The notes under the pieces: model-generated
Databases searched by the model: none
What the model was told of the DNA's origin: nothing
Seen by the model: only the letters and a program-made list of their open reading frames with translations
Virus record (IMG/VR): IMGVR_UViG_3300028840_006907
Coordinates: 32,001-96,000 of that record
DNA length: 64,000 bases
Source: a virus
Strand: one strand, 5' to 3'
Program-made: the position numbers and the translations under genes
Part shown: one piece after another, positions 1 to 64,000 of the stretch
How positions within the stretch are numbered: the stretch's first letter is position 1
Layout of the letters: the number at the start of each line of letters is the position of its first letter

Positions 1-240
1 TCATGGAAAGAAGGACAGGAAACTAAACAAGTACCTTCATCATTTGCGTAATAGTATCCGGTAAGAGAGGTGTCTTGTTTCTTAATATTAAAACCCTTCT
101 TTTTCGCCATAGCATCAAATTGAACTATGGGTATATTAGAAGCAATCACCTTAGCTTTATTTGTAACCAATGTATCATGATCAACTAAGACAACAGAGAT
201 ATTCATAATTAATAACCTTTCGATAAAAAACCTTTATAAT

Positions 241-570
241 CTATCGAATTAAATATAAAGATAGATTTCGTTCATCTATTTGTTTAAAACCTTGAGAGAT
301 ATACCATTTTTGAAGTTGTTCAAAGGATAAATCACTATCTAAAGGAGATGCATTTAATACTATTCCTGTATCGGGAAGGAGTGATTCAATAAATTGATTC
401 AATAATTTTCTCCCATTTTTTTGATACTTAATAGTAACTTGTATATTTTCAATCATTATCCAGGTATGGGTTTTATTCCAGAAGGGGCTGTCTTCTTCAT
501 CAAATTCATATCGGATGTCTTTAGTAACAAAATGATAAATTATATATCCTTCAAGTGTTTCAAATTGCAT
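241..570 (-). CDS. hypothetical protein (start moved to ATG at 570; track ORF 241..675)
   Basis: ORF track; internal ATG at 568-570 removes overlap with upstream gene; no secure motif. Confidence 0.4.
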   Translation of the reverse strand: MQFETLEGYIIYHFVTKDIRYEFDEEDSPFWNKTHTWIMIENIQVTIKYQKNGRKLLNQFIESLLPDTGIVLNASPLDSDLSFEQLQKWYISQGFKQIDERNLSLYLIR

Positions 571-595
571 AATTGATATACCCTCTCTTTTTTGA

Positions 596-943
596 TCAGA
601 CTTTTCTTCTGTCAATACAAGCTTCACATTGGCAATTCTTAGCAGCAATCTTATCCAGTTCACTACCAACAACATAAGAATCGATATTATAAATAAACCC
701 GTGACTTCTCACAGTTCTATCTTTCTTATTCCAAAATCCCTGTGCTTTCATTCCACTTACACTACCACTTGAATCGATATTAGCATGAGCACTATGCCCT
801 AAACCCGTAGTCCCATCTTTTATCCAGGCAATCCCGGTCTTTGGGCAACGATGTAACTCTACATAATCTCTGATATTTTTAATAAATGTATTATCCATGA
901 TCTTAATCTCCTTTATAATTAAATACAAAGCCATAGAGAGCAC
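596..943 (-). CDS. hypothetical protein
   Basis: ORF track; co-oriented block; weak peptidase-like HxxxD segment not sufficient for a call. Confidence 0.4.
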   Translation of the reverse strand: MLSMALYLIIKEIKIMDNTFIKNIRDYVELHRCPKTGIAWIKDGTTGLGHSAHANIDSSGSVSGMKAQGFWNKKDRTVRSHGFIYNIDSYVVGSELDKIAAKNCQCEACIDRRKV

Positions 944-1003
944 ATCTATGGTTCAGAGGTATCTTACTATCCCTGAACCATAGACAGGCTTAAACGGCCT
1001 TTA

Positions 1004-1318
1004 TTAACACCCCATCTGTTCCATAATACTTTTAACTTTACGCACAAACCATATAGGCAATCTTAATATTCCCCCTATACTATTGCCCTTGATATCTTCA
1101 TCTTCCTGTTTAATAGTTTTTAAATATGCTTCTGGTCGTATAAGTGTTCTACTATCCAAAGTAATTGAAGGATTGTTATTTGTATAAATAGAACTACCCG
1201 TAGTCGCTATAATAAACATGTCATCTTTAATCGGAATACCTAATTCCTCTGTAGGAATTATTGTAGTGATAATAGTCTTATCACCAACACATCGTAAGAA
1301 TACTGGATGCTGTATCAT
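1004..1318 (-). CDS. hypothetical protein
   Basis: ORF track; co-oriented tight gene block. Confidence 0.4.
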   Translation of the reverse strand: MIQHPVFLRCVGDKTIITTIIPTEELGIPIKDDMFIIATTGSSIYTNNNPSITLDSRTLIRPEAYLKTIKQEDEDIKGNSIGGILRLPIWFVRKVKSIMEQMGC

Positions 1319-1324
1319 AATTAT

Positions 1325-1561
1325 TTACTCCCATGATAAAATTGACATACCTAAACAAGTCTCAAGCTCCTCTTGAGAACTAGGTACATGATCAGGTCGA
1401 AACTTAATCCAAGTAGAAGTTTTAACTCCCCGTACATAGGGAGGATTACATTCGATGGTCACCGCAGGAACAAAAGAAACTATGCAGTTAATCAAACCAT
1501 TACTTTCAAATTCATTGTATCGGGTAAACTTAAATGTATCCATAAATATAACTTCTTCCAT
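1325..1561 (-). CDS. hypothetical protein
   Basis: ORF track; co-oriented tight gene block. Confidence 0.35.
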   Translation of the reverse strand: MEEVIFMDTFKFTRYNEFESNGLINCIVSFVPAVTIECNPPYVRGVKTSTWIKFRPDHVPSSQEELETCLGMSILSWE

Positions 1562-1689
1562 AAGTATTTCTGGTTTAATGGGTTACCATTGTCTACCGAC
1601 AAAATCCTCTTCATCTTCATCAGGATTGATCACATTATCCCATATGATCTTTTTAATTTTTACAAATAGCTGTATGATAAATTTCATAA

Positions 1690-1872
1690 TCAGTCCTCTG
1701 GCTGAAATGTTAAGATTAAATTCTCAATCTTTATTCCAAAGCTCCGTACCTTGTCCAATAAGGTCGGGAAATTATCCACTATAATAATTCTCGGTTTATC
1801 CTTAATAATCCCAAAAGCACTTATTGCCTTATCTGAATAATGAAGATTAATCTGTAATTCAATTTTATTCAT
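1690..1872 (-). CDS. small protein, paralog of 3047..3238 (shared DKPRIIIV..FP motif)
   Basis: Translated ORFs align by eye: L.N..YS.DK.SA.G.I.DKPRIIIV.FP.L...VR..GIK.E.L. Confidence 0.45.
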   Translation of the reverse strand: MNKIELQINLHYSDKAISAFGIIKDKPRIIIVDNFPTLLDKVRSFGIKIENLILTFQPED

Positions 1873-1873
1873 A

Positions 1874-2542
1874 TCAACATGCCCTCTCTGAATAAATATT
1901 ATAATTCTCAGGTAAGTTTATCGGAACCTCCTGAAACAACTCATCAATAGCCTTCTCCGCTGTAATAGTATCATAAAAGTAGATGTCCTCTACTTCCTGC
2001 TCTAAATCCTCAGCATCCATATCACTCTCCGATAAATCCTCCCTACGAGATACCCTAACTTTAAATAACTTCACTTCATATTTCGATACCAACAAATCCG
2101 GGAAATCATCAGGGTCACCCAATACAATAACAAAAACATTCTTTAAATCATATGCCTCATAATCTATCCAGATACACTCCTGATGAAGGTATCCCCGAAA
2201 CCGAATACCTTTTACAATTGCACCACACTCTATGTAAGGTGCCATCTTAACATCACTAACCTTCTCAAGACTCTCATCCATACGGGCACAACTATTTATA
2301 ATATTACCCTTGTAACCATCATTGTATCTTAATACAACCTCCATAGTACGATCAGGACTAATATCAGCATCAAAGTCAAAATGAAAATCCACCAACAAAC
2401 TTAAACGCTCATACTCAGTTCCCGATCTAAATTTAACCAACCTAATTTTATCAATCTCGGAACCAACAGGCAATGAATTTAATAAATCCTTATCACCTAT
2501 CTTATAGCCACGACTACCATCTGCACTTATATTAACTCTCAT
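1874..2542 (-). CDS. hypothetical protein
   Basis: ORF track; 222 aa; co-oriented block. Confidence 0.5.
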   Translation of the reverse strand: MRVNISADGSRGYKIGDKDLLNSLPVGSEIDKIRLVKFRSGTEYERLSLLVDFHFDFDADISPDRTMEVVLRYNDGYKGNIINSCARMDESLEKVSDVKMAPYIECGAIVKGIRFRGYLHQECIWIDYEAYDLKNVFVIVLGDPDDFPDLLVSKYEVKLFKVRVSRREDLSESDMDAEDLEQEVEDIYFYDTITAEKAIDELFQEVPINLPENYNIYSERAC

Positions 2543-2544
2543 AA

Positions 2545-2886
2545 TTACATTTCCTCCTCTATATATCTCCTTGCTTCATCTTCACTCTTAAAATAAAAAG
2601 TCGTTATATCCTTCAATTTTTTAATACGCCACTTCTTATCCTTATGATGAAATATCCTACCCTCTGAATCAACGATATAATAATAAGTCGAAGCAGCTCT
2701 ACCAAATCCATCAGGTAAATATTGATTACTAACTATCCAATAATCACCTACTCTCGGATACTTATCCAAATAGCCCAACCTCTCATAACAACTTTCACAT
2801 AATAACTCTTCAGAAGTAGCATCCTCCGGGACATCCGGGATACTAATCCCACAAACAATACATTTTATCTGATTTTCATATGCCAT
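2545..2886 (-). CDS. hypothetical zinc-ribbon protein (CxxC...CxxC)
   Basis: ORF track gives TTG start at 2901; first ATG at 2884-2886; N-terminal CIVCG ... CESC. Confidence 0.45.
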   Translation of the reverse strand: MAYENQIKCIVCGISIPDVPEDATSEELLCESCYERLGYLDKYPRVGDYWIVSNQYLPDGFGRAASTYYYIVDSEGRIFHHKDKKWRIKKLKDITTFYFKSEDEARRYIEEEM

Positions 2887-2888
2887 AA

Positions 2889-3044
2889 TTATTTCTTCCA
2901 ATCTTTTTCATAAAATTCACAGACTACATAATCAGCTTTTTTTTCTTTAAAATAAGAACAATAAATACAACCTTTTCCAACTTCAACTTCTTTGTCTTTA
3001 TAGAAAGGACATATTTTTACATTTTTATAATATATCTTCAACAT
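2889..3044 (-). CDS. small Cys-rich protein (51 aa), below ORF-track cutoff
   Basis: Hand-translated ORF MLKIYYKNVKICPFYKDKEVEVGKGCIYCSY...; fills gap between neighbours. Confidence 0.25.
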   Translation of the reverse strand: MLKIYYKNVKICPFYKDKEVEVGKGCIYCSYFKEKKADYVVCEFYEKDWKK

Positions 3045-3046
3045 GA

Positions 3047-3238
3047 TTATTTACTCCTTGTTAAATCCTCAAGCTTTATCCCCAATCCACGTACCTGTTT
3101 AAATAACTCCGGGAAATCTCTCACTATTATAATCCTCGGCTTATCCTCAATCAGCCCATAAGCACTTAGCTTATCTGAACTATATCCTAAATTAACCTGT
3201 AACGATACTTTATCCATATTCTTACCTCCATATAACAT
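3047..3238 (-). CDS. small protein, paralog of 1690..1872
   Basis: Shared DKPRIIIV motif with 1690..1872. Confidence 0.45.
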   Translation of the reverse strand: MLYGGKNMDKVSLQVNLGYSSDKLSAYGLIEDKPRIIIVRDFPELFKQVRGLGIKLEDLTRSK

Positions 3239-3740
3239 TATATATACCCAATTACCTTTTTTATCCAGTAATATAACATTTTAATACTATCAAATACCAA
3301 CGTCCTATATGGTGCGTCCGTATTAATCTCTATTAAATCAGTCGTCCTATATCTTTAAACTATGGTCTATATAGTAATAAACACGATCTATAAATCAAAT
3401 AACAATTTTAAGGTAATCCTCTTACTCATCAATATCCATATCTTTATAATAAAAAACCCACACATAGCACCTATAAAAATGTGGAACCCTTTAAGGCATT
3501 TCTTAAGTAACTATGTATGGGCACTGAAAGGGATTTATACAAATCCCATTATTATCTTAATATATTAACTTACTATATGTCTATACCTATAAACATATCC
3601 CCCTATATATTACTAATTAGTAATATGAATGTAATTATCCCTATCCCCTATATCTAATAACCTATAAACTATCCATTAAGTATATCTGTATCCTATCCAT
3701 ATAATAACTCTGTAAGAGAAAATTAATATGTATCAGTATG

Positions 3741-3888
3741 CCCATTACCTTGAATAGAATAATGAGTAAGTCAGTACCAGGAACTATACCATCATGAACT
3801 ATGAACTCGGAACTATGTCAGGGAAAACTTGAGTACTTACCCATTACCTTGAATAGAATAATGGGTAAGTCAATACCAGGAACTATGT
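3741..3888. repeat. direct repeat of about 48 bp (two copies, 99 bp apart) containing CCCATTA..TAATGGG hairpin and GAACTAT iterons
   Basis: cccattaccttgaatagaataatg(a/g)gtaagtca(g/a)taccaggaactat seen at 3741 and 3840. Confidence 0.7.
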
Positions 3889-4260
3889 CGGGAATTTCCA
3901 ACGAGTATTTTGAAAAAATTTATTCTCCCTGCAAAACCCGGAACCGATTTCCTAGTTCCTACAATCATATATTAATAATCTTTTGTTATCTGTATAAGTA
4001 AATTTACACAGGGTAATTGACTGATCAAAGTAAGTTAATGTCTTCCCAAACCGAGTCTTTGACTTGGGGAAATTGGTTGTTGACTGTAGAGAAGAATAAT
4101 TTCACTTGCTCATTTGGGTATTTGACTTGGGGAAACTGGTTCCCGACTATCAAAAGTGGGGTTAAAAACGAGGGGGGTTACCCCTAAATTTGATATTTCC
4201 AGACTGGGAACTCAGACAGGGGCGATTCCAGACTGTTTCTGGCCAGACTGGGGGAAAGAC

Positions 4261-4512
4261 CTAAGACGGTCTTAGTCCACTCATCCAAGACCATTGCCAT
4301 TTATCTGATCCGTAGCTCCAGACCTGGAATGACTTGGATAGAATTTTATATGTTACTGCCAGACAGAAAATGATCTTTGAGTCTCCACGTCCCAGGATTT
4401 CCTGGACACCGTGTAATCCACGGAACTCTAGGCTATCGGCTGATTTAATTTCGTTCTGAACTTCTATGGGAAGTTCATTCATGTTTATTTGATCTATACT
4501 TGTGATATGCAT
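4261..4512 (-). CDS. hypothetical protein
   Basis: ORF track; co-oriented. Confidence 0.35.
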   Translation of the reverse strand: MHITSIDQINMNELPIEVQNEIKSADSLEFRGLHGVQEILGRGDSKIIFCLAVTYKILSKSFQVWSYGSDKWQWSWMSGLRPS

Positions 4513-4703
4513 TAGTCTCTCAATGCCTCACAGGTAAGGGTAGCGGGAACTACTTCAAACTGAGTTCCAGGTTCAGTACCTTGTGTGAGTTCTACTGTAC
4601 GTATGCTGGCTATATTAAAGTCAGTATAGAACTCTGTGTTATCATCCCATGCGAATTTTTTATCTTTATTTATTATGATCCATCCTTGTAATTTCATAAT
4701 CAC
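4512..4703 (-). CDS. hypothetical protein
   Basis: ORF track; co-oriented. Confidence 0.35.
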   Translation of the reverse strand: MIMKLQGWIIINKDKKFAWDDNTEFYTDFNIASIRTVELTQGTEPGTQFEVVPATLTCEALRD

Positions 4704-4929
4704 CTCTCATTGTACGTTTAAATAGGTTTTCAGGCCATATCCAGACTGAAGAGGTATTCAGCTACCTCTCAGTTCCAGACAGGCTTAAAACAGGTTTATT
4801 CTTCTTCATCTTCGTGGTGTATGATTTCACCAGAAGTATATCCTTCTTTAATAAGTTCTGCTATGTGTTCTCTATCAAGATCGTTGAGTTCATCAACTCC
4901 AGAGAAGGTTAAATTCCACCATCCAGTCA

Positions 4930-5190
4930 TTAGTTTAACTCCTTGATACGTTTGTTAACGGTTATTACTGCTTGTTTATATGAACAGTTTGATTTATTCA
5001 TTTCCTGAGCATACCAGATAAGTCTGATAAAAGATACACAGGCGACTGCTCTGGCATGTTCACGTTCTTTCTTGGTTAATTCACCGGGATTGAAATGAAC
5101 TCCGGCAATAGTCGGGGTTGATAAGCTTCCAGGTGCACCAAATTGCTCAATCCCATACAATTGGTTATTGATTCTTTTGATTTCTGGCAT
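4930..5190 (-). CDS. hypothetical protein
   Basis: ORF track; co-oriented. Confidence 0.4.
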   Translation of the reverse strand: MPEIKRINNQLYGIEQFGAPGSLSTPTIAGVHFNPGELTKKEREHARAVACVSFIRLIWYAQEMNKSNCSYKQAVITVNKRIKELN

Positions 5191-5314
5191 AATTCTCTCC
5201 TTGATTGGGGGACACTGATTTAAGTTTTACCAGACAAGTCGATTCTGACTATTTTAGACTGAAATCCAGGCTGAATTTCCAGACTGATTTGGGGAACGGG
5301 ATTTCCAGACTGAA

Positions 5315-5482
5315 CTAGTCCGAATCTTCTAGGTTTGCAGATACTTCTCCATCGATTTCTTCAACATCGAAAGGATATTCAACAGAGATTTCGTCCTCAA
5401 GAGTTTCAATAGTACAGTTATCGGGTAAAGGATCTTGTACTTTAATTCTTCTATGAATAGTAATATTATAATAACGAGCCAT
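5315..5482 (-). CDS. hypothetical acidic protein (start moved to ATG 5482 with GGAGG SD)
   Basis: ATG at 5480-5482 preceded by GGAGG; track ORF 5315..5512 overlaps neighbour. Confidence 0.35.
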   Translation of the reverse strand: MARYYNITIHRRIKVQDPLPDNCTIETLEDEISVEYPFDVEEIDGEVSANLEDSD

Positions 5483-5496
5483 TGCTACCTCCAGGT

Positions 5497-5691
5497 TTAG
5501 GTTTGTTTCCAACCAAAGTTATATTTGCTACTCCAATTTTTATAAAGCAGTTTAATATTTAAGTGAGTATTTCGTTTGATAAATGTTTTTGCCTGTTTCA
5601 ATGCAGAGTTAAATGGTCGGTCTACAAAGAAAACTTTGGTTAATTTATTCTTGGAATCAGTATACTCAATTTTGTATTTCTGTTTATTCAT
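5497..5691 (-). CDS. hypothetical protein
   Basis: ORF track. Confidence 0.3.
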   Translation of the reverse strand: MNKQKYKIEYTDSKNKLTKVFFVDRPFNSALKQAKTFIKRNTHLNIKLLYKNWSSKYNFGWKQT

Positions 5692-6011
5692 TTTCTGATA
5701 TTATGTTGTTCTTTTTGATGAGTCACCCAGCTATCATAACCCAGACGGGTCTCCTCATTAGAGACAGCGAGTCTCCATTCTTTCATAGGAAAGTCGGGAT
5801 CTTCAGTTTCGAGTTTAGGATTTTGTTTGATGTAATCTGCTATGGATAATTCTTTTTCCAGTACACCTTCACACCCATCATTGGTAAGATTGACTTCGAC
5901 TATTTTATAACCATCTTCGTTTAATTGTTTATGTTTTATCATGATCTCTTTTAAGGATGAAGATGTGAAAGTAACTCTTTTAATGATTAAATCTTGGTTT
6001 TGGATCTTCAT
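5688..6011 (-). CDS. hypothetical protein
   Basis: ORF track. Confidence 0.4.
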   Translation of the reverse strand: MKIQNQDLIIKRVTFTSSSLKEIMIKHKQLNEDGYKIVEVNLTNDGCEGVLEKELSIADYIKQNPKLETEDPDFPMKEWRLAVSNEETRLGYDSWVTHQKEQHNIRK

Positions 6012-6017
6012 AAATTT

Positions 6018-6239
6018 TTACTCCTGGTTATTCTGTACGAGGAATGGGTGAAAACATCCATCTATGTATTGAAGTTTATACTCATCAGTTCCTTCTCTGA
6101 ATACAGTAGGTAAAGTTTCACCTTTATTATTCACATAAGCATTCCCTGTATAGTAATGATGCTTCTTATCAAATGTGAGACCGTATTTCTTACCTATGGC
6201 GGTCAGAGTCCTACGGGCTTTAACAATTTTATTATTCAT
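6018..6239 (-). CDS. hypothetical protein
   Basis: ORF track. Confidence 0.4.
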   Translation of the reverse strand: MNNKIVKARRTLTAIGKKYGLTFDKKHHYYTGNAYVNNKGETLPTVFREGTDEYKLQYIDGCFHPFLVQNNQE

Positions 6240-6525
6240 TTTCCTTTTTCTCCTTTAAGCTCTTTAATAATAATTCAGCTCTTACACTTTCTTTTAGGAT
6301 CTCTCCATAGTGTTCATGGCCTTCCGGGAATATGAAGTATTGGATAGCTTCTTTCTTGATTGGGCAATCGGCTTCGCCATCTTTTGTGGCTGAATAGAAG
6401 TGGGGATATTGACTATATCCGTTATCCCATTGCAGGGCATAGTATCGGTTAGTCTTTTTTGATTTATATATGTTCTTAAGGAATCCGGTATGACTATATA
6501 CAAATCTTAATTCTTGATAATCCAT
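6232..6525 (-). CDS. hypothetical protein; preceded by conserved upstream element
   Basis: ORF track; start codon directly follows repeated element at 6536-6557. Confidence 0.4.
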   Translation of the reverse strand: MDYQELRFVYSHTGFLKNIYKSKKTNRYYALQWDNGYSQYPHFYSATKDGEADCPIKKEAIQYFIFPEGHEHYGEILKESVRAELLLKSLKEKKENE

Positions 6526-6535
6526 ATTGGTTAAT

Positions 6536-6557
6536 CCTTTTTAAGAGATGTCAGATT
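6536..6557 (-). promoter_or_regulatory. conserved upstream element copy 1 (minus-strand reading AATCTGACATCTCTTAAAAAGG)
   Basis: Identical 22-mer at 6536, 6845 and 7252, each ending a few nt before a minus-strand start codon. Confidence 0.5.
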
Positions 6558-6579
6558 ATAACTTTTAGTTTCTTTTGAT

Positions 6580-6837
6580 TTATATGTTCTTAAGGATATC
6601 AATTAAGTCAGTTAATTCACATTCACAATAAATTGAATAATGTAGACCTTCTGCATCCAAAAAAGTTAATTTGGAATTAATTATTACTAGTTCCTCATAA
6701 TCAAATACATTTACTTTGATAGCGTTACTATCGATATGTTTTGATTTGGTCTTACTTTTATTGATCTCAGTTTTTAATGCTTCTTTAATTTCTTTTTCTA
6801 AATTATTGTATCGATTAAGTAAGTTTTGATATTTCAT
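6580..6837 (-). CDS. hypothetical protein; preceded by conserved upstream element
   Basis: ORF track. Confidence 0.4.
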   Translation of the reverse strand: MKYQNLLNRYNNLEKEIKEALKTEINKSKTKSKHIDSNAIKVNVFDYEELVIINSKLTFLDAEGLHYSIYCECELTDLIDILKNI

Positions 6838-6844
6838 AATATTT

Positions 6845-6866
6845 CCTTTTTAAGAGATGTCAGATT
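6845..6866 (-). promoter_or_regulatory. conserved upstream element copy 2
   Basis: Same 22-mer as 6536..6557. Confidence 0.5.
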
Positions 6867-6871
6867 GTCAT

Positions 6872-7243
6872 TTAATACTGGTTAGTTGTGATAGAGAAAG
6901 AATTATAACAACTACCAAAGACATTTTCGAATCCAGAATGACTAACTAGGTCACTGATTTTAACAGGGAGAGGTAACTTGTTAAATTCATTCTCTGTTAA
7001 TCCCAGGAAACTAAGTAGGTCATTTTTAGAGACCCAATCATATTCTTCCCAAAAATCTATATCAGCATTTACAGTGGCCCAATCAAATACACAATCGTTT
7101 GCTTTTTCTGCAACATTAACTTTATAGTAGAATCGATATTCATTTTCTTTCTTTATAAACTTCCATGCCAGACCGTATTCATAGAGAGATGTACCAAGAT
7201 CTGTATCTGTTCCTTCATATCCTTTGAGTTCTGATAAGTACAT
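6872..7243 (-). CDS. hypothetical protein; preceded by conserved upstream element
   Basis: ORF track. Confidence 0.4.
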   Translation of the reverse strand: MYLSELKGYEGTDTDLGTSLYEYGLAWKFIKKENEYRFYYKVNVAEKANDCVFDWATVNADIDFWEEYDWVSKNDLLSFLGLTENEFNKLPLPVKISDLVSHSGFENVFGSCYNSFSITTNQY

Positions 7244-7246
7244 AGT

Positions 7247-7498
7247 TTAATCCTTTTTAAGAGATGTCAGATTACAACTTTTAGTTTGTTTAAATTTAAT
7301 GATGAATTGATCAGGGTTATCGAGTCTTACTAGGACAGTACTGGATTCATATTCATATATGATAGCTCCAGACTGTCGTAGGTCGTTCAGTATTTCTGTC
7401 TCTGGGATATTAGTATCTTTAAAGTGATAGATACTATCATTCATACCGGTAGCTCTGGGGAATTTATTATTAGGGTTTTTTGTATATTTTACTGACAT
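7247..7498 (-). CDS. hypothetical protein
   Basis: ORF track. Confidence 0.4.
   Translation of the reverse strand: MSVKYTKNPNNKFPRATGMNDSIYHFKDTNIPETEILNDLRQSGAIIYEYESSTVLVRLDNPDQFIIKFKQTKSCNLTSLKKD
7252..7273 (-). promoter_or_regulatory. conserved upstream element copy 3
   Basis: Same 22-mer as 6536..6557. Confidence 0.5.
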
Positions 7499-7718
7499 TT
7501 TTTGTTAATCCTTTCTATTGGTTGTTATTTCATGTATACATAGAATTATGGCGGTAATAAAGCATATTCCCATAATTGGACCGATTGTCCATGACCATGA
7601 GAATGTTCCTATAGAACCTGCCATAATAGCCAGGATCATAATTATGCCTAGTGCGGTAGATATTTTTTCTTTCATGATGGGTATATCCTTTTTTATGAGT
7701 TACAAGATCTACTACAGT

Positions 7719-8375
7719 TTATTCCTCTTCTTTTTGTTTGAGTGAACAGAATTCACTTGCAGAAATAAGTTCTGTTACTGCATTGTATATTTCTAGGTCG
7801 TCATCACTTGGAACAAGTTCCTTTTCATACTCCAGAATAAATTCTAGGATACTTCCCATTTTATGTTCAATGTTTTCTATGTCTGGTAATCTTTTGATAT
7901 CTTCTAACCAGACATCTACATCATTACTATAGGATGAGATGAAACCGTCACAGCTAGTATAGATAGCTTTTAAGAAAGTAGAATAAGATTTAAGGACTTC
8001 TTTATTCTCAAAGAATTTTTTGATAGCTTCAAGATCAATTTCTACTTCAATATTTATCGAGTCGTTTTCATAGTTATACTGTTTAGGGGATGATACATTT
8101 TGTAGATTTATTTTAACAACATATGGTTTTAATTTCTTTTCTACAAATTCAACAAAGATTTTAGCGAGGGCTTTTTCATATCCTTCGTTATCGATTTCAA
8201 GATCATCATATTCGATTTCTTCATCCAGACTGTATCCTTTTTCTTTTCTTTCTTCATGATGCCAATCGTCATTTTCATTATAACCTTCTAATACTTTATC
8301 TGTATCCAGATCATACAGGGTATTATAGAACCCTGGAAAGAGAGGACACCAAGTTTCGATTTTAGTTGTTCTCAT
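7719..8375 (-). CDS. hypothetical acidic protein
   Basis: ORF track; 218 aa. Confidence 0.45.
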   Translation of the reverse strand: MRTTKIETWCPLFPGFYNTLYDLDTDKVLEGYNENDDWHHEERKEKGYSLDEEIEYDDLEIDNEGYEKALAKIFVEFVEKKLKPYVVKINLQNVSSPKQYNYENDSINIEVEIDLEAIKKFFENKEVLKSYSTFLKAIYTSCDGFISSYSNDVDVWLEDIKRLPDIENIEHKMGSILEFILEYEKELVPSDDDLEIYNAVTELISASEFCSLKQKEEE

Positions 8376-8677
8376 GATAATCCTCCAGACACTATAATTT
8401 CTCTTCTCTTTTCGAGATGGTGATATCTATGTCTTTTTATAATGGTTAGATCATAACCAATGCTTTCTAGTTCTTCTTTAAGATCTTTATATTCTTCGGG
8501 AGTAGCTAATCTACTTTCCTGAATGATCCCGTAAGGGTTACAGGCTCCGTGTTGGCCTATATGTTCATAAGACGAACAGGTCATAGGATTAGTATTTCCG
8601 GGTTCTTCGGGGAAGATAGCTATTACTTCGTTTGATATTTTCCAGAAACGGAAGATCACTTTAGTTTTGTTATTCAT
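8372..8677 (-). CDS. hypothetical protein
   Basis: ORF track. Confidence 0.4.
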   Translation of the reverse strand: MNNKTKVIFRFWKISNEVIAIFPEEPGNTNPMTCSSYEHIGQHGACNPYGIIQESRLATPEEYKDLKEELESIGYDLTIIKRHRYHHLEKRREIIVSGGLS

Positions 8678-8679
8678 AG

Positions 8680-8967
8680 TTAAGTCTCCTGTAGAGCGAT
8701 TTGAAATCTATTGGTATACTTCTGTATCTCTTTAGCGTATCTCTCATCACTCATAGTTTGGTTGTCGATTATTCTAATTTCTAGTACTTCTGAATCTTTA
8801 GTAAAAGTATTTATCATGGTAGTCTTGGTAATAGGGTAATATCCTTTCCAGTGTTTCACTATAAAGACTAAAGCCTCTTCTTTTATTACCCACTGTCTAC
8901 CGTACAATAAATCATGCTTTTTCATATCTTGGAGTATGTTTTCGAGTTTTATCCATGTTAATTTCAT
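8680..8967 (-). CDS. hypothetical protein
   Basis: ORF track. Confidence 0.4.
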   Translation of the reverse strand: MKLTWIKLENILQDMKKHDLLYGRQWVIKEEALVFIVKHWKGYYPITKTTMINTFTKDSEVLEIRIIDNQTMSDERYAKEIQKYTNRFQIALQET

Positions 8968-8968
8968 A

Positions 8969-9331
8969 TTATTTCACACACTTGTAACAGTGATTCATAA
9001 TAGTTGTGATGTTTGTATTAAAGAGTTTAACAAAGAAGTCTTTCTTATCATTATTAATAAGATATTCATAGACCGTATTAACTACATTGGCACTAAAGAG
9101 ATCCAGTAATACACCATCTACTAAAAGGCATTGTTTCTTTTTCAGTACCCATTTAATAGCGAGGATCTTTTTGATTTTACTACCATTAGTTTTACAGGTA
9201 TAATCTTTTACTGTATCGAGTATTTCTAATTTATCCTCACATGTACCATCATACCACCAATCCTTTATGATTTCAATTTCGTATTCTTTTAATTCGTTTT
9301 CGTTCATTGGATTTACTAATGTTGATGCCAT
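8969..9331 (-). CDS. hypothetical protein
   Basis: ORF track. Confidence 0.4.
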   Translation of the reverse strand: MASTLVNPMNENELKEYEIEIIKDWWYDGTCEDKLEILDTVKDYTCKTNGSKIKKILAIKWVLKKKQCLLVDGVLLDLFSANVVNTVYEYLINNDKKDFFVKLFNTNITTIMNHCYKCVK

Positions 9332-9427
9332 TATATGTTCTCCTTGTTATAATTACCTGGAACAGGTAGAGTTAAAAATATATATTACGTATTAGAAGTG
9401 CTTGAGTCGCGCTTTAAGGCATGGAGT

Positions 9428-9456
9428 AAGCCCGACCTTTACGGACAGTCGGGCTT
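9428..9456 (-). terminator. intergenic 9-bp-stem hairpin (AAGCCCGAC / GTCGGGCTT), terminator- or processing-site-like
   Basis: GC-rich inverted repeat directly downstream of minus-strand gene 9466..10086; no clear U-tract. Confidence 0.3.
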
Positions 9457-9465
9457 CTCTATGCA

Positions 9466-10086
9466 TTACCAGTCCCAGCACCGGGCACATTCCAAACATC
9501 CCGATACTTCATGCCAGACTGCAAGACAGTCCAGAGGATGTTTAGGAACGTTTTTAACTACTGAACCATGACAGTGGTAGGGAAATACTATAATGATTCG
9601 GGGATCATCTGGAACAGTATCTACGTCTCTCCTAGGGCCAAAACACATCTTACCTGGAAATTTACTCCAGACTTTCTTTGGAGTTGTAGCATCGATACTT
9701 AATAATAATCTGAGATTAGGTAATTGATCATTAATGACCTTTGCTATTTCAGGTTTCCTTGTCATGCCATAGAACATAGTTTTAGGGCATTCATTAGCGA
9801 GGTTAATAATATTATTCACGTGATCAGGTAATAGATCACCACATCCATTTAAACGTACTGCATGACAGTTTTTACATTCGACTATGACTTTGAGTAGATC
9901 ATTACCGGTGAAGTAATCAGAAACATAGTTCTGTTTTTTCACGGTATTGGGTAAAGCCATATGTCCGGATCGGGCATAGCAAAGTTTCTGACATAACTTA
10001 CTAGGTCTACAATGCCCTTTCATGGGAAAGTTTATTGAGACACCAGTTTTCTTGTTTTCAGAAATGATAGTTAATGGAGTATACAT
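9466..10086 (-). CDS. hypothetical Cys-rich protein
   Basis: ORF track; 206 aa; multiple Cys/His. Confidence 0.45.
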   Translation of the reverse strand: MYTPLTIISENKKTGVSINFPMKGHCRPSKLCQKLCYARSGHMALPNTVKKQNYVSDYFTGNDLLKVIVECKNCHAVRLNGCGDLLPDHVNNIINLANECPKTMFYGMTRKPEIAKVINDQLPNLRLLLSIDATTPKKVWSKFPGKMCFGPRRDVDTVPDDPRIIIVFPYHCHGSVVKNVPKHPLDCLAVWHEVSGCLECARCWDW

Positions 10087-10482
10087 ACTTATACCTCCTG
10101 TTAATATGTAACATTGTTCTTAATTTTATTCATATATTAAAGACTCTCTCGTATACTATCTTGAGAGAGGATTTTTCGAATTGATATTTATTTACTGAGC
10201 GAGTAATTGTTGTTGAATTTAATGAAATTTTAAGTACCCCAATGTGCGTGTAAGTAAATTTGAATTTTTCTGTGATAACAGACTGAAAACACTTAGGGAT
10301 GAAAACTGTAAGTACCGTCCCCCAAATAGGGCTAGGGAGGTTATTTTGTATCTGAGAAATCAGATTTGGAAAGTAAAAATAATAATATTTTTCTACTCTT
10401 TTTTGATCTTTTATAATAAATTATAAACGAGTCTCCAGGACATTCAGACCGTCTTGTGAGAAAATGATGAGTTAAATAGTTT

Positions 10483-10560
10483 GCGCCCCCTGGAAGCTGA
10501 AAACCGAGGGGGCGCATTAACACAAATAAAGGAACGCCCTCAAAAGAGGGTGTCACCCTT
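10483..10560 (-). terminator. GC-rich hairpins downstream of 10628..11926 (GCGCCCCCT..AGGGGGCGC; CCCTC-loop-GAGGG plus T-rich run)
   Basis: Inverted repeats seen in an otherwise AT-rich spacer. Confidence 0.3.
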
Positions 10561-10627
10561 TATCTACTTAATATATCCTGAATCAACCAAAAAGTCAACT
10601 TTAATATTTCCAACACTTTATAATAAA

Positions 10628-11926
10628 TTACACGTTATAGTTCTCATTAACTGTTTCAGTTTTCTCAAATTCCTTTTTTAATAATGAGATACCATACATG
10701 CCTACGTCTGGTTGAAAGATTAATAGACGTTCATATTTAGTTCTGCCTTTTGAGAATTTCACTTTATCTCTGACAGAATCGGGGATTTCAGAAATACCAA
10801 AGAGGAGCTTATTAAGAAATTCATATTCTGCATAGAATTGATTCTTTTCATTTTCTTTATAAGATCTTTCTTTCATAAGATTAAGGATAGATCTTTCATT
10901 ACCATCAAATTTCTTTAAGAAGTTAGCATTAACAGTAAACTTCTTAGGTGATTTATATTCTTTCCATTCAACACCTTTCATCCAGTGCGGGAAAGGTTTA
11001 TCAGGATTGGCATATCTAAAGTTGGCGTATTCTTCACCACGAATATAGAACTGTAATTGAGATTTGATCTTATATGTTAGCCATTTCTTTCTTTTAACGA
11101 CTTCTACTAGAGTATCTTGGTTAAGGGGCATCATAGCATATTCCCCGACCAAGGGAGGAATATCTACTTCATAGGTGACTGATTTAATTTTAATTTTTTT
11201 CTCGTTACCAAGTTTAGTAGTTTCAGGCCATTCCTTTTTCTCTTCGGGAGGTAAGACAATACCTTTATCGTTCATAAGTTTAATAAGTCCACCAAGATAT
11301 TGTATTTCATCTTCCAGACGGGCTAGGGCTATTTTAATTACAAAGTAATTAGAGGAGAAGATATTAAATCTTCTTTGAGGAGCTATAAAATTATTAAAGG
11401 TTATCTTTCCATTGGAAGCTAGTTTAATAAAGAACTCGTTCTCTTTTGCAGTGGGCATGAACTCTATACGTTCCCAACCTTCATACCATTCACCGTCTAC
11501 ACCTACAACATTAAAGACTCGGAAGTCTCCGGTATCATCGAACTTCATGATATTAACATCAACTATTCTCATACCAAAAGACCAAAGATCTTTAGCACAA
11601 GAAAGGCCAACGACTTTACCGTGTCTATTTTCTTTTGAGACAAGGTGCTGTCCATCTTTTAAGACTGTGCCTCTCATGGCATGGTACTTAGATATATTGA
11701 TCACGGCATTACGTGACATAAAGTTATACATTGCAGACTGAAGATCGAGAGTAGTTCCGGTATAATTACCTTCAGCATCACAGACTGTTGTAGGATTTTT
11801 ACTGAATATATCGGGAATAAGACTTTTAACTAAGGTCTCATAATCTACATCCTGAGACCTGTTAATAAGAGTTTTTACGAATGGTTCTTTTAATATGTTT
11901 TTTAGTTTTTCAGGTACTTTCTTCAT
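10628..11926 (-). CDS. hypothetical protein (432 aa)
   Basis: ORF track; a KDG tripeptide is present but a ligase call is not supported. Confidence 0.5.
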   Translation of the reverse strand: MKKVPEKLKNILKEPFVKTLINRSQDVDYETLVKSLIPDIFSKNPTTVCDAEGNYTGTTLDLQSAMYNFMSRNAVINISKYHAMRGTVLKDGQHLVSKENRHGKVVGLSCAKDLWSFGMRIVDVNIMKFDDTGDFRVFNVVGVDGEWYEGWERIEFMPTAKENEFFIKLASNGKITFNNFIAPQRRFNIFSSNYFVIKIALARLEDEIQYLGGLIKLMNDKGIVLPPEEKKEWPETTKLGNEKKIKIKSVTYEVDIPPLVGEYAMMPLNQDTLVEVVKRKKWLTYKIKSQLQFYIRGEEYANFRYANPDKPFPHWMKGVEWKEYKSPKKFTVNANFLKKFDGNERSILNLMKERSYKENEKNQFYAEYEFLNKLLFGISEIPDSVRDKVKFSKGRTKYERLLIFQPDVGMYGISLLKKEFEKTETVNENYNV

Positions 11927-12023
11927 AATGAATATCCTTTTAAAGATTACGGTTCGGTATCATATATTATACGAGATTTAGGAAAGAAAGTGATAAGAAA
12001 AAAATTTAATTATTTATTTAAGT

Positions 12024-12542
12024 CTAACCTTTCGAGGTATTTAAAGATTTAATATAATCCTTTCGTTTTGTATGATATTCTGTATAAACAAAAGGAATCT
12101 CAATAAATTGTTTCCCATACCAAGACTGGCCTTTAACATTACTTAATTGAACCTTAATATTCTGAGGAAACTCATAGTTATCCATCAACCACTTCCAGAC
12201 TTCTTCAGAGAAAAGGATATGTAGGTCAGAACAATAATTATTCATGTTCTCCTCTGGAATATTAAACATTTCTTGTAATAATTTTTTCCAGGTCATATCT
12301 AATTGATCCAAGATATCTTTCTTATCCTTTTTAGTAAGGATATAATCACACCCGTCCCCAAGGGGGACAAAGCCAGACTTAAGAGCGTGTATGGCTTTGC
12401 CTCCGGCATCGGTGGTTCCGTATAATTCAGAGGAGCATTGAAAATTAATTGATCCATCTTTATAAACTGTTATGGGAGTCTTTCTTTTAATAGTCATAAT
12501 AATCTCCAGGTTAATTGGTGAATAACCAGACTGTCGGTTCAT
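12024..12542 (-). CDS. hypothetical protein
   Basis: ORF track. Confidence 0.4.
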   Translation of the reverse strand: MNRQSGYSPINLEIIMTIKRKTPITVYKDGSINFQCSSELYGTTDAGGKAIHALKSGFVPLGDGCDYILTKKDKKDILDQLDMTWKKLLQEMFNIPEENMNNYCSDLHILFSEEVWKWLMDNYEFPQNIKVQLSNVKGQSWYGKQFIEIPFVYTEYHTKRKDYIKSLNTSKG

Positions 12543-12720
12543 AAGGTTTATTGTGGAGGTCTAACTTACCACGTAGATTCTTATGAAGGACTTTTACTGT
12601 TCGATAAGTTTTCTTATTAAGTTTAGCTTCTTTCAAAGCCTCTTCATAAGATTTACCAATTACTTTTCTTAATATCTTACCATTTACTTCTATTGATTCG
12701 GGTAGATTACATTGAATCAT
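12511..12720 (-). CDS. hypothetical protein
   Basis: ORF track. Confidence 0.35.
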   Translation of the reverse strand: MIQCNLPESIEVNGKILRKVIGKSYEEALKEAKLNKKTYRTVKVLHKNLRGKLDLHNKPYEPTVWLFTN

Positions 12721-12983
12721 AATCCCTCCTGTTCTTTATCTATCCATTCAGTTTCTATCTCAGTAAGAGCATTAATTAATTCTCTCATATGAGATATAGG
12801 AACTTCGATGAAACATTTTCCAGGTTGACCTTTACTTGTTATAGGTCTAATTTCTATGAAAGGTCTTTCACCTTCGAATGGACTTTCAAATTGCCCCAGA
12901 CTGAGACCGGAACATTTAAAAGAACCGTTACGTCCTAAGAACTTAGAATGATATCCGTCAAATTTAAAAGTTTTCTTTATCAT
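12717..12983 (-). CDS. hypothetical protein
   Basis: ORF track. Confidence 0.4.
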   Translation of the reverse strand: MIKKTFKFDGYHSKFLGRNGSFKCSGLSLGQFESPFEGERPFIEIRPITSKGQPGKCFIEVPISHMRELINALTEIETEWIDKEQEGL

Positions 12984-12997
12984 GATTTAATCTCCTG

Positions 12998-13567
12998 TTA
13001 GAGTTTTAATTCTTGTTGAATACCTTCAGTTTTTTCAATATGGTCTATATCGTGATCAATAATGCTTCGAGTATCGGGTAGTAACCCACTCTTTTCATGA
13101 TCATATCCAAAGAAGCCCCAGCAAGAGTGGATCTCTTCACCATCTTTATTTTTAACAATGTATCCGTAGACAGCATCTGTTAATAGACAGTCATAGGTCT
13201 CAACTTCAGACCGAAGAATATCTTTAATCTTTTCGATACGTTCTTCATTAAGTTCTGTCCAATTAAATTCAGACAGGGCTTTGCTTTTCTCTACGTAGAT
13301 CCAACCGACTTGACCACTGTCCCAAGGACAGTCAAAGCCAGTCGTATTCATGGTTAAACCACTGTGATCATATAGATACAGGGGTAGATAGATAACGTCC
13401 TCAAAGGGTATCGAATCGACGTCATATGGTGCGCCTTTATCATTGAAGTCGTAGCGTCTATGTTTAGATACCATTGATCCAAAATTATCCCATTCTGTTC
13501 TAGGGTTCAAGGGATCTTCATCAACATGAATTTCAATTGTGTAGTTTTTATATTTTATAGTTTCCAT
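12998..13567 (-). CDS. hypothetical protein
   Basis: ORF track. Confidence 0.45.
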   Translation of the reverse strand: METIKYKNYTIEIHVDEDPLNPRTEWDNFGSMVSKHRRYDFNDKGAPYDVDSIPFEDVIYLPLYLYDHSGLTMNTTGFDCPWDSGQVGWIYVEKSKALSEFNWTELNEERIEKIKDILRSEVETYDCLLTDAVYGYIVKNKDGEEIHSCWGFFGYDHEKSGLLPDTRSIIDHDIDHIEKTEGIQQELKL

Positions 13568-13722
13568 AATACCTCAATACCTCTCTTTTATTAAATATAA
13601 TTAACTGGAATGATTTGACTTAGATATATTTTATATATAATGGGGTGGTCATCCCCGGATTTACCGGGGCTGTCTCTGGGAGAATCGATACAAATGGCGG
13701 TGATTTAGACCACTCCATTTTA

Positions 13723-13980
13723 TTAGACATAGATATATTCTATAGCGGAATGTACAAGATAATAGCATCTTTGACCGTCATAAGTACTTTTATAGTACGC
13801 TACATGCCAGTCTTTTTTAATACTAGGGATGCACGTTCCTGTATATCCAAACTGTTCATTGACTTCTTGGAGGGAGACGTGTTTAAAGAAAGTATTGGCT
13901 GTTATCTTTCTTCCGTTATCAGTCATATCGTTAATAAGTTCTGCTGTGCTTGCAACACAGCATGTTAAATATTCATACAT
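13723..13980 (-). CDS. hypothetical protein
   Basis: ORF track; preferred over overlapping plus-strand ORF by strand-block consistency. Confidence 0.3.
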   Translation of the reverse strand: MYEYLTCCVASTAELINDMTDNGRKITANTFFKHVSLQEVNEQFGYTGTCIPSIKKDWHVAYYKSTYDGQRCYYLVHSAIEYIYV

Positions 13981-14198
13981 GATTTACCTCCAGACTGGGT
14001 ATAACAATTATCTTCACAAGTTCCACCACGTCCAAGTCTATCACAAGCAATGCCATAATCTACTGGGCATATTTCAAGGTTAGATTTAATCTTTCGGTAA
14101 TCGTGGTGTTCACAACTGCGACAAATTGAACCATTTTGAGTGGTATCATTTCCAAGTTTATTACATATACTACCATTAACCGGACATTCTCTAGGCAT
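13965..14198 (-). CDS. hypothetical Cys-rich small protein
   Basis: ORF track; many Cys. Confidence 0.35.
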   Translation of the reverse strand: MPRECPVNGSICNKLGNDTTQNGSICRSCEHHDYRKIKSNLEICPVDYGIACDRLGRGGTCEDNCYTQSGGKSCMNI

Positions 14199-14745
14199 TG
14201 TTACTTCTCCTTATCGTTATGATATTAGTTTTCTTCTTTTTCTTGACTCCAGACTTCTTTTGTCTCTGAAATTCATAGTAACTTTCCATATCACGAAGTT
14301 CAATCTCACCTTTCTTCACATACTTATGAAGCAGTGAAATAAATCCGGTAACCTGGAAGATTGCAGTCTTACTAGATAACTTATCTTTAATTTCCAGACA
14401 GGCATCTTCGTGTATCTCTCCATTAAGAGCGATAAACTCCTGTCTCATTAAATCTTTCTCCCAATCTTCCAGACTGCGTTTCTTTTCAATCTTGTGCCCG
14501 TTCTTAGATCCTTTAGGGATACGGGGGTCGAGTTCTTTATCTGTTTTCTCAGATACAGATTTAGTTGGAAGTTCCAAAGTGGTTTGTACTGGTGTTTTAA
14601 GTTCTTTCTGTTCAGGTTTAGAAGTATTCATCTTCTCTTGAACCATTGCAGGAATGATAACTTTTTTAACGAAGGTTAAAACGATAGTTCTATTTTCATC
14701 ATTGATTAAATCAAGTGTAGAATTTAAAAGATCATTAGTATTCAT
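14191..14745 (-). CDS. hypothetical protein
   Basis: ORF track. Confidence 0.4.
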   Translation of the reverse strand: MNTNDLLNSTLDLINDENRTIVLTFVKKVIIPAMVQEKMNTSKPEQKELKTPVQTTLELPTKSVSEKTDKELDPRIPKGSKNGHKIEKKRSLEDWEKDLMRQEFIALNGEIHEDACLEIKDKLSSKTAIFQVTGFISLLHKYVKKGEIELRDMESYYEFQRQKKSGVKKKKKTNIITIRRSNNA

Positions 14746-14877
14746 TGGATACCTCCATATTTATTATTTATGATATGTTATTTATTATCGATACTTTTTC
14801 GGGACTCTCAACTCTTATGGTATCGATAAGTCCCCCCAGTAGAGAGTTCCTATCTCTCTACCGGCCAGAGTTATATA

Positions 14878-16008
14878 TTAACCAACAAGATCTAAGATCT
14901 TATCAAGGGTTTCATTCTTTTCTTTCATTTGAACTGTAGGATTAGGATTATGTGAAGTCTCTTCAGGAGATTCAATTAATTCCAATACAGTTTCGAGAGC
15001 ATTGGATTTTAATTGAGCACCACTACCTACCCACGCACTATCGGCACGGGCTTGTTCTTGAGTAGTATATCCAGACGTAGATGTTACTCTACTAGGTCTT
15101 TTATGATCCACGTAATTAGTAACAGCATTCACCAAAGCCATACCCGTTCCAGCTTGTTCCGGGATAGCATTATCATCATTATCATTAAATAGTTTAGCTA
15201 TCTCAAGGGCTTTATCAGATTTCTTATCTGATTGTTCCCATTTCTCACCAAAGATACGAGTCATAGTCTGTGCAAAAAGTTCTTTGGTAACTTTATGAGT
15301 AATAATCTTTTCAAACTTTTCTTTAAGAGAATTTATATCCTGTTTTAATCCGGTTTGAATCTCAGTGGTTATTTTATTAAGTTTCTCTTTAGCACCTTTG
15401 GTATGTCTTACTTTAATCATTGCATCCTTAGTGCCTTTAGATAAGGCAAAATTCAAAGTGTTCTGACATACTACCCGTACATCGGTGAGCATAATTGTAT
15501 TACTCATAGTTCCATCATGAGCACTCATAAACATGATAAATGTTTCGTGTTTATCATTTCCGATGGAAGCGTTAAAGGGGACACGGGCCAAAGCCCAGAC
15601 ACGTTCTCCACGTCCTAAAACTCCGGCAGCTTCATAATGTGCACCATCAATCTGTTCTAAGACATTATCAATCCATCCACCGATTTCAATATTTTGCGTA
15701 GGTTCATAGGTATTACCTACGATACCAAGGGCGCTTTCCTTACCAGTTAAATCGGAACGAAAGATACCAAATTGATTCGGGAAAACATATCCTTTAGGTA
15801 CAGTGCTTCCAGGTTTCCATAAAGGATTCTTAAAGAATAACGGCCTTTTTTCGACCGTCCAATCTAATTGAGCCAGTTCATAAGCTTCTTTCCAGGTCAT
15901 TGCATGATTGACCATTTGTCCTAGTTCATGCCACGGTAAACCATGTTCATCTATGGCATATGCAGCCGATACTAAACCGTTTTTTGCTGTAAATAAATTA
16001 TGAGCCAT
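14878..16008 (-). CDS. phage/plasmid-like protein, possibly DUF932 family
   Basis: 376 aa; overall resemblance from memory to DUF932/TIGR03299 proteins; unverified. Confidence 0.45.
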   Translation of the reverse strand: MAHNLFTAKNGLVSAAYAIDEHGLPWHELGQMVNHAMTWKEAYELAQLDWTVEKRPLFFKNPLWKPGSTVPKGYVFPNQFGIFRSDLTGKESALGIVGNTYEPTQNIEIGGWIDNVLEQIDGAHYEAAGVLGRGERVWALARVPFNASIGNDKHETFIMFMSAHDGTMSNTIMLTDVRVVCQNTLNFALSKGTKDAMIKVRHTKGAKEKLNKITTEIQTGLKQDINSLKEKFEKIITHKVTKELFAQTMTRIFGEKWEQSDKKSDKALEIAKLFNDNDDNAIPEQAGTGMALVNAVTNYVDHKRPSRVTSTSGYTTQEQARADSAWVGSGAQLKSNALETVLELIESPEETSHNPNPTVQMKEKNETLDKILDLVG

Positions 16009-16274
16009 TGAAAGACTCCTTTCATGATAAGGGTTCCACTAACTTATTAAAGTCAGCTATTATAGTTATTTGGGTTTTTTATTTACTATGAGGGATTGAC
16101 CAGACTATAAAGAGCATTGCCTTTATTATCAGTCTGGCCTGTTTTCTTCCAGAGACCGAAAGAACTATTTATATATTCAGGTTCAGTCTCTACACCATGT
16201 AATCTGATATATTCAGACCATGAATATTCAGACCATGAAGTAGTGCAGACAGGGGGAGAAGGGAAAGCAATCAT

Positions 16275-16763
16275 TTATACAATGCTCCAGATTTCTTTAG
16301 TCTCACCGTCTTTAACTTCGTAAAAGGTCACGTTACCGTGATCATTCACTAAGAACAATTCACCGGTATAGTTATCAGGGACTTCAGACAAGTCTGAAAC
16401 TTTAATACCGTCGAAATCAATATCATCTAAGTCACACGGCCAGTAACCGTAATCGGAACCATCACCGGGATGGGCACCGAAGTAACAATATGGCGGAGCA
16501 AAAGAATCAAGTGCATTCCAAAGATCTTCATTGAGATATTCTGAAACGTTCTCACTGTCCCAGTCTAAATCTTTGTCCTCTGGAATATTAAGATCTTCTT
16601 TTTCTTCGTTATATTTAATGATCTTTTCACCTTCAGCAATAACTGAAGTATACTCGTTATTTTCATCCAGTTCTTTCAGAAGATCTAAGAAACACGGGAT
16701 AAGATCTTCTGGTTTCATTGTTGCATGACTAACTGTACCTAATGTTATTTTCATGTTATTCAC
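16275..16763 (-). CDS. hypothetical protein
   Basis: ORF track. Confidence 0.4.
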   Translation of the reverse strand: MNNMKITLGTVSHATMKPEDLIPCFLDLLKELDENNEYTSVIAEGEKIIKYNEEKEDLNIPEDKDLDWDSENVSEYLNEDLWNALDSFAPPYCYFGAHPGDGSDYGYWPCDLDDIDFDGIKVSDLSEVPDNYTGELFLVNDHGNVTFYEVKDGETKEIWSIV

Positions 16764-16770
16764 TCCTTCG

Positions 16771-17079
16771 TTATATTATATCTTCGATTGATTCATTATC
16801 AATGTGCCATTGTTCGCATTCATCAATTTCTTTTTCAATGGCTTCAGTAATTTCCTCATCCAGGTCGAGAACATTATTTAAATAATCTCTCCAGTTCTGG
16901 ATAGTATCATTATGAGTCACTCCCCACATACCGTTTTCGTTGTGTTCTTCCATAGTATCTACATCGGTATCGTATTGATTAGGATTAATGCAATGATCTT
17001 GTATACTGTGTACAGTTTCACTTGCATAAATCTGATATTCTTCAGAGTTAATTAAATCTTTCAATGTCTTTATAGTCAT
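16771..17079 (-). CDS. hypothetical acidic protein
   Basis: ORF track. Confidence 0.4.
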   Translation of the reverse strand: MTIKTLKDLINSEEYQIYASETVHSIQDHCINPNQYDTDVDTMEEHNENGMWGVTHNDTIQNWRDYLNNVLDLDEEITEAIEKEIDECEQWHIDNESIEDII

Positions 17080-17100
17080 AGTTAATTCCCCCGATAAGGT

Positions 17101-17613
17101 TTATATTTTATTTAATAGATCTTCAAAGCTTTCAGCAGTGTTCAAAGTAATGAGGAAATCCTTAATATCACTTTCTTTAATGATCTTCTCATGACTATTA
17201 TTGTTTCGAGTTATCTCTTCAGCTAAAAGAGAAACTTTGTTGCCATTTAAATAAATCTCAAATGTTTCGAAATAACCATCTTTATCAATTCTGTCTCTGA
17301 TATTGGCTATATCTTCGAGATATAAATTTATCTTACTTTCGACATTAATAATTACATGACGTTCCTTAGTATCAAAATTGACCTTACAGTTTATATCAAG
17401 ATGTTTAAACATGTTTTCGATTGCATCCAATGTACTTTCTTTTGGTGCTATCTGGTAAGTTATTTCTGTGTTCTCAGAAACGATTGCTTTAATCTTATCT
17501 TTGATAGAGTTATCTATCTCCTGTGAGCACGTGAGGATAATTTTATTATTGCCGTTTTTTGTGAGTTCAATGTTATTATCCTCACATACTCTTAATAGTT
17601 CATTGTTACTCAT
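17101..17613 (-). CDS. hypothetical protein
   Basis: ORF track. Confidence 0.4.
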   Translation of the reverse strand: MSNNELLRVCEDNNIELTKNGNNKIILTCSQEIDNSIKDKIKAIVSENTEITYQIAPKESTLDAIENMFKHLDINCKVNFDTKERHVIINVESKINLYLEDIANIRDRIDKDGYFETFEIYLNGNKVSLLAEEITRNNNSHEKIIKESDIKDFLITLNTAESFEDLLNKI

Positions 17614-17618
17614 AATAT

Positions 17619-18077
17619 CTATATCCTTTTGTGATGTTTAATCATTCTTGCAGAATTATCCCGACCTGTACTAACATGAATCAGGAAGTTATATTTAACT
17701 TTATCCTTCCTGATTATTTCAATGTACAAATGATCAGAAACAAAACCGTTTTCTTTAAGATCTTCAGTATCACCGGCACCTTGGTACCATACTAACTGTA
17801 TAGTATCATTCTCCCGTAATAAACTGATAACAGTCTTTAACGGGCAAAATTCGAAGTCATACATACTGTGATGACTGAAACAGTATGTCTTATTTTTGTA
17901 GCTATAATTTATATATCTTTGTTTCGATTCTACGTTAAATACATGATCACTATCGAACGGGTTATCGTCAGATTTCTTTTTATAGCACTCCACTGTACTA
18001 ATAGAGTTTTCAGTTCTAAAACATATTGTATCGGCTTGTTTCATTGCCTGTATATCGATCTTCTTAATGGTTTTCAT
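17619..18077 (-). CDS. hypothetical protein
   Basis: ORF track. Confidence 0.4.
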   Translation of the reverse strand: MKTIKKIDIQAMKQADTICFRTENSISTVECYKKKSDDNPFDSDHVFNVESKQRYINYSYKNKTYCFSHHSMYDFEFCPLKTVISLLRENDTIQLVWYQGAGDTEDLKENGFVSDHLYIEIIRKDKVKYNFLIHVSTGRDNSARMIKHHKRI

Positions 18078-18090
18078 AGTCTGTATCTCC

Positions 18091-18300
18091 TTATTTATTA
18101 TGTGCTGTTCTAATCATTGGATCATATGTCCCATTGTTCCAAGCTTGAATTTTATTAATAGCAGTCTCGAAAGACTGCAATTCTTCTGGTGATCTTTCTC
18201 TAATTTCTCTTTTTGCTTCAATCTTCATAGTAAGACTGAAAGCACCAAATAATATTATTACACCTATACATATACTTAAAAATAACATAATATATTCCAA
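18091..18300 (-). CDS. small membrane protein (one hydrophobic helix)
   Basis: ORF track; hydrophobic N-terminal segment. Confidence 0.35.
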   Translation of the reverse strand: MEYIMLFLSICIGVIILFGAFSLTMKIEAKREIRERSPEELQSFETAINKIQAWNNGTYDPMIRTAHNK

Positions 18301-18344
18301 TCATTAAAGTTATGGGGGAAGTTATTCCCCCGTTAATTATTTAA

Positions 18345-18650
18345 TTATTTAATAGGCATTCCCAAAGTTTTTGCTACATTGTTCCAAGTTTCTTTCTCTT
18401 TCCATCCAGTCTCAAGAGCATTGAGAGCGGTTACAGCATGATTATATTGCTCTGTTGTGCCCTTATTAACTATTCGACTGAGAAAAGGCTTTGCCTGATT
18501 AAAGAACATAAAATGATGACCGTCCTTAACGATTCGTTTATGTGCGAGTTCTCTGAGAGCGGTATAATTATCTTTCCGGTATTTCTTAGCTCTCATTACG
18601 ATTTTTTTGCCATTGGTTGAATTTTGCAGTGCGTCTTGAATAGAGTTCAT
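18345..18650 (-). CDS. hypothetical protein
   Basis: ORF track. Confidence 0.4.
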   Translation of the reverse strand: MNSIQDALQNSTNGKKIVMRAKKYRKDNYTALRELAHKRIVKDGHHFMFFNQAKPFLSRIVNKGTTEQYNHAVTALNALETGWKEKETWNNVAKTLGMPIK

Positions 18651-18908
18651 GGTTCCTCCATGTTAAGGTTTATGTTAGTTATTTAATTATTATCTTTGTT
18701 ACGTATTAGTCTACGTAGAGTATTAATAGTCCGGTGACTTGTTCTTTGGTCATTCCGCTTAAGGCTTTGATAAATTCTATCGTTGTCCTTTCACCTTGTG
18801 TTTTGAGAAGAGTATTTATACATGCTTTCATTTCGGGTATCATCTCTATTGTGTTCATTGGTGTTATAGTTACAGTCTCCATGTTTTTTCTCCTGTCTGG
18901 TTTAAGTT

Positions 18909-19517
18909 TTAGTTATAGCGAGTTATTCCGTCACTGGATTCAAAATCCATTGCGAGTATGGTATATAATTCCGTTTCCTGTGTATTAATTGTGTCTGGAT
19001 TGACTTGTCTGGAATATCCATCACTGCTTTCAAAATCCATTGCGAGTGAAGCAAATTCATTTGATATGGTTACAAGCGAGTTAACTGGTTGAATTTCAAC
19101 GATTTCAGTCTGGGTTTGGACTTCTTTAATACATTCATCCATTAAACTATTTAGAGTATCTAAGTCGGTAGTTTTTACGAAGGTTTCCCAGTCCTCTTTG
19201 GACATATTAAAATATTCTCGTACGACTTCGAGTTTATCTATATCTGTTATAGTTTTTACTTTGTTCCCGTTTTGCCAAATACTTTTAGCTTTATTAGTAT
19301 ATATAATCTCGCCTGTAAAGTTATGGTTGAAATTTAACCAGCGAGTCTCGTTATTTACTGACGGGTCAATGACTTCAGCGAGTTTATTACCAAAACGGTT
19401 TATACGATAACGGCCAGTACATTGAACGTTTATCCATTCACGAATTGTTTTTCTTGCGGTTTGGTTTGTGCCATTAATAACAGCACCAATTAATTTATCG
19501 TTCATTAGTATAGACAT
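18909..19517 (-). CDS. hypothetical protein with duplicated C-terminal ILAMDFESSDG segment
   Basis: ORF track; 22-bp direct repeat at about 18936 and 19024 inside the CDS. Confidence 0.45.
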   Translation of the reverse strand: MSILMNDKLIGAVINGTNQTARKTIREWINVQCTGRYRINRFGNKLAEVIDPSVNNETRWLNFNHNFTGEIIYTNKAKSIWQNGNKVKTITDIDKLEVVREYFNMSKEDWETFVKTTDLDTLNSLMDECIKEVQTQTEIVEIQPVNSLVTISNEFASLAMDFESSDGYSRQVNPDTINTQETELYTILAMDFESSDGITRYN

Positions 19518-19572
19518 AATATTTCCCCTTGTCTAATGTATATATTAACAGTCAATTATTTTTTTCTGTTGT

Positions 19573-19915
19573 CATGAATAATGAAAAAAGTTTAGTAACT
19601 TTCCGAAGTTTTAAGAAACTTTTTCTTTGACGTTTGTTTTTTGTGGCTTTCATGAGTAATGAAAAAAGTTTAGTAACTTTCCGAAGTTTTAAAAATTTTT
19701 TCTTTCATGTAAACTTTTCCTTGTCTACATGAGTAATGAAAAAAGTTTAGTAACTTTCCGAAGTTTTAAAAATTTTTTCTTTCATGTAAACTTTTCCTTG
19801 TCTACATGAGTAATGAAATTAGTTTGGTAACTTTCCGAAGTTTTAAAAATTTTTTCTTTCATGTAAACTTTTCCTTGTCTACATGAGTAATGAAATTAGT
19901 TTGGTAACTTTCCGG
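19573..19915. repeat. tandem repeat, 77-78 bp unit, about 4.4 copies
   Basis: Unit starts (catgag/catgaa) at 19573, 19651, 19728, 19805, 19882. Confidence 0.85.
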
Positions 19916-20311
19916 AAAAAATTGTAAAAACGCTATTTTCCTTTATATAGGGGAGAGCCAGAAATCGCCCGTTTGATGTGCGTGATATATACGCCCGAAA
20001 ATGTTCCCGGTTCTAACCCCCCAGTGAAATACCCTTTCCACAAAAGTGAAATACCCCAATACAACTATACCATACCCGACCATACCCCACCCCCGGGACC
20101 TGTCTTCGGGATCATCATCATGCGCTTGCTTTTCGTGCGCTCAATGCCATACCCACCCCCTTTTTGTAAAGATTTTTGGAAGTTGGAAATGGATGGAGTT
20201 AGATTGGATTTTTTGGATGGTAGAAAATTTTGGCTGGTGGGAGAGACCCCACAGTAAAGTACCCGGTTGGTTCAGGGAAGTACCAATATGGTTCAGTGGA
20301 GTGTCTTTTTT

Positions 20312-20371
20312 GTGGCGCATATCCTGTTATAGTGGCGCATATTCTATTATAATGGCGCATATTTCAGTTCA
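20312..20371. repeat. tandem repeat, 20 bp unit x3 (TGGCGCATAT core)
   Basis: tggcgcatat at 20313, 20333, 20353. Confidence 0.7.
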
Positions 20372-20397
20372 AAGCTCTCAGAACCCAGTTCAAAGAA

Positions 20398-20628
20398 CAG
20401 GGAACAGGGAACTGAGCACAGGGAACTGAGCACAGGGAACCGAGCACAGGGAACCGAGCACAGGGAACTGAGCACAGGGAACTGAGCACAGGGAACTGAG
20501 CACAGGGAACCGAGCACAGGGAACCGAGCACAGGGAACTGAGCACAGGGAACCGAGCACAGGGAACTGAGAACAGGGAACCGAGCACAGGGAACTGAGAA
20601 CAGGGAACTGAGAACAGGGAACCGAGCA
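20398..20628. repeat. tandem repeat, 14 bp unit (cacagggaac[t/c]gag), about 16-17 copies
   Basis: Direct reading; two unit variants differing at one T/C position. Confidence 0.85.
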
Positions 20629-20872
20629 CCTGTATCTGTGATCTCGGAAAAGTTTCGGGAAAAAAATCGGGAACGGCTCAGGGCTGAGAAATAGGTATGA
20701 ATTTTTTTGGGGTATAATTTTTGGAGTTAAACAGTTGGGGAAATTGGAGTTATCTTATGTGAGGTGATGGGATAGTTTATGGAGGGTGAAAATTTTTTGG
20801 TATAGTTTGATGGAGAAACAGGTATAATACTTATAGGACGGAAAAATTTAAGTCTAATGGTTCGAGGATCTT

Positions 20873-21064
20873 GTGAAGAAGAACACAAAGCGTAAATTAA
20901 ATAAATTGATAGCATTTTGCAAGGATGAGGGGATGGACATAAGTGCGGATGGTGGTTTAATTTATGTCACGGTAGGAAATGGTCGGATGAATGAGGAGGT
21001 TTGGTGTGAGAAGGCTATCAGTGGTTTTTCGGAGGTTGGTGATTTTGGTTTTAACGAGGATTAA
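20873..21064 (+). CDS. small protein, paralog of 23157..23354 (GTG start with GAGGA SD)
   Basis: KL.K...C...G...SA.G.I...V.G shared with 23157..23354. Confidence 0.35.
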   Translation: MKKNTKRKLNKLIAFCKDEGMDISADGGLIYVTVGNGRMNEEVWCEKAISGFSEVGDFGFNED

Positions 21065-21095
21065 AACCTATTAACATTAAACAATTGAGGTAGTT

Positions 21096-21815
21096 ATGAA
21101 CAATAAGATGTATTTAAACAGTTTTATAGATGCATTGAAGGTTTTATCAGTAGGGACTCTTGATAATTATAAGGAGGAGTTTACTGTGGGATTACCTTTG
21201 GACCCGGAGATATTTAAGGAGGTCATACGGAATGGAGTTATGGCTATTCGTGATGGGTCTCATTTTTTTCTTCGTGACATTAAGAAGGTTCGGATTAGGG
21301 ATATGCCGAATGAGTTGCATGAGATTCCAGATCTTTTCACGATATCTTATAAGGCTGATGTTTTTAATGATGAGTTAGTGAAGGAGGATGTTGAGGCTCA
21401 TACTTTGGTGGTTCGTAGATTATCAGATTTGGCATATTCTGTTGTATTGTGGGCATCTCAGGATTTGGAGGTATGGCAACCTATACCTATTTATAATGTT
21501 GTAAATTTTGATGCTGACTTTAATGTTGAAGATGGGGCGTTGCCTTATAGTTATTGGGCGCATGAGTGTTTTTTAAATGGTCAGGGTGATATGATGATTC
21601 GCCAATTACCGTTTGAGAAATTGAATGAAGATCAGGTTGAATATTTAAATCAAACTTATTTATTCCCGATTTTATTTGAGTTATTTCTTGGATTTTGGAA
21701 CAAGTATCCCAGGCTTAGCTTTAAGGATCAGGTTTTACGAAATCGGACGTTGGTACATGATGAGGAGGGTGATGTTTTTTCATTGGATTGGATAAAATAC
21801 AAGGAGATAGTATGA
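21096..21815 (+). CDS. hypothetical protein
   Basis: ORF track; GAGGT SD upstream. Confidence 0.5.
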   Translation: MNNKMYLNSFIDALKVLSVGTLDNYKEEFTVGLPLDPEIFKEVIRNGVMAIRDGSHFFLRDIKKVRIRDMPNELHEIPDLFTISYKADVFNDELVKEDVEAHTLVVRRLSDLAYSVVLWASQDLEVWQPIPIYNVVNFDADFNVEDGALPYSYWAHECFLNGQGDMMIRQLPFEKLNEDQVEYLNQTYLFPILFELFLGFWNKYPRLSFKDQVLRNRTLVHDEEGDVFSLDWIKYKEIV

Positions 21816-22702
21816 AAAATTTACGTGAGATGAAAGATATCCCGGAGGTCATGTATCGGAAGTCGCGTGAAGCGATTTGGTATGACATGAGTCAAGGGGG
21901 GGAATTATTTAATCGGTGTTATGTTTGTGGTCATCATAAGGATGATATGGAGACGTGTACTCATTTTATAAGGGGTATTGAGAATGAGATAGATATTAAG
22001 GAAGTGGCGTCTTGGTTTAATCAACCACCTGAGGTCATAGAGGACCGCGTGATTAATAACACGTTTATTTTACCGTATAATGCAACAAAGGGAGTTGAAT
22101 ATTTACCGGTGAAATATCATGGTGAAAATATAGCGGTATTTCCGATTTGTGGTGGGTGTCAGGCACTTATGCGTATACCTTTTGCAACTGAAGCAGATGT
22201 AATCAAAATGAAGGAGATGAACATGGATAGAGCGATAATAATGACAGGTAAGGCGGTAGAAACTGGTGATATAAACGAGAAGAAGTGTTGTTATTTATGT
22301 GGAAGGCCGGAGGGATCTGACAGTCTTTCGGTTCCTTATAATAAGAGGACTGAGGAGACGTTATTAGCGAAAATTACCTTACGGATGGTGACCTTTAATA
22401 CATCTGAAGAGATGAATATAAAATTTAAGTATTTGGTATGCCCGGAGTGTGAGATTTTATTGGGGGTATCTCCTCGGATCTTTATGAGTCATGATGGTGG
22501 TCATTTAAATGAAGATCATGATCCGTTTGATCTTACTGAATTAAACAATGGGATTCAGGCGATTTTAAATGGCAATATTTCTCCGACATTACAGGCAAAG
22601 GTTTTGGAATACATAAAGGCAGCGGGTCCTGAGTTTTTCATTAATGAGATTTTAACTATTACCAGTAAGAAGAGGAAGAGGAAGAAGAAAAATGGCAAAT
22701 AA
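21812..22702 (+). CDS. hypothetical multi-CxxC zinc-binding protein (start moved to ATG 21812)
   Basis: Track ORF starts on TTG at 21788; ATG 21812 has AAGGAG SD; several CxxC pairs. Confidence 0.5.
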   Translation: MKNLREMKDIPEVMYRKSREAIWYDMSQGGELFNRCYVCGHHKDDMETCTHFIRGIENEIDIKEVASWFNQPPEVIEDRVINNTFILPYNATKGVEYLPVKYHGENIAVFPICGGCQALMRIPFATEADVIKMKEMNMDRAIIMTGKAVETGDINEKKCCYLCGRPEGSDSLSVPYNKRTEETLLAKITLRMVTFNTSEEMNIKFKYLVCPECEILLGVSPRIFMSHDGGHLNEDHDPFDLTELNNGIQAILNGNISPTLQAKVLEYIKAAGPEFFINEILTITSKKRKRKKKNGK

Positions 22703-22919
22703 ATTACAATCGGAAGAGAACACGGTATCTTTTACAGATTGTATCAGGGTTGAAGTTCGTGGAGAGTTAGCGGGATCATTTATGGAGTATTGTTTAAAGA
22801 ATAAGATTTATTCGATGAGAGCTGGGATGTCTGGTCCTGGCATTCATATTGGATTTTATTTGTTGGAGCACCGGGCCAAGATAGAGTCATTTTTTGATGG
22901 AGTCATAGATGAAGAATGA
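22692..22919 (+). CDS. hypothetical protein
   Basis: ORF track. Confidence 0.35.
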   Translation: MANKLQSEENTVSFTDCIRVEVRGELAGSFMEYCLKNKIYSMRAGMSGPGIHIGFYLLEHRAKIESFFDGVIDEE

Positions 22920-23160
22920 GCGGACTCGTATACTTCTATTATATAAGCCTGAGCAGAAGCTTCTTAAGACGGTTTTGCGGACGATACATGAGATTCGGGA
23001 GGTTTACGGGTATTATTATGTGGGCTGGTTTGTTTATGATCGTTTTGATCATTTTTGTTTTCGTTCAAAGAATGCGACTACGTGGATTGAGCTTTATGGC
23101 TGGAGTCCTTTGATCGTGGCTTGGAAGCGATACAACTTTAACAAGCGGAGGTACTTATGA
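22909..23160 (+). CDS. hypothetical protein
   Basis: ORF track. Confidence 0.35.
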   Translation: MKNERTRILLLYKPEQKLLKTVLRTIHEIREVYGYYYVGWFVYDRFDHFCFRSKNATTWIELYGWSPLIVAWKRYNFNKRRYL

Positions 23161-23354
23161 ACGCATCAACATCTATTAAATTGGATAAATTTTTAGAATA
23201 TTGTCGTGAGAATGGGATTCGGTTGAGTGCAGTTGGTCAGATTTTTCTCAATGTTGATGGTGATATCATTTTTACTCCCTATGGCAAGATCACCGAAGAG
23301 ACAGTGGTGGATGATTTTCAGAATGAGAAGTTTATTGGTAATTATACAATATAG
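23157..23354 (+). CDS. small protein, paralog of 20873..21064
   Basis: Shared motif with 20873..21064. Confidence 0.4.
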   Translation: MNASTSIKLDKFLEYCRENGIRLSAVGQIFLNVDGDIIFTPYGKITEETVVDDFQNEKFIGNYTI

Positions 23355-23363
23355 GAGATTTTT

Positions 23364-23780
23364 ATGGTACCCAATACATTCACAGACGAAGAAGTTGATA
23401 TAGCCCGAAAATATGTTTTATCTCAGATTAGGAGATATAGTCGGTTTAAGAACGGGAAGAAGTTAGGGAACCCGTTTGTCTTTTATAAGGACGTTTTGGC
23501 TCAGATAGGGTATTATATAGAATCTGAGCATGACGGGGATCGTGCTGGTATACTTGCTGCGCGTATTTCAGAGGCAGAATTTTCTGAGCATGGAGTGCTT
23601 ATAGGTGCGGTTATAGTGAGTCAGGAGTATCGTCGTCCTGGTCCTGGTTTTTATGTATTTGCCGAGGAGAATGGGTTATTTAATTGTCATGGTAATGCCG
23701 ATCCGGACGGGGCTCGGGAGTTGAATTTTTGGGATCAGCATGTTACTGAAATTGTAAGACATTATGGGAGGCAGAGATAA
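23364..23780 (+). CDS. hypothetical protein
   Basis: ORF track; AGGAG SD. Confidence 0.45.
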   Translation: MVPNTFTDEEVDIARKYVLSQIRRYSRFKNGKKLGNPFVFYKDVLAQIGYYIESEHDGDRAGILAARISEAEFSEHGVLIGAVIVSQEYRRPGPGFYVFAEENGLFNCHGNADPDGARELNFWDQHVTEIVRHYGRQR

Positions 23781-23933
23781 TGATACATTCTTATCAGGTT
23801 GGGGAGATATGTAATGATCCTTTATATGTGGACTATGCAATGAGAGGTGATATTGTTGAAGTCAGTCTTGATGAGGTAGAACTTGTACAAGCCTCTGATT
23901 CAGATGCTTTTTTATCAGAAGAGGATTTAATAA

Positions 23934-24359
23934 ATGAAAAGAGTTAAATGTCGTTCAGATAAAGTGACTGTTTTTCCTGTTACTGGAGGTCATTATCAAC
24001 AAAGGATTGAGGAAGTAACAATTGGAAATGTTTATGAAGTGATTAGGGTTGTTCGTGATGATTATTATGAAATCCTTCCTGATGAGGGATTCCAAACCAA
24101 AGTGCTTCCTGATTACATGTTTGAGTCAACCAATGAACCGGTTACCATTAACCCGGATCGGGAGAAGAATGAAAAGAAGAGACAGGAACGATTAGAGAAG
24201 GAGCGAAAGGAACGGGAAGCTCAGAGAATTCGCGAGGAGATTCAAGATAGAGCATTAGCATATTATAATCCGGTTGCATGGTATAAAAAACAGAAAGCGA
24301 AAAAGCGCTTATCAGATGCTCTTTCTCAGATTTTTACCTCTGGTTTACCTTATGGATAA
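23934..24359 (+). CDS. hypothetical protein with KR/E-rich helical segment
   Basis: ORF track. Confidence 0.45.
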   Translation: MKRVKCRSDKVTVFPVTGGHYQQRIEEVTIGNVYEVIRVVRDDYYEILPDEGFQTKVLPDYMFESTNEPVTINPDREKNEKKRQERLEKERKEREAQRIREEIQDRALAYYNPVAWYKKQKAKKRLSDALSQIFTSGLPYG

Positions 24360-24370
24360 AGGAGATAAGC

Positions 24371-24694
24371 ATGGTTGAAAAATCATGGGAAGAAATAGAA
24401 GGAAGAGACTGGACTGCTATACAGATAAAAGATGCTCAAAAAAAGCATAATGATGGCATAATAGAAAACATAGTTATGAAATTTGATAAGCCAGAGACAG
24501 CGAATGGTTTCAATAGATGGTTACAATTTTGCGGGGAATTTAAAATAACTGTAGAAGACATTACTCCTGCAGATGTCCGTCTTGTATGGTATGGCCCGAA
24601 TTTGAATAACATCACATTTATGACTGAGAAGAATTCTCAAAAGTACATTAATGAAAAGACGAGATTGATTTTAATAAAGGATATTGAAAGATGA
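24371..24694 (+). CDS. hypothetical protein
   Basis: ORF track; AGGAG SD. Confidence 0.45.
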   Translation: MVEKSWEEIEGRDWTAIQIKDAQKKHNDGIIENIVMKFDKPETANGFNRWLQFCGEFKITVEDITPADVRLVWYGPNLNNITFMTEKNSQKYINEKTRLILIKDIER

Positions 24695-24939
24695 TCACAC
24701 GCATTGGATTGGATGCTGCGATCAGCATGATCGATAAGGATATCCCCGAGGCCCTGGAGCCTTACTGGGCTACTGTGAAGCAATTTATAGATGAGTTGCC
24801 AGAAGATACCTTAATCCAGTTGCTTCAATCTATTGCTAATCAGATAAATACTAGGGGTAATTGTCTGATAATTCAGCAGGAAGAAGATTTACGAGTAGTA
24901 AAAGATATTGATTTAGTATTATTTAAAGATTTAAAATAG
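24691..24939 (+). CDS. small protein, tandem paralog of 24950..25195
   Basis: D..IP..LE.YW.TV....D.LPE.TL..L..SIA......N.CL.I shared between the two adjacent ORFs. Confidence 0.45.
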   Translation: MITRIGLDAAISMIDKDIPEALEPYWATVKQFIDELPEDTLIQLLQSIANQINTRGNCLIIQQEEDLRVVKDIDLVLFKDLK

Positions 24940-24949
24940 GAGCGGTAGT

Positions 24950-25195
24950 ATGAAAGTTAAACGTTCTGATTTAACAAAAGCTATACGTGAACTTGATGAA
25001 AAAATACCTAGTGAATTAGAATCTTATTGGAAAACAGTCAGATTAGCCCTAGATGATTTACCAGAAGAAACTTTATGTAATTTGTTTGGATCTATTGCCA
25101 GAGAACTGGGTTTAAAAAATCAATGTCTTCTGATTCGTAAAGGGGATGATATTGGTATAGTTACAAAATTTAAAGCGATAAGGATACCTGATTAA
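24950..25195 (+). CDS. small protein, tandem paralog of 24691..24939
   Basis: As above. Confidence 0.45.
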   Translation: MKVKRSDLTKAIRELDEKIPSELESYWKTVRLALDDLPEETLCNLFGSIARELGLKNQCLLIRKGDDIGIVTKFKAIRIPD

Positions 25196-25197
25196 TT

Positions 25198-25545
25198 ATG
25201 AGACAGATAAAATTGGCTTCAAATGATAATGATATTACAGCTAAATTAAAAATGACTATAAATTCTAAAATACACCAATTACATGTATTATTGAGTAAAA
25301 ATATAGAACTTGGTAATCTCTTGGAATTAAAAGATGAAGCCTCCGATAATGATTATATCGAATTCGGTGATATAATGTTGAGACAAAGGTTACTCTTGGC
25401 AGAAATAGATTCTTTAATGATTTCTTTAAAACAGATGATTATGATGATTTCAAAAAATAAAAGAGTACAAATAGAGTGGGATGAAATTTCAGAGGAAGAT
25501 TTAAAAGCTGTACGAGATAGTTATTTCCATAAAATAATGGAGTAA
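25198..25545 (+). CDS. hypothetical protein
   Basis: ORF track. Confidence 0.4.
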   Translation: MRQIKLASNDNDITAKLKMTINSKIHQLHVLLSKNIELGNLLELKDEASDNDYIEFGDIMLRQRLLLAEIDSLMISLKQMIMMISKNKRVQIEWDEISEEDLKAVRDSYFHKIME

Positions 25546-25547
25546 TA

Positions 25548-25829
25548 ATGAATCAAGAGTTTTCAGAGACACCAGTTTCCATTGAGATAGAATTTGATTT
25601 GGATAGATTCAAAATTGATCCGGAAAAAAGTGTGAGGTATACTTTTCATTTTAAAGGCAGTGATGAGTTAAATTCGATAGAAGAAGCTGATATAAAAAGT
25701 TTACATAGTCTATACGCATGTTCTAGTGCTGTTACTATTATGCTTAAAAAATGTATAGATTCTTATTATCATTATATGAATAAAGCTGGAGAAGAAATTA
25801 ACACAATAGTAGAAGAGGGAAAAAAGTGA
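25548..25829 (+). CDS. hypothetical protein
   Basis: ORF track. Confidence 0.4.
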   Translation: MNQEFSETPVSIEIEFDLDRFKIDPEKSVRYTFHFKGSDELNSIEEADIKSLHSLYACSSAVTIMLKKCIDSYYHYMNKAGEEINTIVEEGKK

Positions 25830-26215
25830 AACAATTAATCCTAAATGAAGGAGATGGTGTAACAACGGTAATTCTAAAAGCAATGATAAATTCATCAATG
25901 GCTGAACTGGATTATTATGAAAACACTGCTTCGAAGATGAATATAGAGAATTGGGATGTTACCGTAGATGTTGAGAGAATCCAAGTTAAAATTGATTCTT
26001 TGGTTAGAATGTTACAAGTACATTTAAAGAAGATCTATTTGACATGGGAAGAAATTGATACTAAAGATCTGGTTATAAAAGATTGGAAAGTATGGAGTTC
26101 AAAGAATAATAAAAATACTTGTTTTGGATCAAAACCAGGTTCCCAGGCTCAGGCAGAGAATGGTTGTGAAAATTGTTGGGATCAGAATGAATGCTTTTCT
26201 AATATAGAAAAATAA
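25826..26215 (+). CDS. hypothetical protein (LKAMIN N-terminal motif shared with 26390..26833)
   Basis: ORF track; short shared motif. Confidence 0.4.
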   Translation: MKQLILNEGDGVTTVILKAMINSSMAELDYYENTASKMNIENWDVTVDVERIQVKIDSLVRMLQVHLKKIYLTWEEIDTKDLVIKDWKVWSSKNNKNTCFGSKPGSQAQAENGCENCWDQNECFSNIEK

Positions 26216-26389
26216 TATGATTTCAAGATGGAATGTGTTTTTTAACGTGATACTCATCCAGATAATTATGTTATTTGTTACTGAGGCAAAGGAAGGTTTA
26301 CATTTAGTTCGATATTTATCATTTGCCGTTATAGATGTGTTACTTCTCATCTACGCATTAATAGGTTATAGGAAATCAAAAGAAAAATA

Positions 26390-26833
26390 GTGAGGGAAAG
26401 AATGTCATTTTTAGAACCTGAAGATGTTGTTGATCAATTAAAGATTTATAAAAGAGATAGTAGTGATATAGTTCTTTTAAAAGCCATGATAAATAAAGAA
26501 GTGGCTAAATTATTTGTTTTAAATCAAACAAGTGAAGTTATTTTGGAAGATATTCTGAAAATGGATTCAGGATCTGTTCCTGTTTTTTCAATTGAAAAAG
26601 TCACTGAGATGGGACTTGATTATTGTATCTCGGTTGCAAAGATAATTTCTTTAATAAATTCTTTGATACAATCTGGTCATGATGTTCTGGAGTGGGAAGA
26701 AGTGAGTCTATATAAGATAGGTAAAATAGACGGTTTAAAAATATTGGAAAAATTAAGCAATAATATGGACAAATTAAATGAAGCAATGAAAAGTTTTAAG
26801 ATGGATGAGGATTCTTCCGAGGATATAAATTGA
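26390..26833 (+). CDS. hypothetical protein
   Basis: ORF track. Confidence 0.4.
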   Translation: MRERMSFLEPEDVVDQLKIYKRDSSDIVLLKAMINKEVAKLFVLNQTSEVILEDILKMDSGSVPVFSIEKVTEMGLDYCISVAKIISLINSLIQSGHDVLEWEEVSLYKIGKIDGLKILEKLSNNMDKLNEAMKSFKMDEDSSEDIN

Positions 26834-27198
26834 TGGATTTTTTATTCGAAAAATCAAGGAAAGTCCCTAAGCATAGATGCACGAAATGTTTTAAAGAGAT
26901 GGATCATCTGACAGGAGATGGTATACCTACTGTTGGAAGTCTTATTGCCTGTATAAATTGTGGCCATATTATGATGATTGGAGAATCTTTTAAAATGCTT
27001 GAGGTAGATATACCTCAATTAGCAAGAGAATCAGATATCAAAGATTATTGTAAAATATGTCTTGCTAGTAAAGTTCTTGCTAATGTATTTCACAAAAGAA
27101 ATGGATATTATGCTTCTACCATTTTTGAGGATATTGAAAAACATTGTCCAGGAGGTTGCCATTGGATTGAAGGTACTGGCCAAGGTTTGTATAATTGA
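26830..27198 (+). CDS. hypothetical zinc-ribbon protein
   Basis: CTKC ... CINCG pairs. Confidence 0.45.
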   Translation: MMDFLFEKSRKVPKHRCTKCFKEMDHLTGDGIPTVGSLIACINCGHIMMIGESFKMLEVDIPQLARESDIKDYCKICLASKVLANVFHKRNGYYASTIFEDIEKHCPGGCHWIEGTGQGLYN

Positions 27199-27250
27199 TT
27201 TTTAGAAATAACTATTGAAGAAATAAAAGATATTTTAGAAAAATTATAAT

Positions 27251-27757
27251 ATGGATCAAATAATAACAGAAATAGCAGAAGTAGCCAAGCAGAATTTAAT
27301 TAAACATGGAAGTTTGGCTCCGGTAGTATTACCTCATAAAAATGGTGTGATTGTACCACAATTAGTAATGAATCTGAGATTTGAAAATGATGAACAGAAA
27401 TACAAAGCATTTGTAATGATTGGAATAACTGCTCAGAAATTTTTTAAAAATGGCTTTATTGACAGAATAGTTCTTGTAATAGAAGGTGCTATGAAAGCTT
27501 ATGATGAGCATACAAGCGAATTGGTAAAAAGAAATCCTGAGCTTTATGCCCCTTTAACATATCCAGAGAGTCAGCGCCAAGAAATCATAATTATTAATGA
27601 CTTTGATTTGATAAAAAAGACGGATTGTTTTTATAGTATAGAATTCAAGAAAAACGGGACTAGCTTTACATTTAAACAATTAGAAAAATATGGATCGATG
27701 CCAGGAGGCATGCGGGATAAATTTTACCTTGGATTAAATTATGAAAAAAATCTATAA
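27251..27757 (+). CDS. hypothetical protein
   Basis: ORF track. Confidence 0.45.
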   Translation: MDQIITEIAEVAKQNLIKHGSLAPVVLPHKNGVIVPQLVMNLRFENDEQKYKAFVMIGITAQKFFKNGFIDRIVLVIEGAMKAYDEHTSELVKRNPELYAPLTYPESQRQEIIIINDFDLIKKTDCFYSIEFKKNGTSFTFKQLEKYGSMPGGMRDKFYLGLNYEKNL

Positions 27758-28082
27758 ATATTTTATATCTTTTTTTGTTGTGTTATCAACAATATCTATC
27801 GTAATATTGTATATCATTGTTTTTAATTGCTTGAAACATGAAAGATATTATCCTTATAGTTATTTCCATTCCCTAAAACATTATCGTTATAAACCTTTTG
27901 ATTATAATAAATATTATGCCATAACATTTACAGGTTCTCTGGAAAATCAAGATAGTTGCTATGTTTTAAAGAATAACAATCTTATAAAAGCTCGTTTTTA
28001 TAATTCGCCACAATTAGATCTATTAAATATAAAAGACAGTTCAAAAGTAGAAGTAATTATACAAGGAGTAATGGAAGAATGA
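27741..28082 (+). CDS. hypothetical membrane protein
   Basis: Hydrophobic N-terminal helix. Confidence 0.4.
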   Translation: MKKIYKYFISFFVVLSTISIVILYIIVFNCLKHERYYPYSYFHSLKHYRYKPFDYNKYYAITFTGSLENQDSCYVLKNNNLIKARFYNSPQLDLLNIKDSSKVEVIIQGVMEE

Positions 28083-28351
28083 AAGACAAAGAATATAATT
28101 TAAATCTTAAAGCTGGGTTCAAAATAGGTAATAATAAAATATGTGGCAAAAGAACTAAATATAGATCTGAAGAAACAGCTCGTAAGGCACTTTTCATGAG
28201 ATTAGAGAGGAAAAAAAGTCAAAATTTTTTAGGATATTACCCATGTGTATTCTGTGGAGGATGGCATATCGGTTTGAAAATGTTTATGAAATCATTAATA
28301 AAATATGAGAAGATAGAACTTCCAAAAGAAAAAGTAGATATGTTGAGATAA
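28079..28351 (+). CDS. hypothetical protein
   Basis: ORF track. Confidence 0.4.
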   Translation: MKDKEYNLNLKAGFKIGNNKICGKRTKYRSEETARKALFMRLERKKSQNFLGYYPCVFCGGWHIGLKMFMKSLIKYEKIELPKEKVDMLR

Positions 28352-28747
28352 AGTTTTTTAGAGGTATTTAATATGGCATTAGAAGTATTATCTATACCGG
28401 AAGAACAATTACTTGAAGTAGTTATGGTCATTCGTGCAGGCTTGCAAGTCGTTGATGTTTCACGTGAAACATCAGATTACTTAATAAATTGGTGTAAAGA
28501 AGAAGAGGAGTATCTAAATGGGTGATTTGAAAGGAAAAGTAGAATGCCCCGTTTGCGGAGAAGAAGTGGATTTAGATGATTCGGAAAAAGCAGTAGCCCA
28601 TATGTCAAAAAGATGAAGCTCATAAAAATCATTTGGATAGGGCTCGAATTAATCATCTGATGGAGATGTTTACTGGATCTGGAATTATAAGGAAGGTCTG
28701 AATAGTTATAAAAATTATTAATTTAGTTAAAAAGAAGGAGTAAAAAA

Positions 28748-29041
28748 GTGCAGACAGATAATTTATTCTGTGATTTAAGAGAAGATGATGAATACTTTCC
28801 TATTGGATGTAATACAAGTCCGATAGCTCTAATATGGATAGAGAAAGGGGAAATTCAAACAAAGTATATGCAAGGTTGGTGTAAAAGTCGTTCCCGAATG
28901 GTAGCTGAAAATATAAGAGAATTACGAGATAAAAAGATCCCTTTTAAAATTATAGGTACATGGAGTGGTGAGTATAGCTCGAATATGTTTAATCTTAATC
29001 CTGAGAGAATTGAAAAGCTTTTGGAACTTCATGGTAATTAA
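28748..29041 (+). CDS. hypothetical protein
   Basis: ORF track. Confidence 0.4.
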   Translation: MQTDNLFCDLREDDEYFPIGCNTSPIALIWIEKGEIQTKYMQGWCKSRSRMVAENIRELRDKKIPFKIIGTWSGEYSSNMFNLNPERIEKLLELHGN

Positions 29042-29045
29042 TACA

Positions 29046-29498
29046 ATGCTTGTTGAAGAAAAAATCATAGAGGTTTTGGATTTAGATGAATGTCATGTTC
29101 TTTTGGAGAATTTCAAGAGTGAGATTTTTTGCCATTATAATGTGCCAGAAGATTTCAGTACCAGAATTTTAGTAAATGTCCTTAAGAAGATCGGGTTTGA
29201 AAATCAAGTTAACCGTCTCGATGCTACTCTTGATATGTGTCATTTAGAATATTCTGAGGATGGGGATTTCTATAAGAAAATTGTAAAGCATGCAGTTTAT
29301 TTATTTCAATTGTTTATAATTTGGGATAGGCAAGAAGAATTATGTGAAATAGAAATACCTACCCAAAGCCTGATCGATGATCTGCCCGAATTACCGCTGG
29401 TGAAATTTAAAGAAGATGGAAATGCAGAATGTCAGATTGAGTTAATGGTTCAAGTTAGGGAATTTATGAGATCGATGGTAATTAAGGATTGGGTATAA
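29046..29498 (+). CDS. hypothetical protein (start moved to ATG about 29046; track ORF 28965..29498 overlaps neighbour)
   Basis: Internal Met MLVEEKII directly after upstream stop. Confidence 0.4.
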   Translation: MLVEEKIIEVLDLDECHVLLENFKSEIFCHYNVPEDFSTRILVNVLKKIGFENQVNRLDATLDMCHLEYSEDGDFYKKIVKHAVYLFQLFIIWDRQEELCEIEIPTQSLIDDLPELPLVKFKEDGNAECQIELMVQVREFMRSMVIKDWV

Positions 29499-29510
29499 GG
29501 TTCCGTTTTT

Positions 29511-29732
29511 ATGGGTAGTTGTAGGTATAAATATGTTTTAGATCCAGATATTACCCAAATGAATATTTGGGATGATATAAAAAGGCGCATTGAGAGAGAA
29601 AAATTGGTACAGGCTTTAAAAAATGGTGATGATAAAACTATACAAAGATTGATGCCTGATAAAGACCTACAGGAAATGCTGAAACAATTTCATGATGCTT
29701 GGATAAGCAGATTCCCGGAAGATGACATCTGA
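29511..29732 (+). CDS. hypothetical protein
   Basis: ORF track. Confidence 0.35.
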   Translation: MGSCRYKYVLDPDITQMNIWDDIKRRIEREKLVQALKNGDDKTIQRLMPDKDLQEMLKQFHDAWISRFPEDDI

Positions 29733-30109
29733 TGGCGAGTAGATACGAAATATTATTAAGACAAGAGGATCCCTTTTATGGGAAATGCCCTAAGGGTGGG
29801 AACCATGAATGGGGAACTGATGGACAGCATTCAAATCAATATTGTAAGAAATGTTTTTTAAATAGACCAGAACCACCGAAACTTGAGGATAAATACATAA
29901 CTGAAAATAATAAGACTATAAGTTTATTTAGTGAAAAAAAGTGCTTTGATGGCCAGGATCATGTGTGGGGTATTGATGGTGCTCATTCAAATGTTTATTG
30001 TAAAAAATGCTTTATGAGTAAACCTGAAGATACCCCTGCAGATCCGTATGAAGATGAAGTTGATTTAAAGAAGAAAAAGGAGTTTGATATAACAGATTTG
30101 AATGGCTAA
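29732..30109 (+). CDS. hypothetical protein with internally duplicated Cys/His module (W.DG.HSN.YCKKCF)
   Basis: Two copies of the module seen in translation. Confidence 0.45.
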   Translation: MASRYEILLRQEDPFYGKCPKGGNHEWGTDGQHSNQYCKKCFLNRPEPPKLEDKYITENNKTISLFSEKKCFDGQDHVWGIDGAHSNVYCKKCFMSKPEDTPADPYEDEVDLKKKKEFDITDLNG

Positions 30110-30812
30110 TGGAGGGAAAGTGACTAAAGATAAAAATGTTTCAAAATATAAAATAACCGATCCAGAATTTTGGATTAATGAAAAAGGGGATCATCCGACT
30201 CCTAGAACGATGATAACTGTTAATCATGTACAAAGAGGTATTTGGAAACCTGCTGATAGTATTATCAGTGTAGAAAGTGTTTTAAAATATCTGAAAAGTT
30301 TAGCAGAAGTGAAAGATGAAATCCCTATGGAGGATGACGGATCTGATAGAATTTCTGTAGCATTGACATGTTCAAGAATGTTAAATTTTGAGAATAATTC
30401 CAAAGAAGAAGTTGAACCTTTTCTTAGATTAGATCTCCCAATAGTTTCAGTTAAAGCACCCTTGGCTCTTTTTGGAAACATTGAATATGAAGAACATAAA
30501 CTTTCTAAAATGATTATAGAAATGGCTCAGAAAGTTCATATCGATGTTGAAAAAAAATATGTGGAGATTGGGGGTTTAAAAGGGCTTTATGGTAACATGA
30601 ATTTGGTAGAATATACTCAAAATAATGAAAATGAATTATCAGAAGTTTTTTTTGGAAGATGGCTTGAATGTCAATCTATAATTTTTGAATTCAGTATTCT
30701 TAATTTTAATGATGATAATTTATTTACTATTCGAGGTCTTTGGTTAGTAGACCATTGGGATTTTATAGACGTTTTTACTTCTCCAATATTTAATATCATG
30801 ATAAAAGAGTAA
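30102..30812 (+). CDS. hypothetical protein
   Basis: ORF track. Confidence 0.45.
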   Translation: MANGGKVTKDKNVSKYKITDPEFWINEKGDHPTPRTMITVNHVQRGIWKPADSIISVESVLKYLKSLAEVKDEIPMEDDGSDRISVALTCSRMLNFENNSKEEVEPFLRLDLPIVSVKAPLALFGNIEYEEHKLSKMIIEMAQKVHIDVEKKYVEIGGLKGLYGNMNLVEYTQNNENELSEVFFGRWLECQSIIFEFSILNFNDDNLFTIRGLWLVDHWDFIDVFTSPIFNIMIKE

Positions 30813-30816
30813 TAGA

Positions 30817-31362
30817 ATGGTGAAAAAAGAAGAAGTAGTTAAGTTACTTGAAGAACGGGGCTATGGAAGATTTAATGAAGAGTCCTGGATATTGGGATTT
30901 GCAGAACTTCGATCAATATGTGAGATCCAAGCGCATCTAACTGAAACCAAATATGCTGGTACCGATGAATCCGATTCTTGGAGAATACAAATAATGTATG
31001 AATTTGAGAAGGGGATCTTCGTTATGAGCCAGCGCAATATAGTTGAAAACGGAGTCCTTTTACGTGATGAATTTATAGAATGGGATACCAATTTAAGGCT
31101 TTTTATCGAGAGGTTCAGAATACTATCTCCCAATCAATTAATATTTGTGGGACCTGAGAAGGAACCTATGATCCTAAATCCAGGAGAACATGTTAATGAT
31201 ATTCATCCAATAACCGGTTTATGCACTAAGTTAACTCCTCTTTATGGTAGTTGGTTGAAATTGTTAAGGAGTGATTTGGATGAACTGGAAGAATTAGTCA
31301 AATTGTTAAAAAAAGCTAAGATAGAATTAAAACCATTAGTAGAAGATCTTACCAATGAATAA
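30817..31362 (+). CDS. hypothetical protein
   Basis: ORF track. Confidence 0.45.
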   Translation: MVKKEEVVKLLEERGYGRFNEESWILGFAELRSICEIQAHLTETKYAGTDESDSWRIQIMYEFEKGIFVMSQRNIVENGVLLRDEFIEWDTNLRLFIERFRILSPNQLIFVGPEKEPMILNPGEHVNDIHPITGLCTKLTPLYGSWLKLLRSDLDELEELVKLLKKAKIELKPLVEDLTNE

Positions 31363-31371
31363 GGAGTATGT

Positions 31372-31533
31372 ATGGATGAAATGATTAGTTGCCCACGCTG
31401 TGATGGGGATCCTGGAGCAATTTTGGATGGTGGTCATCCATGTTTTATGTGTAATGGTACTGGAAAAGTCAGAGGTAAGGATTTTACTTTTCATCCTGAT
31501 TACAGAGAACCTGAAAGAGACAAAGAAGAATGA
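31372..31533 (+). CDS. small zinc-ribbon protein (53 aa), below ORF-track cutoff
   Basis: AAGGAG SD at 31361-31366; CPRC...CFMC; ATGA overlap with next gene. Confidence 0.3.
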   Translation: MDEMISCPRCDGDPGAILDGGHPCFMCNGTGKVRGKDFTFHPDYREPERDKEE

Positions 31534-31712
31534 TATTCAGATTTATACGTAAATCGTTTTGGACGTTTATTATGATTATAGCCTTTCCAATTGATTACGT
31601 TGGATGGAATTTAATATATGGTGGCACATTTGGCTATAGACCATTAAAACAATGTGTCAAAGATGGATTAAAACAATTAGAAGAATATAAAAGAAAGATA
31701 GATAAATTTTGA
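31530..31712 (+). CDS. small membrane protein
   Basis: ORF track; hydrophobic. Confidence 0.3.
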   Translation: MIFRFIRKSFWTFIMIIAFPIDYVGWNLIYGGTFGYRPLKQCVKDGLKQLEEYKRKIDKF

Positions 31713-31838
31713 AAGAATTTTGGTTAAAAGTACTAGCTGCTTTCATAGGTAATGCTATTGGTGCCCCTTTAGCAATTTTATTTATTTGGCTAATTATAAA
31801 ATTCACAAATTTATAATCATAGAGAAGGAACCCTTATA

Positions 31839-32441
31839 ATGGAACAAGAGATGTTACATGGAATTAATATCATGGAATTCGGGAATACTATTCAGATAGC
31901 TGGTATTATCATGAATAGCGATAGTATGTCTTATTTGATCCCGTTGCCCGATGATGATATCTTGGAAGCAAAGAATTTCCCACTTGATACTGATCAGTGG
32001 AAGAAATTTCTCCGGCAAACAGATCTACTCGAAACGGAAGTTCTTGCCCAAGACGGGGATGGCTTTAAAAAGGCCATACTTCGTAAGAGTGCCCGTCAAG
32101 TTGATTCAAAGATATCTTGGGTAGTCTTTAAACGGGATGGCTATATGTGCCGTTACTGTGGCCGTGATGACGTACCACTTACTGTTGACCATTTGGTGCT
32201 CTGGGAAGATGGTGGTCCAACCATTGAAGAGAATTTGCTTTCAAGTTGTAAAAATTGCAATAAGAAGCGTGGAAGTATGCAGTATGCTGATTGGTTGAAA
32301 TCACAGCGATACAGAAATGTATCGGAAAATCTGTCTGAGGAAATAAAGAGAGCAAATGAAGCTCTTATCTCAACATTAGATGCTATTCCTCGAAAGTTAC
32401 ATATTCCATCACGTGGAGGGAAGAAAAAGAAAAAAAGATAA
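31839..32441 (+). CDS. HNH endonuclease
   Basis: CRYCG ... TVDHLV ... N ... CKNCN arrangement typical of HNH nucleases. Confidence 0.7.
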   Translation: MEQEMLHGINIMEFGNTIQIAGIIMNSDSMSYLIPLPDDDILEAKNFPLDTDQWKKFLRQTDLLETEVLAQDGDGFKKAILRKSARQVDSKISWVVFKRDGYMCRYCGRDDVPLTVDHLVLWEDGGPTIEENLLSSCKNCNKKRGSMQYADWLKSQRYRNVSENLSEEIKRANEALISTLDAIPRKLHIPSRGGKKKKKR

Positions 32442-32469
32442 TATATAACAAATAAAGAAGGAGCTTTAT

Positions 32470-32751
32470 ATGAATTATGGTAATTCTGCTAGAAAAGCAT
32501 TATTTGGTAAAATTTATGGATCTCCTGGTGCAGATTGGGGTAAAGTACATGCTATATTAAAAAACAAAGAAGCATCAGAACGAAGATCGTCGTCATCTAG
32601 TAGTGGGGGTTGTACAGGAGGATATACCCCAACATTTACTCCTCGTGGACCTCGTACAGAGTTCGAAGAAGGGTTTAAAGGTAAATGCAAACATTGTAAT
32701 TATACAATTAATTTTCATACCCCTAAAAAGAAATGGTGCCCTCTATATTAA
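32470..32751 (+). CDS. hypothetical protein
   Basis: ORF track. Confidence 0.35.
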   Translation: MNYGNSARKALFGKIYGSPGADWGKVHAILKNKEASERRSSSSSSGGCTGGYTPTFTPRGPRTEFEEGFKGKCKHCNYTINFHTPKKKWCPLY

Positions 32752-32759
32752 AATAAGGA

Positions 32760-33410
32760 ATGTTAAAAATGTTATTAGAAACTGAATATTTATCATGTAT
32801 TTCTGAAATAAATCCTAATTTCGAAAAGATAATAGCTTTCCATAATTTAAAGGAATTAATAAATTTATATTCTGAGAGTTTCCGCATTTATCATAATTTG
32901 GATCACATCGAACATGGTTATACATTACTTGAAGAAGTAAAAAATTTGTGTGATGATTATTTTCTGGTTTTATATGCTTGGTTTTACCATGATTGTATAT
33001 ATGTGCCCAATGCTAAAAATATTAATGAAATAATCAGTGCTGATAGAGCTGTATTTGATGGATCTCGGTTAGGTTTTGGTATTGATGCAGTGAGGAAAAT
33101 TCGGAATTTAGTTATGGCAACGGAACATGTTAAACCCATGGTTAATACTAATGATGAGAAAATTATACATGATGTTGATCTAGCAATACTTGGAGCAAAT
33201 CCAGATGATTATGATAGTTATTCAAGTGATATTAGAAAAGAATACTGCATCTTTCCGTGGAATCAATATCGAGATGGGCGACTTTTTGCAATGAATACTT
33301 TTTTGAAATTAGATCAGATTTATTTTACTGATTATTTTAAAGACCTTTTTGAGAAGAGAGCCCGAGCGAACATAAAACGTGAGATGAAAGCAATAAGGGA
33401 AATAGGGTAA
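32760..33410 (+). CDS. putative HD-superfamily phosphohydrolase
   Basis: YHNLDH ... WFYHD ... HDVDLAILG pattern (His, HD, Asp) typical of small HD-domain proteins; from memory. Confidence 0.45.
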   Translation: MLKMLLETEYLSCISEINPNFEKIIAFHNLKELINLYSESFRIYHNLDHIEHGYTLLEEVKNLCDDYFLVLYAWFYHDCIYVPNAKNINEIISADRAVFDGSRLGFGIDAVRKIRNLVMATEHVKPMVNTNDEKIIHDVDLAILGANPDDYDSYSSDIRKEYCIFPWNQYRDGRLFAMNTFLKLDQIYFTDYFKDLFEKRARANIKREMKAIREIG

Positions 33411-33656
33411 ATTTTTATATAAAGTTTGGGGACTGCAGGTGCGTGGGATATATGTCTGCGAAACTTTATCTTACCTTGGTGAGCCTTGCAGTCCCTCTTT
33501 CTATTTAATATGTCAATTTTAATACTTGTAATTTTTACTCTTTGTGCATTTATAGTGTGGTGGTTTATTACCCATACCATTTATTCAGCTAAGTGGTATC
33601 TTTTAAGTTTAATAGGTAAACTCAGAAAAAAATTTAAGAAATGGAACCGGTTTTAA

Positions 33657-34097
33657 ATGGGATCATTATTAACATTAATTATAAGTGGTAAAGTTAAAGA
33701 AAGAATTAAAGAGATTGTAAAATATGCTGAAGCGCATCGGGTAGATTTTGAAACTCTGATGAGTATGAAAGATTATGGTAATCCAGGTTACACCGGTCCC
33801 ATTCCTGCCGGACTGAATCAAAACAATACGATGAAGATCTATGATATTAAGGGTTACCATTATTATAAAATTGCTTATACTATTGAGCAGATGGAACAAC
33901 TTTGGGTTAGACATTTCTCTGCTTCAGTAAGTACGAATGAAATGCCTAATTTGAAAATGCTTATGATGTGTCTTCCTGATTTCGGTTTTAAAGAATGTAA
34001 TATAAACAAACTTTATGTTGAGCCTCTTCCACCTGCATTACATATATTAGAGCCACTTGATATGACCTGGGAAGAGTTCACAAAGAAATATAAATGA
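33657..34097 (+). CDS. hypothetical protein
   Basis: ORF track. Confidence 0.4.
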   Translation: MGSLLTLIISGKVKERIKEIVKYAEAHRVDFETLMSMKDYGNPGYTGPIPAGLNQNNTMKIYDIKGYHYYKIAYTIEQMEQLWVRHFSASVSTNEMPNLKMLMMCLPDFGFKECNINKLYVEPLPPALHILEPLDMTWEEFTKKYK

Positions 34098-34340
34098 AAA
34101 AGAAGTACCAATTGATAGTGGCCCAATCAGTGGATCGTGAAAATGATATTCATACCTTATTTATGTACTATGTAAGCTGGTGGAGAGCCAAATTAAACCA
34201 GTTTACCCATTATATCTTCAATAAGAAGTGCTCCTCAACAACATTAAGAAGAATACCTTTCGTTTAATTTACCTTAATTTCCGAGTAATTTTCTATTAAT
34301 ATTTGTTGCAATATCTAAACCAATTTGGAAGGATATTGCA

Positions 34341-37300
34341 ATGTACTCTATTGATGATTTTATTCAAACTGTTTTTTCATATACTCTTCAGAAACAGAAA
34401 TTCTTCGCAGCAGCAGAACGTGCTTTAAAGAAAAATCTCCAATCCTATATACGCCCCGACTTTTTCGGAACTAGTTCGGGAGATGTCCGACTAGATAATT
34501 TACTTGTATCTCTCGCCAATAGATTGGGTGAAGCTGATGTTGAAGATAAAAGAATTTTTCTTGAAGATGCAGTAAGTGATTTTGTCTCAGAAGAGAAGGC
34601 TGACGAGTTAAGAGCAATCCTTGAAACCAAATTGGAAAGAAAACATAAAATCCCTGAAGAACTAGCTGATAAATTTATCAGTAAATCAGGTTTACTTGTT
34701 GATGAAGAGAAAAAAGAATTTGATCGTGTGAAGAAAGATATGGTCAAATTGATCTCAGGTTTTATTTACGGTTTCTTCGAAAATAAATTTAAAGAATTTG
34801 TACGAGCAAAAAAGAAAAAAGAAGATATCGGTAGAGAAGTAGCCCCGGATCTAGAAGTCCTGCCTGATAGTGAATTAATTGATCAAGCTGAAAAAGAACA
34901 AGAATGGCAAGAAGGTTTAACTAAAGATCTGTTTGGATATATCAATAAAAATGTTCCGGAAAAAAGGCGCTATGCTTATAAAATGATCTTGTTAAAAAGA
35001 TTTATGGTAGCACCAGCTAGTAGGATGGGTTTTGTTGAAATGGCAGAAAAGACAGGAATACCCAAATCATCTCTGGAAGAATGGGAAAAAGATTTGGGCC
35101 GTAGACTTGCTGAATATCTCTCTGCAGGTGGCCTTGGCCCTAAATTCGTTAGTGAGGGTGGCCTTTATAAAAAAGATGTTAAAGTTCCCGATTATAAAGA
35201 TGTTTTTAAAAACAAAGAGAATTCGAATGATTTCAAAGATTTCATGGAAGGCAAACAACCAAAAACCGGTAAACCCATGAGTGAGAAGGTAAAAAAAATA
35301 TTAGAGTTGTTTGCTGAAGGTAAAGATACCAAGGAAATCGAATCACAGACTGATGCGAGTATTGGTCAGATAAAAAAATTAAAAAGTACTCATTTCTCTC
35401 CCTGGTATAAAGAGTGGTATGCTGAAATGCTTAAGGATGTCAGAGAAGCTACAGAACGTATAAAGAAAGCTCTTATGATAATTAATGGTGAGACACCTCC
35501 TCCAGCTTCTCATGAGAAATATGTGAATATGGCAATAGCTAAAAAATACCCTCTTGAACTTACTGTAACTTTTAGTGCCAATTATGATAACCAGGATTTA
35601 ATAAAGGAAAGTGATCGAGTTGATCCGGAAAAAGACCCGGTTGATTTTAAATACAAACATTACCAGGTAAAATTAGAAAGGACCAGTAGACCCCGAATTG
35701 AATATACTTTTGATCAAAAATTAACCGATAAAGGTGATTTTGAAGGTAGCCCTCGATCATCATTGGTCATTGAAGGAAATCCTGGTCATGAAGGTTTGAG
35801 AAGAAGGCTCGATGAATATGTCGAGCAAGAAATGAAACCAGAGGGTATCCTTCCTTACGGTCCTTCGGTAAAGGGTAGAAAACCTGTCCAGATCCCTGTT
35901 GAATATGTAAATGAATCTCTTGATAGTACTAAGACCTATGATGGGTCTAAAAAAAGAAGATATCGTGGATTTATTGATTTCGCTGACAAGTACAAAGGTT
36001 TCATGGTAAAAGACCAACCTCATTTAACCCGGGTTCAGGAAGAAAGTAAAAGGGAAGAGAAGAAATTGTTACCTAAGGGTGGAAAAAATGAAATTCGAAA
36101 ATTGATCCAGCATTTAAAAGAAAATATTGGTGATGAAATGGAAGAGACTACACCCGATAAGAAAAAAGTTGAGGTGTGGAAAAAACAGATTAAAGAATTA
36201 CAGGATCATTTGAAGAAAGATTCTGAAAAAGAAATAGTGGATTTTGTCTCAAAACATAAAGAGAGGTTTAAATTCGCTGTCTCTGAAGAGCGCATGAAAA
36301 ATGTTCGTGAATTGATGAAACTCAGAGAACTAGTAGAAAACCAAGAACAACGATTGTTACAAAGAAAAATGAAAGGTGATCCTAAAGATAAGGATACAGT
36401 TAAACTTAAAGAAGATATAGCAACAAATAAAGATAAAATCACTAAGCTCGAAAAAATCCTTGAAGAAACAAAAGAGCCATTTCCTCCACCAGAATCGGCT
36501 AAAGTTCAAAAGTTATTAAAGGAACTTTCTGATCTCGGTATTAAAGACAGAAAATTAGAAGAATTCCTGACTTCAACTGATCTCCAATTTTTTGTTAACC
36601 AGGTACAAGGTGCTCTGGCCAAGGAAGCACAAGATAATATCGCAGGTGTTAAGAAAAACAAAAATATGAGTGATGAGGAAAAGAAACAGGAATATGAAGC
36701 TATTGAGAGAAAACGTGGTGTAAAGCTGAATAAATTTATCGAGTTGTTTGAAGCTGTACCTGAAGACATGAAAAAACGTCTGGAGAAATATAAAAAGGCT
36801 GATCCCAGTGGGTATAAAAAATTAGAAAAGAAGCATGGGGCTCTTTTAAACTGGGTAAATAATCCTGAAAAAGCCCTCTCTAAAGTAAAACAGAATCTTT
36901 CTACACCGAAAACTCTTGAGGCTCCAAAAGGTAAACAGGAATCAGTGGTACCTATGGAGGAAGAGGATGCTAAATACATGCTCAATTGGCTTGAGGCCCA
37001 GTTACAGGGTTTCGATGTTATAGGAGAAAGATTTGGTCAGGCAGCTTTAAAAGCAGAAGGTTTAAGTCCACAAGAGAGAGTTAAGGTAGAAAAACAATTA
37101 AAAGATACAGAAAAAGAGTTTCAGGATTTACGAAATAGAATAGGTGAAATGGAAGGTAAAGGGAAGGCTACCACTAGTGAAATCAAAGATCTGAAAAAAG
37201 ACATACCGACTTATATGAGAACAATAGAAGGTTTAAAAAGTTCTCTTTCTGATTCAAAAGAATCTCCTGCTATGATTATGGCACAAGTTTTAACTGATCG

Positions 37301-38885
37301 ACTTTCTGATTTCACTAAAATGTACAATCCGTTATCAAAGACTTTATGGTTTAGCCCAAAAACCTATGAGAAGAGAGCAGAAATTGTTACCAGTGAAGAT
37401 GATCCAGCTTTAGCTTCATTGCAAAAGAACATTGCTAAGGATACAGTTTCATTTTCAAAACTCAGCATCTTCGATAAAGAATCCATTAGATCTCTGGCAA
37501 GTACCATCCGGTCAGGTTTATCAAAATTCAAAAAGGAGTTACCAAGAATGGCCTCTTTTAATCCAATCTATTTAACAGTAGAAGAAAAAGCCCTTATGGA
37601 TAAACAAGCTAAGGAAGAAGATCACTTTGAAAAACGTGTTAAATTTGTTTTTCCTGAAGGTGAATTGAATGATGCCAAAAATATGGTAACTCAGCTCAAA
37701 GAGAAGAAATTAGATGATGCATCGAAAAAAGCTCAGAAAGAATTATCAGAATTAATTAAAAATGTCACAAGTGCCTATGATGATTTCGATATAGGTAAAA
37801 TTAAAGCATTGGCAGAAAAAGAGGAGATTTCTGAATCAAAAGCTGCTGTTCGTTTAAAAAGAATAAAAGACTCATTGGCTAAATATGCTCTAAGTCAATT
37901 CATTCTTAAGTGGCAAGATGTCATAGACATGGGATTTAAAGATACTCCAAGAAAGAAAGGACCTTTGGGAGGACCGGAATCCCAAAAATATGATAAAATT
38001 TTGGAAATAATTGAAGAGGATGTACCTGAGTTATTTAAAGAGGCTCCTCCTGAGAAAGAAATAAAAGAAGCTCCTAAAGGCTTACCTACTCCTAAGGAAA
38101 TCAGAGAACGTATCGAAATGGAATTTGAAGAAGGATTTCCAGCACAAAAAGAAAGAGAATACAGAACTCTGAAGGACAAAGGTCATAAATTATTCAAAGA
38201 TCCTTCTGGGGCTGGTGGTGGCGGTGGCGGAAAAGGTAAAAGTCGCCCAAAACCTATAAAGAAACATCCTCCTGCCCATACATATGAAACACTTAAGAGT
38301 AATTTCAAAGAAGCTCTGAAAACAAAATCAGTTCATGACATAGTACTTAGTGAAATAGGCAGGTATTTACATAATGTGAGAAATTATGTGAAAGGTGGCT
38401 CTTATTTCGATGTGGATGATGTTGTTGCTGGAGTTGTCGATGTATTGAAAAATTTTAAAAAAGTCATCAAATCATTAAGAGTAACCATGGATCCAGGAGC
38501 TACTGCAGATATAAAACTGAAAGATGAAAAAGAGGCAAAACAACTTTTTAATAAATTATCAGATATTTACAAATTAATAGATATGATTGCTGCTGATGAA
38601 AGTGGGAAACCTGTTATAAAAATAGGTCCTATACCAGGTGATCTGAGTAAGATAAAAACTCAACGTGGTGAACCCGATACCTGGTTCCCGAAAGGTCTTA
38701 TGGAAGCTGTTCAAGTAAAAAAACGAGAAGAGATTGAAGAAGGAGCAAAAGAGAAAGCTCCTGAAAAGTCAGTTTCAGCAAAAAAAGTATCAGCACAATT
38801 TTTGGCTTTTAAATTAGCACATAAGTTTTCCTTTTCAGATTTACAAAAGATTGAAGGTCTGAAAGAAGATATAGATAAAAAATAA
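34341..38885 (+). CDS. giant K/E-rich protein (1514 aa), function unknown
   Basis: Single uninterrupted ORF; highly charged, probably largely helical; poly-Gly near C-terminus. Confidence 0.6.
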   Translation: MYSIDDFIQTVFSYTLQKQKFFAAAERALKKNLQSYIRPDFFGTSSGDVRLDNLLVSLANRLGEADVEDKRIFLEDAVSDFVSEEKADELRAILETKLERKHKIPEELADKFISKSGLLVDEEKKEFDRVKKDMVKLISGFIYGFFENKFKEFVRAKKKKEDIGREVAPDLEVLPDSELIDQAEKEQEWQEGLTKDLFGYINKNVPEKRRYAYKMILLKRFMVAPASRMGFVEMAEKTGIPKSSLEEWEKDLGRRLAEYLSAGGLGPKFVSEGGLYKKDVKVPDYKDVFKNKENSNDFKDFMEGKQPKTGKPMSEKVKKILELFAEGKDTKEIESQTDASIGQIKKLKSTHFSPWYKEWYAEMLKDVREATERIKKALMIINGETPPPASHEKYVNMAIAKKYPLELTVTFSANYDNQDLIKESDRVDPEKDPVDFKYKHYQVKLERTSRPRIEYTFDQKLTDKGDFEGSPRSSLVIEGNPGHEGLRRRLDEYVEQEMKPEGILPYGPSVKGRKPVQIPVEYVNESLDSTKTYDGSKKRRYRGFIDFADKYKGFMVKDQPHLTRVQEESKREEKKLLPKGGKNEIRKLIQHLKENIGDEMEETTPDKKKVEVWKKQIKELQDHLKKDSEKEIVDFVSKHKERFKFAVSEERMKNVRELMKLRELVENQEQRLLQRKMKGDPKDKDTVKLKEDIATNKDKITKLEKILEETKEPFPPPESAKVQKLLKELSDLGIKDRKLEEFLTSTDLQFFVNQVQGALAKEAQDNIAGVKKNKNMSDEEKKQEYEAIERKRGVKLNKFIELFEAVPEDMKKRLEKYKKADPSGYKKLEKKHGALLNWVNNPEKALSKVKQNLSTPKTLEAPKGKQESVVPMEEEDAKYMLNWLEAQLQGFDVIGERFGQAALKAEGLSPQERVKVEKQLKDTEKEFQDLRNRIGEMEGKGKATTSEIKDLKKDIPTYMRTIEGLKSSLSDSKESPAMIMAQVLTDRLSDFTKMYNPLSKTLWFSPKTYEKRAEIVTSEDDPALASLQKNIAKDTVSFSKLSIFDKESIRSLASTIRSGLSKFKKELPRMASFNPIYLTVEEKALMDKQAKEEDHFEKRVKFVFPEGELNDAKNMVTQLKEKKLDDASKKAQKELSELIKNVTSAYDDFDIGKIKALAEKEEISESKAAVRLKRIKDSLAKYALSQFILKWQDVIDMGFKDTPRKKGPLGGPESQKYDKILEIIEEDVPELFKEAPPEKEIKEAPKGLPTPKEIRERIEMEFEEGFPAQKEREYRTLKDKGHKLFKDPSGAGGGGGGKGKSRPKPIKKHPPAHTYETLKSNFKEALKTKSVHDIVLSEIGRYLHNVRNYVKGGSYFDVDDVVAGVVDVLKNFKKVIKSLRVTMDPGATADIKLKDEKEAKQLFNKLSDIYKLIDMIAADESGKPVIKIGPIPGDLSKIKTQRGEPDTWFPKGLMEAVQVKKREEIEEGAKEKAPEKSVSAKKVSAQFLAFKLAHKFSFSDLQKIEGLKEDIDKK

Positions 38886-38923
38886 AAATAAAATAAGAGC
38901 CCTCTTAGAAGGCTTGTAAAGGC

Positions 38924-39682
38924 TTGGAGACATCTGTGAAGTATAGCGTACTTGTACCCTACTATAAACGCCTAGGGCACCTACATAATACCTTTATTTC
39001 CTTTCTACACCATTATTCAGATAGAAATGATTATGAGGTTGTCATAGCAGAAGATTATAAAAATGTCCAGAATAAAAAAGACCATGACGGTCTATCAGAA
39101 ACCATTGAGAAATTCCGTGAAAAAATACCGATAATTCATTTAACTCTTTCTATGGAAACCTGGAATCCAGCTCATGGTTTTAATGAAGCTGCAAAGTGGG
39201 CTTCTGGTGAATATTTCGTTGTAACCAATCCAGAATGTTTCCATCAAGTGAACATACTGGCTGGACTCGATAAAGAATTTGAAGAAGACCCCAATGTCTA
39301 TGTTGTATGTGGTTGTATGAATTATGTCCGTTGTAATTTTTTTATTAAAAACTTTAATGATCTAAATGGAAAATTTCAGAGATGGTACCAACACTCAATA
39401 CATAGAGCAGCCCACTATCATTTCTGTTCAGCTATTTCAAAACAGAATTGGGTAAAAATAGGAGGATTCGATGAAGACTTTGCTATGGGTATAGCCTATG
39501 ATGATGTCGATTTTAAATTAAGCATTCAAAAAGCCAAGATACCCTTTCATATCCGGGATGACCTTCTTACTATACATATTGACCATGGTTCCTTCCCATC
39601 TCCTCCAAATGCTCAGAAATTAGTTAATCGAAATAGAATCACCTATCAAAGAAAATGGGAAGGAAGTAATGAATCTTACTAG
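38924..39682 (+). CDS. putative family-2 (GT-A) glycosyltransferase
   Basis: N-terminal YSVLVPYY and GGFDEDFAMGIAYDDVDF segments resemble GT2 signatures; start codon uncertain (TTG 38924 or GTG 38936). Confidence 0.5.
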   Translation: METSVKYSVLVPYYKRLGHLHNTFISFLHHYSDRNDYEVVIAEDYKNVQNKKDHDGLSETIEKFREKIPIIHLTLSMETWNPAHGFNEAAKWASGEYFVVTNPECFHQVNILAGLDKEFEEDPNVYVVCGCMNYVRCNFFIKNFNDLNGKFQRWYQHSIHRAAHYHFCSAISKQNWVKIGGFDEDFAMGIAYDDVDFKLSIQKAKIPFHIRDDLLTIHIDHGSFPSPPNAQKLVNRNRITYQRKWEGSNESY

Positions 39683-41762
39683 TTATACCGCAGCCGACAG
39701 TATCCCGATAAAATTGATTAAGAACTTTAAATTGTTAAAGTCCATGACAACAAAAGGAGTCATCTTACCAATCCATGTCCAGTTCATACCCACAAATAGA
39801 TGTAACATGAAATGTGGATTTTGTAGCTGTGCTGAAGATGACAGAAAAACAGAAATGTCCCTTAAAAATGCTAAGAAGATCATCAGAAAATTAAAAAAAC
39901 TCGGTACTCAATCCGTAACCATCACCGGAGGAGGAGAACCACTCCTTTATCCTCATCTCCAAGAATTGTTTTCTCTGTTTAAAGATGCCGGGATAAAAAT
40001 CGGTTTTGTTACCAATGGCCTCTTATTAGGTAAATGTACCTATGAAGATGTAACCTGGTGTCGGATTTCTAATTCTGATGAAAGAAAAATGGACATGGAC
40101 TATTATCACACAATAGCTTATGCTGTTGAAGATAACCCAAACGTGGACTGGGCCTTTAGTCATGTCGTTTCTCCAAAACCAAATATCTCCGAAATAAAAC
40201 GGATCATAGAATTTGCCAATCTCCATGATTTTACCCATGTCCGATTAGTAGCTGATCTATTGAATTATAAAGAAGTAGATTTAATGCAGTTAAAAATCAC
40301 TCTTCGAGATGAAAATGTCGATGATGATAAAGTCATCTATCAAAGTAGAAATACCCCGCTCAGAGGCGGAGACTGTTATATATGCTATCTTAAACCCATG
40401 ATAGGGGCTGACTGTAATGTGTACGCTTGTTGTTTAGAGGCTAATGAACCTGTATTAATCCAGAGAAATAACGAAAGGATGTATTTATCTATAAAGGATG
40501 TTGTTCCAGGGGATTATGCTTGTGAATATGGAAAGATTTTAAATGTGTTTCATAAAGAGGGTGAAGAAGGCTTGGAAATAGTTTTGCAAAATAATAGGAC
40601 TATTTATGTTTCGAAAGATCATCTTATGCTTAAATTGACAAACCCTGAAATTAGACATAAGAGAAAGAAGTTATTATCTGACTATGAATTAGATACAATA
40701 GAATCTTCTGAATTAAGAATTGGAGATTTACTTCCGGTCAAATATAAATATGATATTAGTGAAATAAAAGAAGATACTATATCTGAAGAAGAAGCAGAAT
40801 TAATAGGATATTATGTAGCTGAAGGTTGGTCCAATGAACGAACTTGTATAGTTGATAAAAAATATCCTACTAGAACTACCACTATAGGATTTATGCTAGG
40901 GAAAGAGTCAAGAGAATATATAAGAAGATTTGAAGAAATTTGTGATATTTTGAATCTAAATTTTTCTATGACTGAACGTAGAACTGGTATGCAGTATCAG
41001 ATAGGTGCACATAAACCCTACGATGACTTAATTGTACACTGTGGTAATAAAGCAGAATTAAAAAAGATCCCTCCTTTTATTTTAAACGGCTCTGATAAAA
41101 TAAAGTGGAAATTTATTCAAGGCTATTTTGGAGGTGACGGGAATTTTCAAACTCCTTCTAAAAGCTATGATGGTTTTAAAATGAGAATGAGTACTGTCAG
41201 TAGACAACTAGCTAATGATATAATTTATCTCTTTTGTACTTTAAATATTCATGCTTCTATGAGAGTTGAGAGACGTGAAGGAAAAATGATAATAGAAGGA
41301 AGAGAGGTAAATGCTAAAGATCGGTATCATATAAATATAGGGGGAGCCTATAATTTAGAAAAAGCCCCATTCCTAAATGTAATTCAAACAAAAGAAAGAA
41401 GTCCTAAAAGAGCCCTCGGTTTTTTGAAAGATGAGGATAAGGGCATTATGTTTGTACCAGTTAAAGAGATCAGAGAGAAAAAGTTAGGAAAATTAGTAGA
41501 CATTCAAGTGGAAGGTTCAAATAAATTTATATCTTCATTTGGTATAATAGTTCATAATTGTGGCGTCCAGTATGCTCTTAAAAAGCCTTCAAAGAATCTT
41601 CCTAAGAAACTGAGCCTAGGAAGTGCTTTTGATCTTGAGAAGATAATTGAGAACAGTAATAAGCCCCTGGACGGGAGCATGTGTTATCGATGCTATTATA
41701 GTAATTATAACAAGATACTAGGATCCATCCTGGATGATACCGATCATATGGAGTTTGTATGA
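39669..41762 (+). CDS. radical SAM enzyme interrupted by an intein
   Basis: CNMKCGFC (CxxxCxxC) and TGGGEPLL in N-extein; intein blocks described separately. Confidence 0.65.
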   Translation: MNLTSYTAADSIPIKLIKNFKLLKSMTTKGVILPIHVQFIPTNRCNMKCGFCSCAEDDRKTEMSLKNAKKIIRKLKKLGTQSVTITGGGEPLLYPHLQELFSLFKDAGIKIGFVTNGLLLGKCTYEDVTWCRISNSDERKMDMDYYHTIAYAVEDNPNVDWAFSHVVSPKPNISEIKRIIEFANLHDFTHVRLVADLLNYKEVDLMQLKITLRDENVDDDKVIYQSRNTPLRGGDCYICYLKPMIGADCNVYACCLEANEPVLIQRNNERMYLSIKDVVPGDYACEYGKILNVFHKEGEEGLEIVLQNNRTIYVSKDHLMLKLTNPEIRHKRKKLLSDYELDTIESSELRIGDLLPVKYKYDISEIKEDTISEEEAELIGYYVAEGWSNERTCIVDKKYPTRTTTIGFMLGKESREYIRRFEEICDILNLNFSMTERRTGMQYQIGAHKPYDDLIVHCGNKAELKKIPPFILNGSDKIKWKFIQGYFGGDGNFQTPSKSYDGFKMRMSTVSRQLANDIIYLFCTLNIHASMRVERREGKMIIEGREVNAKDRYHINIGGAYNLEKAPFLNVIQTKERSPKRALGFLKDEDKGIMFVPVKEIREKKLGKLVDIQVEGSNKFISSFGIIVHNCGVQYALKKPSKNLPKKLSLGSAFDLEKIIENSNKPLDGSMCYRCYYSNYNKILGSILDDTDHMEFV
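40431..41558 (+). mobile_element. intein with LAGLIDADG-type homing endonuclease domain (boundaries approximate; N-terminal Cys at 40428 or 40431)
   Basis: Starts CLEANEPVLI, ends GIIVHN followed by Cys; internal IGYYVAEGW and IQGYFGGDGNF motifs. Confidence 0.6.
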
Positions 41763-42310
41763 TCCGTTATAAAGAGATCTATGAACGAGTATTTGACATA
41801 CCTCATTATTCCAGAAACCAAGACCGAAAGATTACCTGTTCCCAAGTACATAACTATTTAATAGGAACTGAAAAATCTATCATTGATATAGGATCGGGGC
41901 GTGGGCCTGTTCTTATAGAACTGCTGAATCATTTTCAGAGATCTCAGATATTGTCTTGTGATTTAAAAAAGTTCCATGATATTGAAGTCCCGTTCCTGAA
42001 ACTGGATTTAACTGAGTTCAAGGATCGGGAAGCAATATTGAGGGTCTTTCCACAGTTTGATTTCTTAACCTGTTTTGATGTCCTGGAACATATCGAGCGA
42101 CAGGAATTGCACGCTATTCTCAGATTCTTTAAAGAGCTATCTAAAAAACATCTAATTATTGTAGCAAATCACTCTGATAACTGGGGCCAGGAATTACATT
42201 TAATACAGGAGCCCATGGACTGGTGGGAGGAAAGTTTTGGTGAATATTTTAAGATATTGGATAAAAAGAGTATTCATAATGATAGAGCGTATGTATTCCA
42301 TTTAGAATGA
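41759..42310 (+). CDS. class I SAM-dependent methyltransferase
   Basis: IIDIGSGRG (motif I) and FDVLEHIE. Confidence 0.6.
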   Translation: MIRYKEIYERVFDIPHYSRNQDRKITCSQVHNYLIGTEKSIIDIGSGRGPVLIELLNHFQRSQILSCDLKKFHDIEVPFLKLDLTEFKDREAILRVFPQFDFLTCFDVLEHIERQELHAILRFFKELSKKHLIIVANHSDNWGQELHLIQEPMDWWEESFGEYFKILDKKSIHNDRAYVFHLE

Positions 42311-42320
42311 GAGGTATAGG

Positions 42321-42572
42321 ATGTTTAAAGGACTGATCAATTCGATTAAGGAAGATAACGGTAATGCTTCTTCTACCAGATTTATTATGTATGGTACTGG
42401 AGCTGTTGTCTTAGGGACATATCTTTTTCATAACATACTTTCTGCAGTAAGAGGAGGAGAATTTATTGATTTCCCAGTAAACAGTGTCGTTGTTCTTGGT
42501 ATCGTTCTGACGGGTAAAGTTACACAGAAATTCGCTGAGTTTAAAGGTAGCAATGGGAAGACAGATGCTTAA
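42321..42572 (+). CDS. small membrane protein
   Basis: ORF track; two hydrophobic segments. Confidence 0.35.
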   Translation: MFKGLINSIKEDNGNASSTRFIMYGTGAVVLGTYLFHNILSAVRGGEFIDFPVNSVVVLGIVLTGKVTQKFAEFKGSNGKTDA

Positions 42573-42976
42573 GTTTCTTCGTGCTTTAAAGGAAAAAATA
42601 AAACCAGCAAATCCTACTCGTAGAAGTACTGTGATTAAATATTTAATGAGTCACCCTTTTGATAAACACACAAAATTAATCCCATTTGATAAATATTTAA
42701 AAAATATCCGGAAAAAGCATTCATGAAATGTCCCTTTATATAGAAGGAGATTGTCATGAATGTAATAAAACTAGAAGACTGCAGGAAATATTTCAAAGAT
42801 GAAGGAAATTTTAGGAAATTTGTGGAAACTTTTGGAAATTTTTTTAAAAAAGTTTCTCTTATCTTATCCTTGGTGATGATATTATAGGCACAACTTTAAC
42901 TCCTGAGTCCACCAAGGAATATATTATCGAAAGAATTTTAAAGAGGGAAGATATCCTGATAAAGGTTATAGAGGAG

Positions 42977-43540
42977 TTATAGGGATTTATTTGCGTGTGG
43001 AAAAGGTTTAACCACAATTTCTCGATCCAGGAACTTGCACAATGTTGCATATTTATTTTTATCTTCAATATCTATGAGTAGGAATCGGGGTTTGTCTTTG
43101 AAGAACTCTATGATTTCTTCATTCCTCTTATGGTATCGATCTATTATTTCAGCTTTGTTCTCTGGAATAAATTCAATCTTCCATATCCAGTTATACATGA
43201 CTTGTGCATTTTTTAATTGAATCCAATTTAAAACTGAGTTAAACCATTTCTCGGGATCCCGGGTCAAATGAATGAAGTAGGCATCGGGGAACATATCATA
43301 GAGCATTTCATGACTCCCTTCTAAATTGAAAGGGATATCACAAAATAAATTGGCTGTATATTTTCTTAATCGAAAAGCTTTAAAAAGTTGAATCATATTT
43401 TCTTTGGAATGTTTAAGTCCACCTCCAAGATAGAGTCCATATGCTTTAGTAGAGGGAATAGGGTTGAAACCAAGCTTTTTTATGGCTTGTTCCATAGAGG
43501 TTGTACCGGTTTTATTTGAGCCTATACAAAAGACTTTCAT
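42977..43540 (-). CDS. putative sulfotransferase
   Basis: GSNKTGTTS (PAPS 5-prime phosphate loop-like) and LTRDPEKWFNS (RDP motif). Confidence 0.55.
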   Translation of the reverse strand: MKVFCIGSNKTGTTSMEQAIKKLGFNPIPSTKAYGLYLGGGLKHSKENMIQLFKAFRLRKYTANLFCDIPFNLEGSHEMLYDMFPDAYFIHLTRDPEKWFNSVLNWIQLKNAQVMYNWIWKIEFIPENKAEIIDRYHKRNEEIIEFFKDKPRFLLIDIEDKNKYATLCKFLDREIVVKPFPHANKSL

Positions 43541-43617
43541 TTATGTATGATCTTTTTCCCATCTTGCTCTGAACGATTCACTTTCTTCTTCTATCCATTT
43601 ATGGATTGTGTCATCAT

Positions 43618-43983
43618 TCACGTGGTTACCGGCTTCTCTTTCTTTTTTAAGGTGCTTCTCAATTTCCTTGATCTGGTCTTGCATAAATTCTTTTTGTCGT
43701 CCCATTCTTCCAGACCTCCCTTATTGAGAGTATCATTTTTAAGCGTTAAGTTCAAGTCTCTTAATGACATACATGGAACATCCCGTACTCGTTTGGAGTT
43801 CCATATAGGGCATACAGTATGATTACACCTATTAGGACCTAACCTACACTCGACATTAAAATGTCCAGGTTCTCCGGCATAGAGGAAATTTCGTTCTATG
43901 CAGTGCGCCTGGAATACCTGAAAAGGCATTATCTTTTCGACACTTACCCCGTTTTTATGTGATTTATTATTCATATTTTTCAT
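43618..43983 (-). CDS. hypothetical Cys/His-rich protein (start moved out of CRISPR array)
   Basis: Track ORF 43618..44127 runs into array; ATG at 43981-43983. Confidence 0.3.
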   Translation of the reverse strand: MKNMNNKSHKNGVSVEKIMPFQVFQAHCIERNFLYAGEPGHFNVECRLGPNRCNHTVCPIWNSKRVRDVPCMSLRDLNLTLKNDTLNKGGLEEWDDKKNLCKTRSRKLRSTLKKKEKPVTT

Positions 43984-44019
43984 TCTAGGAATGTAAAGTA
44001 TTAGAGGATTATTAAGGGG

Positions 44020-47018
44020 AGGGAAACCCCGCTCAGATGCAGGGAAGAAGATTTCATTAAGAAGTTTTAGGAAGAGCCCCGCAGAGGAGGAACCTCGCAA
44101 GATGCGGGGAAAAGGAACTTCAGGCAATTGGCTGGGATTAGCCCCGCGAAGGTGCGGGGAAAACAGTTTCCATGAACTATATTAGGGAGAGCCCCGTTGA
44201 CACGGGGAAAAACCCGTCTTTACTTAGTGAGATCGAGGAAGGAACAGCCCCGTTGATACGGGGATAAAATAATATGACTTTTACGAATCCTCTAGGGACA
44301 GCCCTGCAGAGTGCAGGGAAAAGTAACGTCTGGGAATTGTTTAGGATTAGCCCCGCGAAGGTGCGGGGAAAGCCATAGATTTTATATTGACACAGGAAAA
44401 ACCCCGGTATAGTCCGGGGAAAAGTACGTAATCAAGATGTAAGAGGATTAGACCCGGCGAGTCCGGGAAAAGATTGGCCCAATCACTATTAAGTAGGGTG
44501 GGATAGCCCCGCAGAATGCAGGGAATAGATGCCTCACTTCATACCACTGCGTCAACCCCAGTAGAGTCCGGGGAACATGAGTGTAAATCTCTGTCGTAGG
44601 TTCAACCCCGGAGAGATCCAGGGGAAATGGGTACAACTTTGTGTACAAGGGGTAGCCCCGGAGAAATCCGAGGAAAATGAGTGTAAATCTGTGTTGAGGG
44701 TCCAGCCCCGCTCAGTGCAGGGAATATTAAGGGTCAAAACCGGTTGCCCCTGCGTCAACCCCGGTGAAGTCCGGGGAACATGAGTGTAAATCTCTGTGGT
44801 AGGATCAACCCCGCAGAGTGCAGGGAAAAATTGAACTTTTTAATCAACCCTGTAACAGCCCCGGAGTCAGTTTTGACAAGTCCGGGGGAATATCACTTCG
44901 TAAAGGAGTGGCTGTCAAGGGGGCAACCCCACAGAGATGTGGGGGAAAGTAAGCCAACGTTCCGGCATAGGCATAGCCCCTGAATTTACAGAGGGCAATT
45001 TTTCCAGTGTCCAGAAGAAGATGCAGGGAGAACCCCGGAAAGTCCAGGGGAAAATGTGTCACAGAACAACTCTTTGTGATCTCCAGGGTGAACCTCGCAG
45101 AGGTGCGGGGGAAAAGTGTCAATGAATACCAGTATGAGTCAGCCCCGGTATAGCCCGGGAATAATTACTTCTAGTCTGATAGAAGGTGCAACCCCGGGAA
45201 GTCCGGGGAAATCGGTCATAGCCATCTGGACCAGGAAGAACCCCGGTGAGATCCGGGGAAAAGGACGTTTAAATCCTGACATAGTAGCTAACTGAGGCGT
45301 AGCTCCGGTCGGGTCAGCCCTGCAGAGAGCAGGGAACAAACATAGGTAATAAATCGGCACGTGACAGCCCCGCAGAGAGGCGGGGATATATAGCGTGAGT
45401 TGCAGGGTAAGGTTCAACCCTTGTTTACCAAGGGAAAAATACCGGCAGATAAGAATTTAGGATGACCCCCGGTGAAAGTCCGGGGAAAATAATTAATACG
45501 CAAAACAGCAGGGCCAGTCCCGCGAGATGCAGGGAATGTTCAGCCAGTTTGTGTAATATTTCAGGAGACGGTGGTGCAACCCTGTCAAGGACAGGGATAT
45601 GCAACATCTGTGGCTCTACGAGGATCAGCCCCGGCAAGTCCGGGGAATTATCTTTTTATAAATGCCAAAAATAACAGTTGGGAGGGGCCAATTCCGCTGA
45701 TGCAGAAAGACATTTCATAATTAATATATTTATGGAAGAGCCCCGGTGAAATCCGGGGAAGTCAAGTAATTACAGCTCGCTGACCACTGGGGGTAGCCCC
45801 GGTAAGATCCGGGGAAAAGTTTGTTTTGAAACAAACGCTAGGAACAGCCCCGCTCAGGTGCGGGAGAATCACTGCATATTTGGTTAATGGCCCCCCTGAG
45901 TCAATCCCGCTCAGGTGCGGGGAAAATAAAGAGATAGACTAATTCAATATGCAGGAAGAACCCCGCTATATGCAGGAAAATTTAAAAAGTATGGATATCT
46001 CCTTGAGTCAACCCCGGAGATCCAGGGAAATGTAGGCACTCGTTGTCCTTTGTCGAAGTGTGAAGGGCAAACCTCGTTGATACGAGGAACAAATTTAGTT
46101 TTACTTTTGAATAAAAGTGGTCAAGCCCCGCTCAGGTGCAGGGAATAGATAAGTATACCGACGATAGCCAGGACAGCACCTGTGGTTTAGCCCTGCATGT
46201 GCAGGGAATAGTTGAGTTGAAGATTGAAGAAAAAGATAAAGTAGGGTCAGCTCTGCATGTGCAGAGAATAGCCTTTCTTCAAGCGTTGACTTGGGAGTAG
46301 GTGGGGATCAGCCCTGCACATGCAGGGAATAGAATGGTGAATCAAATTCCATTTTGTCAAAGAACGGCGACAGCCCTGCCAGTGCAGGGAATATGATTTT
46401 AACGATGGTAAAATTGGGAAGGGGTCAGCCCTGCACATGCAGGGAATAGTCGCTAGTTCAAATCCAATCGCCCCGACAGGATCAGCCCTGCATACGCAGG
46501 GAATAGAAAATACTGACGATAAACTAGCGATATGGGATCAGCCCTGCATACGCAGGGATATAGCTTGACGAATGGCCGTTTTAATGCCAGGAGTAACCCC
46601 GCTGCGAGGAATAGTCATTTCAAATATATAGGTAAAGCCCCGCGAAAGAGCGGGGGTATAATATGGCGGATTTTGTTCTATTGGTGGAATCCGGGCCATC
46701 CCCGTAGATTGACACGGGGAGATCTTTTAGAAATCTACCAAGGTGCCTTTCCGGAGTCATCCCCGTATATACGGGGGAGATTTCAATTCAGGGAATTTCG
46801 GTACAAAATTGGTCGGTTTATCCCCGTATACACGGGGAATATTGTTTCAATAGGGCATAGCAGATCTAGGATCGGGGAATCCCCGCAGGGGCGGGGAACA
46901 TCTCGGATTTATTAATCAAATTCAAACGTTTTTCGGGGAATCCCCGCAGGGGCGGGGAACATTGTTTTAAGAGGTGGTAGTTACCTCGTAGGGGAATCCC
47001 CGCAGGGGCGGGGAACAT
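44020..47018 (-). CRISPR. CRISPR array 1, roughly 50 repeat-like units, strongly heterogeneous; leader-proximal repeat ggggaatccccgcaggggcggggaacat (28 nt, 3 identical copies)
   Basis: Periodic hairpin repeats with 23-33 nt spacers; leader-proximal copies at 46874, 46935, 46991; minus-strand reading matches the I-E TTCCCCGC-N4-GCGGGGAT form. Confidence 0.8.
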
Positions 47019-47127
47019 ACTAAGTCATAATGCCATTCAAATCAAAGGTTTATAGGAACCCTAATTTTCTACCAAAGAAAAATGTACTTGTCATGTATAA
47101 ATGTCAAAGAGCGTCAGAGAGAAATCC
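47019..47127 (-). promoter_or_regulatory. CRISPR leader 1, with a ~55-bp core shared with leader 2
   Basis: accctaattttctaccaaa...tataaatgtcaaagagc shared with 54587..54683; contains TTGACA on minus strand. Confidence 0.5.
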
Positions 47128-49359
47128 CTAGTGGATATACCGAATCCATTCATATCGAATTTTCATCGTTTTATAAGGAGCTTTTTTTCTCCCTGGAAAT
47201 ATGTTTCCTTCAAAAAGGAAAAATTTTTGAACAATTTTAAATTCAGCGTTTGATGGTGTCAAGCTCTGTGGTGCATAATCCGAACGCCAGTAATTATTAC
47301 AATATATAAATTTTTCTTCTCTGTCTTTTTGTATAAGGCCCGGAAACACCACTAAAACTATCTTTTCGTTTTCAATAACAATATCCCCTTGATAAATAGC
47401 TATTTCTAAATCCAGACCATCCTGCTCTATCACACGAGCATATTTCGAGAGTTTCCCATCAATCTTTACTTTAGCTTTAGGGGGAATATCAAAAGTTATC
47501 CATTCACCTTTTATGTCCTTAATGCTTTGAATAGGTTTTTTAACTGGAATTTCTTGAAAGACATGATCTTGGTATTCTGCTTTTTTAAGGATTTCTCCAT
47601 CTTTTTCCATATTAAGCAATAAAGCCTTTTCCATGATGTCTTTAAGTTCATAGAGATCTTTTTCAGTTAAGGGCTCTTTTGTTCCGAATACGATGGAACC
47701 TACATTCTCTAATCGAGCGATTTTATCAAAACCCTGTTTCCGGACAAAGTCTATGGTAATATGTTCTATTTTTCTATTTCTTGAAAGTCTTATGATTCTT
47801 ACAAATTCAGTTTTAATTGTGTCTTTGAAATTATCAAAACTTAAATGATCTTCTACGTAGGGATGATACAAATCCGCTATAAGACTTAATAAAATTTCTA
47901 TGTCTTCAGGTTTATCCTGTTTACGGTTGTAATCATAAGCTTTAATAATTTCTTGTCTCATTTCCATTAATATATCAGGAGCCATTATTTCACTTAAACT
48001 GGTAGATCCTTTTTTGTCCCGATAAAAGGGAGCTGTTGGAAGTAAGGGAATCCTGATAGCAGCACAAAGTTCTGACATTACAATTGAGGTTAAGAACAAA
48101 TTCAATCTGTCTGAATATAATGCCCTGATATTATTACGTTCTTCTTTTTTAATAGGTGGAACATAAATGTATAACCATATTTTATCTTTTTTAGGGTAAC
48201 ATCTGAAAATACGAAACATTATTTGAGAGAAGGTCACCTGACTCTTTCCATAACTTGTATTATGTAAAACAGCAGCAGGAGGCCAATCATACCCTTCATA
48301 GAATATTCTGCAAGATACGGCGACCCAGTATTTTTTATGATTACGTCTCAATAACTCTCTATTTTTTTTCTGAGTTTCCGGTGTGACTAAATCCAGTACT
48401 TTGGACGCAGGATATATTTCGTGAATAGCTTTTAAATATTTTTTAAGGGTTCCTTCCTCTCTGAACCGGTTCCCCATGTCAGGTAATATGACAATGTGTC
48501 TTTGATCTTTGTGCTCTTTCATATATCTAATGATCTGAGTAAGGGGATCTTTCCTATAGTGAGTGAAACGGAAATTGAATTCTTTGATTTTTATGATTGA
48601 GAGATAGTCATTTAATGGGATAACCCATTTTTCAAAATGATGTTTATAAGCATTGGGGACTATTTCTCCTCTGTCTGTGCGGTGGTAAGTAGCTGTATAA
48701 AAATTTACGTTACAAGTAGGTTCATGGATGGTACATACATCTCTGACAAAATCACCCAAATGAGTGGAATCTAGTGGGGTTGATTTTGAATGATGGCATT
48801 CATCTACATGTACAGTTAAATTTCTAAGGGCTTTCTTTTTTTCATAGTTGGTTAATTTTTCCCAGGTCATGACAAACCCTCTATGGGTAGCTGTAGCAAT
48901 AGGGCCTGTTATATGTTTTTCATTGTACGGGTATTTTCGAGGATCTGCTAAAAGGAATTCTTTAAGTCCTTTAATGGATTGAGGGTTTTCACTATTGAAT
49001 TTATGTTCTTTTGGTACTTCCCACAATCTTACCATACCTTTATATTTGATTTTTATTTGTCTATTTTGGGATCTGCAGAAATTTTCACCTATTTCTATTG
49101 TTGGTGCGATAAAGATATGTTTTCGAGTATTTTTAGATATTATGATTTCATCCAGGGATATGCATACTGCTAAAAAAGTTTTGCCGACTCCCCCTGGTGC
49201 ATCAAAGATCATGTATCTGAATTTTTTCCCATATTCTTTTGCATTGCATTGCCAGCCAGAGGGTATCATGATCCCTGATTCAAGTTTTTTATTATAGGTA
49301 CCAAGGTCAACCGGTTCTATTTTAATAGATTGCTGGAAAAGCGGTAATAGCTTTTTCAT
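47128..49359 (-). CDS. cas3: SF2 DExH helicase, Cas3-like, without HD nuclease domain
   Basis: Motif I FDAPGGVGKT, motif II VDECHH, motif III TAT, motif VI-like QIMFRIFR; sits between cas6e and leader 1; GAGAGGA SD. Confidence 0.5.
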   Translation of the reverse strand: MKKLLPLFQQSIKIEPVDLGTYNKKLESGIMIPSGWQCNAKEYGKKFRYMIFDAPGGVGKTFLAVCISLDEIIISKNTRKHIFIAPTIEIGENFCRSQNRQIKIKYKGMVRLWEVPKEHKFNSENPQSIKGLKEFLLADPRKYPYNEKHITGPIATATHRGFVMTWEKLTNYEKKKALRNLTVHVDECHHSKSTPLDSTHLGDFVRDVCTIHEPTCNVNFYTATYHRTDRGEIVPNAYKHHFEKWVIPLNDYLSIIKIKEFNFRFTHYRKDPLTQIIRYMKEHKDQRHIVILPDMGNRFREEGTLKKYLKAIHEIYPASKVLDLVTPETQKKNRELLRRNHKKYWVAVSCRIFYEGYDWPPAAVLHNTSYGKSQVTFSQIMFRIFRCYPKKDKIWLYIYVPPIKKEERNNIRALYSDRLNLFLTSIVMSELCAAIRIPLLPTAPFYRDKKGSTSLSEIMAPDILMEMRQEIIKAYDYNRKQDKPEDIEILLSLIADLYHPYVEDHLSFDNFKDTIKTEFVRIIRLSRNRKIEHITIDFVRKQGFDKIARLENVGSIVFGTKEPLTEKDLYELKDIMEKALLLNMEKDGEILKKAEYQDHVFQEIPVKKPIQSIKDIKGEWITFDIPPKAKVKIDGKLSKYARVIEQDGLDLEIAIYQGDIVIENEKIVLVVFPGLIQKDREEKFIYCNNYWRSDYAPQSLTPSNAEFKIVQKFFLFEGNIFPGRKKAPYKTMKIRYEWIRYIH

Positions 49360-49444
49360 TGTCTTTTTCCTCTCAAATAAGTCCTGGAAAGCCTTTTCAG
49401 GGGCTTTCCAGGATTAATGTACTGTGTATTCTATATCAACACTT

Positions 49445-49600
49445 TCAATCGTTTTTATCAATCTCCGTGGCTAATACCGACATAAATGACATTCCGGTTC
49501 CTCCTGGTAATTCAATAATAGAAGGTCTTTTGATGTTCTCTTCTAAATTCCTAGAAGCGAGTTGCCAAGAATAGGCTTTTATAGTTTTTGTATTATTCAT
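49445..49600 (-). CDS. small ORF (51 aa) between cas6e and helicase, unknown
   Basis: ATG at 49598-49600 with TGGAGA SD; no motif. Confidence 0.25.
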   Translation of the reverse strand: MNNTKTIKAYSWQLASRNLEENIKRPSIIELPGGTGMSFMSVLATEIDKND

Positions 49601-49628
49601 TTTAAAATCTCCATATAAAAGGTTTATT

Positions 49629-50273
49629 TTAATAAGATTTATACGGTGCAATAAGCATCATACCACATCCGAAACCTTTACTCTTACCAATTCCATTATA
49701 AATAGTATTCACAAAAAGATTTTTATTGACTACCTGAAGGACTCCTCGTAAATCAATACTGAAAAAAGATACAACTTTACCATCTTTTTTTTTGAATTTA
49801 CAGAATTGAAAAGATTGAACGGAATGCTTTTGAATCATATTTTTAAAACCGTAACTTTGGCCACGTTTCTGAAGCCAATTCTTTGAGGATTCGTGAGCAA
49901 TGAAATTCCAATTATAGGGTTCATCAAGAACTTTCATTTCATTTGCCAGATCCGTCATGATTGAAACCTTTTTCCTGGTTTTCAATTTACAAACTTCGGC
50001 ATTGAGTCTGAGATCGTATTGAAGAAATATTCCAGATTTTAAATTATTTAAATCGAATACTTTTGTTTGTGTAGTGTATTCGTCCTCTGGAGGATTTGGT
50101 TTCTTTTTTGATATGATATAAAGTTCACCATTATAGAGATAATAAAGGAAATCTCTTACCCTGTTAGATCTTTGATCACCAAAAAATTCCCAGACTTTTT
50201 GATGAAGCTCATATATACCTTCGGTGGGAGAATATCTTCTCAAGCTGTCACTGTAAATTTTACTCAGAAACAT
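49629..50273 (-). CDS. cas6e: Cas6e (CasE) crRNA endoribonuclease
   Basis: MFLSKIYSD..YELHQKVWEFF..RDFLYY and C-terminal GIGKSKGFGCGMM match recollected E. coli CasE; start moved to ATG 50273. Confidence 0.75.
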   Translation of the reverse strand: MFLSKIYSDSLRRYSPTEGIYELHQKVWEFFGDQRSNRVRDFLYYLYNGELYIISKKKPNPPEDEYTTQTKVFDLNNLKSGIFLQYDLRLNAEVCKLKTRKKVSIMTDLANEMKVLDEPYNWNFIAHESSKNWLQKRGQSYGFKNMIQKHSVQSFQFCKFKKKDGKVVSFFSIDLRGVLQVVNKNLFVNTIYNGIGKSKGFGCGMMLIAPYKSY

Positions 50274-50910
50274 TCGATACCTCCTTCCATCCCATATACT
50301 CAATTCGGGATCGGTATTGTTTGGGACCGGTTACCTGATCAAAACGTTGATTGCTTTTTACTATTTTGATACTGGTATCGGTACCTTCCCAAAATATTCG
50401 GTTCTTTTCACGCCCTTTAAGACTACCATTAAGAAATTCAGGAAGAGAGTACTGTTCAAACGCCTCTGAGAGGCTCTCAGCCTTAACGATCTTAGGATCG
50501 GGTGGTATGTCATAGGAACAGCATTTCCTTCCAAGAAAGGGGGTATAGATGGGCCTATTAAGGGCTTCCATTATTTTCTTCAAAGTATAGGGACAGTTTT
50601 CATTCTCCCATATACATACGGTAAAGATGGCATTGACTAGGTAAAATCTATTCGAGACAATTCCTGGTCCGACTCTGACAATATGGAAATCTTTTAGAAT
50701 AGTACCAGGATTATCTTCCCTACAGGCAAATCCTAGTTGGGCAATCTGAGTTAATTCTTTCACCATTTCTCTTGAGACTCCAAGAGAAGCAGCGATTAAC
50801 CCGCTTACGCCAGATTTGGTAGGGTGATCATCTGTCTTTCGGGTATTACCCTGAAGGGGGAGACCCCAGGCGGATAGAGTACCCGAAAGAAGGAATAATA
50901 AATAATTCAT
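50260..50910 (-). CDS. cas5e: Cas5e (CasD)
   Basis: LSGTLSAWGLP, PTKSGVSGLIAASLG, YTPFLGRKCC match recollected E. coli CasD; AGGAG SD. Confidence 0.75.
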   Translation of the reverse strand: MNYLLFLLSGTLSAWGLPLQGNTRKTDDHPTKSGVSGLIAASLGVSREMVKELTQIAQLGFACREDNPGTILKDFHIVRVGPGIVSNRFYLVNAIFTVCIWENENCPYTLKKIMEALNRPIYTPFLGRKCCSYDIPPDPKIVKAESLSEAFEQYSLPEFLNGSLKGREKNRIFWEGTDTSIKIVKSNQRFDQVTGPKQYRSRIEYMGWKEVSNVSE

Positions 50911-50933
50911 AATATTATAACTCCTGGTAACAA

Positions 50934-52019
50934 TTAGAAATCGATGAATTTAATAAGTTCGTTAAGTGATCCTTCTTTTGTGAGTACATTCAAGATCCTA
51001 TAATCCATTTCATGGTAACATGAATCAAAACTACTTTTCATGTCAAGAAGGGCTTTGACAGCATTTTCCATAACCGCAGGACCTTTAATAGGAGTATGGA
51101 AGGCTTGACAGAGACTTCGTGGGGCAGTTGGAGCTTTTTCGATCATAACGAATGCTGGCCATGTTTGACTATCAGCACATCTGTTTTTATTAGCTGAGGG
51201 GGATGAAGTGGTTAATACTTCGACTATCTGTCGGATGGTTTTGATAGCTAGTTCTTTATTACCTTGAAGATTTTTCGTTAAGAGCTTGGAATTGATTACA
51301 AAGAAACTATAATAGACACCCTGGGTAAAATAGAAATTATCTAGGTGACCTGAACCTTTGGTTCCTTCTAATCCAAGGTTATCGGTAGCTGTAAAATAGT
51401 CGGTTTGGACAGATCCTATATCATTGACAGTAAAAGCGAAATTTGAGGACAGTGAAGCTTCAACATCATATTGGGGCAGTTTTGCAATCATGCGACCGGT
51501 AAGGGCTGTTCTGATTCCTGTATTTTCTTTTAAAAAGAAGAATTCTTGATCAGTGGGTTTATGCCCCTCAATAATTTTGTCAATCAGTTCTTCAATATGT
51601 TGTCTTTCGCTCGGTTGAATTTTAATGGTTTCGGTTTTAAGAAGATCAACCTTTTTTTTCTTTTTCTTTGTATTTTTATCATCTTCTTTTTCAGTGTGCT
51701 TTTTGATATCAACAAAAGTACCAATAAATTTAAATGCGTATTCTTCAGCTTTTTTAGGTGATATTCCACCATCAATTAATCTTTTCTCGACATATTTTCC
51801 AATAAGAGGAGTCTGAAGACCTATATCGATTTCGCACCTTTCAAATAGAGCCTTGTTTAAATCATATTTTCGATTTTGTGAAGACGAATAACCTCGGTTG
51901 GTATCATTAAGTTTCATTGTTTTAGGACGTCCGTCCTGGCCTCGGTTTATGCTAGATACAGCTACACCAGTGAGAAGGTGAATTAACCAGTAGGGGTCTT
52001 TAATAATAGTTTTAGACAT
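50934..52019 (-). CDS. cas7e: Cas7e (CasC) backbone subunit
   Basis: SINRGQDG, SSSQNRK, ALTGRM, FTATDNLGLEGTKGSGHLD match recollected E. coli CasC. Confidence 0.8.
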   Translation of the reverse strand: MSKTIIKDPYWLIHLLTGVAVSSINRGQDGRPKTMKLNDTNRGYSSSQNRKYDLNKALFERCEIDIGLQTPLIGKYVEKRLIDGGISPKKAEEYAFKFIGTFVDIKKHTEKEDDKNTKKKKKKVDLLKTETIKIQPSERQHIEELIDKIIEGHKPTDQEFFFLKENTGIRTALTGRMIAKLPQYDVEASLSSNFAFTVNDIGSVQTDYFTATDNLGLEGTKGSGHLDNFYFTQGVYYSFFVINSKLLTKNLQGNKELAIKTIRQIVEVLTTSSPSANKNRCADSQTWPAFVMIEKAPTAPRSLCQAFHTPIKGPAVMENAVKALLDMKSSFDSCYHEMDYRILNVLTKEGSLNELIKFIDF

Positions 52020-52045
52020 AAATACTCCTTGATATTTATTATTTA

Positions 52046-53989
52046 TTATATGTTATTTGAATATTCTCTTTCCCAGTAGAACTTGACATCTTTGCTCCAG
52101 TGGGCATACCCTTCCATGAAACTGATGATGTTAAATCCTTCCATTCGAGAAACAACATCAGCAAATACTTTCCAGTTTTTTTGTATATCCGTTTTATTGA
52201 AACTCATCATTTCGTCAACATGTCGGCGGTTAATTTTTTGAGAACCCATTTGGGCACCGAAAGATTGAGAAAAATCCAGATCCTTAGCTTTAAAAACAAT
52301 TAGTAGAAGAGGTACGAAAAGAGTCTTCATATCTTCTGATCTTAAAGCAGGGAAATGCATAGACATTTCTAAAATAAAATTCAAATAAAGGTCTTCATGT
52401 TTTAAGATATCGATGTCAAAACATCGGGTAAATACCCTATGTTTTTCTGTATTTCTAATAGTCCCGTACCAGGACAGGAATGGTTTGGTAAAGACCTGGT
52501 TAAAATGAGGTAGGTTTAATTTCCTGTATTCGATATGGGCGAAATTCTCATATTCTAATGGTTGTAGTTTAAGAGGTTTAACAACTTTTTTATTTAAGGT
52601 TTCGATAAATTGTTCCTTAAAATATTTCTGTAAACCTCTCTTTTCAGTACCTACATTTTTTTCAAATGTATCGAAAGCTTTAACTACCATCTTTTCCAAC
52701 CATTTTTCGATATTATGATTCTTGAGAACTTCATAGAAGTATTCTTCAGTTTCTGTCAGAAATTCGTGAAATATTAAAGGTTCGGTTTTATCAGTTCCCC
52801 AGAACTTTCTTATATAATTACAGGTATACCATCCTATAAGATATGAGTGTTCTCTGATATTTAAAGTAAACGCACTATCTTTATAGAGTTCTTCTGGGAT
52901 ATCGAATTTATTTTCCTCCCATCCAAAGAGTTTGGCTTTAGCCATATTATAACCGAAAGTCCATAATCCGAAATCAGTTATTCCAAGATATTCTCGGTTC
53001 TCCATGAAATGACTCACCACTAAAGCTGGAGTTAATTTTTTAGCTGGTAGTAGATAGGTCACAAGATCGAGATGGCTGGTAAAGTCCAGGGGTTTCCGGA
53101 AACCTGTTTCTTTGCCTTTTATAATGGGTGAAAGGATATGACGTGGTTTGACATAACAGTTACCATAATTCCTCGTTTTTATCTTTCTAACCATTAATTT
53201 GGAATGATTGCCACAGATAGTACATGATTCATCAAATTTATCAAAGATAAGATGAATACGTAGAGGCATTTCCCAGAGCGGGTAATAAGGATTCATCTCA
53301 TCCAGGGAAACAGTAGCTTTGTTTTTACTATCAACGGTATCACTAAGCCATGGGAGTGTTACACCTTTTGGATTTCCTCCGAATTCAAACATGGTCTTTT
53401 TAATAATAACATTAGACCATATTGTTTCCCATAACGTGGAACCGGTAATAATAGTGGTAAGAGAACCATTGGCACCGGCTGTTATCGAAGTACGGTATCC
53501 TTGGCCTCCCATAATGGCACTGAGTTGATTAAGATAAAGGGCAATTGTAGCACAGGATTGGCAAAAAGTATGTATCTTTGCTTTTTGGAAGAAATCTTTA
53601 CCAGCTTTAATTGTCGCTGTCCCTGGAGTATCAAAGAGGAGATTACCAACATTTACGATTCTTTCAAGGTCCTGTGGCCGTTTATCCTGTAAAAAACGAG
53701 GACCTTTGCCATCTAGTTCAAAGAGTTTTGGTTTAAGTTTTTCTAGGATGGCTTTTTGGTTTGGTGCTTTTTTGAATAGTTTTTTCCATTCTTTCTTACT
53801 TGTAGGAGCAAGATAAGTGTTGAAAAAACCTATGAGAAGCCGTACACCTACAGCATTGAAATCGGGTCTACCGAAATCGAGAGCTATTATAGGGTTATTA
53901 GGTTTTGAAGTTATTTTGTAGGGTGGAATGTTTTCCCTGGTACCGTCTTTTCGGATGACGGGGATCCAAGGGTCCTTAATTACATTCAT
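52046..53989 (-). CDS. cas8e: Cas8e (Cse1/CasA) large subunit with C-terminal extension, possibly fused Cse2/Cas11
   Basis: N-terminal MNVIKDPWIPV, CQSCATIALYLNQ, ESCTICG match recollected E. coli CasA; 647 aa vs about 500 in CasA; GGAGGT SD. Confidence 0.8.
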   Translation of the reverse strand: MNVIKDPWIPVIRKDGTRENIPPYKITSKPNNPIIALDFGRPDFNAVGVRLLIGFFNTYLAPTSKKEWKKLFKKAPNQKAILEKLKPKLFELDGKGPRFLQDKRPQDLERIVNVGNLLFDTPGTATIKAGKDFFQKAKIHTFCQSCATIALYLNQLSAIMGGQGYRTSITAGANGSLTTIITGSTLWETIWSNVIIKKTMFEFGGNPKGVTLPWLSDTVDSKNKATVSLDEMNPYYPLWEMPLRIHLIFDKFDESCTICGNHSKLMVRKIKTRNYGNCYVKPRHILSPIIKGKETGFRKPLDFTSHLDLVTYLLPAKKLTPALVVSHFMENREYLGITDFGLWTFGYNMAKAKLFGWEENKFDIPEELYKDSAFTLNIREHSYLIGWYTCNYIRKFWGTDKTEPLIFHEFLTETEEYFYEVLKNHNIEKWLEKMVVKAFDTFEKNVGTEKRGLQKYFKEQFIETLNKKVVKPLKLQPLEYENFAHIEYRKLNLPHFNQVFTKPFLSWYGTIRNTEKHRVFTRCFDIDILKHEDLYLNFILEMSMHFPALRSEDMKTLFVPLLLIVFKAKDLDFSQSFGAQMGSQKINRRHVDEMMSFNKTDIQKNWKVFADVVSRMEGFNIISFMEGYAHWSKDVKFYWEREYSNNI

Positions 53990-54210
53990 ATGATACCTCC
54001 GCGATTTATGAATGGTTGCGGAAATTTAATTATTTATGTTTTTACTCAACTTATTTATGTTTTTTTGCTTAGCTGAGACTTTGATTTAATTTTTTAATTA
54101 ACCCATTAGTTATAAAGTTAATTATAATCTAAAATAAATATAAATGCAACATTTTTTCAAGTACTTTATATATAACTATAATATTTCGAATTGTTTATAG
54201 CATGAGAAAT

Positions 54211-54240
54211 ATTTCCTCCGTTTACACGGAGGAAATTTAG
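54211..54240 (-). terminator. hairpin CCTCCG-loop-CGGAGG at distal end of array 2
   Basis: Inverted repeat; followed on minus strand by A/T-rich sequence rather than a clean U-tract. Confidence 0.25.
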
Positions 54241-54264
54241 GATTATATCAGAGATGGGCTCTGA

Positions 54265-54586
54265 GACAGCCCCGGTAAAGTCCAGGGAAATAAAAATTAG
54301 TGATAATTCGGGAATCAGCAGGAGGAGAGCATCAGCCCTGCGTATGCGGGGAATAGTGTTATCGTCTTACAGGATGTAAAGCAGAGACAGCCCCGCGTAT
54401 GCGGGGAATAGAAATTAATACATCTCATAAAATCTAGCATCAGCCCCGCGTATGCGGGGAATAGTTATTTATCTATACTTCCTACAACTCCCATAACGCA
54501 TCAGCCCCGCGTATGCGGGGAATAGCTCGTTGGTTTTCCCATTCCACAAAAGTTCAACGCATCAGCCCCGCGTATGCGGGGAATAG
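54265..54586 (-). CRISPR. CRISPR array 2: 6 repeats (distal one degenerate), repeat gcatcagccccgcgtatgcggggaatag, spacers 25-33 nt
   Basis: Repeat copies at about 54265, 54329, 54385, 54437, 54498, 54559; 61-bp period for the three leader-proximal units. Confidence 0.85.
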
Positions 54587-54683
54587 ACTATAATATAATT
54601 AGTTGAAAATCAGAGAGTTACAAAGACCCTAATTTTCTACCAAAAAAAGTACTTGCCGTTTATAAATGTCAAAGAGCTTATCT
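54587..54683 (-). promoter_or_regulatory. CRISPR leader 2 with the conserved core
   Basis: Shares ~55-bp core with 47019..47127. Confidence 0.5.
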
Positions 54684-54857
54684 TTAAAGGTATAAATCCT
54701 CTTCATCCTCAGGAGCCAGATCTATATCTGAAAGAGTTCTGCTCCCACCGAAATCTAATTCTAATACTTCATCTTCTCCACCTGTATTAAAAAAATCATC
54801 TTCTTCACTTGGCTCTTTAAGAATCTCATCAGCATCGTATTCTTCGATTGGTAACAT
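54684..54857 (-). CDS. small highly acidic protein (57 aa), below ORF-track cutoff
   Basis: Hand-translated MLPIEEYDADEILKEPSEEDDFFNTGGEDEVLELDFGGSRTLSDIDLAPEDEEDLYL; immediately upstream of leader 2. Confidence 0.3.
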   Translation of the reverse strand: MLPIEEYDADEILKEPSEEDDFFNTGGEDEVLELDFGGSRTLSDIDLAPEDEEDLYL

Positions 54858-54872
54858 AACATTTCCCCTCTT

Positions 54873-55316
54873 TTAATTGTTTCCTTCATTGATATAAAGA
54901 AATCCAGTTCTTTCCAATGTTAAATCTAAATCATTCTCTTTAAGTTTAAAGTTTTTTATTGTGTCTTGCACATCTTTTTTTCCATTCATACATACCCATA
55001 ATGCGTGTTGAAAGAATTCATCATTATCAGGTAACTTTGAGATGTACTTATGTGTAGGTGGAGGACAGTTTTCAGGTTTAATATCCTTTTTTAAAGCCAG
55101 TGCGGTTTTACCGCTATTAAATACATGTAATGGTAATCCTAAGAGATATACCCGACTTTTCATCTCTCTCAATGTCTGTTCTGCCTGGGATAATGTCATT
55201 TCATTGTTTTTCATTAATTCCATGATAGTTTGAGCCACAACCATTGCATTGTTATATTGTGGTTGATCTATAATTTTATTCATCTTTTTTAATACTTCTT
55301 TTATTATATCTGGCAT
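54873..55316 (-). CDS. hypothetical protein
   Basis: ORF track. Confidence 0.4.
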   Translation of the reverse strand: MPDIIKEVLKKMNKIIDQPQYNNAMVVAQTIMELMKNNEMTLSQAEQTLREMKSRVYLLGLPLHVFNSGKTALALKKDIKPENCPPPTHKYISKLPDNDEFFQHALWVCMNGKKDVQDTIKNFKLKENDLDLTLERTGFLYINEGNN

Positions 55317-55317
55317 G

Positions 55318-55812
55318 TTAAATATTCTCTCCTTGTCCGGCTACAGTAATGCCTATTACTTCTTCTGGTTTTATGGTGAATTTAGTAAGGCTTTTAACAA
55401 CACCACTTGCTTTTGGATAATCTTTTAAGAAGATAAAGTTTATACATGTTTTAAGGGCTGTATAATTAATGGACTTTTCATTTAATAGAAGGACATATTT
55501 TAATCGGGGGTAATATTGACTGATTGTTTTTGTCCTTTCCTCAAAAGAAATAATATGAGAGATGGGAAATTGGTATCTTATCATTTTTATAATTAAGTTA
55601 TTACGTAGGTTAGATCCTGTAAGTAAAAATTCATTTCCTTCTAGAATAGGACGAAATTCATTATAATTATAATCAAGTCTTCCGAATACAGATAAGGTGC
55701 GATTAACTTGTTCATCATCTATGATATGGGTAAAAGAAAATTTTAAATACTTGAATAGTATTTTCTGCTTTTCTTCAAAAGACCCATGAGCCCATTTCCA
55801 GTTCTCAGTCAT
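55318..55812 (-). CDS. hypothetical protein
   Basis: ORF track. Confidence 0.4.
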   Translation of the reverse strand: MTENWKWAHGSFEEKQKILFKYLKFSFTHIIDDEQVNRTLSVFGRLDYNYNEFRPILEGNEFLLTGSNLRNNLIIKMIRYQFPISHIISFEERTKTISQYYPRLKYVLLLNEKSINYTALKTCINFIFLKDYPKASGVVKSLTKFTIKPEEVIGITVAGQGENI

Positions 55813-55815
55813 TTT

Positions 55816-56100
55816 TCACTCTTCCTCTTCTTCCGTAGCTTCTTCATACAAATTTATCATCCCGTCAACTTGGGTCTTGTGAGATCTTAATCTTTCCAAT
55901 AGGATTCTTTGGAGATCCTTTTTACTATTTATTTCTTCTTCATCATTGGTCCAGTACAGGCTATCACTGAAAAATATATAGATATCATTTCCATTGGTTT
56001 GTAGAGAAATAGTTTCGATAGTACTTAAATTATCAATACCGGTTTCAATCTCTTTATTTAGCTCTTTTATTATTTTCAGTAGTTCGGGAATATCCAACAT
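55816..56100 (-). CDS. hypothetical acidic protein
   Basis: ORF track. Confidence 0.35.
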   Translation of the reverse strand: MLDIPELLKIIKELNKEIETGIDNLSTIETISLQTNGNDIYIFFSDSLYWTNDEEEINSKKDLQRILLERLRSHKTQVDGMINLYEEATEEEEE

Positions 56101-56111
56101 TTATAATGCTC

Positions 56112-56444
56112 CTATAATTCAGTTACTTTAATTCCAAGATGTTTATAAAACCATTCTGCGACGATATGTCTATGGCAGAATTTTGTTTTATTTTCCCAGC
56201 ACAGGAGAATGGCATTCTCACCAAGTCGTTCATAAATTCTTTTAGGATCTAATTTATCCAGTACGTTTTCATAATAAAGTTTAATGTATTCTTTGGTATT
56301 GAGATCTTTTTTAAATTTATTTATGAGCCATCTTGGTGGAGCTAAAAGAGTAAAGTGTCTTCCTTTGAAACTGGGAGGATTTTTATATGCTATCGATACT
56401 GCATTTGGATTTTTACCTGATTTAGAGAAGTAGGATGTATTCAT
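56112..56444 (-). CDS. DUF488-like protein
   Basis: AILLCWENKTKFCHRHIVAEW resembles the LLC.E....CHR signature of DUF488; from memory. Confidence 0.45.
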   Translation of the reverse strand: MNTSYFSKSGKNPNAVSIAYKNPPSFKGRHFTLLAPPRWLINKFKKDLNTKEYIKLYYENVLDKLDPKRIYERLGENAILLCWENKTKFCHRHIVAEWFYKHLGIKVTEL

Positions 56445-56896
56445 TATGTGTCACCGTCCATGGGTTTTGCTACTTGTACAAATATTTCATTTTCATATTT
56501 TATCCAATCCCATTTATCTTTAATCCATCTTCCTCTCATACTACAGGTATATTCGTTATTGTAATAGCAATTAAAAATAAGGTACAGCTCTTGTGTTTCG
56601 GTCCATCTCTTAAAGAATTCATCTATTCGAACACTGTTATTTAAATCTTTTGCATCAACTATTGAATCTACCTCAGTTCCAATAAGAATGGTCCTTTTTT
56701 CAGGATCAATGTGTACATCTTTGTTCAATCCATCTAAAGCTATTTCTAATTGTTGTGCTGTGTAGAGTCTGGGTAAGCCATCCGCTGTAACACAAAGTAC
56801 AGGGATTTCATCTTCAACAAATTCTCGTTCTGTTTTTTCGTCCATAGTAGAGGTGATCGTGTGTTTACTTGTAGTTGGTGAAACTATAATATTCAA
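56444..56896 (-). CDS. hypothetical protein
   Basis: ORF track. Confidence 0.4.
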   Translation of the reverse strand: MNIIVSPTTSKHTITSTMDEKTEREFVEDEIPVLCVTADGLPRLYTAQQLEIALDGLNKDVHIDPEKRTILIGTEVDSIVDAKDLNNSVRIDEFFKRWTETQELYLIFNCYYNNEYTCSMRGRWIKDKWDWIKYENEIFVQVAKPMDGDT

Positions 56897-56952
56897 AATT
56901 TATTATCCTTTCTTTATGGTAAAGTATATAAATATATCATTTCATAATATTA

Positions 56953-57150
56953 CTATTTTCTTTTATCGGGAAGATACCAGGAGGTCATAATAGCATACAT
57001 TCCCCCGATGATTAGAAGTACTTCTTTTATACCTATTTGTTCACCGTTAAGGAAAATTGATACTCCGTAACAAAAGAGTAAAAAAAGACCAATGATTAGA
57101 TAAGTTAATCGATTTATTTTAAGCATTTTTTCTGTCTCGCAATTTGACAT
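56953..57150 (-). CDS. small membrane protein
   Basis: Two hydrophobic segments. Confidence 0.3.
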   Translation of the reverse strand: MSNCETEKMLKINRLTYLIIGLFLLFCYGVSIFLNGEQIGIKEVLLIIGGMYAIMTSWYLPDKRK

Positions 57151-57203
57151 AACAAAGTGAAAAGAACAGTTGAAACAATCTTTTTAATACTTTCAATCAT
57201 AAT

Positions 57204-57404
57204 TTACCAATCTTCAGAATCGGTTAAATTAATTTCCTCTCCACATAAACATTCGACATGAATCAAAGGACCCATGCCGGTAGGGGTAAATACGAATGAA
57301 AGTCTACCTCCAATGGCTCCAGCATCACTGTCGCATTTTTCACGATGTTTTTTATCCCACTCTTTGAATTTCCTGACTTGTTCTTCATCTAATTCAAATT
57401 TCAT
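57204..57404 (-). CDS. hypothetical protein
   Basis: ORF track. Confidence 0.3.
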   Translation of the reverse strand: MKFELDEEQVRKFKEWDKKHREKCDSDAGAIGGRLSFVFTPTGMGPLIHVECLCGEEINLTDSEDW

Positions 57405-57467
57405 AATTTACCCTTTTAATTATGTCCATGGATCAGGGAGATGTTCCCTGATCCATAATTAACATAA

Positions 57468-58352
57468 TTATTTTTTGAGTCCTTTTGCTAATTTTAAATC
57501 TTCAAGCCCAAAAACCCAAGTGGCCTGTTGTCCTGATTCAGAAATTTTATTAACCATCTCTTGTGTCTTGTTTATTTGATAATATGTTGCAAATGGGATG
57601 CCATTTCTTTTACAAGCTTTACCCATTGAATCAATTTTAGCTACTTCAAGTTTCACACTAACCAATTGAGCAGTTTCTTGGACTATTTTTTTATCTTGTT
57701 GAATATTTGATGCAGTTACATTTGTTAAAGTTAATGGCACTGAATTTCGTTGAAATATGGTATCTGCCATTGCATATAATTGGTTATTCAATACTTCTTT
57801 ATTCTTTTTAGTATTAAGTGTTTCAAAATTTTTAAATCCGGCAAAAACTATTCTGGCACTGGGTCTGCAATCCATTCCGGCATAAGTATCATAAACTGAC
57901 ATTAAGCTTATAATCTCTGTATTAGGGGTAGTACCTGGTTTAGATTTCATTTCACCTAATATTTTTGTGAGGTACTCAGTATTATTTCGAGAGAGGTTTA
58001 CTTTGTACCTGACATCTACAGTTAAGGGCGCTTGGTCTCCAAGAGTTATTCGATGGTCTTTGTCAGGGCTCTCTTTTACAAAGGGCTCTTTCTTGGTATA
58101 TACTCCAATTTCTACGAGAATTAGCTTGTTATGAAATTTAGTCTTTCTGTCTACTTTCCCTAGATTAACTAATTGTCCGGAGGTGTAAATTTTTAATTTG
58201 CCTCCACCGTCCATTTCAAATCCAGTGCTTATTTGTTTTACCCCAATATATTTTCGCGGTACTTCGACATATGTATCTCTAGCACAGCCTATCATCATGA
58301 GTAGGAATGAGGTAATTATTATGGTCGATAGAAGTTTTATGTACAGTTTCAT
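57468..58352 (-). CDS. putative lipoprotein
   Basis: Hydrophobic signal-like N-terminus ending LMMIGC (lipobox-like). Confidence 0.45.
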   Translation of the reverse strand: MKLYIKLLSTIIITSFLLMMIGCARDTYVEVPRKYIGVKQISTGFEMDGGGKLKIYTSGQLVNLGKVDRKTKFHNKLILVEIGVYTKKEPFVKESPDKDHRITLGDQAPLTVDVRYKVNLSRNNTEYLTKILGEMKSKPGTTPNTEIISLMSVYDTYAGMDCRPSARIVFAGFKNFETLNTKKNKEVLNNQLYAMADTIFQRNSVPLTLTNVTASNIQQDKKIVQETAQLVSVKLEVAKIDSMGKACKRNGIPFATYYQINKTQEMVNKISESGQQATWVFGLEDLKLAKGLKK

Positions 58353-58384
58353 TTAAAGTGGTCTCCTTTTTTATAGTTAAATGG

Positions 58385-58693
58385 TTATTTGGTTGTATCT
58401 TGATAAACGGCTTCCCGTTTTTTCCCAACATCAGTTTCAAAAGTACTCTCTGGCATTTCCTGTGGTGGTATTAATCTTTCCTGATATCTTTTAGCGGTTG
58501 TAAATATCTGTAAAGCGATAATAACGATATTTAAAAGAATCCAAGTTTTTCCAAAATGCTTTTGAATTCCTTTGGGTAAAGATTTCTTTTTGAAACTGAT
58601 TATAGCTATCACAACATTTAAAATCAATAGAGTGGTTATTAAACCAGTCCACATTCTAAGATCTGATCTAAAAAGTTGTTCTATGAGATCCAT
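58385..58693 (-). CDS. membrane protein
   Basis: Two hydrophobic helices. Confidence 0.35.
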   Translation of the reverse strand: MDLIEQLFRSDLRMWTGLITTLLILNVVIAIISFKKKSLPKGIQKHFGKTWILLNIVIIALQIFTTAKRYQERLIPPQEMPESTFETDVGKKREAVYQDTTK

Positions 58694-58714
58694 TATTTTT
58701 CATCACCTCCTTTT

Positions 58715-59032
58715 TTATTTCAGTGTTATAAACTTCCCATTAGGATTTGGCTTTTTTTCACATTTAGGACAGTACGGCATTTGTTCTTGTTTGACTTGTC
58801 CTGAACCTGACAAAGCAAAAAGTCCGTCATGAACAGGATGGGCTATTAAACCTACCAATATTTCATTACCACATTCAGTACAAATGAAATCATTATTTGT
58901 GCATTTGTAGGCATGTTTTTGGGAGAGCTTCTTATGGTAGACAGTATTGCATATAACGCATTTAGCTATATGTATCTCTTCTTCGATACCCCCTCCACGT
59001 GTAAATTTAAGTTCAACATCGCAACATTTCAT
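58715..59032 (-). CDS. Cys-rich zinc-finger-like protein
   Basis: Multiple CxxC pairs. Confidence 0.4.
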   Translation of the reverse strand: MKCCDVELKFTRGGGIEEEIHIAKCVICNTVYHKKLSQKHAYKCTNNDFICTECGNEILVGLIAHPVHDGLFALSGSGQVKQEQMPYCPKCEKKPNPNGKFITLK

Positions 59033-59322
59033 AATGCCTTCTTTCTTCTTTTTCGTCTATGTTCTAAAAGTATTTTTCCCATTTCATAATTTGTGATTTC
59101 TTTGGCACCCATTTCAATAGCTCTTTTTCTTCGGCTTTCTACCAAATCGAAATGAATAAAACCGGTTCTACTTTTTTGTATCCAGTTTTTTTTCATTCCA
59201 ATCTTTTCTGCAAATTCGAGTAATTCTTTAATACTAATATCAGAAAACATGTGACAGTTTTTCACATATCTTCCACGAAGTTTCCAAAGGTTATCTTTTA
59301 ATTCATCTACATATATTGTCAT
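59029..59322 (-). CDS. DUF4031-like protein
   Basis: MTIYVD...CHMFSD...HFDL pattern recalled from DUF4031; unverified. Confidence 0.4.
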   Translation of the reverse strand: MTIYVDELKDNLWKLRGRYVKNCHMFSDISIKELLEFAEKIGMKKNWIQKSRTGFIHFDLVESRRKRAIEMGAKEITNYEMGKILLEHRRKRRKKAL

Positions 59323-59849
59323 GGTAATGTTAATCCGAATTTGTCAAAAATTCCTATGATTGCTTCAGCATTACCCATAGCATCATCTAGTGGATTATGG
59401 GTATGTTTTGTTTTTCGAAACTTCTTTTTCCAGTTCCTTTGAGCGTTGAATTTTTTTACAAGCCCACTATATAGATCCCCGATTCTCCTGGCACTATGTC
59501 CAAAAGGATTGTTATTACAAAAATGCCATAGATAATAATTTATGAATTGCCAGTCGAAAACGGGGTTATCCGAAATGAATACAATTCCTTGTTCTTTTTC
59601 ATTTATATTTTTTAACCATTGGTGAAATTTTTCTATTACTTTTTTGGGTGGAGGGAATTTTTTAACTTCTTTATATGAGAATCCTGAGACAACTAGAGCT
59701 GATTCGATAAATTTATTTGTTATAGGGCGTAATTGACTATAAAAAGTCCTGTTTAATTCTGGCTCTACAACTACCGCTCCGAAACAGACCATGGAATAAT
59801 CGCCGGGGCATGGACCGTCAGCTTCAATATCTACTGAGATAAGTTTCAT
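59319..59849 (-). CDS. DEDDh-family 3-prime to 5-prime exonuclease (DnaQ/RNase T-like)
   Basis: Exo I VDIEADG, Exo II NPVFDWQF, Exo III HNPLDDA. Confidence 0.6.
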   Translation of the reverse strand: MKLISVDIEADGPCPGDYSMVCFGAVVVEPELNRTFYSQLRPITNKFIESALVVSGFSYKEVKKFPPPKKVIEKFHQWLKNINEKEQGIVFISDNPVFDWQFINYYLWHFCNNNPFGHSARRIGDLYSGLVKKFNAQRNWKKKFRKTKHTHNPLDDAMGNAEAIIGIFDKFGLTLP

Positions 59850-60031
59850 TGGTTTAACCTTTCATGTATTGTCTATTTATGTGTTTTTCATTTAGACCTA
59901 ATTTTTCAAGTGCTGAGGTAACCATATAATCCACTATTGTGATGTCAATTTCTTCTTCAAGATTTTCTTTAACAAGATTACCCGTTCTAATAATTTCTTG
60001 CACCATGTTTTCTTTTATAGTTTTTTTCATT

Positions 60032-60346
60032 TTAATTGGGATTTATAAATTTAAAAATTTCTTTTATAGCATCATCACAAGTATTATTTTTTGGAGAAGA
60101 TTTTAATATAGAATCAATTGCTGTAGCATAAAGCGCTCTGAGTTCAAATATAAATCGAATCTTTTCTTCTTTTGAAAGAGCTATATACATATCTCCTACA
60201 TTCTTGTCATGATTCATTATTTTTTCTTGGCAACTCGGACAAACAACTTGATTTAAAGGGCATCCTTTTTTACTATTACATGCTAAACATTTGGTTGGCA
60301 ATTTATCCTCTGTAATAAAACTGTGGCACAATTTACATCTATCCAT
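60032..60346 (-). CDS. Cys-rich protein, paralog of 60363..60863
   Basis: Shared N-terminal multi-Cys region and C-terminal helical motif. Confidence 0.4.
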   Translation of the reverse strand: MDRCKLCHSFITEDKLPTKCLACNSKKGCPLNQVVCPSCQEKIMNHDKNVGDMYIALSKEEKIRFIFELRALYATAIDSILKSSPKNNTCDDAIKEIFKFINPN

Positions 60347-60362
60347 TTATTATCCTTAATTT

Positions 60363-60863
60363 TTAAAATTTCATAAAAGGTGGTAAATCTTCATCTGAAC
60401 CTCTTCTGAAAAAATCAGATAACATTTCAGATAACATATCAAGTATTCTTTCTACTCTTTTATTAGTAAATAGTTCCATAAATTTTTCTGAAAATTCCCT
60501 TCTCTGAATTGGATTAAGATCTATTAAAAGGTCTTTAATACTTTCTTTATTGGTATGTACTTTGTTAATACAGTCACTACAGAATATTTCCAGTAACATA
60601 CAGCTTTTTTGGCCATAGCAATCATGGCATCTCTCAATTTTGTTTTCTCCTTTTTTATATGTCTTTTTGCATAAGAGACATGATTCCTTTTTTTCTTTTT
60701 TATTGAAGTCAGTTTTGCAGGAATCTACTTTTTCTAGGCATGCTGTACATAAAGTATTCGGTCCAATACAATCTTTTTTATATTCGCATATTTCACATTT
60801 ACCACATTTTCTTATATCTTCTATAAGAGGTTTTTCACACTTTTTACATAATACTATTTTCAT
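60363..60863 (-). CDS. Cys-rich protein, paralog of 60032..60346
   Basis: As above. Confidence 0.4.
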   Translation of the reverse strand: MKIVLCKKCEKPLIEDIRKCGKCEICEYKKDCIGPNTLCTACLEKVDSCKTDFNKKEKKESCLLCKKTYKKGENKIERCHDCYGQKSCMLLEIFCSDCINKVHTNKESIKDLLIDLNPIQRREFSEKFMELFTNKRVERILDMLSEMLSDFFRRGSDEDLPPFMKF

Positions 60864-60895
60864 TATTTTCTACTCTTTTTTATATATAATTTTAA

Positions 60896-61093
60896 TTAAA
60901 GGGTTTCGAATTTTTCTTTTTCATCGTATTCATGTATAATTTTTCGCATTTGTTCAATCCGTTTTTTGAAATCGGGCATAGTTCTAATTATTTCAGAAAG
61001 AGGCATCCCCATTTTAATGACATATGTTGCTGTAGCATATCCTAATTGAAAAGCTTCAAATGCAAGATCTACCCGTGATTTATAATGATCCAT
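60896..61093 (-). CDS. hypothetical protein
   Basis: ORF track. Confidence 0.3.
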   Translation of the reverse strand: MDHYKSRVDLAFEAFQLGYATATYVIKMGMPLSEIIRTMPDFKKRIEQMRKIIHEYDEKEKFETL

Positions 61094-61102
61094 ATACCTC
61101 CC

Positions 61103-61312
61103 CTATTTCAACATTTTAAAATGCTTAAAGGTATCCCAAAAGAAATTTATTGTACATATGATAAAATAGCCAGGTATCAATTTTAATAAGAGTTCTTTTT
61201 TTGTTTTATATTCTCCTAACCATAAATGCCCAAGAACAACAGTCCATTGCATTAATAAAAAATTCGCTATTACAAATAATACCCATACTAATCCTATAGA
61301 CATACTTACCAC
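61103..61312 (-). CDS. small membrane protein
   Basis: Hydrophobic. Confidence 0.3.
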   Translation of the reverse strand: MVSMSIGLVWVLFVIANFLLMQWTVVLGHLWLGEYKTKKELLLKLIPGYFIICTINFFWDTFKHFKMLK

Positions 61313-62025
61313 ATTTCCCCAATGGCCTTTTTCTGTTTATTGGTTAATTTATAAACCAGCTTGCAATTAATACATTTCATTCTAGTTATATTCCCAAATA
61401 TATCATAAAGATCATCAGTTACCTTTCCAATCTTGTGACAAGAGTTTTGCTCACCTGCAGAAATGGTCCCATCGATATTAACTGATGGAGTGCACATTTT
61501 ACCCATCATTGCAAGACCCATCATAACTTGTGAAAGAGAGTTCGCCCCTGAATTTCGGCATAAGGATCTAAGGTTAAAACAATTAGGTGCTTTAGAGGTT
61601 ATTGGAAGTTCATTTTTAATGGCTCTTCCAAAGGGTGTTATCACTCTAAGCTGATGCTCATATGTAATATTAGGATGTTGTATAATAGGTACTTCTTTTG
61701 GATAGTACCGAGGATCATTGGTAATTTGAATATTTATTCCAATTTGAATGATTTCTTTTTTTAATGTTTCATCTTCAAGAAAAGTACCATTCGATAAAAG
61801 TGCTGGCATCAAACCTATATTTTTGGCTCTATTAATCATTTCAATAATGTCTGGATGTGAAGTTGGCTCTCCGCCTGTAAGCATTATTATAGGCATTTCA
61901 AGATTTTTTAAATATCGCAATGTCTGGTCATATGTTTTAAGATCCATATGTTCACCTTCCGGACATGCATTCACTGAACAATGAATGCAATTCATATGGC
62001 ATTTTTCAGTGACTCTTACGAGCAT
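61306..62025 (-). CDS. radical SAM domain protein
   Basis: CHMNCIHC (CxxxCxxC) and TGGEPTSHPD. Confidence 0.65.
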   Translation of the reverse strand: MLVRVTEKCHMNCIHCSVNACPEGEHMDLKTYDQTLRYLKNLEMPIIMLTGGEPTSHPDIIEMINRAKNIGLMPALLSNGTFLEDETLKKEIIQIGINIQITNDPRYYPKEVPIIQHPNITYEHQLRVITPFGRAIKNELPITSKAPNCFNLRSLCRNSGANSLSQVMMGLAMMGKMCTPSVNIDGTISAGEQNSCHKIGKVTDDLYDIFGNITRMKCINCKLVYKLTNKQKKAIGEMW

Positions 62026-62183
62026 TTCACTTATCCTTTCAAATATAATACTTACTTCTCCTCTATACTATATATACCAGATTTAAAGGCCAATTATCCC
62101 AAAATAATTTTAAATAATTTTGGGTATACTATATAACTCTATATTTATGAATGTATTATATAAGAAAAAAGTTGAGGGGAGAT

Positions 62184-62873
62184 TTAGTGTTTTCTATGTT
62201 TTCCAGTATTTAGAGATTTCTCATAATTCTTAGTGAGATGGTCATACATCTTTAAAAACCAACGATGCCATCGAGGTTTTTCTAACCAGCAGTCTTTTCC
62301 TACATGCCGAAATCCCATTTTAGAAGGAGGAGCACCTGTTACAAGATCATAGCCATTTTCTACGCGAGTTGTATCTATTGGAAGTTTATTATATTCATCT
62401 CTAAATGTCTTGTTTCCAATACGAGGACAACCATATACTATACAGGATAGGCCATTGATTCCTCTATTTTTGGCAAGGTGGCGTGCACATAAAACAGCCA
62501 GGGCTGCTCCACGAGAATGGCCTGTGGTATATATAGGCTTTTCATCATATGATTTTATGTATTTATCGATCATTTCTTTAAAGACAATCCAGCCATCATA
62601 GAAACCCTGGTGTATGGTCTTCGCCTCTTGGAGGGGGTAGATTTCAAAATCTGAGAGCCATCCTTTAATATTATCGGTACCACGAAAGGTCATGATAATA
62701 CGATTGGGATATTCAGCTATGAAAGCATAGTCAGTATTGTCTATTTTATGTATGAACTTGTCAGGTTCTTGGATATTATATCTATTTTTAGAAAGAGAGA
62801 CTAATTGTCCAGCATTGGTTGGTTCTTGGTATGCAATATTAGCAAAACCCCAGATATCTCTAAGTATCTTCAT
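62184..62873 (-). CDS. class 3 lipase / alpha-beta hydrolase
   Basis: FRGTD and GHSRGAALA (GxSxG nucleophile elbow). Confidence 0.65.
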   Translation of the reverse strand: MKILRDIWGFANIAYQEPTNAGQLVSLSKNRYNIQEPDKFIHKIDNTDYAFIAEYPNRIIMTFRGTDNIKGWLSDFEIYPLQEAKTIHQGFYDGWIVFKEMIDKYIKSYDEKPIYTTGHSRGAALAVLCARHLAKNRGINGLSCIVYGCPRIGNKTFRDEYNKLPIDTTRVENGYDLVTGAPPSKMGFRHVGKDCWLEKPRWHRWFLKMYDHLTKNYEKSLNTGKHRKH

Positions 62874-62906
62874 ATCAAAGCCTTATAACTATATTTTTGA
62901 TTATTT

Positions 62907-63197
62907 CTATTTAAGAGTGGATTGATACCCCGATACCTTAACATACTTTTTTGTGAGCGCTTTTCTCAATGATTTTATTTTTGGGATAATCTTTCTAAAT
63001 ATTAAAATTGCTTTCTCTGCATGAATACTAAAATCGGTTATAGCCTTATCCAGCCGAATCTTATTTAATTGGTATTCATCAAGTTTCACATGTTTGAAAC
63101 AATTGGCTATTGATTGGTTAATTTGGTGTAATCTTTTAAGTTCCTTTTCATTAATTTTAAGTATCATTTTTGGAATCGGTTTCATCTTCTTCCTCAC
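62907..63197 (-). CDS. hypothetical protein
   Basis: ORF track. Confidence 0.35.
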   Translation of the reverse strand: MRKKMKPIPKMILKINEKELKRLHQINQSIANCFKHVKLDEYQLNKIRLDKAITDFSIHAEKAILIFRKIIPKIKSLRKALTKKYVKVSGYQSTLK

Positions 63198-63316
63198 GAG
63201 GTTTTCTATTTAAATTACACCTTTCTGAATCTCGCTCTACGTTACATCCTTCAGGAGACATGTACCAAGCGCAATCAGAACAATTACCATAACCTAATTT
63301 TTTATCTGACATAATT

Positions 63317-64000
63317 TTATTCCTTAAAATAAAATTTAGATTTTAAATTATCGTAAGCACTCCAATTACCTTCAATAATACGATTAGTATATATAGTACT
63401 TAGATTGTATTCAGAGTCGATTATATCAGCTTTAGATAAAAGTATAGCTTCAGGAGTCATCGGGACTACTGCAGCCCCTAAATCCAGAGAACCGTGATGA
63501 CTTAATATTAAATGACCTAATATTTTTTTCATTCGGTTTCTTTCTTCCGGAGGAGCTTCTAATGCGTTTATGATTGGTATAATATTAGTATAACTTAAAT
63601 TGAGATGACTATGCAATCGTCCTATATCAGTCATTTCAATAGTCAAGTCATATGTATAGGAAAACATTTTTCCGTGATCATGAAGAAAAGCTCCCATGCA
63701 AATGATAGAAGGATCTATTGGATAAATATAACAGAAAGAGGAACAGATCTTCGTTACACATAAAGTATGCTCTAATAGACCGTGTAGATAAGCGTGATGG
63801 ACGTTACCCTTTCCTCCAGGGCACATTTTAAATTTATGCACAAATGTTTCATTATTTTTAAATTTATCCCAGAGATCTCTCATATATTTATTTTTAACTT
63901 TATCATCCATTATTTGAACTAGTTCAACCCACATTTCATCGGGATCATGTGGTGAAGTAGGAAGGAAATCTACAGGATTATAAGGATTTGTTTCTTCAAT
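63317..64000 (-). CDS. HD-domain protein, 5-prime end outside window
   Basis: NVHHAYLH, AFLHDHGK, LSHHG, KADIID; reading frame stays open upstream of the track start at 63934 to the window edge. Confidence 0.55.
   Translation of the reverse strand: MEETNPYNPVDFLPTSPHDPDEMWVELVQIMDDKVKNKYMRDLWDKFKNNETFVHKFKMCPGGKGNVHHAYLHGLLEHTLCVTKICSSFCYIYPIDPSIICMGAFLHDHGKMFSYTYDLTIEMTDIGRLHSHLNLSYTNIIPIINALEAPPEERNRMKKILGHLILSHHGSLDLGAAVVPMTPEAILLSKADIIDSEYNLSTIYTNRIIEGNWSAYDNLKSKFYFKE

What the first reader, a model, noticed from the sequence alone, without database searches (positions are those of the whole stretch)
19518..20870. 1.35-kb divergent intergenic hub with three tandem-repeat classes and a C-rich island
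Between the leftward and rightward gene blocks lie a 77-78-bp repeat x4.4, a C-rich patch that stands out from the AT-rich background (about 19990-20200), a 20-bp repeat x3 and a 14-bp repeat x16-17. This density of iterons at a strand-switch point is typical of a replication origin or a master regulatory region.
Basis: seen in the sequence. Interest (0 to 1): 0.55.

Follow-up and report, generated by a model that had tools for sequence, protein, structure and literature searches.

The report
Conserved control hub of a huge phage-like element
The repeat-packed 1.35-kb gap between two diverging gene blocks of a ~469-kb phage-like element is real and conserved in relatives, and its heart is a single-copy ~85-bp site that carries a promoter cassette (sigma-54 type, in either orientation, in seven related lineages), so it is most likely the control region for those gene blocks, while a replication-origin role is unproven.

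Summary
Observation confirmed. All three tandem-repeat classes (77 bp x4.4, 20 bp x2.5-3, 14 bp x16) are at the stated coordinates, occur nowhere else in the window, and the C-rich patch is the most C-rich 200 nt of all 64 kb.

The window belongs to a ~469-kb circular-mapping element known only from metagenomes. Relatives carry an orthologous hub with the same order of parts but different unit sequences.

It has two invariant elements, TTTCTG and AATAGCnTTTTTACAAT, around a ~21-nt variable segment. In seven independent lineages that segment is a consensus sigma-54 -24/-12 promoter: four face the 202-aa-gene block and three are flipped. The window's own lineage has TGGC...CCCTATATAA there instead.

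Most likely this is a divergent promoter and regulator region.

The origin reading gains no support:
- the GC-skew flip follows gene orientation;
- there are no DnaA boxes and no recognisable initiator gene;
- the short arrays are lineage-specific.

It is not excluded, because full-genome skew and read coverage could not be computed.

The parts
18909..19517 (-). First gene of the leftward block (202 aa, family 'F0'), with no known domain.
   Evidence: ORF list. Homologs are the first or second gene downstream of the core in L004, L009, L006, L014 and L020. No Pfam, PHROG or PDB match. The AlphaFold model is unusable, mean pLDDT 36.5.
19573..19914 (-). 77-bp tandem repeat x4.4, 74% A+T. Each full unit carries the inverted repeat CATGTAGAC-N8-GTTTACATG, a small AACTT-CGGA-AAGTT hairpin and a TTTCATTAC box. 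It lies between the core and the first leftward gene.
   Evidence: TRF and unit dissection. Folding gives z = -3.5 on both strands, which indicates DNA-level palindromes. An equivalent long-period repeat starts 39-249 nt after the core in 9 loci; the periods are 76-80 bp in seven of them and 68 and 111 bp in the other two. Two assemblies break inside this array.
19916..19999 (-). Conserved single-copy core, read on the minus strand: a small hairpin, CATCAAACGGGCGATTTCTGGC, the variable segment TCTCCCCTATATAAAGGAA, then AATAGCGTTTTTACAATTT. The pattern match runs from 19964 to 19922, the exact 17-mer is at 19921-19937, and the TATA-like box is at about 19942-19949.
   Evidence: It is the best-conserved noncoding block in the four-genome alignment and the 15-locus alignment. 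The 17-mer is unique in the window and single-copy in every related locus. The variable segment is a sigma-54-type promoter in seven relatives.
19985..20165 (-). C-rich island, which is a G-rich patch on the minus strand. It holds GGGTAT/GTATGG-type motifs, all in one orientation, 25-200 nt upstream of the core (GGGTATGGC, GGGGTATGGTCGGGTATGGTATAG, GGGGTATTTCAC, AGGGTATTTCAC).
   Evidence: It is the most C-rich stretch in the window. Motif counts forward/reverse in the 400 nt upstream of the core are W 5/0, L004 8/0, L009 9/0 and L006 8-9/0, against a handful in the remaining ~16 kb of each locus. The cluster is specific to this clade.
20166..20311 (.). Spacer with TTTTTGG-type short repeats, plus blocks conserved with L004 and L009 (CCAAAATTTTyC and GACACTCC on the minus strand).
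   Evidence: Repeat families D7 and D8 and the alignment.
20312..20363 (+). 20-bp repeat with three copies: an 11-nt conserved core (G/A)TGGCGCATAT followed by 9 variable nt. This is the most classically iteron- or operator-like element, spaced two helical turns apart.
   Evidence: TRF and the pattern search. No counterpart was seen in L004, L009 or L006, so it is lineage-specific.
20404..20629 (+). 14-bp head-to-tail repeat x16 (ACAGGGAAC[T/C]GAG[C/A]).
   Evidence: TRF and the pattern search. Relatives have a short-period array at the same relative position, but with different units and periods: 10 bp x8, 12/18 bp x10-14, 12/24 bp, 18 bp x26 and 45 bp x10. L011, L017 and L018 have none.
20659..20690 (.). 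Conserved block next to the 14-bp array. On the minus strand it reads TCAGCCCTGAGC-N4-CCGATTTTTT.
   Evidence: It aligns with L004 and L009.
20700..20872 (+). Rightward promoter-like zone with three -10-like boxes: GGTATAAT at 20711-20718, GGTATAGT at 20799-20806 and GGTATAAT at 20821-20828. The last box lies 45 nt before the GTG start of the 63-aa gene. The zone is homologous to the strand-switch spacer of L004 and L009.
   Evidence: Motif listing and sequence comparison. The sigma-70 consensus scan found no full -35/-10 promoter here.
20873..21064 (+). First gene of the rightward block (63 aa, unknown function).
   Evidence: ORF list. Homologs at 60-65% identity sit on the divergent side of the hub in L004 and L009.

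Best explanation
The region is the shared control region of two diverging operons of small, unannotated (probably early or host-takeover) genes in a ~469-kb circular-mapping phage-like element.

The functional centre is a single-copy ~85-bp core on the minus strand (about 19999-19916). Two invariant elements, ...AAAyGGnCnnTTTCTG and AATAGCnTTTTTACAAT, clamp a ~21-nt promoter cassette. In seven related lineages the cassette is a consensus sigma-54 (-24 TGGCAY / -12 TTGCW) promoter. It points either into the 202-aa-gene block or, flipped, into the opposite block. In this genome's own lineage the cassette is TGGCTC...CCCTATATAA, which keeps the -24 TGGC and has a -10/TATA-like box. I infer that the forward sigma-54 cassette and the TATA-like cassette would both start transcription at or beside the same A of the invariant AATAGC.

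In this reading, transcription from the core runs leftward through the 77-bp repeats into gene 18909-19517 and beyond. The 77-bp repeats are tandem copies of an ancestral ~78-bp promoter-proximal module carrying an inverted repeat and a TTTCATTAY box, and they would act as stacked operator sites. The C-rich island is the complement of a one-orientation cluster of GGGTAT/GTATGG sites at -25 to -200, which is where activator (enhancer-type) sites sit in enhancer-dependent promoters. The 20-bp repeat x3 is a lineage-specific binding-site set for an unknown protein. The 14-bp x16 array is a fast-evolving satellite at a conserved position. The rightward block has its own -10-like boxes at 20711-20828.

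Shown: the repeats, the orthology, the conserved single-copy core, and the sigma-54-type cassettes in relatives. Inferred: that the core fires in this genome, the start site, and the roles of the repeat classes.
For: (1) Orthology. Relatives found through the DUF932 gene 3.5 kb away carry a hub flanked by homologs of the same 202-aa and 63-aa genes, with the same order of parts: short-period array, G-rich patch, core, long-period repeat, first gene.

(2) The core is the best-conserved noncoding block although flanking proteins are only 26-69% identical. The spacing between its invariant parts was 19 nt in the four genomes I counted by hand.

(3) The core is unique in the 64-kb window and single-copy per locus.

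(4) The strict pattern TGGCAY-N5-TTGCW occurs 9 times in 241,904 bp held, against about 0.33 expected. Eight of those nine fall inside the core's variable segment. Four are forward at an identical offset (L004, L013, L014, L018). Four are reverse at an identical offset (L011, L019, and L015 = L016, which are the same sequence). Within each group the N5 positions vary while the specified positions are invariant.

(5) In nearly every locus the core heads a same-strand gene block with a divergent block upstream.

(6) A long-period repeat starts 39-249 nt after the core in 9 loci, with periods of 76-80 bp in seven, and the units share TTTCATTAY.

(7) The units are palindromic equally on both strands in 5 lineages, which is operator-like and not RNA-like.

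(8) The GGGTAT/GTATGG motifs are strictly one-orientation and roughly 40-fold enriched upstream of the core.
Against: - The window's own core lacks the -12 GC, so it fails the sigma-54 consensus.
- The sigma-70 scan finds no complete -35/-10 promoter in the hub.
- The host, its sigma factors and any activator protein are unknown.
- There are no transcript data.
- If the invariant elements were only promoter parts, it is odd that they stay fixed while the cassette between them flips or is replaced. That suggests they serve another, still unknown, sequence-specific function.
- Loci L010-L020 were retrieved with the core pattern itself, so presence of the core there is by construction. The pattern also forces the T, G and C of the forward TGGC.
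- Lineages may share ancestry, so seven lineages is an upper bound on independent events.
- The G-rich cluster and the short arrays are clade-specific, so they cannot be essential to whatever the core does.
Confidence: 0.5

Rival explanations
1. Replication origin. The invariant core is the initiator-binding or unwinding site. The AT-rich 77-bp repeats are the unwinding element. The 20-bp and 14-bp arrays are iterons for initiation or copy control. The promoter cassette provides transcriptional activation or an R-loop primer, with G-rich RNA made from the C-rich template strand. Because that kind of activation works in either orientation, it would explain why the cassette can flip.
For: The site is single-copy per genome. 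The invariant flanks are independent of promoter orientation. The adjacent tandem repeat is 63-76% A+T in all lineages that have one. Oriented binding-site clusters and iteron-like 20-bp repeats lie nearby. The cumulative GC skew of the window has its minimum at the hub. The hub sits at a divergent gene-orientation switch in nearly all lineages.
Against: The skew flip is accounted for by gene orientation: leftward genes show -0.068 left of the hub and -0.047 at 47-64 kb to its right. No DnaA box lies in the hub, and window-wide counts are at chance level. No replication-protein domain was found in any flanking gene tested. The arrays change unit and period between relatives and are absent from L011, L017 and L018. 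The 14-bp units are head-to-tail, without the ~2-turn spacing usual for iterons.
Confidence: 0.2
2. Packaging or terminus region. The hub contains the pac/cos site or the boundary of a terminal repeat. The invariant 17-mer is the terminase recognition or cut site, and the repeat arrays resemble those next to the T7 concatemer junction or the repeat-rich stop region next to the T5 pre-early genes. On this reading the diverging blocks are the first DNA to enter the cell.
For: The site is single-copy and highly conserved. It is adjacent to blocks of small early-type genes that include a DUF932 protein. Contigs from independent assemblies end inside the hub. The T7 and T5 comparisons rest on my own knowledge, not on a test.
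Against: The contig ends fall at different positions within tandem repeats and are what repeat-induced assembly breaks look like. Both ends of the 469,021-bp contig meet in the same 77-bp array, while the NCBI record and contigs L004, L009, L011 and L020 read straight through the hub. No terminase gene is nearby. A promoter cassette inside a cut site is unexplained.
Confidence: 0.08
3. Partition centromere. The 14-bp x16 head-to-tail array is a parC/tubC-like site coated by a small adaptor protein (for example the 63-aa product) that works with a downstream motor protein.
For: Head-to-tail arrays of 10-14-bp units in 8-16 copies that evolve rapidly are typical of type Ib, II and III centromeres (my own knowledge). 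In the window the array lies about 240 nt upstream of a small gene.
Against: The 63-, 239- and 304-aa products have no ParM, ParA, TubZ or ribbon-helix-helix signature. In L004 and L009 another gene and about 700 nt separate the array from the 63-aa homolog, so the linkage is not conserved. The 63-aa protein is 60-65% identical between genomes whose arrays share no unit sequence.
Confidence: 0.05
4. The short-period arrays (14-bp, and possibly 20-bp) have no sequence-specific function. They are slippage-generated satellites tolerated in a long noncoding spacer, and only the core and the promoter-proximal sequences are functional.
For: Unit sequence, period and copy number are not conserved, and some relatives have no array. 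The 14-mer resembles the neighbouring conserved block GCTCAGGGCTGAG at 20677-20689, from which it could have been amplified. A similar simple repeat occurs by coincidence in cyanobacterial plasmids.
Against: A short-period array recurs at the same relative position in at least six lineages, which suggests that the position, if not the sequence, is selected.
Confidence: 0.12

Closest known systems
Divergent early control regions of large phages (for example lambda PL/PR with their operators, and the tandem early promoters A1-A3 at the T7 left end); recalled from my own knowledge
   Same: A noncoding hub between or ahead of early gene blocks, with multiple promoter-like boxes and repeated protein-binding sites. 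Genes of unknown function or anti-defence type come first.
   Different: This hub is much larger (1.35 kb). It has three tandem-repeat classes. It carries a single-copy invariant core shared across genomes whose proteins are only 26-69% identical. In relatives the promoter cassette is sigma-54 type and can sit in either orientation.
Bacterial sigma-54 (RpoN) enhancer-dependent promoters
   Same: In seven related lineages the core holds TGGCAY-N5-TTGCW with exact spacing, and repeated or palindromic sites lie 40-300 nt upstream on the appropriate side. That is where enhancer-binding proteins bind.
   Different: The window's own core lacks the -12 GC. No activator or rpoN gene was seen, and the host is unknown. 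My two literature searches found no description of sigma-54 promoters controlling phage early blocks, although the second of them failed on a term format.
Iteron-type origins (P1 oriR, lambda ori, RK2 oriV, F oriS); recalled from my own knowledge
   Same: Direct repeats next to an AT-rich repeated segment and a GC-rich patch, at a unique locus. The 20-bp x3 repeat has the classic layout of a conserved core plus a variable spacer.
   Different: There is no adjacent initiator gene, no DnaA boxes, and no skew switch independent of gene orientation. The arrays are not conserved among relatives. The main array is 14-bp head-to-tail.
Repeat-rich noncoding region next to the T5 pre-early genes (injection-stop region); recalled from my own knowledge, untested
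   Same: A kilobase-scale noncoding stretch dense in direct and inverted repeats, beside the earliest-expressed genes, and conserved in architecture among relatives.
   Different: T5's region lies in a terminal repeat of a linear genome. Here the map is circular and the assemblies read through the hub. Nothing links this hub to DNA entry.

Membership tests
Iteron-type replication origin | Several 17-22-bp direct repeats with roughly 2-turn spacing that are conserved in related replicons | tested here: inconclusive
   The 20-bp x3 repeat fits the layout, but no counterpart was found in L004, L009 or L006. The 14-bp array is head-to-tail.
Iteron-type replication origin | An adjacent gene for the initiator, or other replication proteins | tested here: not met
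   No replication domain was found in the flanking genes scanned against Pfam and PHROGs. An unrecognised initiator cannot be excluded.
Iteron-type replication origin | DnaA boxes or other host-initiator sites | tested here: not met
   No TTATCCACA match with up to 1 mismatch lies between 19518 and 20870. The 24 matches in the whole window equal the chance expectation.
Iteron-type replication origin | A strand-composition switch that is not explained by gene orientation | tested here: not met
   Leftward genes have a skew of -0.068 left of the hub and -0.047 right of it, and only the rightward block is +0.231. The whole-genome profile was not obtainable.
Iteron-type replication origin | An AT-rich unwinding element | tested here: inconclusive
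   The 77-bp array is 74% A+T and its equivalents are 63-76%. The genome background is itself about 67% A+T.
Sigma-54-dependent promoter | -24 GG and -12 GC elements (TGGCAY-N5-TTGCW) at exact spacing | tested here: not met
   The window core reads TGGCTC-TCCCC-TATAT: the -24 element is present and the -12 element is absent. The feature is met in relatives L004, L013, L014 and L018 (forward) and L011, L015/L016 and L019 (reverse).
Sigma-54-dependent promoter | A cognate enhancer-binding ATPase, and sigma-54 in the host or the element | not testable with these tools
   Only 64 kb of the ~469-kb genome was available. No Sigma54_activat hit occurred among the ORFs scanned. The host is unknown, and the core is absent from 185,579 species genomes.
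Sigma-70-type promoter | -35 and -10 hexamers with 16-18-bp spacing | tested here: not met
   The consensus scan finds no site inside the hub except one that overlaps the start codon of the 202-aa gene. It found 4 sites in 3 kb against 9.2 expected. Isolated -10-like boxes do exist.
Plasmid or phage partition centromere (parC/tubC type) | A repeat array directly upstream of an operon encoding an adaptor and an NTPase | tested here: not met
   The downstream products have no ParA, ParM or TubZ domains. Array-to-gene linkage is broken in L004 and L009.
CRISPR array | Repeats separated by unique spacers of similar length | tested here: not met
   All three classes are head-to-tail without spacers. 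Genuine CRISPR-like arrays lie elsewhere in the window.
Known structured RNA (Rfam) or tRNA | A match to a curated covariance model or a tRNA fold | tested here: not met
   There are no Rfam hits at gathering threshold in the window. Only two chance-level hits (E = 0.5 and 0.72) occur in the hub. No tRNA was found. Unit folds are not conserved across lineages.
Phage attachment site (attP) matching a host gene | The core sequence is present in bacterial chromosomes | tested here: not met
   The core pattern has 0 matches in one genome for each of 185,579 species, and no integrase is adjacent.
Physical genome terminus or pac/cos site | Fixed read starts or a terminal repeat boundary at the site | not testable with these tools
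   Only assemblies are available. Contig ends in the hub fall inside tandem repeats, and one contig's two ends meet there.

The most novel reading that the evidence does not exclude
A clade of huge (about 390-470 kb) phage-like elements from saline, soda-lake and sediment metagenomes shares a single-copy cis-element in which an enhancer-dependent (sigma-54) promoter cassette, exchangeable for a TATA-like one and able to sit in either orientation, is clamped between two invariant sequences. It would act as the master switch for the element's two diverging early or host-takeover gene blocks. The invariant flanks would then be the binding sites of a still unknown conserved factor, possibly coupling the onset of transcription with replication.
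Probability: 0.3. Interest if true: 0.7.

Novelty: new variant of a known kind. Interest (0 to 1): 0.55.

Why it matters
Huge phages are known almost only from metagenomes, and nothing is known about how their gene expression or replication starts. This hub offers a concrete, conserved, single-copy DNA site to test. It has a clear prediction (a transcription start at a defined base) and an unexpected feature: sigma-54-type promoters, which are silent until an ATP-driven activator fires them, placed at the head of gene blocks that look like the first to be expressed.

If confirmed, it would show that some giant phages gate their programme through an enhancer-dependent switch. It would also give a sequence tag (TTTCTGnC-N19-AATAGCnTTTTTACAAT) for recognising this clade and orienting its genomes.

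On the practical side, the tandem repeats here are where assemblies of these genomes break.

Tried and rejected
- Megablast and blastn of the hub against 50,697 phage records gave no match.
- Blastn against plasmids matched only the 14-bp array in a few cyanobacterial plasmids. One inspected case is a 66-nt intergenic simple repeat, so I treat it as coincidence.
- Scans of IMG/VR with the 202-aa and 239-aa proteins and with the core pattern found nothing.
- The 239-aa and 202-aa proteins each have only one distant homolog, on short contigs, so they were no use for synteny.
- The Rfam and tRNA scans were empty.
- I tested whether the 77-bp units, whose size is close to that of a tRNA, encode a structured RNA. 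The fold is significant in only 5 of 9 lineages, is equal on both strands and is not conserved, so I rejected this in favour of DNA palindromes. There is no consistent strand bias.
- I tested whether the invariant core is an attP copy of a host gene. It has no match in 185,579 genomes, so I rejected this.
- I tested whether GGTATAAT-type boxes are a genome-wide promoter consensus. They are not enriched upstream of other genes in the window.
- I tested whether the 17-mer is a reiterated phage-polymerase promoter. It is unique in 64 kb, so I rejected this.
- The structure prediction for the 202-aa protein gave mean pLDDT 36.5 and is unusable. PDB sequence searches with the 202-, 304- and 1514-aa proteins were empty.
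- The DnaA-box search found none in the hub.
- I considered an oriT or leading-region reading, because DUF932 genes occur in plasmid leading regions (my own knowledge). I set it aside: both blocks are transcribed away from the hub, and no relaxase or transfer genes were seen. It was not rigorously tested.
- Literature searches for comparable hubs in huge phages, or for sigma-54 promoters in phages, found nothing relevant. A fourth search failed on a term format.
Full report
**1.

Tandem Repeats Finder reports a 77-bp repeat x4.4 at 19573-19914 (score 535), a 20-bp repeat x2.5 at 20313-20363 and a 14-bp repeat x16.1 at 20404-20629. Each unit is confined to this region and far exceeds chance: 16 matches against 0.23 expected, 3 against 0.23, and 4 against 0.02. 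The C-rich patch is the most C-rich 200-nt stretch of the whole window (C = 0.355, z = 4.5, rank 1 of 6,380). The region lies between the starts of a leftward gene (18909-19517) and a rightward gene (20873-21064).

**2. What the window is.**

The same proteins occur on very large metagenome contigs. An NCBI record (GCA_016840655.1, JAEORW010000001.1, 469,617 bp) reads through the hub. An ENA contig of 469,021 bp has both of its ends inside the 77-bp array, at about window 19874 and 19862. A JGI contig of 388,651 bp also ends in that array. The map is therefore circular or terminally redundant at ~469 kb, and assemblers break at this repeat.

There is no match in phage records, IMG/VR or 185,579 species genomes. 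The window is ~33% G+C. Its genes are mostly small and without family matches. It also holds a DUF932 gene, GP88, HNH, radical-SAM enzymes and a type I-E Cascade. I call it a huge phage-like element. Whether it is a phage or a megaplasmid was not settled.

**3. The hub is conserved.**

Homologs of the DUF932 protein at 67-69% identity led to loci L004, L009 and L006-L008. In these loci, homologs of the 202-aa and 63-aa genes flank a repeat-rich gap. The parts come in the same order: short-period array, G-rich patch, conserved block, long-period repeat, first gene. The unit sequences differ: 10 bp x8, 12/18 bp x10-14 and 12/24 bp for the short arrays, and 111, 78 and 78 bp for the long ones. 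In L004 and L009 an extra gene lies between the strand switch and the arrays. The arrays therefore go with the 202-aa-gene block and not with the switch point itself.

**4. The core.**

The four-genome alignment shows one outstanding block on the window's minus strand, at about 19999-19916...CATCAAACGGGCGATTTCTGGC, then 19 nt, then AATAGCgTTTTTACAATTT. The pattern TTTCTGNC-N17-21-AATAGCNTTTTTACAA found 11 more loci in JGI metagenomes, including one internal to a 442-kb contig. The 17-mer is unique in the window and single-copy in each locus.

In nearly every locus the core heads a same-strand block with a divergent block upstream. The 202-aa family is again the first gene downstream in L014 and L020.

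A long-period tandem repeat begins 39-249 nt after the core in 9 loci. The periods are 77, 78, 78, 77, 76, 79 and 80 bp in seven of them, and 68 and 111 bp in the other two. The units share a TTTCATTAY box.

**5. A promoter cassette inside the core.**

The ~21 nt between the invariant elements varies between lineages. The strict sigma-54 pattern TGGCAY-N5-TTGCW occurs 9 times in the 241,904 bp held, against about 0.33 expected. Eight of the nine are inside this segment. Four are forward at one fixed offset (L004, L013, L014, L018). Four are on the opposite strand at another fixed offset (L011, L019, and L015 = L016, which are the same sequence). Within each group the unspecified N5 positions vary while the specified positions do not.

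The window, L009 and L006 instead read TGGCTC...CCCTATATAA(A/T). Counting by hand, which is an inference, the forward sigma-54 element (start about 12 nt after the GC) and the TATA-like box (start 6-7 nt after it) both place the start at or beside the same A of AATAGC.

Two caveats apply. The loci found with the core pattern contain the core by construction. The pattern also forces the T, G and C of the forward TGGC. The remaining eight specified positions have a chance probability of about 6e-5 per lineage, which I calculated by hand from the base composition.

**6. The other parts.**

*C-rich island.* It is the complement of GGGTAT/GTATGG-type motifs that all lie in one orientation within 400 nt upstream of the core. 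Forward/reverse counts are W 5/0, L004 8/0, L009 9/0 and L006 8-9/0. This cluster is specific to the window's clade.

*77-bp units.* They contain the inverted repeat CATGTAGAC-N8-GTTTACATG. Palindromic units occur in 5 of 9 lineages and fold equally on both strands. There is no consistent strand bias. This indicates DNA-level sites and gives no support for a structured RNA.

*20-bp repeat.* It has an 11-nt core plus a 9-nt spacer, which is iteron- or operator-like. It appears only in this lineage.

*Rightward side.* It has three -10-like boxes but no full sigma-70 promoter.

**7. The origin hypothesis.**

The window's cumulative skew minimum is at the hub. However, leftward genes have the same weak skew on both sides of it (-0.068 and -0.047), and only the rightward block is strongly positive (+0.231). 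There are no DnaA boxes in the hub. No replication domains occur in the flanking genes. The arrays are not conserved and are sometimes absent.

What still favours an origin is that the invariant flanks stay fixed whichever way the promoter points, that an AT-rich repeat lies next to them, and that the site is single-copy. I give the origin reading 0.2. The two roles are not mutually exclusive.

**8. Other rivals.**

A packaging or terminus site (0.08) is weakened because the assemblies read through the hub and the contig ends sit at varying positions within tandem repeats. A partition centromere (0.05) is weakened by the lack of motor or adaptor signatures and by the broken linkage in relatives. 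A satellite reading, limited to the short arrays (0.12), is compatible with the main model.

**9. Verdict.**

The novelty lies in the conserved single-copy core with an orientation-swappable sigma-54-type cassette. I found no description of such an element in the papers searched. I rate it a new variant of a known kind, with interest 0.55.

Noticed in passing
window 49629-53989 (minus strand) and 47128-49359 (minus strand): A type I-E Cascade gene set is present: Cse1/Cas8e (647 aa), Cas7 (CT1975), Cas5 and Cas6e. Next to it is a 743-aa ResIII/DEAD helicase. No cas1 or cas2 was seen in the window.
   Followed up: partly
window 54326-54586 and 46184-46564: Two CRISPR-like arrays. One has 5 repeats of CAGCCCCGCGTATGCGGGGAATAG spaced 53-61 nt, next to cse1. 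The other has 7-8 repeats of GGATCAGCCCTGCAcATGCAGGGAATAGAA spaced 55-62 nt.
   Followed up: partly
window 44000-46000: A 2-kb island of ~50% G+C with no long ORF holds more than 40 diverged hairpin repeats at irregular spacing of roughly 50, 100 and 150 nt. Their stems co-vary (CCCCGG/CCGGGG, CCCCGC/GCGGGG, CCCTGC/GCAGGG). It looks like a field of degenerate CRISPR-repeat-like hairpins with very short 'spacers'. A perfect TTGACA-N17-TATAGT promoter-like site lies at about 44380-44413.
   Followed up: partly
window 39669-41762 (plus strand): A radical-SAM protein is interrupted by an intein with a LAGLIDADG homing-endonuclease domain.
   Followed up: no
window 57588-57603 (minus strand): This is the only strict sigma-54 consensus match (TGGCATCCCATTTGCA) outside the cores. 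It lies inside ORF 57468-58352 and may be a chance hit.
   Followed up: no
window 18909-19517 (minus strand): The 202-aa protein ends with two copies of an LAMDFESSDG motif. The single homolog has one copy, at its C-terminus.
   Followed up: no
L004 3506-4540: A 476-bp tandem duplication x2.2 (98% match) produces two copies of a 118-aa gene that is homologous to window 18345-18650.
   Followed up: no
L004 2190-2289: A run of N (a scaffold gap) lies inside the 111-bp long-period repeat. It is another assembly break at the hub's repeats, like the contig ends of ERZ27256798, JGI 3300017963, L006 and L007.
   Followed up: yes
L018, 518-1168 nt upstream of the core, divergent strand: A 216-aa protein has what looks, by eye, like a MerR-type helix-turn-helix followed by a serine-recombinase catalytic motif, next to a forward sigma-54-type core. 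This was judged from the sequence only; no domain search was run.
   Followed up: no
L020, 1559-3869 nt upstream of the core, divergent strand: Three paralogous proteins (245, 219 and 304 aa) are made largely of YGNAxV-type short repeats.
   Followed up: no
window 20404-20629 compared with plasmids AP018300.1, NZ_CP124544.1, NC_019429.1 and NZ_CP040276.1: The 14-bp array resembles short intergenic tandem repeats in plasmids of filamentous cyanobacteria (67-85% identity over 50-230 nt). The one case inspected is a 66-nt intergenic repeat, so this is probably coincidence.
   Followed up: partly

What the first reader, a model, noticed from the sequence alone, without database searches (positions are those of the whole stretch)
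20398..20628. 14-bp tandem repeat with two unit variants in an irregular order
cacagggaac[t/c]gag repeats about 16-17 times, units differing only at one T/C position in the order T,T,C,C,T,T,T,C,C,T,C,T,C,T,T,C. The 14-bp period is off the helical repeat, and the unit contains cagggaa, which also ends many array-1 repeats; the resemblance may be coincidental.
Basis: seen in the sequence. Interest (0 to 1): 0.45.

Follow-up and report, generated by a model that had tools for sequence, protein, structure and literature searches.

The report
Variable 14-bp repeat, huge-phage control region
A real, non-coding array of sixteen 14-base repeats sits between two back-to-back clusters of small unknown genes in a 470-kb uncultivated phage; it is most likely a row of protein-binding sites (or just an unstable minisatellite), which is an ordinary kind of feature whose exact job cannot be settled from sequence alone.

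Summary
The repeat is real: 16 head-to-tail 14-bp units (20403-20626) plus a half unit, and the T/C order is exactly as reported. A second variable base (C/A) was missed. The "irregular" order contains a duplicated 5-unit block.

The window is part of a 469.6-kb phage-like contig (GCA_016840655.1). The array is non-coding. It lies in a 1.58-kb repeat-rich gap where transcription diverges and GC skew flips sign. It sits about 80 bp upstream of three -10-like boxes and 244 bp upstream of the first rightward gene.

A second assembly is identical over 7.2 kb except for 11 units instead of 16. This is either a true copy-number variant or an assembly collapse.

"Array-1" is a type I-E CRISPR array. 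The shared CAGGGAA is weak evidence (3.7% of shuffled units do as well), with no hairpin partner and no spacer match.

No relatives could be compared, and the neighbouring genes have no recognisable families.

Best reading (about 0.4): an iteron-like protein-binding platform in an early-control or origin region, closest to the T4 oriE 12-nt iterons. Rivals are a neutral minisatellite (about 0.28), a centromere, a GGA-motif sponge RNA, and an R-loop origin. Interest is low to moderate.

The parts
20396..20629 (+). The tandem array: half unit AACAGGG, then 16 units of [C/A]ACAGGGAAC[T/C]GAG, then CAC. It is purine-rich on the + strand.
   Evidence: AT skew is +0.76 to +0.85 and GC skew +0.20 to +0.25.
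20655..20691 (+). Decayed unit-like relics on the right edge (TCGGGAAAAAAATCGGGAACGGCTCAGGGCTGAGAAA).
   Evidence: Read directly from the sequence. This is an inference of homology to the unit.
20313..20363 (+). A separate 20-bp repeat family, TGGCGCATATYCTRTTATAR, 2.5-3 copies, immediately left of the array.
20365..20395 (+). Two copies of CAGTTCAAAG, 21 bp apart, abutting the array.
20711..20828 (+). Three GGTATA(A/G)T -10-like boxes (20711, 20799, 20821) facing the rightward genes. None has a recognisable -35.
   Evidence: not called by the sigma-70 consensus scan
20100..20200 (.). Point where GC skew flips from -0.56 to +0.42 inside non-coding DNA. The array lies on the G-rich rightward arm.
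19573..19914 (.). AT-rich 77-bp x 4.4 tandem array (24-27% GC) in the same intergenic region. One assembly breaks here.
18909..19517 (-). First leftward gene (202 aa, no family match).
20873..21064 (+). First rightward gene (63 aa, no family match). It starts about 13 kb of small genes without family matches.
   Evidence: structure model uninformative

Best explanation
The array is a cis-acting DNA element: a row of 16 contiguous binding sites (iterons). Each unit is made of two GRGMAC-type heptads. I propose it binds an unidentified sequence-specific protein, probably phage-encoded. It lies in the control region from which two clusters of small early-type genes diverge. With 14 bp per unit, successive sites are rotated by about 120 degrees (3 units = 4 helical turns). 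Bound protein would therefore wind around the DNA as a filament, as on other contiguous short-repeat sites, rather than sit on one face. From about 80 bp upstream of the rightward -10-like boxes, such a complex could set early transcription and/or mark a replication origin, as proposed for the 12-nt iterons of T4 oriE. Copy number changes by slippage or unequal exchange of multi-unit blocks. Shown: the anatomy, non-coding status, position, uniqueness in the window, and the 16 versus 11 unit difference. Inferred: protein binding, the filament geometry, and the link to transcription or replication.
For: The array is real and unique in 64 kb. It is non-coding: the period is not a multiple of 3, TGA stops occur on the + strand, and neither source annotation calls a gene between 19517 and 20873. 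It lies in a 1.58-kb gap between divergent gene clusters that also holds at least four other direct-repeat families, a typical protein-binding landscape. GC skew flips sign at about 20.13-20.16 kb within non-coding DNA. Sigma-70-like promoters exist elsewhere in the window. No promoter or terminator brackets the array, and three -10-like boxes lie just downstream of it. That places it upstream of, not inside, the predicted rightward transcription unit. Twelve of 14 positions are invariant in all units. [quoted passage not shown] Contiguous short direct repeats upstream of operons are the known binding mode of ParR, TubR and omega proteins (PMC5016525).
Against: No binding protein is identified. 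All genes tested by Pfam within about 13 kb to the right and 12 kb to the left lack DNA-binding, initiator or partition domains, and two structure predictions failed (pLDDT 33 and 56). There are no DnaA boxes. The window-scale GC skew follows gene orientation, falling again after 47 kb where genes turn to the minus strand, so it does not independently mark an origin. Near-perfect unit identity can result from recent expansion rather than selection. No conservation test was possible. Even for T4 oriE the role of the iterons is unproven.
Confidence: 0.4

Rival explanations
1. A neutral, hypervariable minisatellite. It would have grown by replication slippage or unequal recombination from a heptamer-type simple repeat, be tolerated in a large non-coding gap, and have no sequence-specific function.
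For: The only difference between two assemblies over 7.2 kb is a clean 5-unit (70-bp) indel in the array. The interior is homogenised with decayed copies at the edge. There is an internal 70-bp block duplication. The same or similar units (GAGAACAGGGAACY, (GGGAACA)n) occur as short intergenic arrays in unrelated bacteria and phages, only about 3-fold more often than two composition-matched control 8-mers (27 versus 8 and 7 loci).
Against: The array is 224 bp of GC-rich sequence (about 60% GC) in a 33% GC genome. It lies exactly at a divergent control region packed with other repeat families. Phage genomes rarely keep long functionless DNA at such positions. This is an argument from context, not a test.
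Confidence: 0.28
2. A plasmid-type centromere (parC / tubC / omega-heptad style). A small adaptor protein would coat the contiguous repeats and couple the genome to a segregation motor, while also autoregulating the adjacent operon.
For: The repeats are head-to-tail, short and spacer-free, lie in a single locus upstream of an operon, and have a 7-bp sub-period like omega heptads. These are the architectures summarised in PMC5016525.
Against: No ParA, ParM or TubZ-like motor, and no RHH or wHTH adaptor, was detected by Pfam or PHROGs in the flanking genes. Nothing indicates a plasmid-prophage lifestyle.
Confidence: 0.08
3. An RNA-level element. Transcribed rightward, the array would give 17 ACAGGGAAC sites (ANGGA cores) every 14 nt. 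That could act as a sponge or leader for a CsrA/RsmA-type GGA-binding protein of a (possibly gammaproteobacterial) host.
For: The unit contains AGGGA, which fits ANGGA, the general CsrA recognition motif in apical loops (PMC5207318). T-type units fold into GC-A-CAG[GGAA]CUG-A-GC hairpins that present GGA in the loop (-5.1 kcal/mol). The site density (1 per 14 nt) resembles CsrB (own knowledge). The purine-rich strand has the same sense as the downstream genes. The closest Cas7e relatives are from Gammaproteobacteria, a group with Csr systems.
Against: There is no promoter upstream and no terminator downstream by consensus scan. There is no Rfam match. The C variant, 7 of 16 units, destroys the + strand hairpin (-1.3 kcal/mol), and only the minus-strand RNA tolerates the variant. 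No CsrA homologue is present in the window. Perfect tandem arrays are unlike known sponge RNAs. The motif match is post hoc.
Confidence: 0.1
4. A transcription-primed (R-loop) origin zone. GGG clusters and a purine-rich non-template strand would stabilise an RNA-DNA hybrid that primes leading-strand synthesis, as at T4 oriF/oriG.
For: The + strand is 71% purine with GGG every 14 nt. The site lies at a transcriptional divergence point like active T4 origins, where R-loops prime replication.
Against: No promoter is predicted upstream of the array. The AT-rich segment (19.5-19.9 kb) lies on the opposite arm, not downstream of the array. The G-cluster spacing of 11 nt is long for known R-loop initiation zones (own knowledge).
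Confidence: 0.06
5. An element tied to the phage's own type I-E CRISPR-Cas system. It would be a decoy or anti-repeat that pairs with or mimics the 5' arm (GUUCCCUG) of the pre-crRNA repeats, or a DNA site bound by the same protein.
For: CAGGGAA(C) is shared with 15 CRISPR repeats. Only 3.7% of shuffled units share a recurrent repeat 7-mer. An unrelated low-GC 129-kb phage contig (L024) has 14-bp arrays whose units are CGGGGAAC/CAGGGAAC, the same two endings seen in the CRISPR repeats here.
Against: The match is only 7-8 nt. The unit lacks the complementary stem arm conserved, with compensatory changes, in all CRISPR repeats. No spacer matches the region. L024 was found by searching for this very 8-mer and is unrelated at protein level.
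Confidence: 0.04

Closest known systems
[quoted passage not shown]
   Same: Both are short direct repeats in a large lytic phage, lying where transcription switches strand and nucleotide bias shifts. Function is suspected but unproven (PMC3016281).
   Different: The unit here is 14 bp, contiguous, and present in 16 copies. No RepEA/RepEB-like gene was recognised nearby. No conservation in relatives could be shown here, whereas T4-type iterons are syntenic in relatives.
Plasmid centromeres made of contiguous short direct repeats (R1/pSK41 parC, pBtoxis tubC, pSM19035 omega-binding heptads)
   Same: Both are spacer-free tandem short repeats at one locus upstream of an operon, bound cooperatively by small proteins that wrap or coat the DNA. 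The 7-bp sub-period recalls omega heptads (PMC5016525).
   Different: No partition NTPase or adaptor gene was detected next to the array. The sequences are unrelated. Sixteen 14-bp units is longer than most such sites.
Minisatellite / VNTR loci and the perfect tandem repeats of giant extrachromosomal elements such as Borgs (own knowledge; PMC11208441 listed)
   Same: Near-perfect head-to-tail units, change by whole blocks of units, and occurrence in a low-GC giant element.
   Different: Borgs are archaeal elements, and their genic repeats have unit lengths divisible by three. This is a single intergenic array in a phage-like genome.
CsrB/RsmZ-type protein-sponge RNAs
   Same: Many closely spaced GGA (ANGGA) motifs, partly in loops of small hairpins.
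   Different: No promoter, terminator or Rfam match. This is a perfect tandem array rather than diverged stem-loops. Nearly half the units lose the hairpin on the + strand.
Short-repeat arrays (SRL/SRR) next to the T7 terminal repeat, upstream of the three tandem early promoters A1-A3 (own knowledge, not verified in the paper library: searches found nothing)
   Same: The layout is similar: an array of heptamer-based short repeats, then three tandem promoter-like boxes, then the first early gene.
   Different: No evidence that this site is a genome end. The sequences are unrelated. The function of the T7 repeats is itself unclear.

Membership tests
Origin iterons (Rep-binding direct repeats; T4 oriE / R6K gamma type) | Cluster of evenly spaced direct repeats in non-coding DNA | tested here: met
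   16 units at exactly 14-bp spacing
Origin iterons (Rep-binding direct repeats; T4 oriE / R6K gamma type) | Adjacent initiator gene or other recognisable replication gene | tested here: not met
   No Pfam or PHROGs replication family in the genes tested across about 7.7-34 kb of the window. Unrecognisable initiators among the unmatched genes cannot be excluded.
Origin iterons (Rep-binding direct repeats; T4 oriE / R6K gamma type) | AT-rich unwinding element and/or DnaA boxes nearby | tested here: inconclusive
   A 24-27% GC segment lies at 19.5-19.9 kb, about 500 bp away on the other arm. No DnaA box within 1 mismatch in the region except two at gene edges.
Origin iterons (Rep-binding direct repeats; T4 oriE / R6K gamma type) | Origin activity / skew or coverage extremum at the site | tested here: inconclusive
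   There is a local skew switch at about 20.15 kb, but the window-scale skew tracks gene orientation. The whole genome and read depth were not available.
Origin iterons (Rep-binding direct repeats; T4 oriE / R6K gamma type) | Conservation at the syntenic site in related phages | not testable with these tools
   The only relatives (36% and 47% identity to the flanking proteins) are on 2.8-kb and 2.1-kb contigs that stop before the region.
Plasmid/prophage centromere (type Ib, II, III) | [quoted passage not shown] | tested here: inconclusive
   The array is 244 bp upstream of the first rightward gene, but that operon is not identifiable as par.
Plasmid/prophage centromere (type Ib, II, III) | Adjacent motor NTPase (ParA, ParM, TubZ) and centromere-binding protein | tested here: not met
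   No such Pfam family in the flanking genes.
CsrA/RsmA sponge RNA | Multiple GGA / ANGGA motifs | tested here: met
   17 AGGGA motifs at 14-nt (first pair 7-nt) spacing; motif definition from PMC5207318.
CsrA/RsmA sponge RNA | GGA presented in apical loops of hairpins | tested here: inconclusive
   T units form a hairpin with a GGAA loop, -5.1 kcal/mol. C units give -1.3 kcal/mol with the hairpin lost.
CsrA/RsmA sponge RNA | Discrete transcript (promoter and terminator), match to a known family | tested here: not met
   No promoter or terminator by consensus scan. No Rfam hit at E<=1 or at gathering threshold.
CRISPR array / CRISPR repeat derivative | Repeats separated by unique spacers | tested here: not met
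   Units are contiguous.
CRISPR array / CRISPR repeat derivative | Type I-E repeat hairpin (two complementary GC-rich arms) | tested here: not met
   All CRISPR repeats here keep a 5-7 bp perfect stem. The 14-mer shares only one arm-like 7-8-mer, and 3.7% of shuffled units share a recurrent repeat 7-mer.
Protein-coding tandem repeat | Unit length divisible by 3 within an open reading frame of a called gene | tested here: not met
   The period is 14. The + strand ORF ends at 20429. The minus-strand ORFs (55-79 aa) are artefacts of a stop-free repeat, and no gene is called there in either assembly.
VNTR / minisatellite | Copy number differs between otherwise identical genomes | tested here: inconclusive
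   16 versus 11 units with 0 other differences in 7.2 kb. However, at k<=77 the 11-unit path has no k-mer absent from the 16-unit allele, so a multi-k assembler could have collapsed the 70-bp duplication.

The most novel reading that the evidence does not exclude
The array is transcribed and works as RNA. In this reading it is a phage-made decoy carrying 17 evenly spaced ACAGGGAAC sites. It would titrate a host GGA-binding global regulator (CsrA/RsmA type), or it would pair with or mimic the 5' arm of the phage's own diverged type I-E CRISPR repeats. The G-rich 14-bp arrays that follow repeated promoter-like modules in an unrelated 129-kb phage contig (L024) would then be a second instance of the same device.
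Probability: 0.1. Interest if true: 0.75.

Novelty: new member of a known kind. Interest (0 to 1): 0.27.

Why it matters
If the array is a protein-binding platform at an origin or early-control region, it gives a concrete handle on how a 470-kb uncultivated phage starts its programme. That handle includes a bait for finding the binding protein among genes with no known relatives. The array is also a ready strain-typing marker, since its copy number is the only difference seen between two assemblies. If it is merely a minisatellite, it mainly warns that assemblies of such genomes break or collapse at this locus. Only the low-probability RNA-decoy reading would be of wide interest.

Tried and rejected
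**Relatives**
- Megablast and blastn of the region against 50,697 phage records found nothing.
- The exact unit is absent from IMG/VR.
- Protein-anchored scans of IMG/VR with both flanking genes found no relatives.
- Two whole-database protein searches each found one remote homologue, on contigs too short to show the region.
- The 1514-aa protein has no phage hit.

**Hits elsewhere**
- The exact 23-mer occurs in unrelated bacterial MAGs and metagenomes, and CAGGGAAC-N6 x3 occurs in 27 viral loci. I first read this as a possible widespread element.
- Two composition-matched control patterns gave 8 and 7 loci. Most of the 27 hits are plain (GGGAACA)n heptamer arrays, and none of the five loci with a true 14-bp period (L019, L024, L025, L036, L038) is related at protein level.
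- I therefore treat these hits as background simple repeats.

**Other rejected readings**
- Coding repeat: rejected on period, stops and gene calls.
- CRISPR link: tested by shuffling, hairpin scan and spacer matching, and judged weak.
- Known RNA family: none.
- CsrA homologue in the window: none.
- DnaA boxes: none.
- Other clusters of the hexamer in the window: none.

**Failed tools**
- Structure prediction of the 239-aa and 63-aa neighbours was unusable.
- Minus-strand proteins could not be looked up in the contig index.
- Literature searches for the accession and for the T7 SRL/SRR repeats returned nothing.

Full report
**What is there**

Tandem Repeats Finder reports a 14-bp repeat at 20404-20629 with 16.1 copies, 93% matches and score 382. 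Read in register, the array is:
- a half unit AACAGGG (20396-20402);
- 16 full units [C/A]ACAGGGAAC[T/C]GAG (20403-20626);
- a trailing CAC.

With up to two mismatches the unit occurs 16 times in the 64-kb window, all in the array, against 0.30 expected.

Three details need correcting.
- A second position varies: the first base is A instead of C in units 1, 13, 15 and 16. There are therefore four unit types, in the order abccb-bbccb-cbdbad.
- The order is not wholly irregular. Units 1-5 and 6-10 are a 70-bp duplicated block.
- Each unit is two related heptads (GGGAACY and GAGMACA). Three units make 42 bp, which is four helical turns.

Decayed unit-like sequence flanks the right edge.

**Where it is**

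The window is positions 32001-96000 of NCBI GCA_016840655.1, contig JAEORW010000001.1 (469,617 bp). Locus L003 from that record is identical to window 14873-27064. The contig is phage-like and has about 33% GC. Its genes are mostly small and lack family matches.

The array lies in a 1.58-kb gap without genes (19518-21095). Genes to the left are on the minus strand and genes to the right on the plus strand. Neither source annotation calls a gene in the gap.

The gap is packed with other direct repeats:
- an AT-rich 77-bp x 4.4 array (19573-19914);
- AGTGAAATACCC x 2;
- CCATACCC x 3;
- a 20-bp x 3 family (20313-20363);
- CAGTTCAAAG x 2.

GC skew flips from -0.56 to +0.42 at about 20.13-20.16 kb, inside non-coding DNA. 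The array, at about 60% GC and 71% purine on the + strand, sits on the G-rich rightward arm. Three GGTATA(A/G)T boxes follow at 20711, 20799 and 20821. The first rightward gene starts at 20873.

**Not coding, not a known RNA**

The period is not a multiple of three. T-type units carry TGA, which closes all + frames. The stop-free minus strand only yields artefactual ORFs of 55-79 aa.

Rfam gives nothing, either at E<=1 over 18.5-22 kb or at gathering threshold over the whole window. The consensus scans find no sigma-70 promoter or intrinsic terminator around the array. Sigma-70-like promoters are visible elsewhere in the window.

**Variation**

A second assembly (ENA ERZ27256798, contig k141_1708087, 469,021 bp) ends inside the 77-bp array. 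It is identical to the window from 19792 to 27064 except for a clean 70-bp deletion, which leaves 11 units (abccb-cbdbad).

The difference may still be an artefact. The 11-unit allele has 61 private 141-mers. At k<=77, however, it has no k-mer that the 16-unit allele lacks, so a multi-k assembler could have collapsed the duplicated block. I call the polymorphism likely but unproven.

**Relatives**

No useful comparator exists.
- There is no DNA match among 50,697 phage records.
- The flanking proteins have no relatives in IMG/VR.
- In the 5.8-billion-protein search each flanking protein has one remote homologue (36% and 47% identity), on contigs of 2.8 and 2.1 kb.
- One of these contigs stops 120 nt upstream of the gene, in a CATGAAAG-type repeat like the 77-bp unit here.

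**The CRISPR resemblance**

"Array-1" (about 43.99-47.03 kb) is a type I-E-style CRISPR array read on the minus strand. The cas genes lie upstream of it on that strand: cas8e, cas7e, cas5 and cas6e. Its roughly 50 repeats all keep a GC-rich hairpin, but with different compensating stems.

CAGGGAA ends 15 of these repeats. Almost any shuffled 14-mer shares some 7-mer with this 3-kb region. Only 3.7% share a 7-mer that recurs at least 10 times there. That is mildly unusual and post hoc. The unit lacks the second stem arm, and no spacer matches the gap. I judge the link probably coincidental.

**Similar arrays elsewhere**

The exact 23-mer, in its A variant, occurs in short intergenic arrays in unrelated bacterial MAGs and metagenome contigs. 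CAGGGAAC at 14-bp spacing occurs in 27 viral contigs. Of these, 22 are plain (GGGAACA)n arrays and five are true 14-bp arrays.

Two composition-matched control patterns gave 8 and 7 loci. The excess is therefore about 3-fold, and seven hits belong to one phage family. None of the 14-bp cases is related to this window at protein level. I treat these as background simple repeats.

One case, L024, is worth noting. It is a 129-kb phage contig of 35% GC. Its G-rich 14-bp arrays (CGGGGAACGAGAGG / CAGGGAACGAGGGA) follow each copy of a repeated ~75-bp module in a 2.6-kb non-coding region.

**How it most likely works**

The best-supported reading is a DNA element. I take it to be a contiguous row of binding sites for a sequence-specific protein, in the region that controls two divergent early-type gene clusters and possibly replication.

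The closest precedent is T4 oriE. [quoted passage not shown] The role of those iterons is itself still undefined (PMC3016281). The contiguous, spacer-free arrangement also matches the sites coated by ParR, TubR and omega proteins (PMC5016525).

Several things count against this reading.
- No binding, initiator or partition protein is recognisable nearby.
- There are no DnaA boxes.
- Window-scale skew follows gene orientation.
- Structure models of two neighbouring proteins were useless.

I put this reading at about 0.4.

**Rivals**

- **Neutral minisatellite, about 0.28.** It is supported by the block indel, the edge decay and the background occurrence of similar repeats.
- **Centromere, about 0.08.** It lacks partner genes.
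- **RNA reading, about 0.1.** It rests on 17 ANGGA motifs (CsrA-type recognition, PMC5207318) and on a GGAA-loop hairpin in T units (-5.1 kcal/mol). The C variant abolishes that hairpin on the + strand (-1.3 kcal/mol) and is tolerated only on the minus strand. No transcript signals or CsrA gene were found.
- **R-loop origin, about 0.06.** It remains possible but thinly supported.
- **CRISPR-linked decoy, about 0.04.** It is also thinly supported.

**Verdict**

The feature is a non-coding, probably copy-number-variable tandem repeat in the divergent control region of a huge phage. It is a new example of a known kind of element, of low to moderate interest, and its function is not yet testable by comparison because no relatives are assembled across the locus.

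Noticed in passing
window 43990-47030 (- strand): A type I-E-style CRISPR array of about 50 units, period 49-62 bp. The three youngest repeats are identical (ATGTTCCCCGCCCCTGCGGGGATTCCCC). The older ones keep a 5-7 bp hairpin but with at least six different compensating stem sequences.
   Followed up: partly
window 47128-53989 (- strand): A phage-borne Cascade operon: Cas8e (647 aa), Cas7e, Cas5 and Cas6e, followed by a 743-aa ResIII/DEAD helicase. No Cas1 or Cas2 was seen in the window. The closest Cas7e relatives are gammaproteobacterial, at about 33% identity.
   Followed up: partly
window 54391-54590: A second mini-array of four repeats, CAGCCCCGCGTATGCGGGGAATAG, period 53-61 bp, upstream of cas8e.
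   Followed up: no
window 19573-19914: An AT-rich 77-bp x 4.4 tandem array on the leftward arm of the same gap. The ENA contig ends inside it, and the contig of a remote relative (L013) also ends in a similar CATGAAAG-type repeat 120 nt upstream of the homologous gene.
   Followed up: partly
window 20313-20363, 20365-20395 and 20023-20056: Three further small direct-repeat families next to the array: TGGCGCATATYCTRTTATAR x 3, CAGTTCAAAG x 2, and AGTGAAATACCC x 2 at 22-bp spacing.
   Followed up: no
window 3240-4260: Another roughly 1-kb stretch without long ORFs inside the leftward gene cluster. It has its own repeated modules (for example CATAGTTCC...TGACTTAC.CATTATTCTATTCAAGGTAATGGG x 2) and strongly negative GC skew.
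   Followed up: no
window 39669-41762 (+): A radical SAM protein interrupted by an intein with a LAGLIDADG domain. A second radical SAM gene lies at 61306-62025.
   Followed up: no
window 18909-19517 (-): The 202-aa first leftward protein ends with a tandemly duplicated acidic motif, LAMDFESSDG...ILAMDFESSDG.
   Followed up: no
L024 10740-11530 (IMGVR_UViG_3300009506_000004, 129 kb): An unrelated low-GC phage contig with five or six copies of a ~75-bp module (CCTTCAAAGGATATCTAGATAAACATATCTTTTGATGATCCC...). Each copy is followed by G-rich 14-bp arrays whose cores are CGGGGAAC or CAGGGAAC.
   Followed up: partly
L005-L012 (bacterial MAG and metagenome contigs): GAGAACAGGGAACY and related GNGAACN heptad arrays occur in intergenic DNA of Verrucomicrobiota, Acidobacteriota and Cloacimonadota. 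Several lie directly 5' of a start codon, for example between rplB and rpsS in L011.
   Followed up: partly

What the first reader, a model, noticed from the sequence alone, without database searches (positions are those of the whole stretch)
34341..38885. 1514-aa lysine/glutamate-rich protein with possible N-terminal helix-turn-helix segments
A single 4.5-kb ORF, very highly charged and probably largely helical, with a Gly run near the C-terminus. Segments around residues 210-250 and 330-350 (MAEKTGIPKSSLEEWEKDL; KDTKEIESQTDASIGQIKKL) resemble HTH motifs. Could be a virion-associated or ejected protein, or a DNA-binding scaffold.
Basis: inference. Interest (0 to 1): 0.5.

Follow-up and report, generated by a model that had tools for sequence, protein, structure and literature searches.

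The report
Giant sigma-factor-like phage protein
This 1514-residue gene belongs to a previously undescribed family of giant, almost cysteine-free proteins from uncultivated huge phages; its front end looks like part of a bacterial sigma factor plus a second DNA-binding domain, and its remaining ~1100 residues match nothing known.

Summary
The ORF is real: 34341-38885, + strand, 1514 aa, 174 kDa, pI 9.0, K+E 26.5%, no TM segment. HTH1 (aa ~191-262) is the region-4 part of a colinear match to ECF-type sigma-70 factors, running from sigma region 2.4 to 4.2. Profile-profile E is 1e-5 with flat controls, and the family consensus hits TIGR02937 at 1e-13. HTH2 (aa ~312-350) is a LuxR/sigma-4-type HTH (PDB DesR 1e-5). 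Sigma regions 2.1-2.3 are not detectable, so I do not call it a sigma factor.

The rest is an alpha/beta domain, a ~700-aa all-helical body, a conserved poly-Gly/basic/PPP linker and a helical C-terminal domain. None of it resembles any Pfam, PHROG, NCBIfam, PDB or BFVD entry. No homology to tape-measure or ejection proteins was detected.

The family has at least 68 clusters (mostly 1400-2250 aa) on phage-like metagenomic contigs. It is absent from GenBank phages, IMG/VR and plasmids. Cysteine is avoided family-wide (0.07% against 1.9% background).

Most likely it is a sigma-derived transcription/DNA-binding scaffold. Whether it is also packaged and ejected remains open.

The parts
34286..34300 (+). 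Conserved upstream element TAATTTTCTATTAAT (pattern TAATwwTCnnnTAAT), 41 nt before the ATG. Candidate gene-specific promoter or operator.
   Evidence: Present once upstream of the giant gene in all 8 loci that have 5' flank, down to 26% protein identity. Only 2 strict copies in the 64-kb window against 0.45 expected. Not a general promoter.
34306..34341 (+). 5'-UTR hairpin: arms 34306-34315 and 34332-34341, with the loop carrying most of the RBS GGAAGGA (34327-34333). The 3' arm ends on the A of the start codon.
   Evidence: Predicted fold of -18 kcal/mol. The same hairpin occurs in L004 and L006 with a compensatory change (GCAATATC/GATATTGC against GCTATATC/GATATAGC). Not conserved in the distant loci.
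34341..38885 (+). CDS of the giant protein (1514 aa plus stop).
34341..34835 (+). N-terminal helical domain (aa 1-165). Its last long helix (aa ~137-160) aligns with sigma region 2.4. Carries the conserved motifs ADAxxNLxxYLxxxIRPE and FxEDxVDxF.
   Evidence: AF2 helices. hhalign against the ECF sigma profile starts at aa 137. aa 1-136 show no significant sigma 2.1-2.3 match.
34836..34910 (+). Acidic linker (aa 166-190, net charge -8). Aligns with the sigma2-sigma4 linker.
   Evidence: low pLDDT.
34911..35126 (+). HTH1 (aa 191-262): sigma region 4.1/4.2-like, Cro/C1-like helix-turn-helix.
   Evidence: RpoH region 4, E 0.026; TIGR02937 9.6e-14 on the consensus; hhalign E 1.3e-5 to 4e-5, controls 0.85.
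35274..35483 (+). HTH2 (aa 312-350), LuxR/GerE/sigma-4 type, followed by the conserved aromatic helix YFxxWYKEWY (to aa 381).
   Evidence: weak on the single sequence; DesR 1.3e-5; sigma-H 3mzy 2.7e-4; second sigma-4 match, E 0.0034.
35508..36065 (+). Novel alpha/beta domain (aa 390-500: helix, 4 strands, helix) plus a conserved segment (aa 501-575) with KPEGxxP and DxxHxxR motifs. Invariant F436 and G502.
   Evidence: No Pfam, NCBIfam or PDB match, even with the consensus or profile.
36066..38207 (+). All-helical body (aa 576-1289). Includes length-variable K/E-rich helices (576-705), the FPxPES...WLxPxDL module (706-860; R813 and W838 invariant) and PAxxxA...YFSxLY...LWF (around aa 976-1000). 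Also includes ...FIxKW (W1191 invariant) and SPLGNxP...GIPTPKxIRExIE.
   Evidence: AF2 pLDDT 73. Conservation. No fold match in PDB or BFVD.
38208..38276 (+). Conserved disordered linker (aa 1290-1312): poly-Gly followed by the basic proline-rich KxRxKxxKxPPP (net +6, pI 11.4).
   Evidence: (pLDDT <50).
38277..38882 (+). C-terminal helical domain (aa 1313-1450; D1390, I1391, N1414, P1418 and P1450 near-invariant) and a tail ending in a conserved amphipathic helix (xxFxLAxKF).
   Evidence: No family or fold match.

Best explanation
This is a soluble, non-enzymatic, sigma-factor-derived giant protein that is a conserved single-copy gene of a lineage of uncultivated huge phages.

Shown:
- aa ~137-263 are colinear with ECF-type sigma-70 factors, from region 2.4 through the linker to region 4.2 (HTH1).
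- A second sigma-4/LuxR-type HTH follows at aa ~312-350.
- The remaining ~1100 residues are a novel alpha/beta domain and an all-helical body with a flexible Gly/basic/PPP hinge.

Inferred:
- The tandem HTH head binds DNA and/or the RNA-polymerase beta-flap, as sigma region 4 and the phage 'minimal sigma'/gp33-type factors do. This would steer host core RNA polymerase or mark specific sites on phage DNA.
- The conserved element TAATwwTCnnnTAAT in front of its own gene has two TAAT half-sites one helical turn apart. That fits two HTHs in one chain, so it is the best candidate target. This would make the gene autoregulated, as ECF sigma genes typically are.
- The huge helical extension would act as a platform or regulatory domain.

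Not resolved: whether the protein works only inside the infected cell or is also packaged and delivered with the DNA.
For: - Sigma-like module. NCBIfam TIGR02937 (sigma-70/ECF superfamily) hits the family consensus at 9.6e-14 (51.3 bits, above the 42.9 cutoff). The match covers consensus 113-251 against model positions 41-165 of 165. TIGR02985, RpoH and PRK07037 models align colinearly as well.
- Independent hhalign of the real 29-member N-terminal alignment against 9 real ECF sigmas gives E 1.3e-5 to 4e-5 (probability 70-81%). It aligns 117 columns, aa 137-263 against RpoE 69-188. The reversed-profile and helical-body controls give E 0.84-0.85.
- Foldseek with the (low-confidence) N-terminal model puts sigma-E/H/A chains and isolated region 4 at the top.
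- HTH2. Across 29 members, HTH families are the only recurrent Pfam hits.
- Context. The gene sits among non-structural, nucleic-acid and host-takeover genes, often 2nd or 3rd after a divergent switch. Canonical sigma-70 genes lie 5-6 kb downstream on the same strand in L014 and L015, and a sigma-4-containing gene does so in L002.
- The upstream element is conserved in all 8 loci.
- Huge and jumbo phages that lack their own RNAP use phage sigma and single-HTH factors to capture host RNAP (PMC7824862; PMC7162821).
Against: - Sigma regions 2.1-2.3, the main core-binding and -10 recognition parts, are not detectable (E 0.14 against 0.38 for the control). There are no Sigma70_r2 or r3 Pfam hits.
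- The strongest sigma score comes from an artificial consensus sequence. The window protein alone gives only 12-bit sub-threshold HTH hits and no NCBIfam hit.
- The N-terminal AF2 model is poor (pLDDT 58).
- The invariant residues of the family lie outside the HTHs, so the core function may reside in the unknown 1100 residues.
- A 174-kDa transcription factor is unusual.
- The extreme cysteine avoidance is not explained by a purely cytoplasmic role.
- The TAAT-N7-TAAT spacing does not fit a -35/-10 promoter.
- No binding has been tested.
Confidence: 0.45

Rival explanations
1. Virion-packaged, co-ejected 'pilot' or DNA-organising protein. It would be packed in the large capsid with the genome, bound through its HTHs and the basic Gly/Pro hook, then pass through the tail in an extended state. 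After entry it would protect, organise or prime the incoming DNA. This can be combined with the sigma-like reading.
For: - Family-wide cysteine exclusion: 0.066% over ~57,000 residues, 13 of 35 members with zero. The other ORFs of the window have 1.9%. P of 0 Cys in 1514 aa is ~2e-13. From general knowledge, this is typical of proteins that leave the cytoplasm or travel unfolded.
- Very large, all-alpha, modular, with flexible hinges, like known ejection proteins.
- Its own rare upstream element differs from its neighbours.
- The motif [LIVM][PD]Y[DE]x[LIVM] is enriched at domain junctions in other members, 17 observed against 1.6 expected. These could be processing sites.
Against: - No structural, packaging or tail gene lies next to it in any of ~12 loci.
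- No sequence or fold similarity to any known internal, ejection or inner-body protein.
- No lytic, membrane or enzymatic domain.
- The window protein lacks the strict junction motif.
- Low Cys is also common in charged helical proteins.
Confidence: 0.25
2. An ordinary sequence-specific repressor or activator (LuxR- or Cro-like), or a nucleoid-associated DNA-bridging protein, with no RNAP contact. The sigma resemblance would be only the generic similarity shared by HTH domains.
For: - HTH1 also hits Cro/C1, ArsR and HTH_11 models, and HTH2 hits GerE, HTH_23, KorA and transposase PAI-type models.
- The upstream element resembles an operator.
- The basic KxRxKxxKxPPP segment could be a second DNA contact.
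Against: - The sigma match is colinear over 117-125 positions. It includes the region 2.4 helix and the linker, not just the HTH.
- The sigma-H hit extends over about 90-107 residues.
- No precedent for a 1500-aa simple repressor.
Confidence: 0.15
3. A polyvalent-type effector or enzyme whose catalytic domain is too divergent to recognise, for example in aa 390-575 with the conserved D558/H561/R564 and KPEG motifs.
For: Conserved polar residues lie in an alpha/beta domain of unknown fold. Giant multidomain injected effectors exist in phages (PMC7824862).
Against: No enzymatic family is detected by Pfam, NCBIfam, PHROGs or PDB profile searches, even with the consensus or the 29-member profile. 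The six invariant residues are aromatic, Gly, Pro or Arg, which is typical of structural roles.
Confidence: 0.08
4. Tape-measure or other tail/structural protein.
For: Only size and helicity. Tape-measure entries appear in the BFVD list.
Against: Those hits have E >= 0.1, probability <= 0.15, TM <= 0.1 and rmsd of 30-45 A, which is noise. There is no TMP Pfam or PHROG match, no TM segment and no tail genes nearby. The protein has DNA-binding HTH domains.
Confidence: 0.02

Closest known systems
ECF-type sigma-70 family factors (NCBIfam TIGR02937; e.g. E. coli RpoE), including ECF sigmas with C-terminal extensions (own knowledge)
   Same: Colinear similarity from the region 2.4 helix through the acidic linker to regions 4.1/4.2. 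The gene is preceded by a conserved, gene-specific upstream element, reminiscent of ECF autoregulation. It is a fusion of a sigma-like head to a non-sigma C-terminal part.
   Different: Regions 2.1-2.3 are not detectable. The N-terminal domain is about twice the size of sigma2. It has an extra HTH and a ~1100-aa extension, 8 times the size of an ECF sigma. The upstream element does not look like a -35/-10 pair. No anti-sigma partner was seen.
LuxR/GerE (NarL/FixJ-type) HTH effector domains (DesR 4LDZ, RcsB, GerE)
   Same: HTH2 matches at E 1e-5 to 4e-3 and at 1e-11 on the consensus, including the 'LLAEGKSxxEIA' signature.
   Different: No receiver or ligand domain. It is embedded in a giant protein. 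The window sequence alone is below the Pfam threshold.
Phage 'minimal sigma' and T4 gp33-type single-HTH factors that recruit host RNAP through the beta-flap (Iyer et al. 2021, PMC7824862)
   Same: Phage-encoded sigma-4-like HTH in large phages that also encode sigma factors.
   Different: Those are small proteins. No sequence relationship was tested or found. Here there are two HTHs plus a giant body.
Large injected/internal phage proteins (T7 gp15/gp16, P1 DarB, polyvalent proteins; own knowledge and PMC7824862)
   Same: Size, helicity and modularity. Cysteine exclusion would fit passage through the tail.
   Different: No homology or fold match. No enzymatic, lytic or membrane domains. The genomic neighbourhood is non-structural.
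Tape-measure proteins
   Same: Long and helical.
   Different: See the membership test: no defining feature is met.

Membership tests
Sigma-70 family (ECF-like) sigma factor | Region 4 (4.1/4.2) HTH | tested here: met
   Met at family level. Sigma70_r4 hits the consensus at 1.8e-11 with 2 stretches and 3 of 29 members. TIGR02937 9.6e-14. hhalign E 1e-5. The window protein alone is sub-threshold.
Sigma-70 family (ECF-like) sigma factor | Region 2 (2.1-2.4): core binding and -10 recognition | tested here: not met
   Only the region 2.4 helix aligns. aa 1-136 against sigma 2.1-2.3 give E 0.14, against 0.38 for the reversed control. No Sigma70_r2 hit in 29 members or the consensus. The FxEDxVDxF motif resembles AEDLVQExF only by eye.
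Sigma-70 family (ECF-like) sigma factor | Binds RNAP core and directs promoter-specific initiation | not testable with these tools
   Needs biochemistry. The host is unknown.
LuxR/GerE-type HTH DNA-binding domain | Match to the GerE/LuxR tetrahelical HTH model above threshold | tested here: met
   Consensus 44.7 bits against a gathering score of 23.5. 3 of 29 members. PDB DesR 1.3e-5, RcsB 6e-4, GerE 4e-3. The window protein alone scores 12 bits.
Cro/C1-type HTH (Pfam HTH_3) | Match above the gathering score | tested here: inconclusive
   P0002 scores 26.9 bits, above 23, and the consensus scores 35.1 bits. The window protein has no hit, and the same segment aligns better as sigma region 4 in its colinear context.
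Tape-measure protein | TMP family or fold match, position between tail chaperone and distal tail genes, frequent TM or hydrolase segments | tested here: not met
   No Pfam or PHROG hit. BFVD TMP matches have TM <= 0.1 and probability <= 0.15. No TM segment. Neighbours are glycosyltransferase, radical SAM, methyltransferase, HNH and phosphohydrolase genes.
Phage ejection / internal virion / polyvalent proteins | Presence in the virion and delivery into the host | not testable with these tools
   No cultivated relative. Only indirect hints (Cys exclusion).
Phage ejection / internal virion / polyvalent proteins | Homology to known members or their effector domains | tested here: not met

The most novel reading that the evidence does not exclude
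A virion-delivered giant sigma-like factor. The protein would be packaged with the genome (hence the cysteine exclusion, all-alpha build and flexible hinges) and ejected into the cell. There its sigma-4/sigma-2.4-like head captures host core RNA polymerase on the entering DNA at TAAT-N7-TAAT sites. This would be a protein-only alternative to the packaged RNA polymerases of N4- or phiKZ-type phages for starting early transcription.
Probability: 0.12. Interest if true: 0.85.

Novelty: new variant of a known kind. Interest (0 to 1): 0.55.

Why it matters
Huge phages without their own RNA polymerase must take over the host enzyme. The known tools for this are small sigma factors, single-HTH adaptors and anti-sigmas. 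A conserved 1400-2250-residue protein with a partial sigma module, a second sigma-4/LuxR HTH and ~1100 residues of unknown fold would be a new type of transcription or DNA-organising factor. It is also a signature gene for an undescribed huge-phage lineage: at least 68 clusters, with none found in GenBank phages or by a motif-seeded IMG/VR scan. The near-total cysteine exclusion raises a testable question of whether a sigma-like factor can be delivered through the tail. The family also offers about 75% of its length as new fold space.

Tried and rejected
- **Direct family scans.** Pfam and PHROGs scans of the window protein gave nothing significant.
- **Word-indexed protein search.** The exhaustive representative search found 68. 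The first attempt at that search failed because the profile exceeded 1200 positions.
- **Public collections.** GenBank phages, IMG/VR and plasmids had no relatives. Species genomes had one 6-kb MAG fragment. One search failed because the alignment was too divergent.
- **Tape-measure, ejection-protein or any known fold for aa 601-1514.** Rejected.
- **Internal repeat architecture.** Only weak self-matches.
- **ER/K single alpha-helix or TM segments.** None.
- **Conserved partner gene.** The upstream ~146-aa gene is conserved only in the three closest phages.
- **The upstream element as a general promoter of the genome.** Rejected.
- **Sigma regions 2.1-2.3 in aa 1-136.** Not supported.
- **Single-sequence RpoE comparison.** Too weak to be informative.
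- **Rfam and tRNA scans of the window.** Empty.
- **Literature.** No description of this family found.


Full report
**Observation**

The ORF is exactly as described: 34341-38885 on the + strand, ATG start, 1514 codons, TAA stop. A GGAAGGA ribosome-binding site lies at 34327-34333. The product is 173.9 kDa with pI 9.0. It has K 15.3% and E 11.2%, no cysteine and no hydrophobic stretch compatible with a membrane segment. The Gly run is GAGGGGGGKGK at residues 1290-1300.

**Genome context**

The window has about 33% G+C and is packed with short ORFs lacking family matches. These are arranged in strand blocks that switch near 20 kb and 42-47 kb.

Recognisable neighbours:
- upstream: an HNH endonuclease and a phosphohydrolase;
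- downstream: a family-2 glycosyltransferase, a radical-SAM gene interrupted by an intein with a LAGLIDADG domain, and a methyltransferase;
- further on: a sulfotransferase, a hairpin-repeat region, and type I-E-like cas genes with a helicase.

The identical protein lies on metagenomic contigs of 389-470 kb. This is the signature of an uncultivated huge phage. Phage CRISPR systems without Cas1/Cas2 and with a helicase in place of Cas3 are described for such phages (PMC7162821).

**Family**

The word-indexed search found only five full-length relatives, at 30-65% identity. An exhaustive HMM search with residues 390-1514 found 68 clusters at the 50% identity level. Of these, 49 are at E<1e-30, and most are full-length proteins of 1400-2250 aa. 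A metagenome scan added four more loci.

The family is absent from GenBank phages, IMG/VR and plasmids. It occurs once among 185,579 species genomes, on a 6-kb contig binned to a KSB1 MAG. No source names it.

Conservation runs along the whole length. The residues invariant in 29 diverse members are F436, G502, R813, W838, W1191 and P1450.

**Architecture**

AF2 models:
- *Residues 1-600* (6 sequences) gave a weak model, pLDDT 58. It shows helices up to residue 400, one four-stranded sheet at 406-477 and a helix at 484-497.
- *Residues 601-1514* (36 sequences) gave pLDDT 73. It shows about 30 helices and almost no strand, with disordered linkers that include the Gly/basic/PPP segment.

Foldseek with the second model found nothing meaningful:
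- PDB: best E 0.9, generic helical bundles only.
- Viral library: best E 0.095, TM <= 0.1, rmsd 30-45 A. The tape-measure entries there are noise.

Profile searches against all PDB sequences detect only the HTH2 region. The family consensus split into five segments matches Pfam and NCBIfam only in the N-terminal segment. There are no strong internal repeats.

**The HTH domains**

*HTH2 (aa ~312-350)* is a LuxR/GerE/sigma-4-type HTH.
- The 26-member profile hits DesR (1.3e-5), a sigma-H C-terminal fragment over about 90 residues (2.7e-4), RcsB (6e-4) and GerE (4e-3).
- The consensus scores GerE 1e-11, Sigma70_r4 2e-11 and HTH_23 7e-14.

*HTH1 (aa ~191-262)*
- Reaches the Pfam HTH_3 threshold in homolog P0002.
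- Reaches ~1e-8 on the consensus.

Across 29 members, HTH families are the only recurrent Pfam hits.

**Sigma-factor relationship**

- *Fold search.* With the weak N-terminal model it gave no significant hit. Even so, the list was headed by ECF sigma-E/H, sigma-A and isolated region 4.
- *NCBIfam.* TIGR02937 (sigma-70/ECF superfamily) hits the N-terminal consensus at 9.6e-14, above its cutoff. Consensus positions 113-251 align to model positions 41-165 of 165. Three other sigma models align colinearly.
- *Independent test.* A consensus sequence can inflate scores. I therefore built a profile of nine real ECF sigmas; my recalled RpoE sequence was verified as 100% identical to an E. coli record. 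I compared it with the real 29-member N-terminal alignment. This gave E 1.3e-5 to 4e-5 at probability 70-81%. P0001 residues 137-263 align to RpoE 69-188, which covers the region 2.4 helix, the linker, and regions 4.1 and 4.2.
- *Controls.* A reversed sigma profile and the family's helical body gave E 0.84-0.85. HTH2 is a second, weaker sigma-4 match (E 0.0034).
- *Limit.* Residues 1-136 do not align significantly to sigma regions 2.1-2.3. The conserved FxEDxVDxF motif resembles the region 2.2 signature by eye only.

So the head is sigma-derived, or at least sigma-like, from 2.4 to 4.2. A defining feature of sigma factors is not met, and I do not file the protein as a sigma factor.

**Cis elements**

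- *Upstream element.* All eight loci with 5' flank carry TAATwwTCnnnTAAT about 35-45 nt before the start codon, although protein identity falls to 26%. The window has only one other strict copy, against 0.45 expected. That copy is at 44000-44014 on the minus strand, 18 nt upstream of a conserved ~121-aa ORF, and is conserved in two relatives. Looser versions are not enriched, so it is a rare, specific element rather than the general promoter.
- *A reading of it.* Two TAAT half-sites one helical turn apart would suit two HTHs in one chain. This is inference only.
- *5'-UTR hairpin.* In the three closest phages a hairpin spans the RBS and start codon, with one compensatory change.

**Context in distant relatives**

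Neighbours are HNH endonucleases, RtcB, phosphohydrolase, an AcrVA2-like protein, SpoVG, M78 peptidase and PHROG ORFans. Capsid, portal, terminase or tail genes never appear next to it.

The giant gene is often the second or third gene after a divergent switch from a block of tiny ORFs. Canonical sigma-70 genes lie 5-6 kb downstream on the same strand in two loci, and a sigma-4-containing gene does so in a third. No neighbouring gene is universally conserved.

**Cysteine exclusion**

The family has 0.066% Cys over about 57,000 residues, and 13 of 35 members have none. The other ORFs of the window have 1.9%. The probability of zero Cys in 1514 residues at the background rate is about 2e-13. A cytoplasmic transcription factor gives no reason for this. 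A protein that is exposed outside the cell or threaded through a tail would.

**Interpretation**

The best-supported reading (0.45) is a sigma-derived transcription/DNA-binding scaffold. The tandem HTH head would contact DNA and/or the RNAP beta-flap. The gene may be autoregulated through its conserved upstream element. The novel 1100-residue helical part would serve as a platform or regulatory domain.

The rivals, none of which excludes DNA binding:
- a plain HTH regulator or DNA-bridging protein (0.15);
- a cryptic enzyme or effector (0.08);
- a tape-measure or tail protein (0.02, effectively refuted).

**Novelty**

The HTH and sigma-like module is a known kind. Its fusion to an extra HTH and a giant conserved body of unknown fold, the family-wide Cys exclusion and the restriction to an undescribed huge-phage lineage are new. 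I rate it a new variant of a known kind, with interest 0.55.

Noticed in passing
window 44000-47050 (+), with cas genes at 47128-53989 (-): A G+C spike (0.50) holds about 50 hairpin units of type I-E-like repeat form (CCCCGS-N4-7-SCGGGGAA). At 46184-47018 they are regularly spaced at 56-62 nt in two repeat subtypes. At 44000-46150 they are highly degenerate, spaced about 50 nt apart, with compensatory stem changes. Adjacent genes are Cse1, Cas7, Cas5, Cas6e and a ResIII helicase with no recognised HD nuclease. No Cas1 or Cas2 is in the window. The same block sits next to the homolog in L004. Rfam gave no hit.
   Followed up: partly
window 39669-41762 (+): The radical-SAM gene is interrupted by an intein with a LAGLIDADG homing-endonuclease domain (697 aa). 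The ortholog in the related phage locus L004 (11436-12404) is 322 aa and has no intein.
   Followed up: partly
window 44000-44014 (-) and 43618-43982 (-): The second copy of the TAATwwTCnnnTAAT element lies 18 nt upstream of a conserved ~121-aa Cys/His-containing ORF with no obvious Shine-Dalgarno sequence. It sits at the left edge of the hairpin-repeat region and is conserved in L004 and L006. The same rare element therefore heads two unrelated transcription units.
   Followed up: partly
window 34306-34341 (+); L004 and L006 equivalents: A 10-bp-stem hairpin encloses the RBS and ends on the start codon of the giant gene. It shows a compensatory A-T to T-A change between relatives, suggesting translational control. 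It is absent in the distant loci.
   Followed up: partly
family members P0008, P0009, P0011, P0016, P0035, P0050 etc. (not the window protein): The short motif [LIVM][PD]Y[DE]x[LIVM] (e.g. IPYEKV, VDYDSIG) occurs 17 times against 1.6 expected. It clusters at three domain junctions, equivalent to aa ~380, ~650-700 and ~1084. It could be a processing or docking site. It remains unexplained.
   Followed up: partly
L010+L009 composite (1762 aa); P0021, P0024, P0031, P0045: Family members vary by module duplication. In the L010+L009 composite the FPxPE...WLxPxDL module is duplicated (compared directly). By reading the sequences, P0021, P0024, P0031 and P0045 appear to carry extra copies of the HTH2 or HTH1 module. 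Length variation (1400-2250 aa) appears to lie mostly in the K/E-rich helices and the C-terminal tail.
   Followed up: no
L014 11701-12576; L015 21891-22721; L002 18238-19872: Canonical RpoD-like sigma-70 genes (regions 2, 3 and 4) lie 5-6 kb downstream of the giant gene, on the same strand, in two distant relatives. A 544-aa protein carrying only a sigma-4 domain does so in a third. No homolog is in the 64-kb window.
   Followed up: partly
window ~18000-20000: The cumulative GC skew reaches its minimum around 18-20 kb, and gene orientation switches from - to + between 19517 and 20046. This is a candidate replication origin or a divergent early promoter region.
   Followed up: no
window 38898-38914: A G+C-rich hairpin (AGCCCTCTTAGAAGGCT) starts 12 nt after the stop codon of the giant gene. 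The scan scored it as terminator-like only on the minus strand. It may be a bidirectional or weak terminator separating the giant gene from the glycosyltransferase gene.
   Followed up: no
window 14878-16008 (-), 61306-62025 (-), 62184-62873 (-): A DUF932 protein (typical of phages and plasmids), a second radical-SAM protein and an esterase/lipase-like protein. Together with the GT2, methyltransferase and sulfotransferase genes, these suggest extensive modification chemistry in this phage.
   Followed up: no
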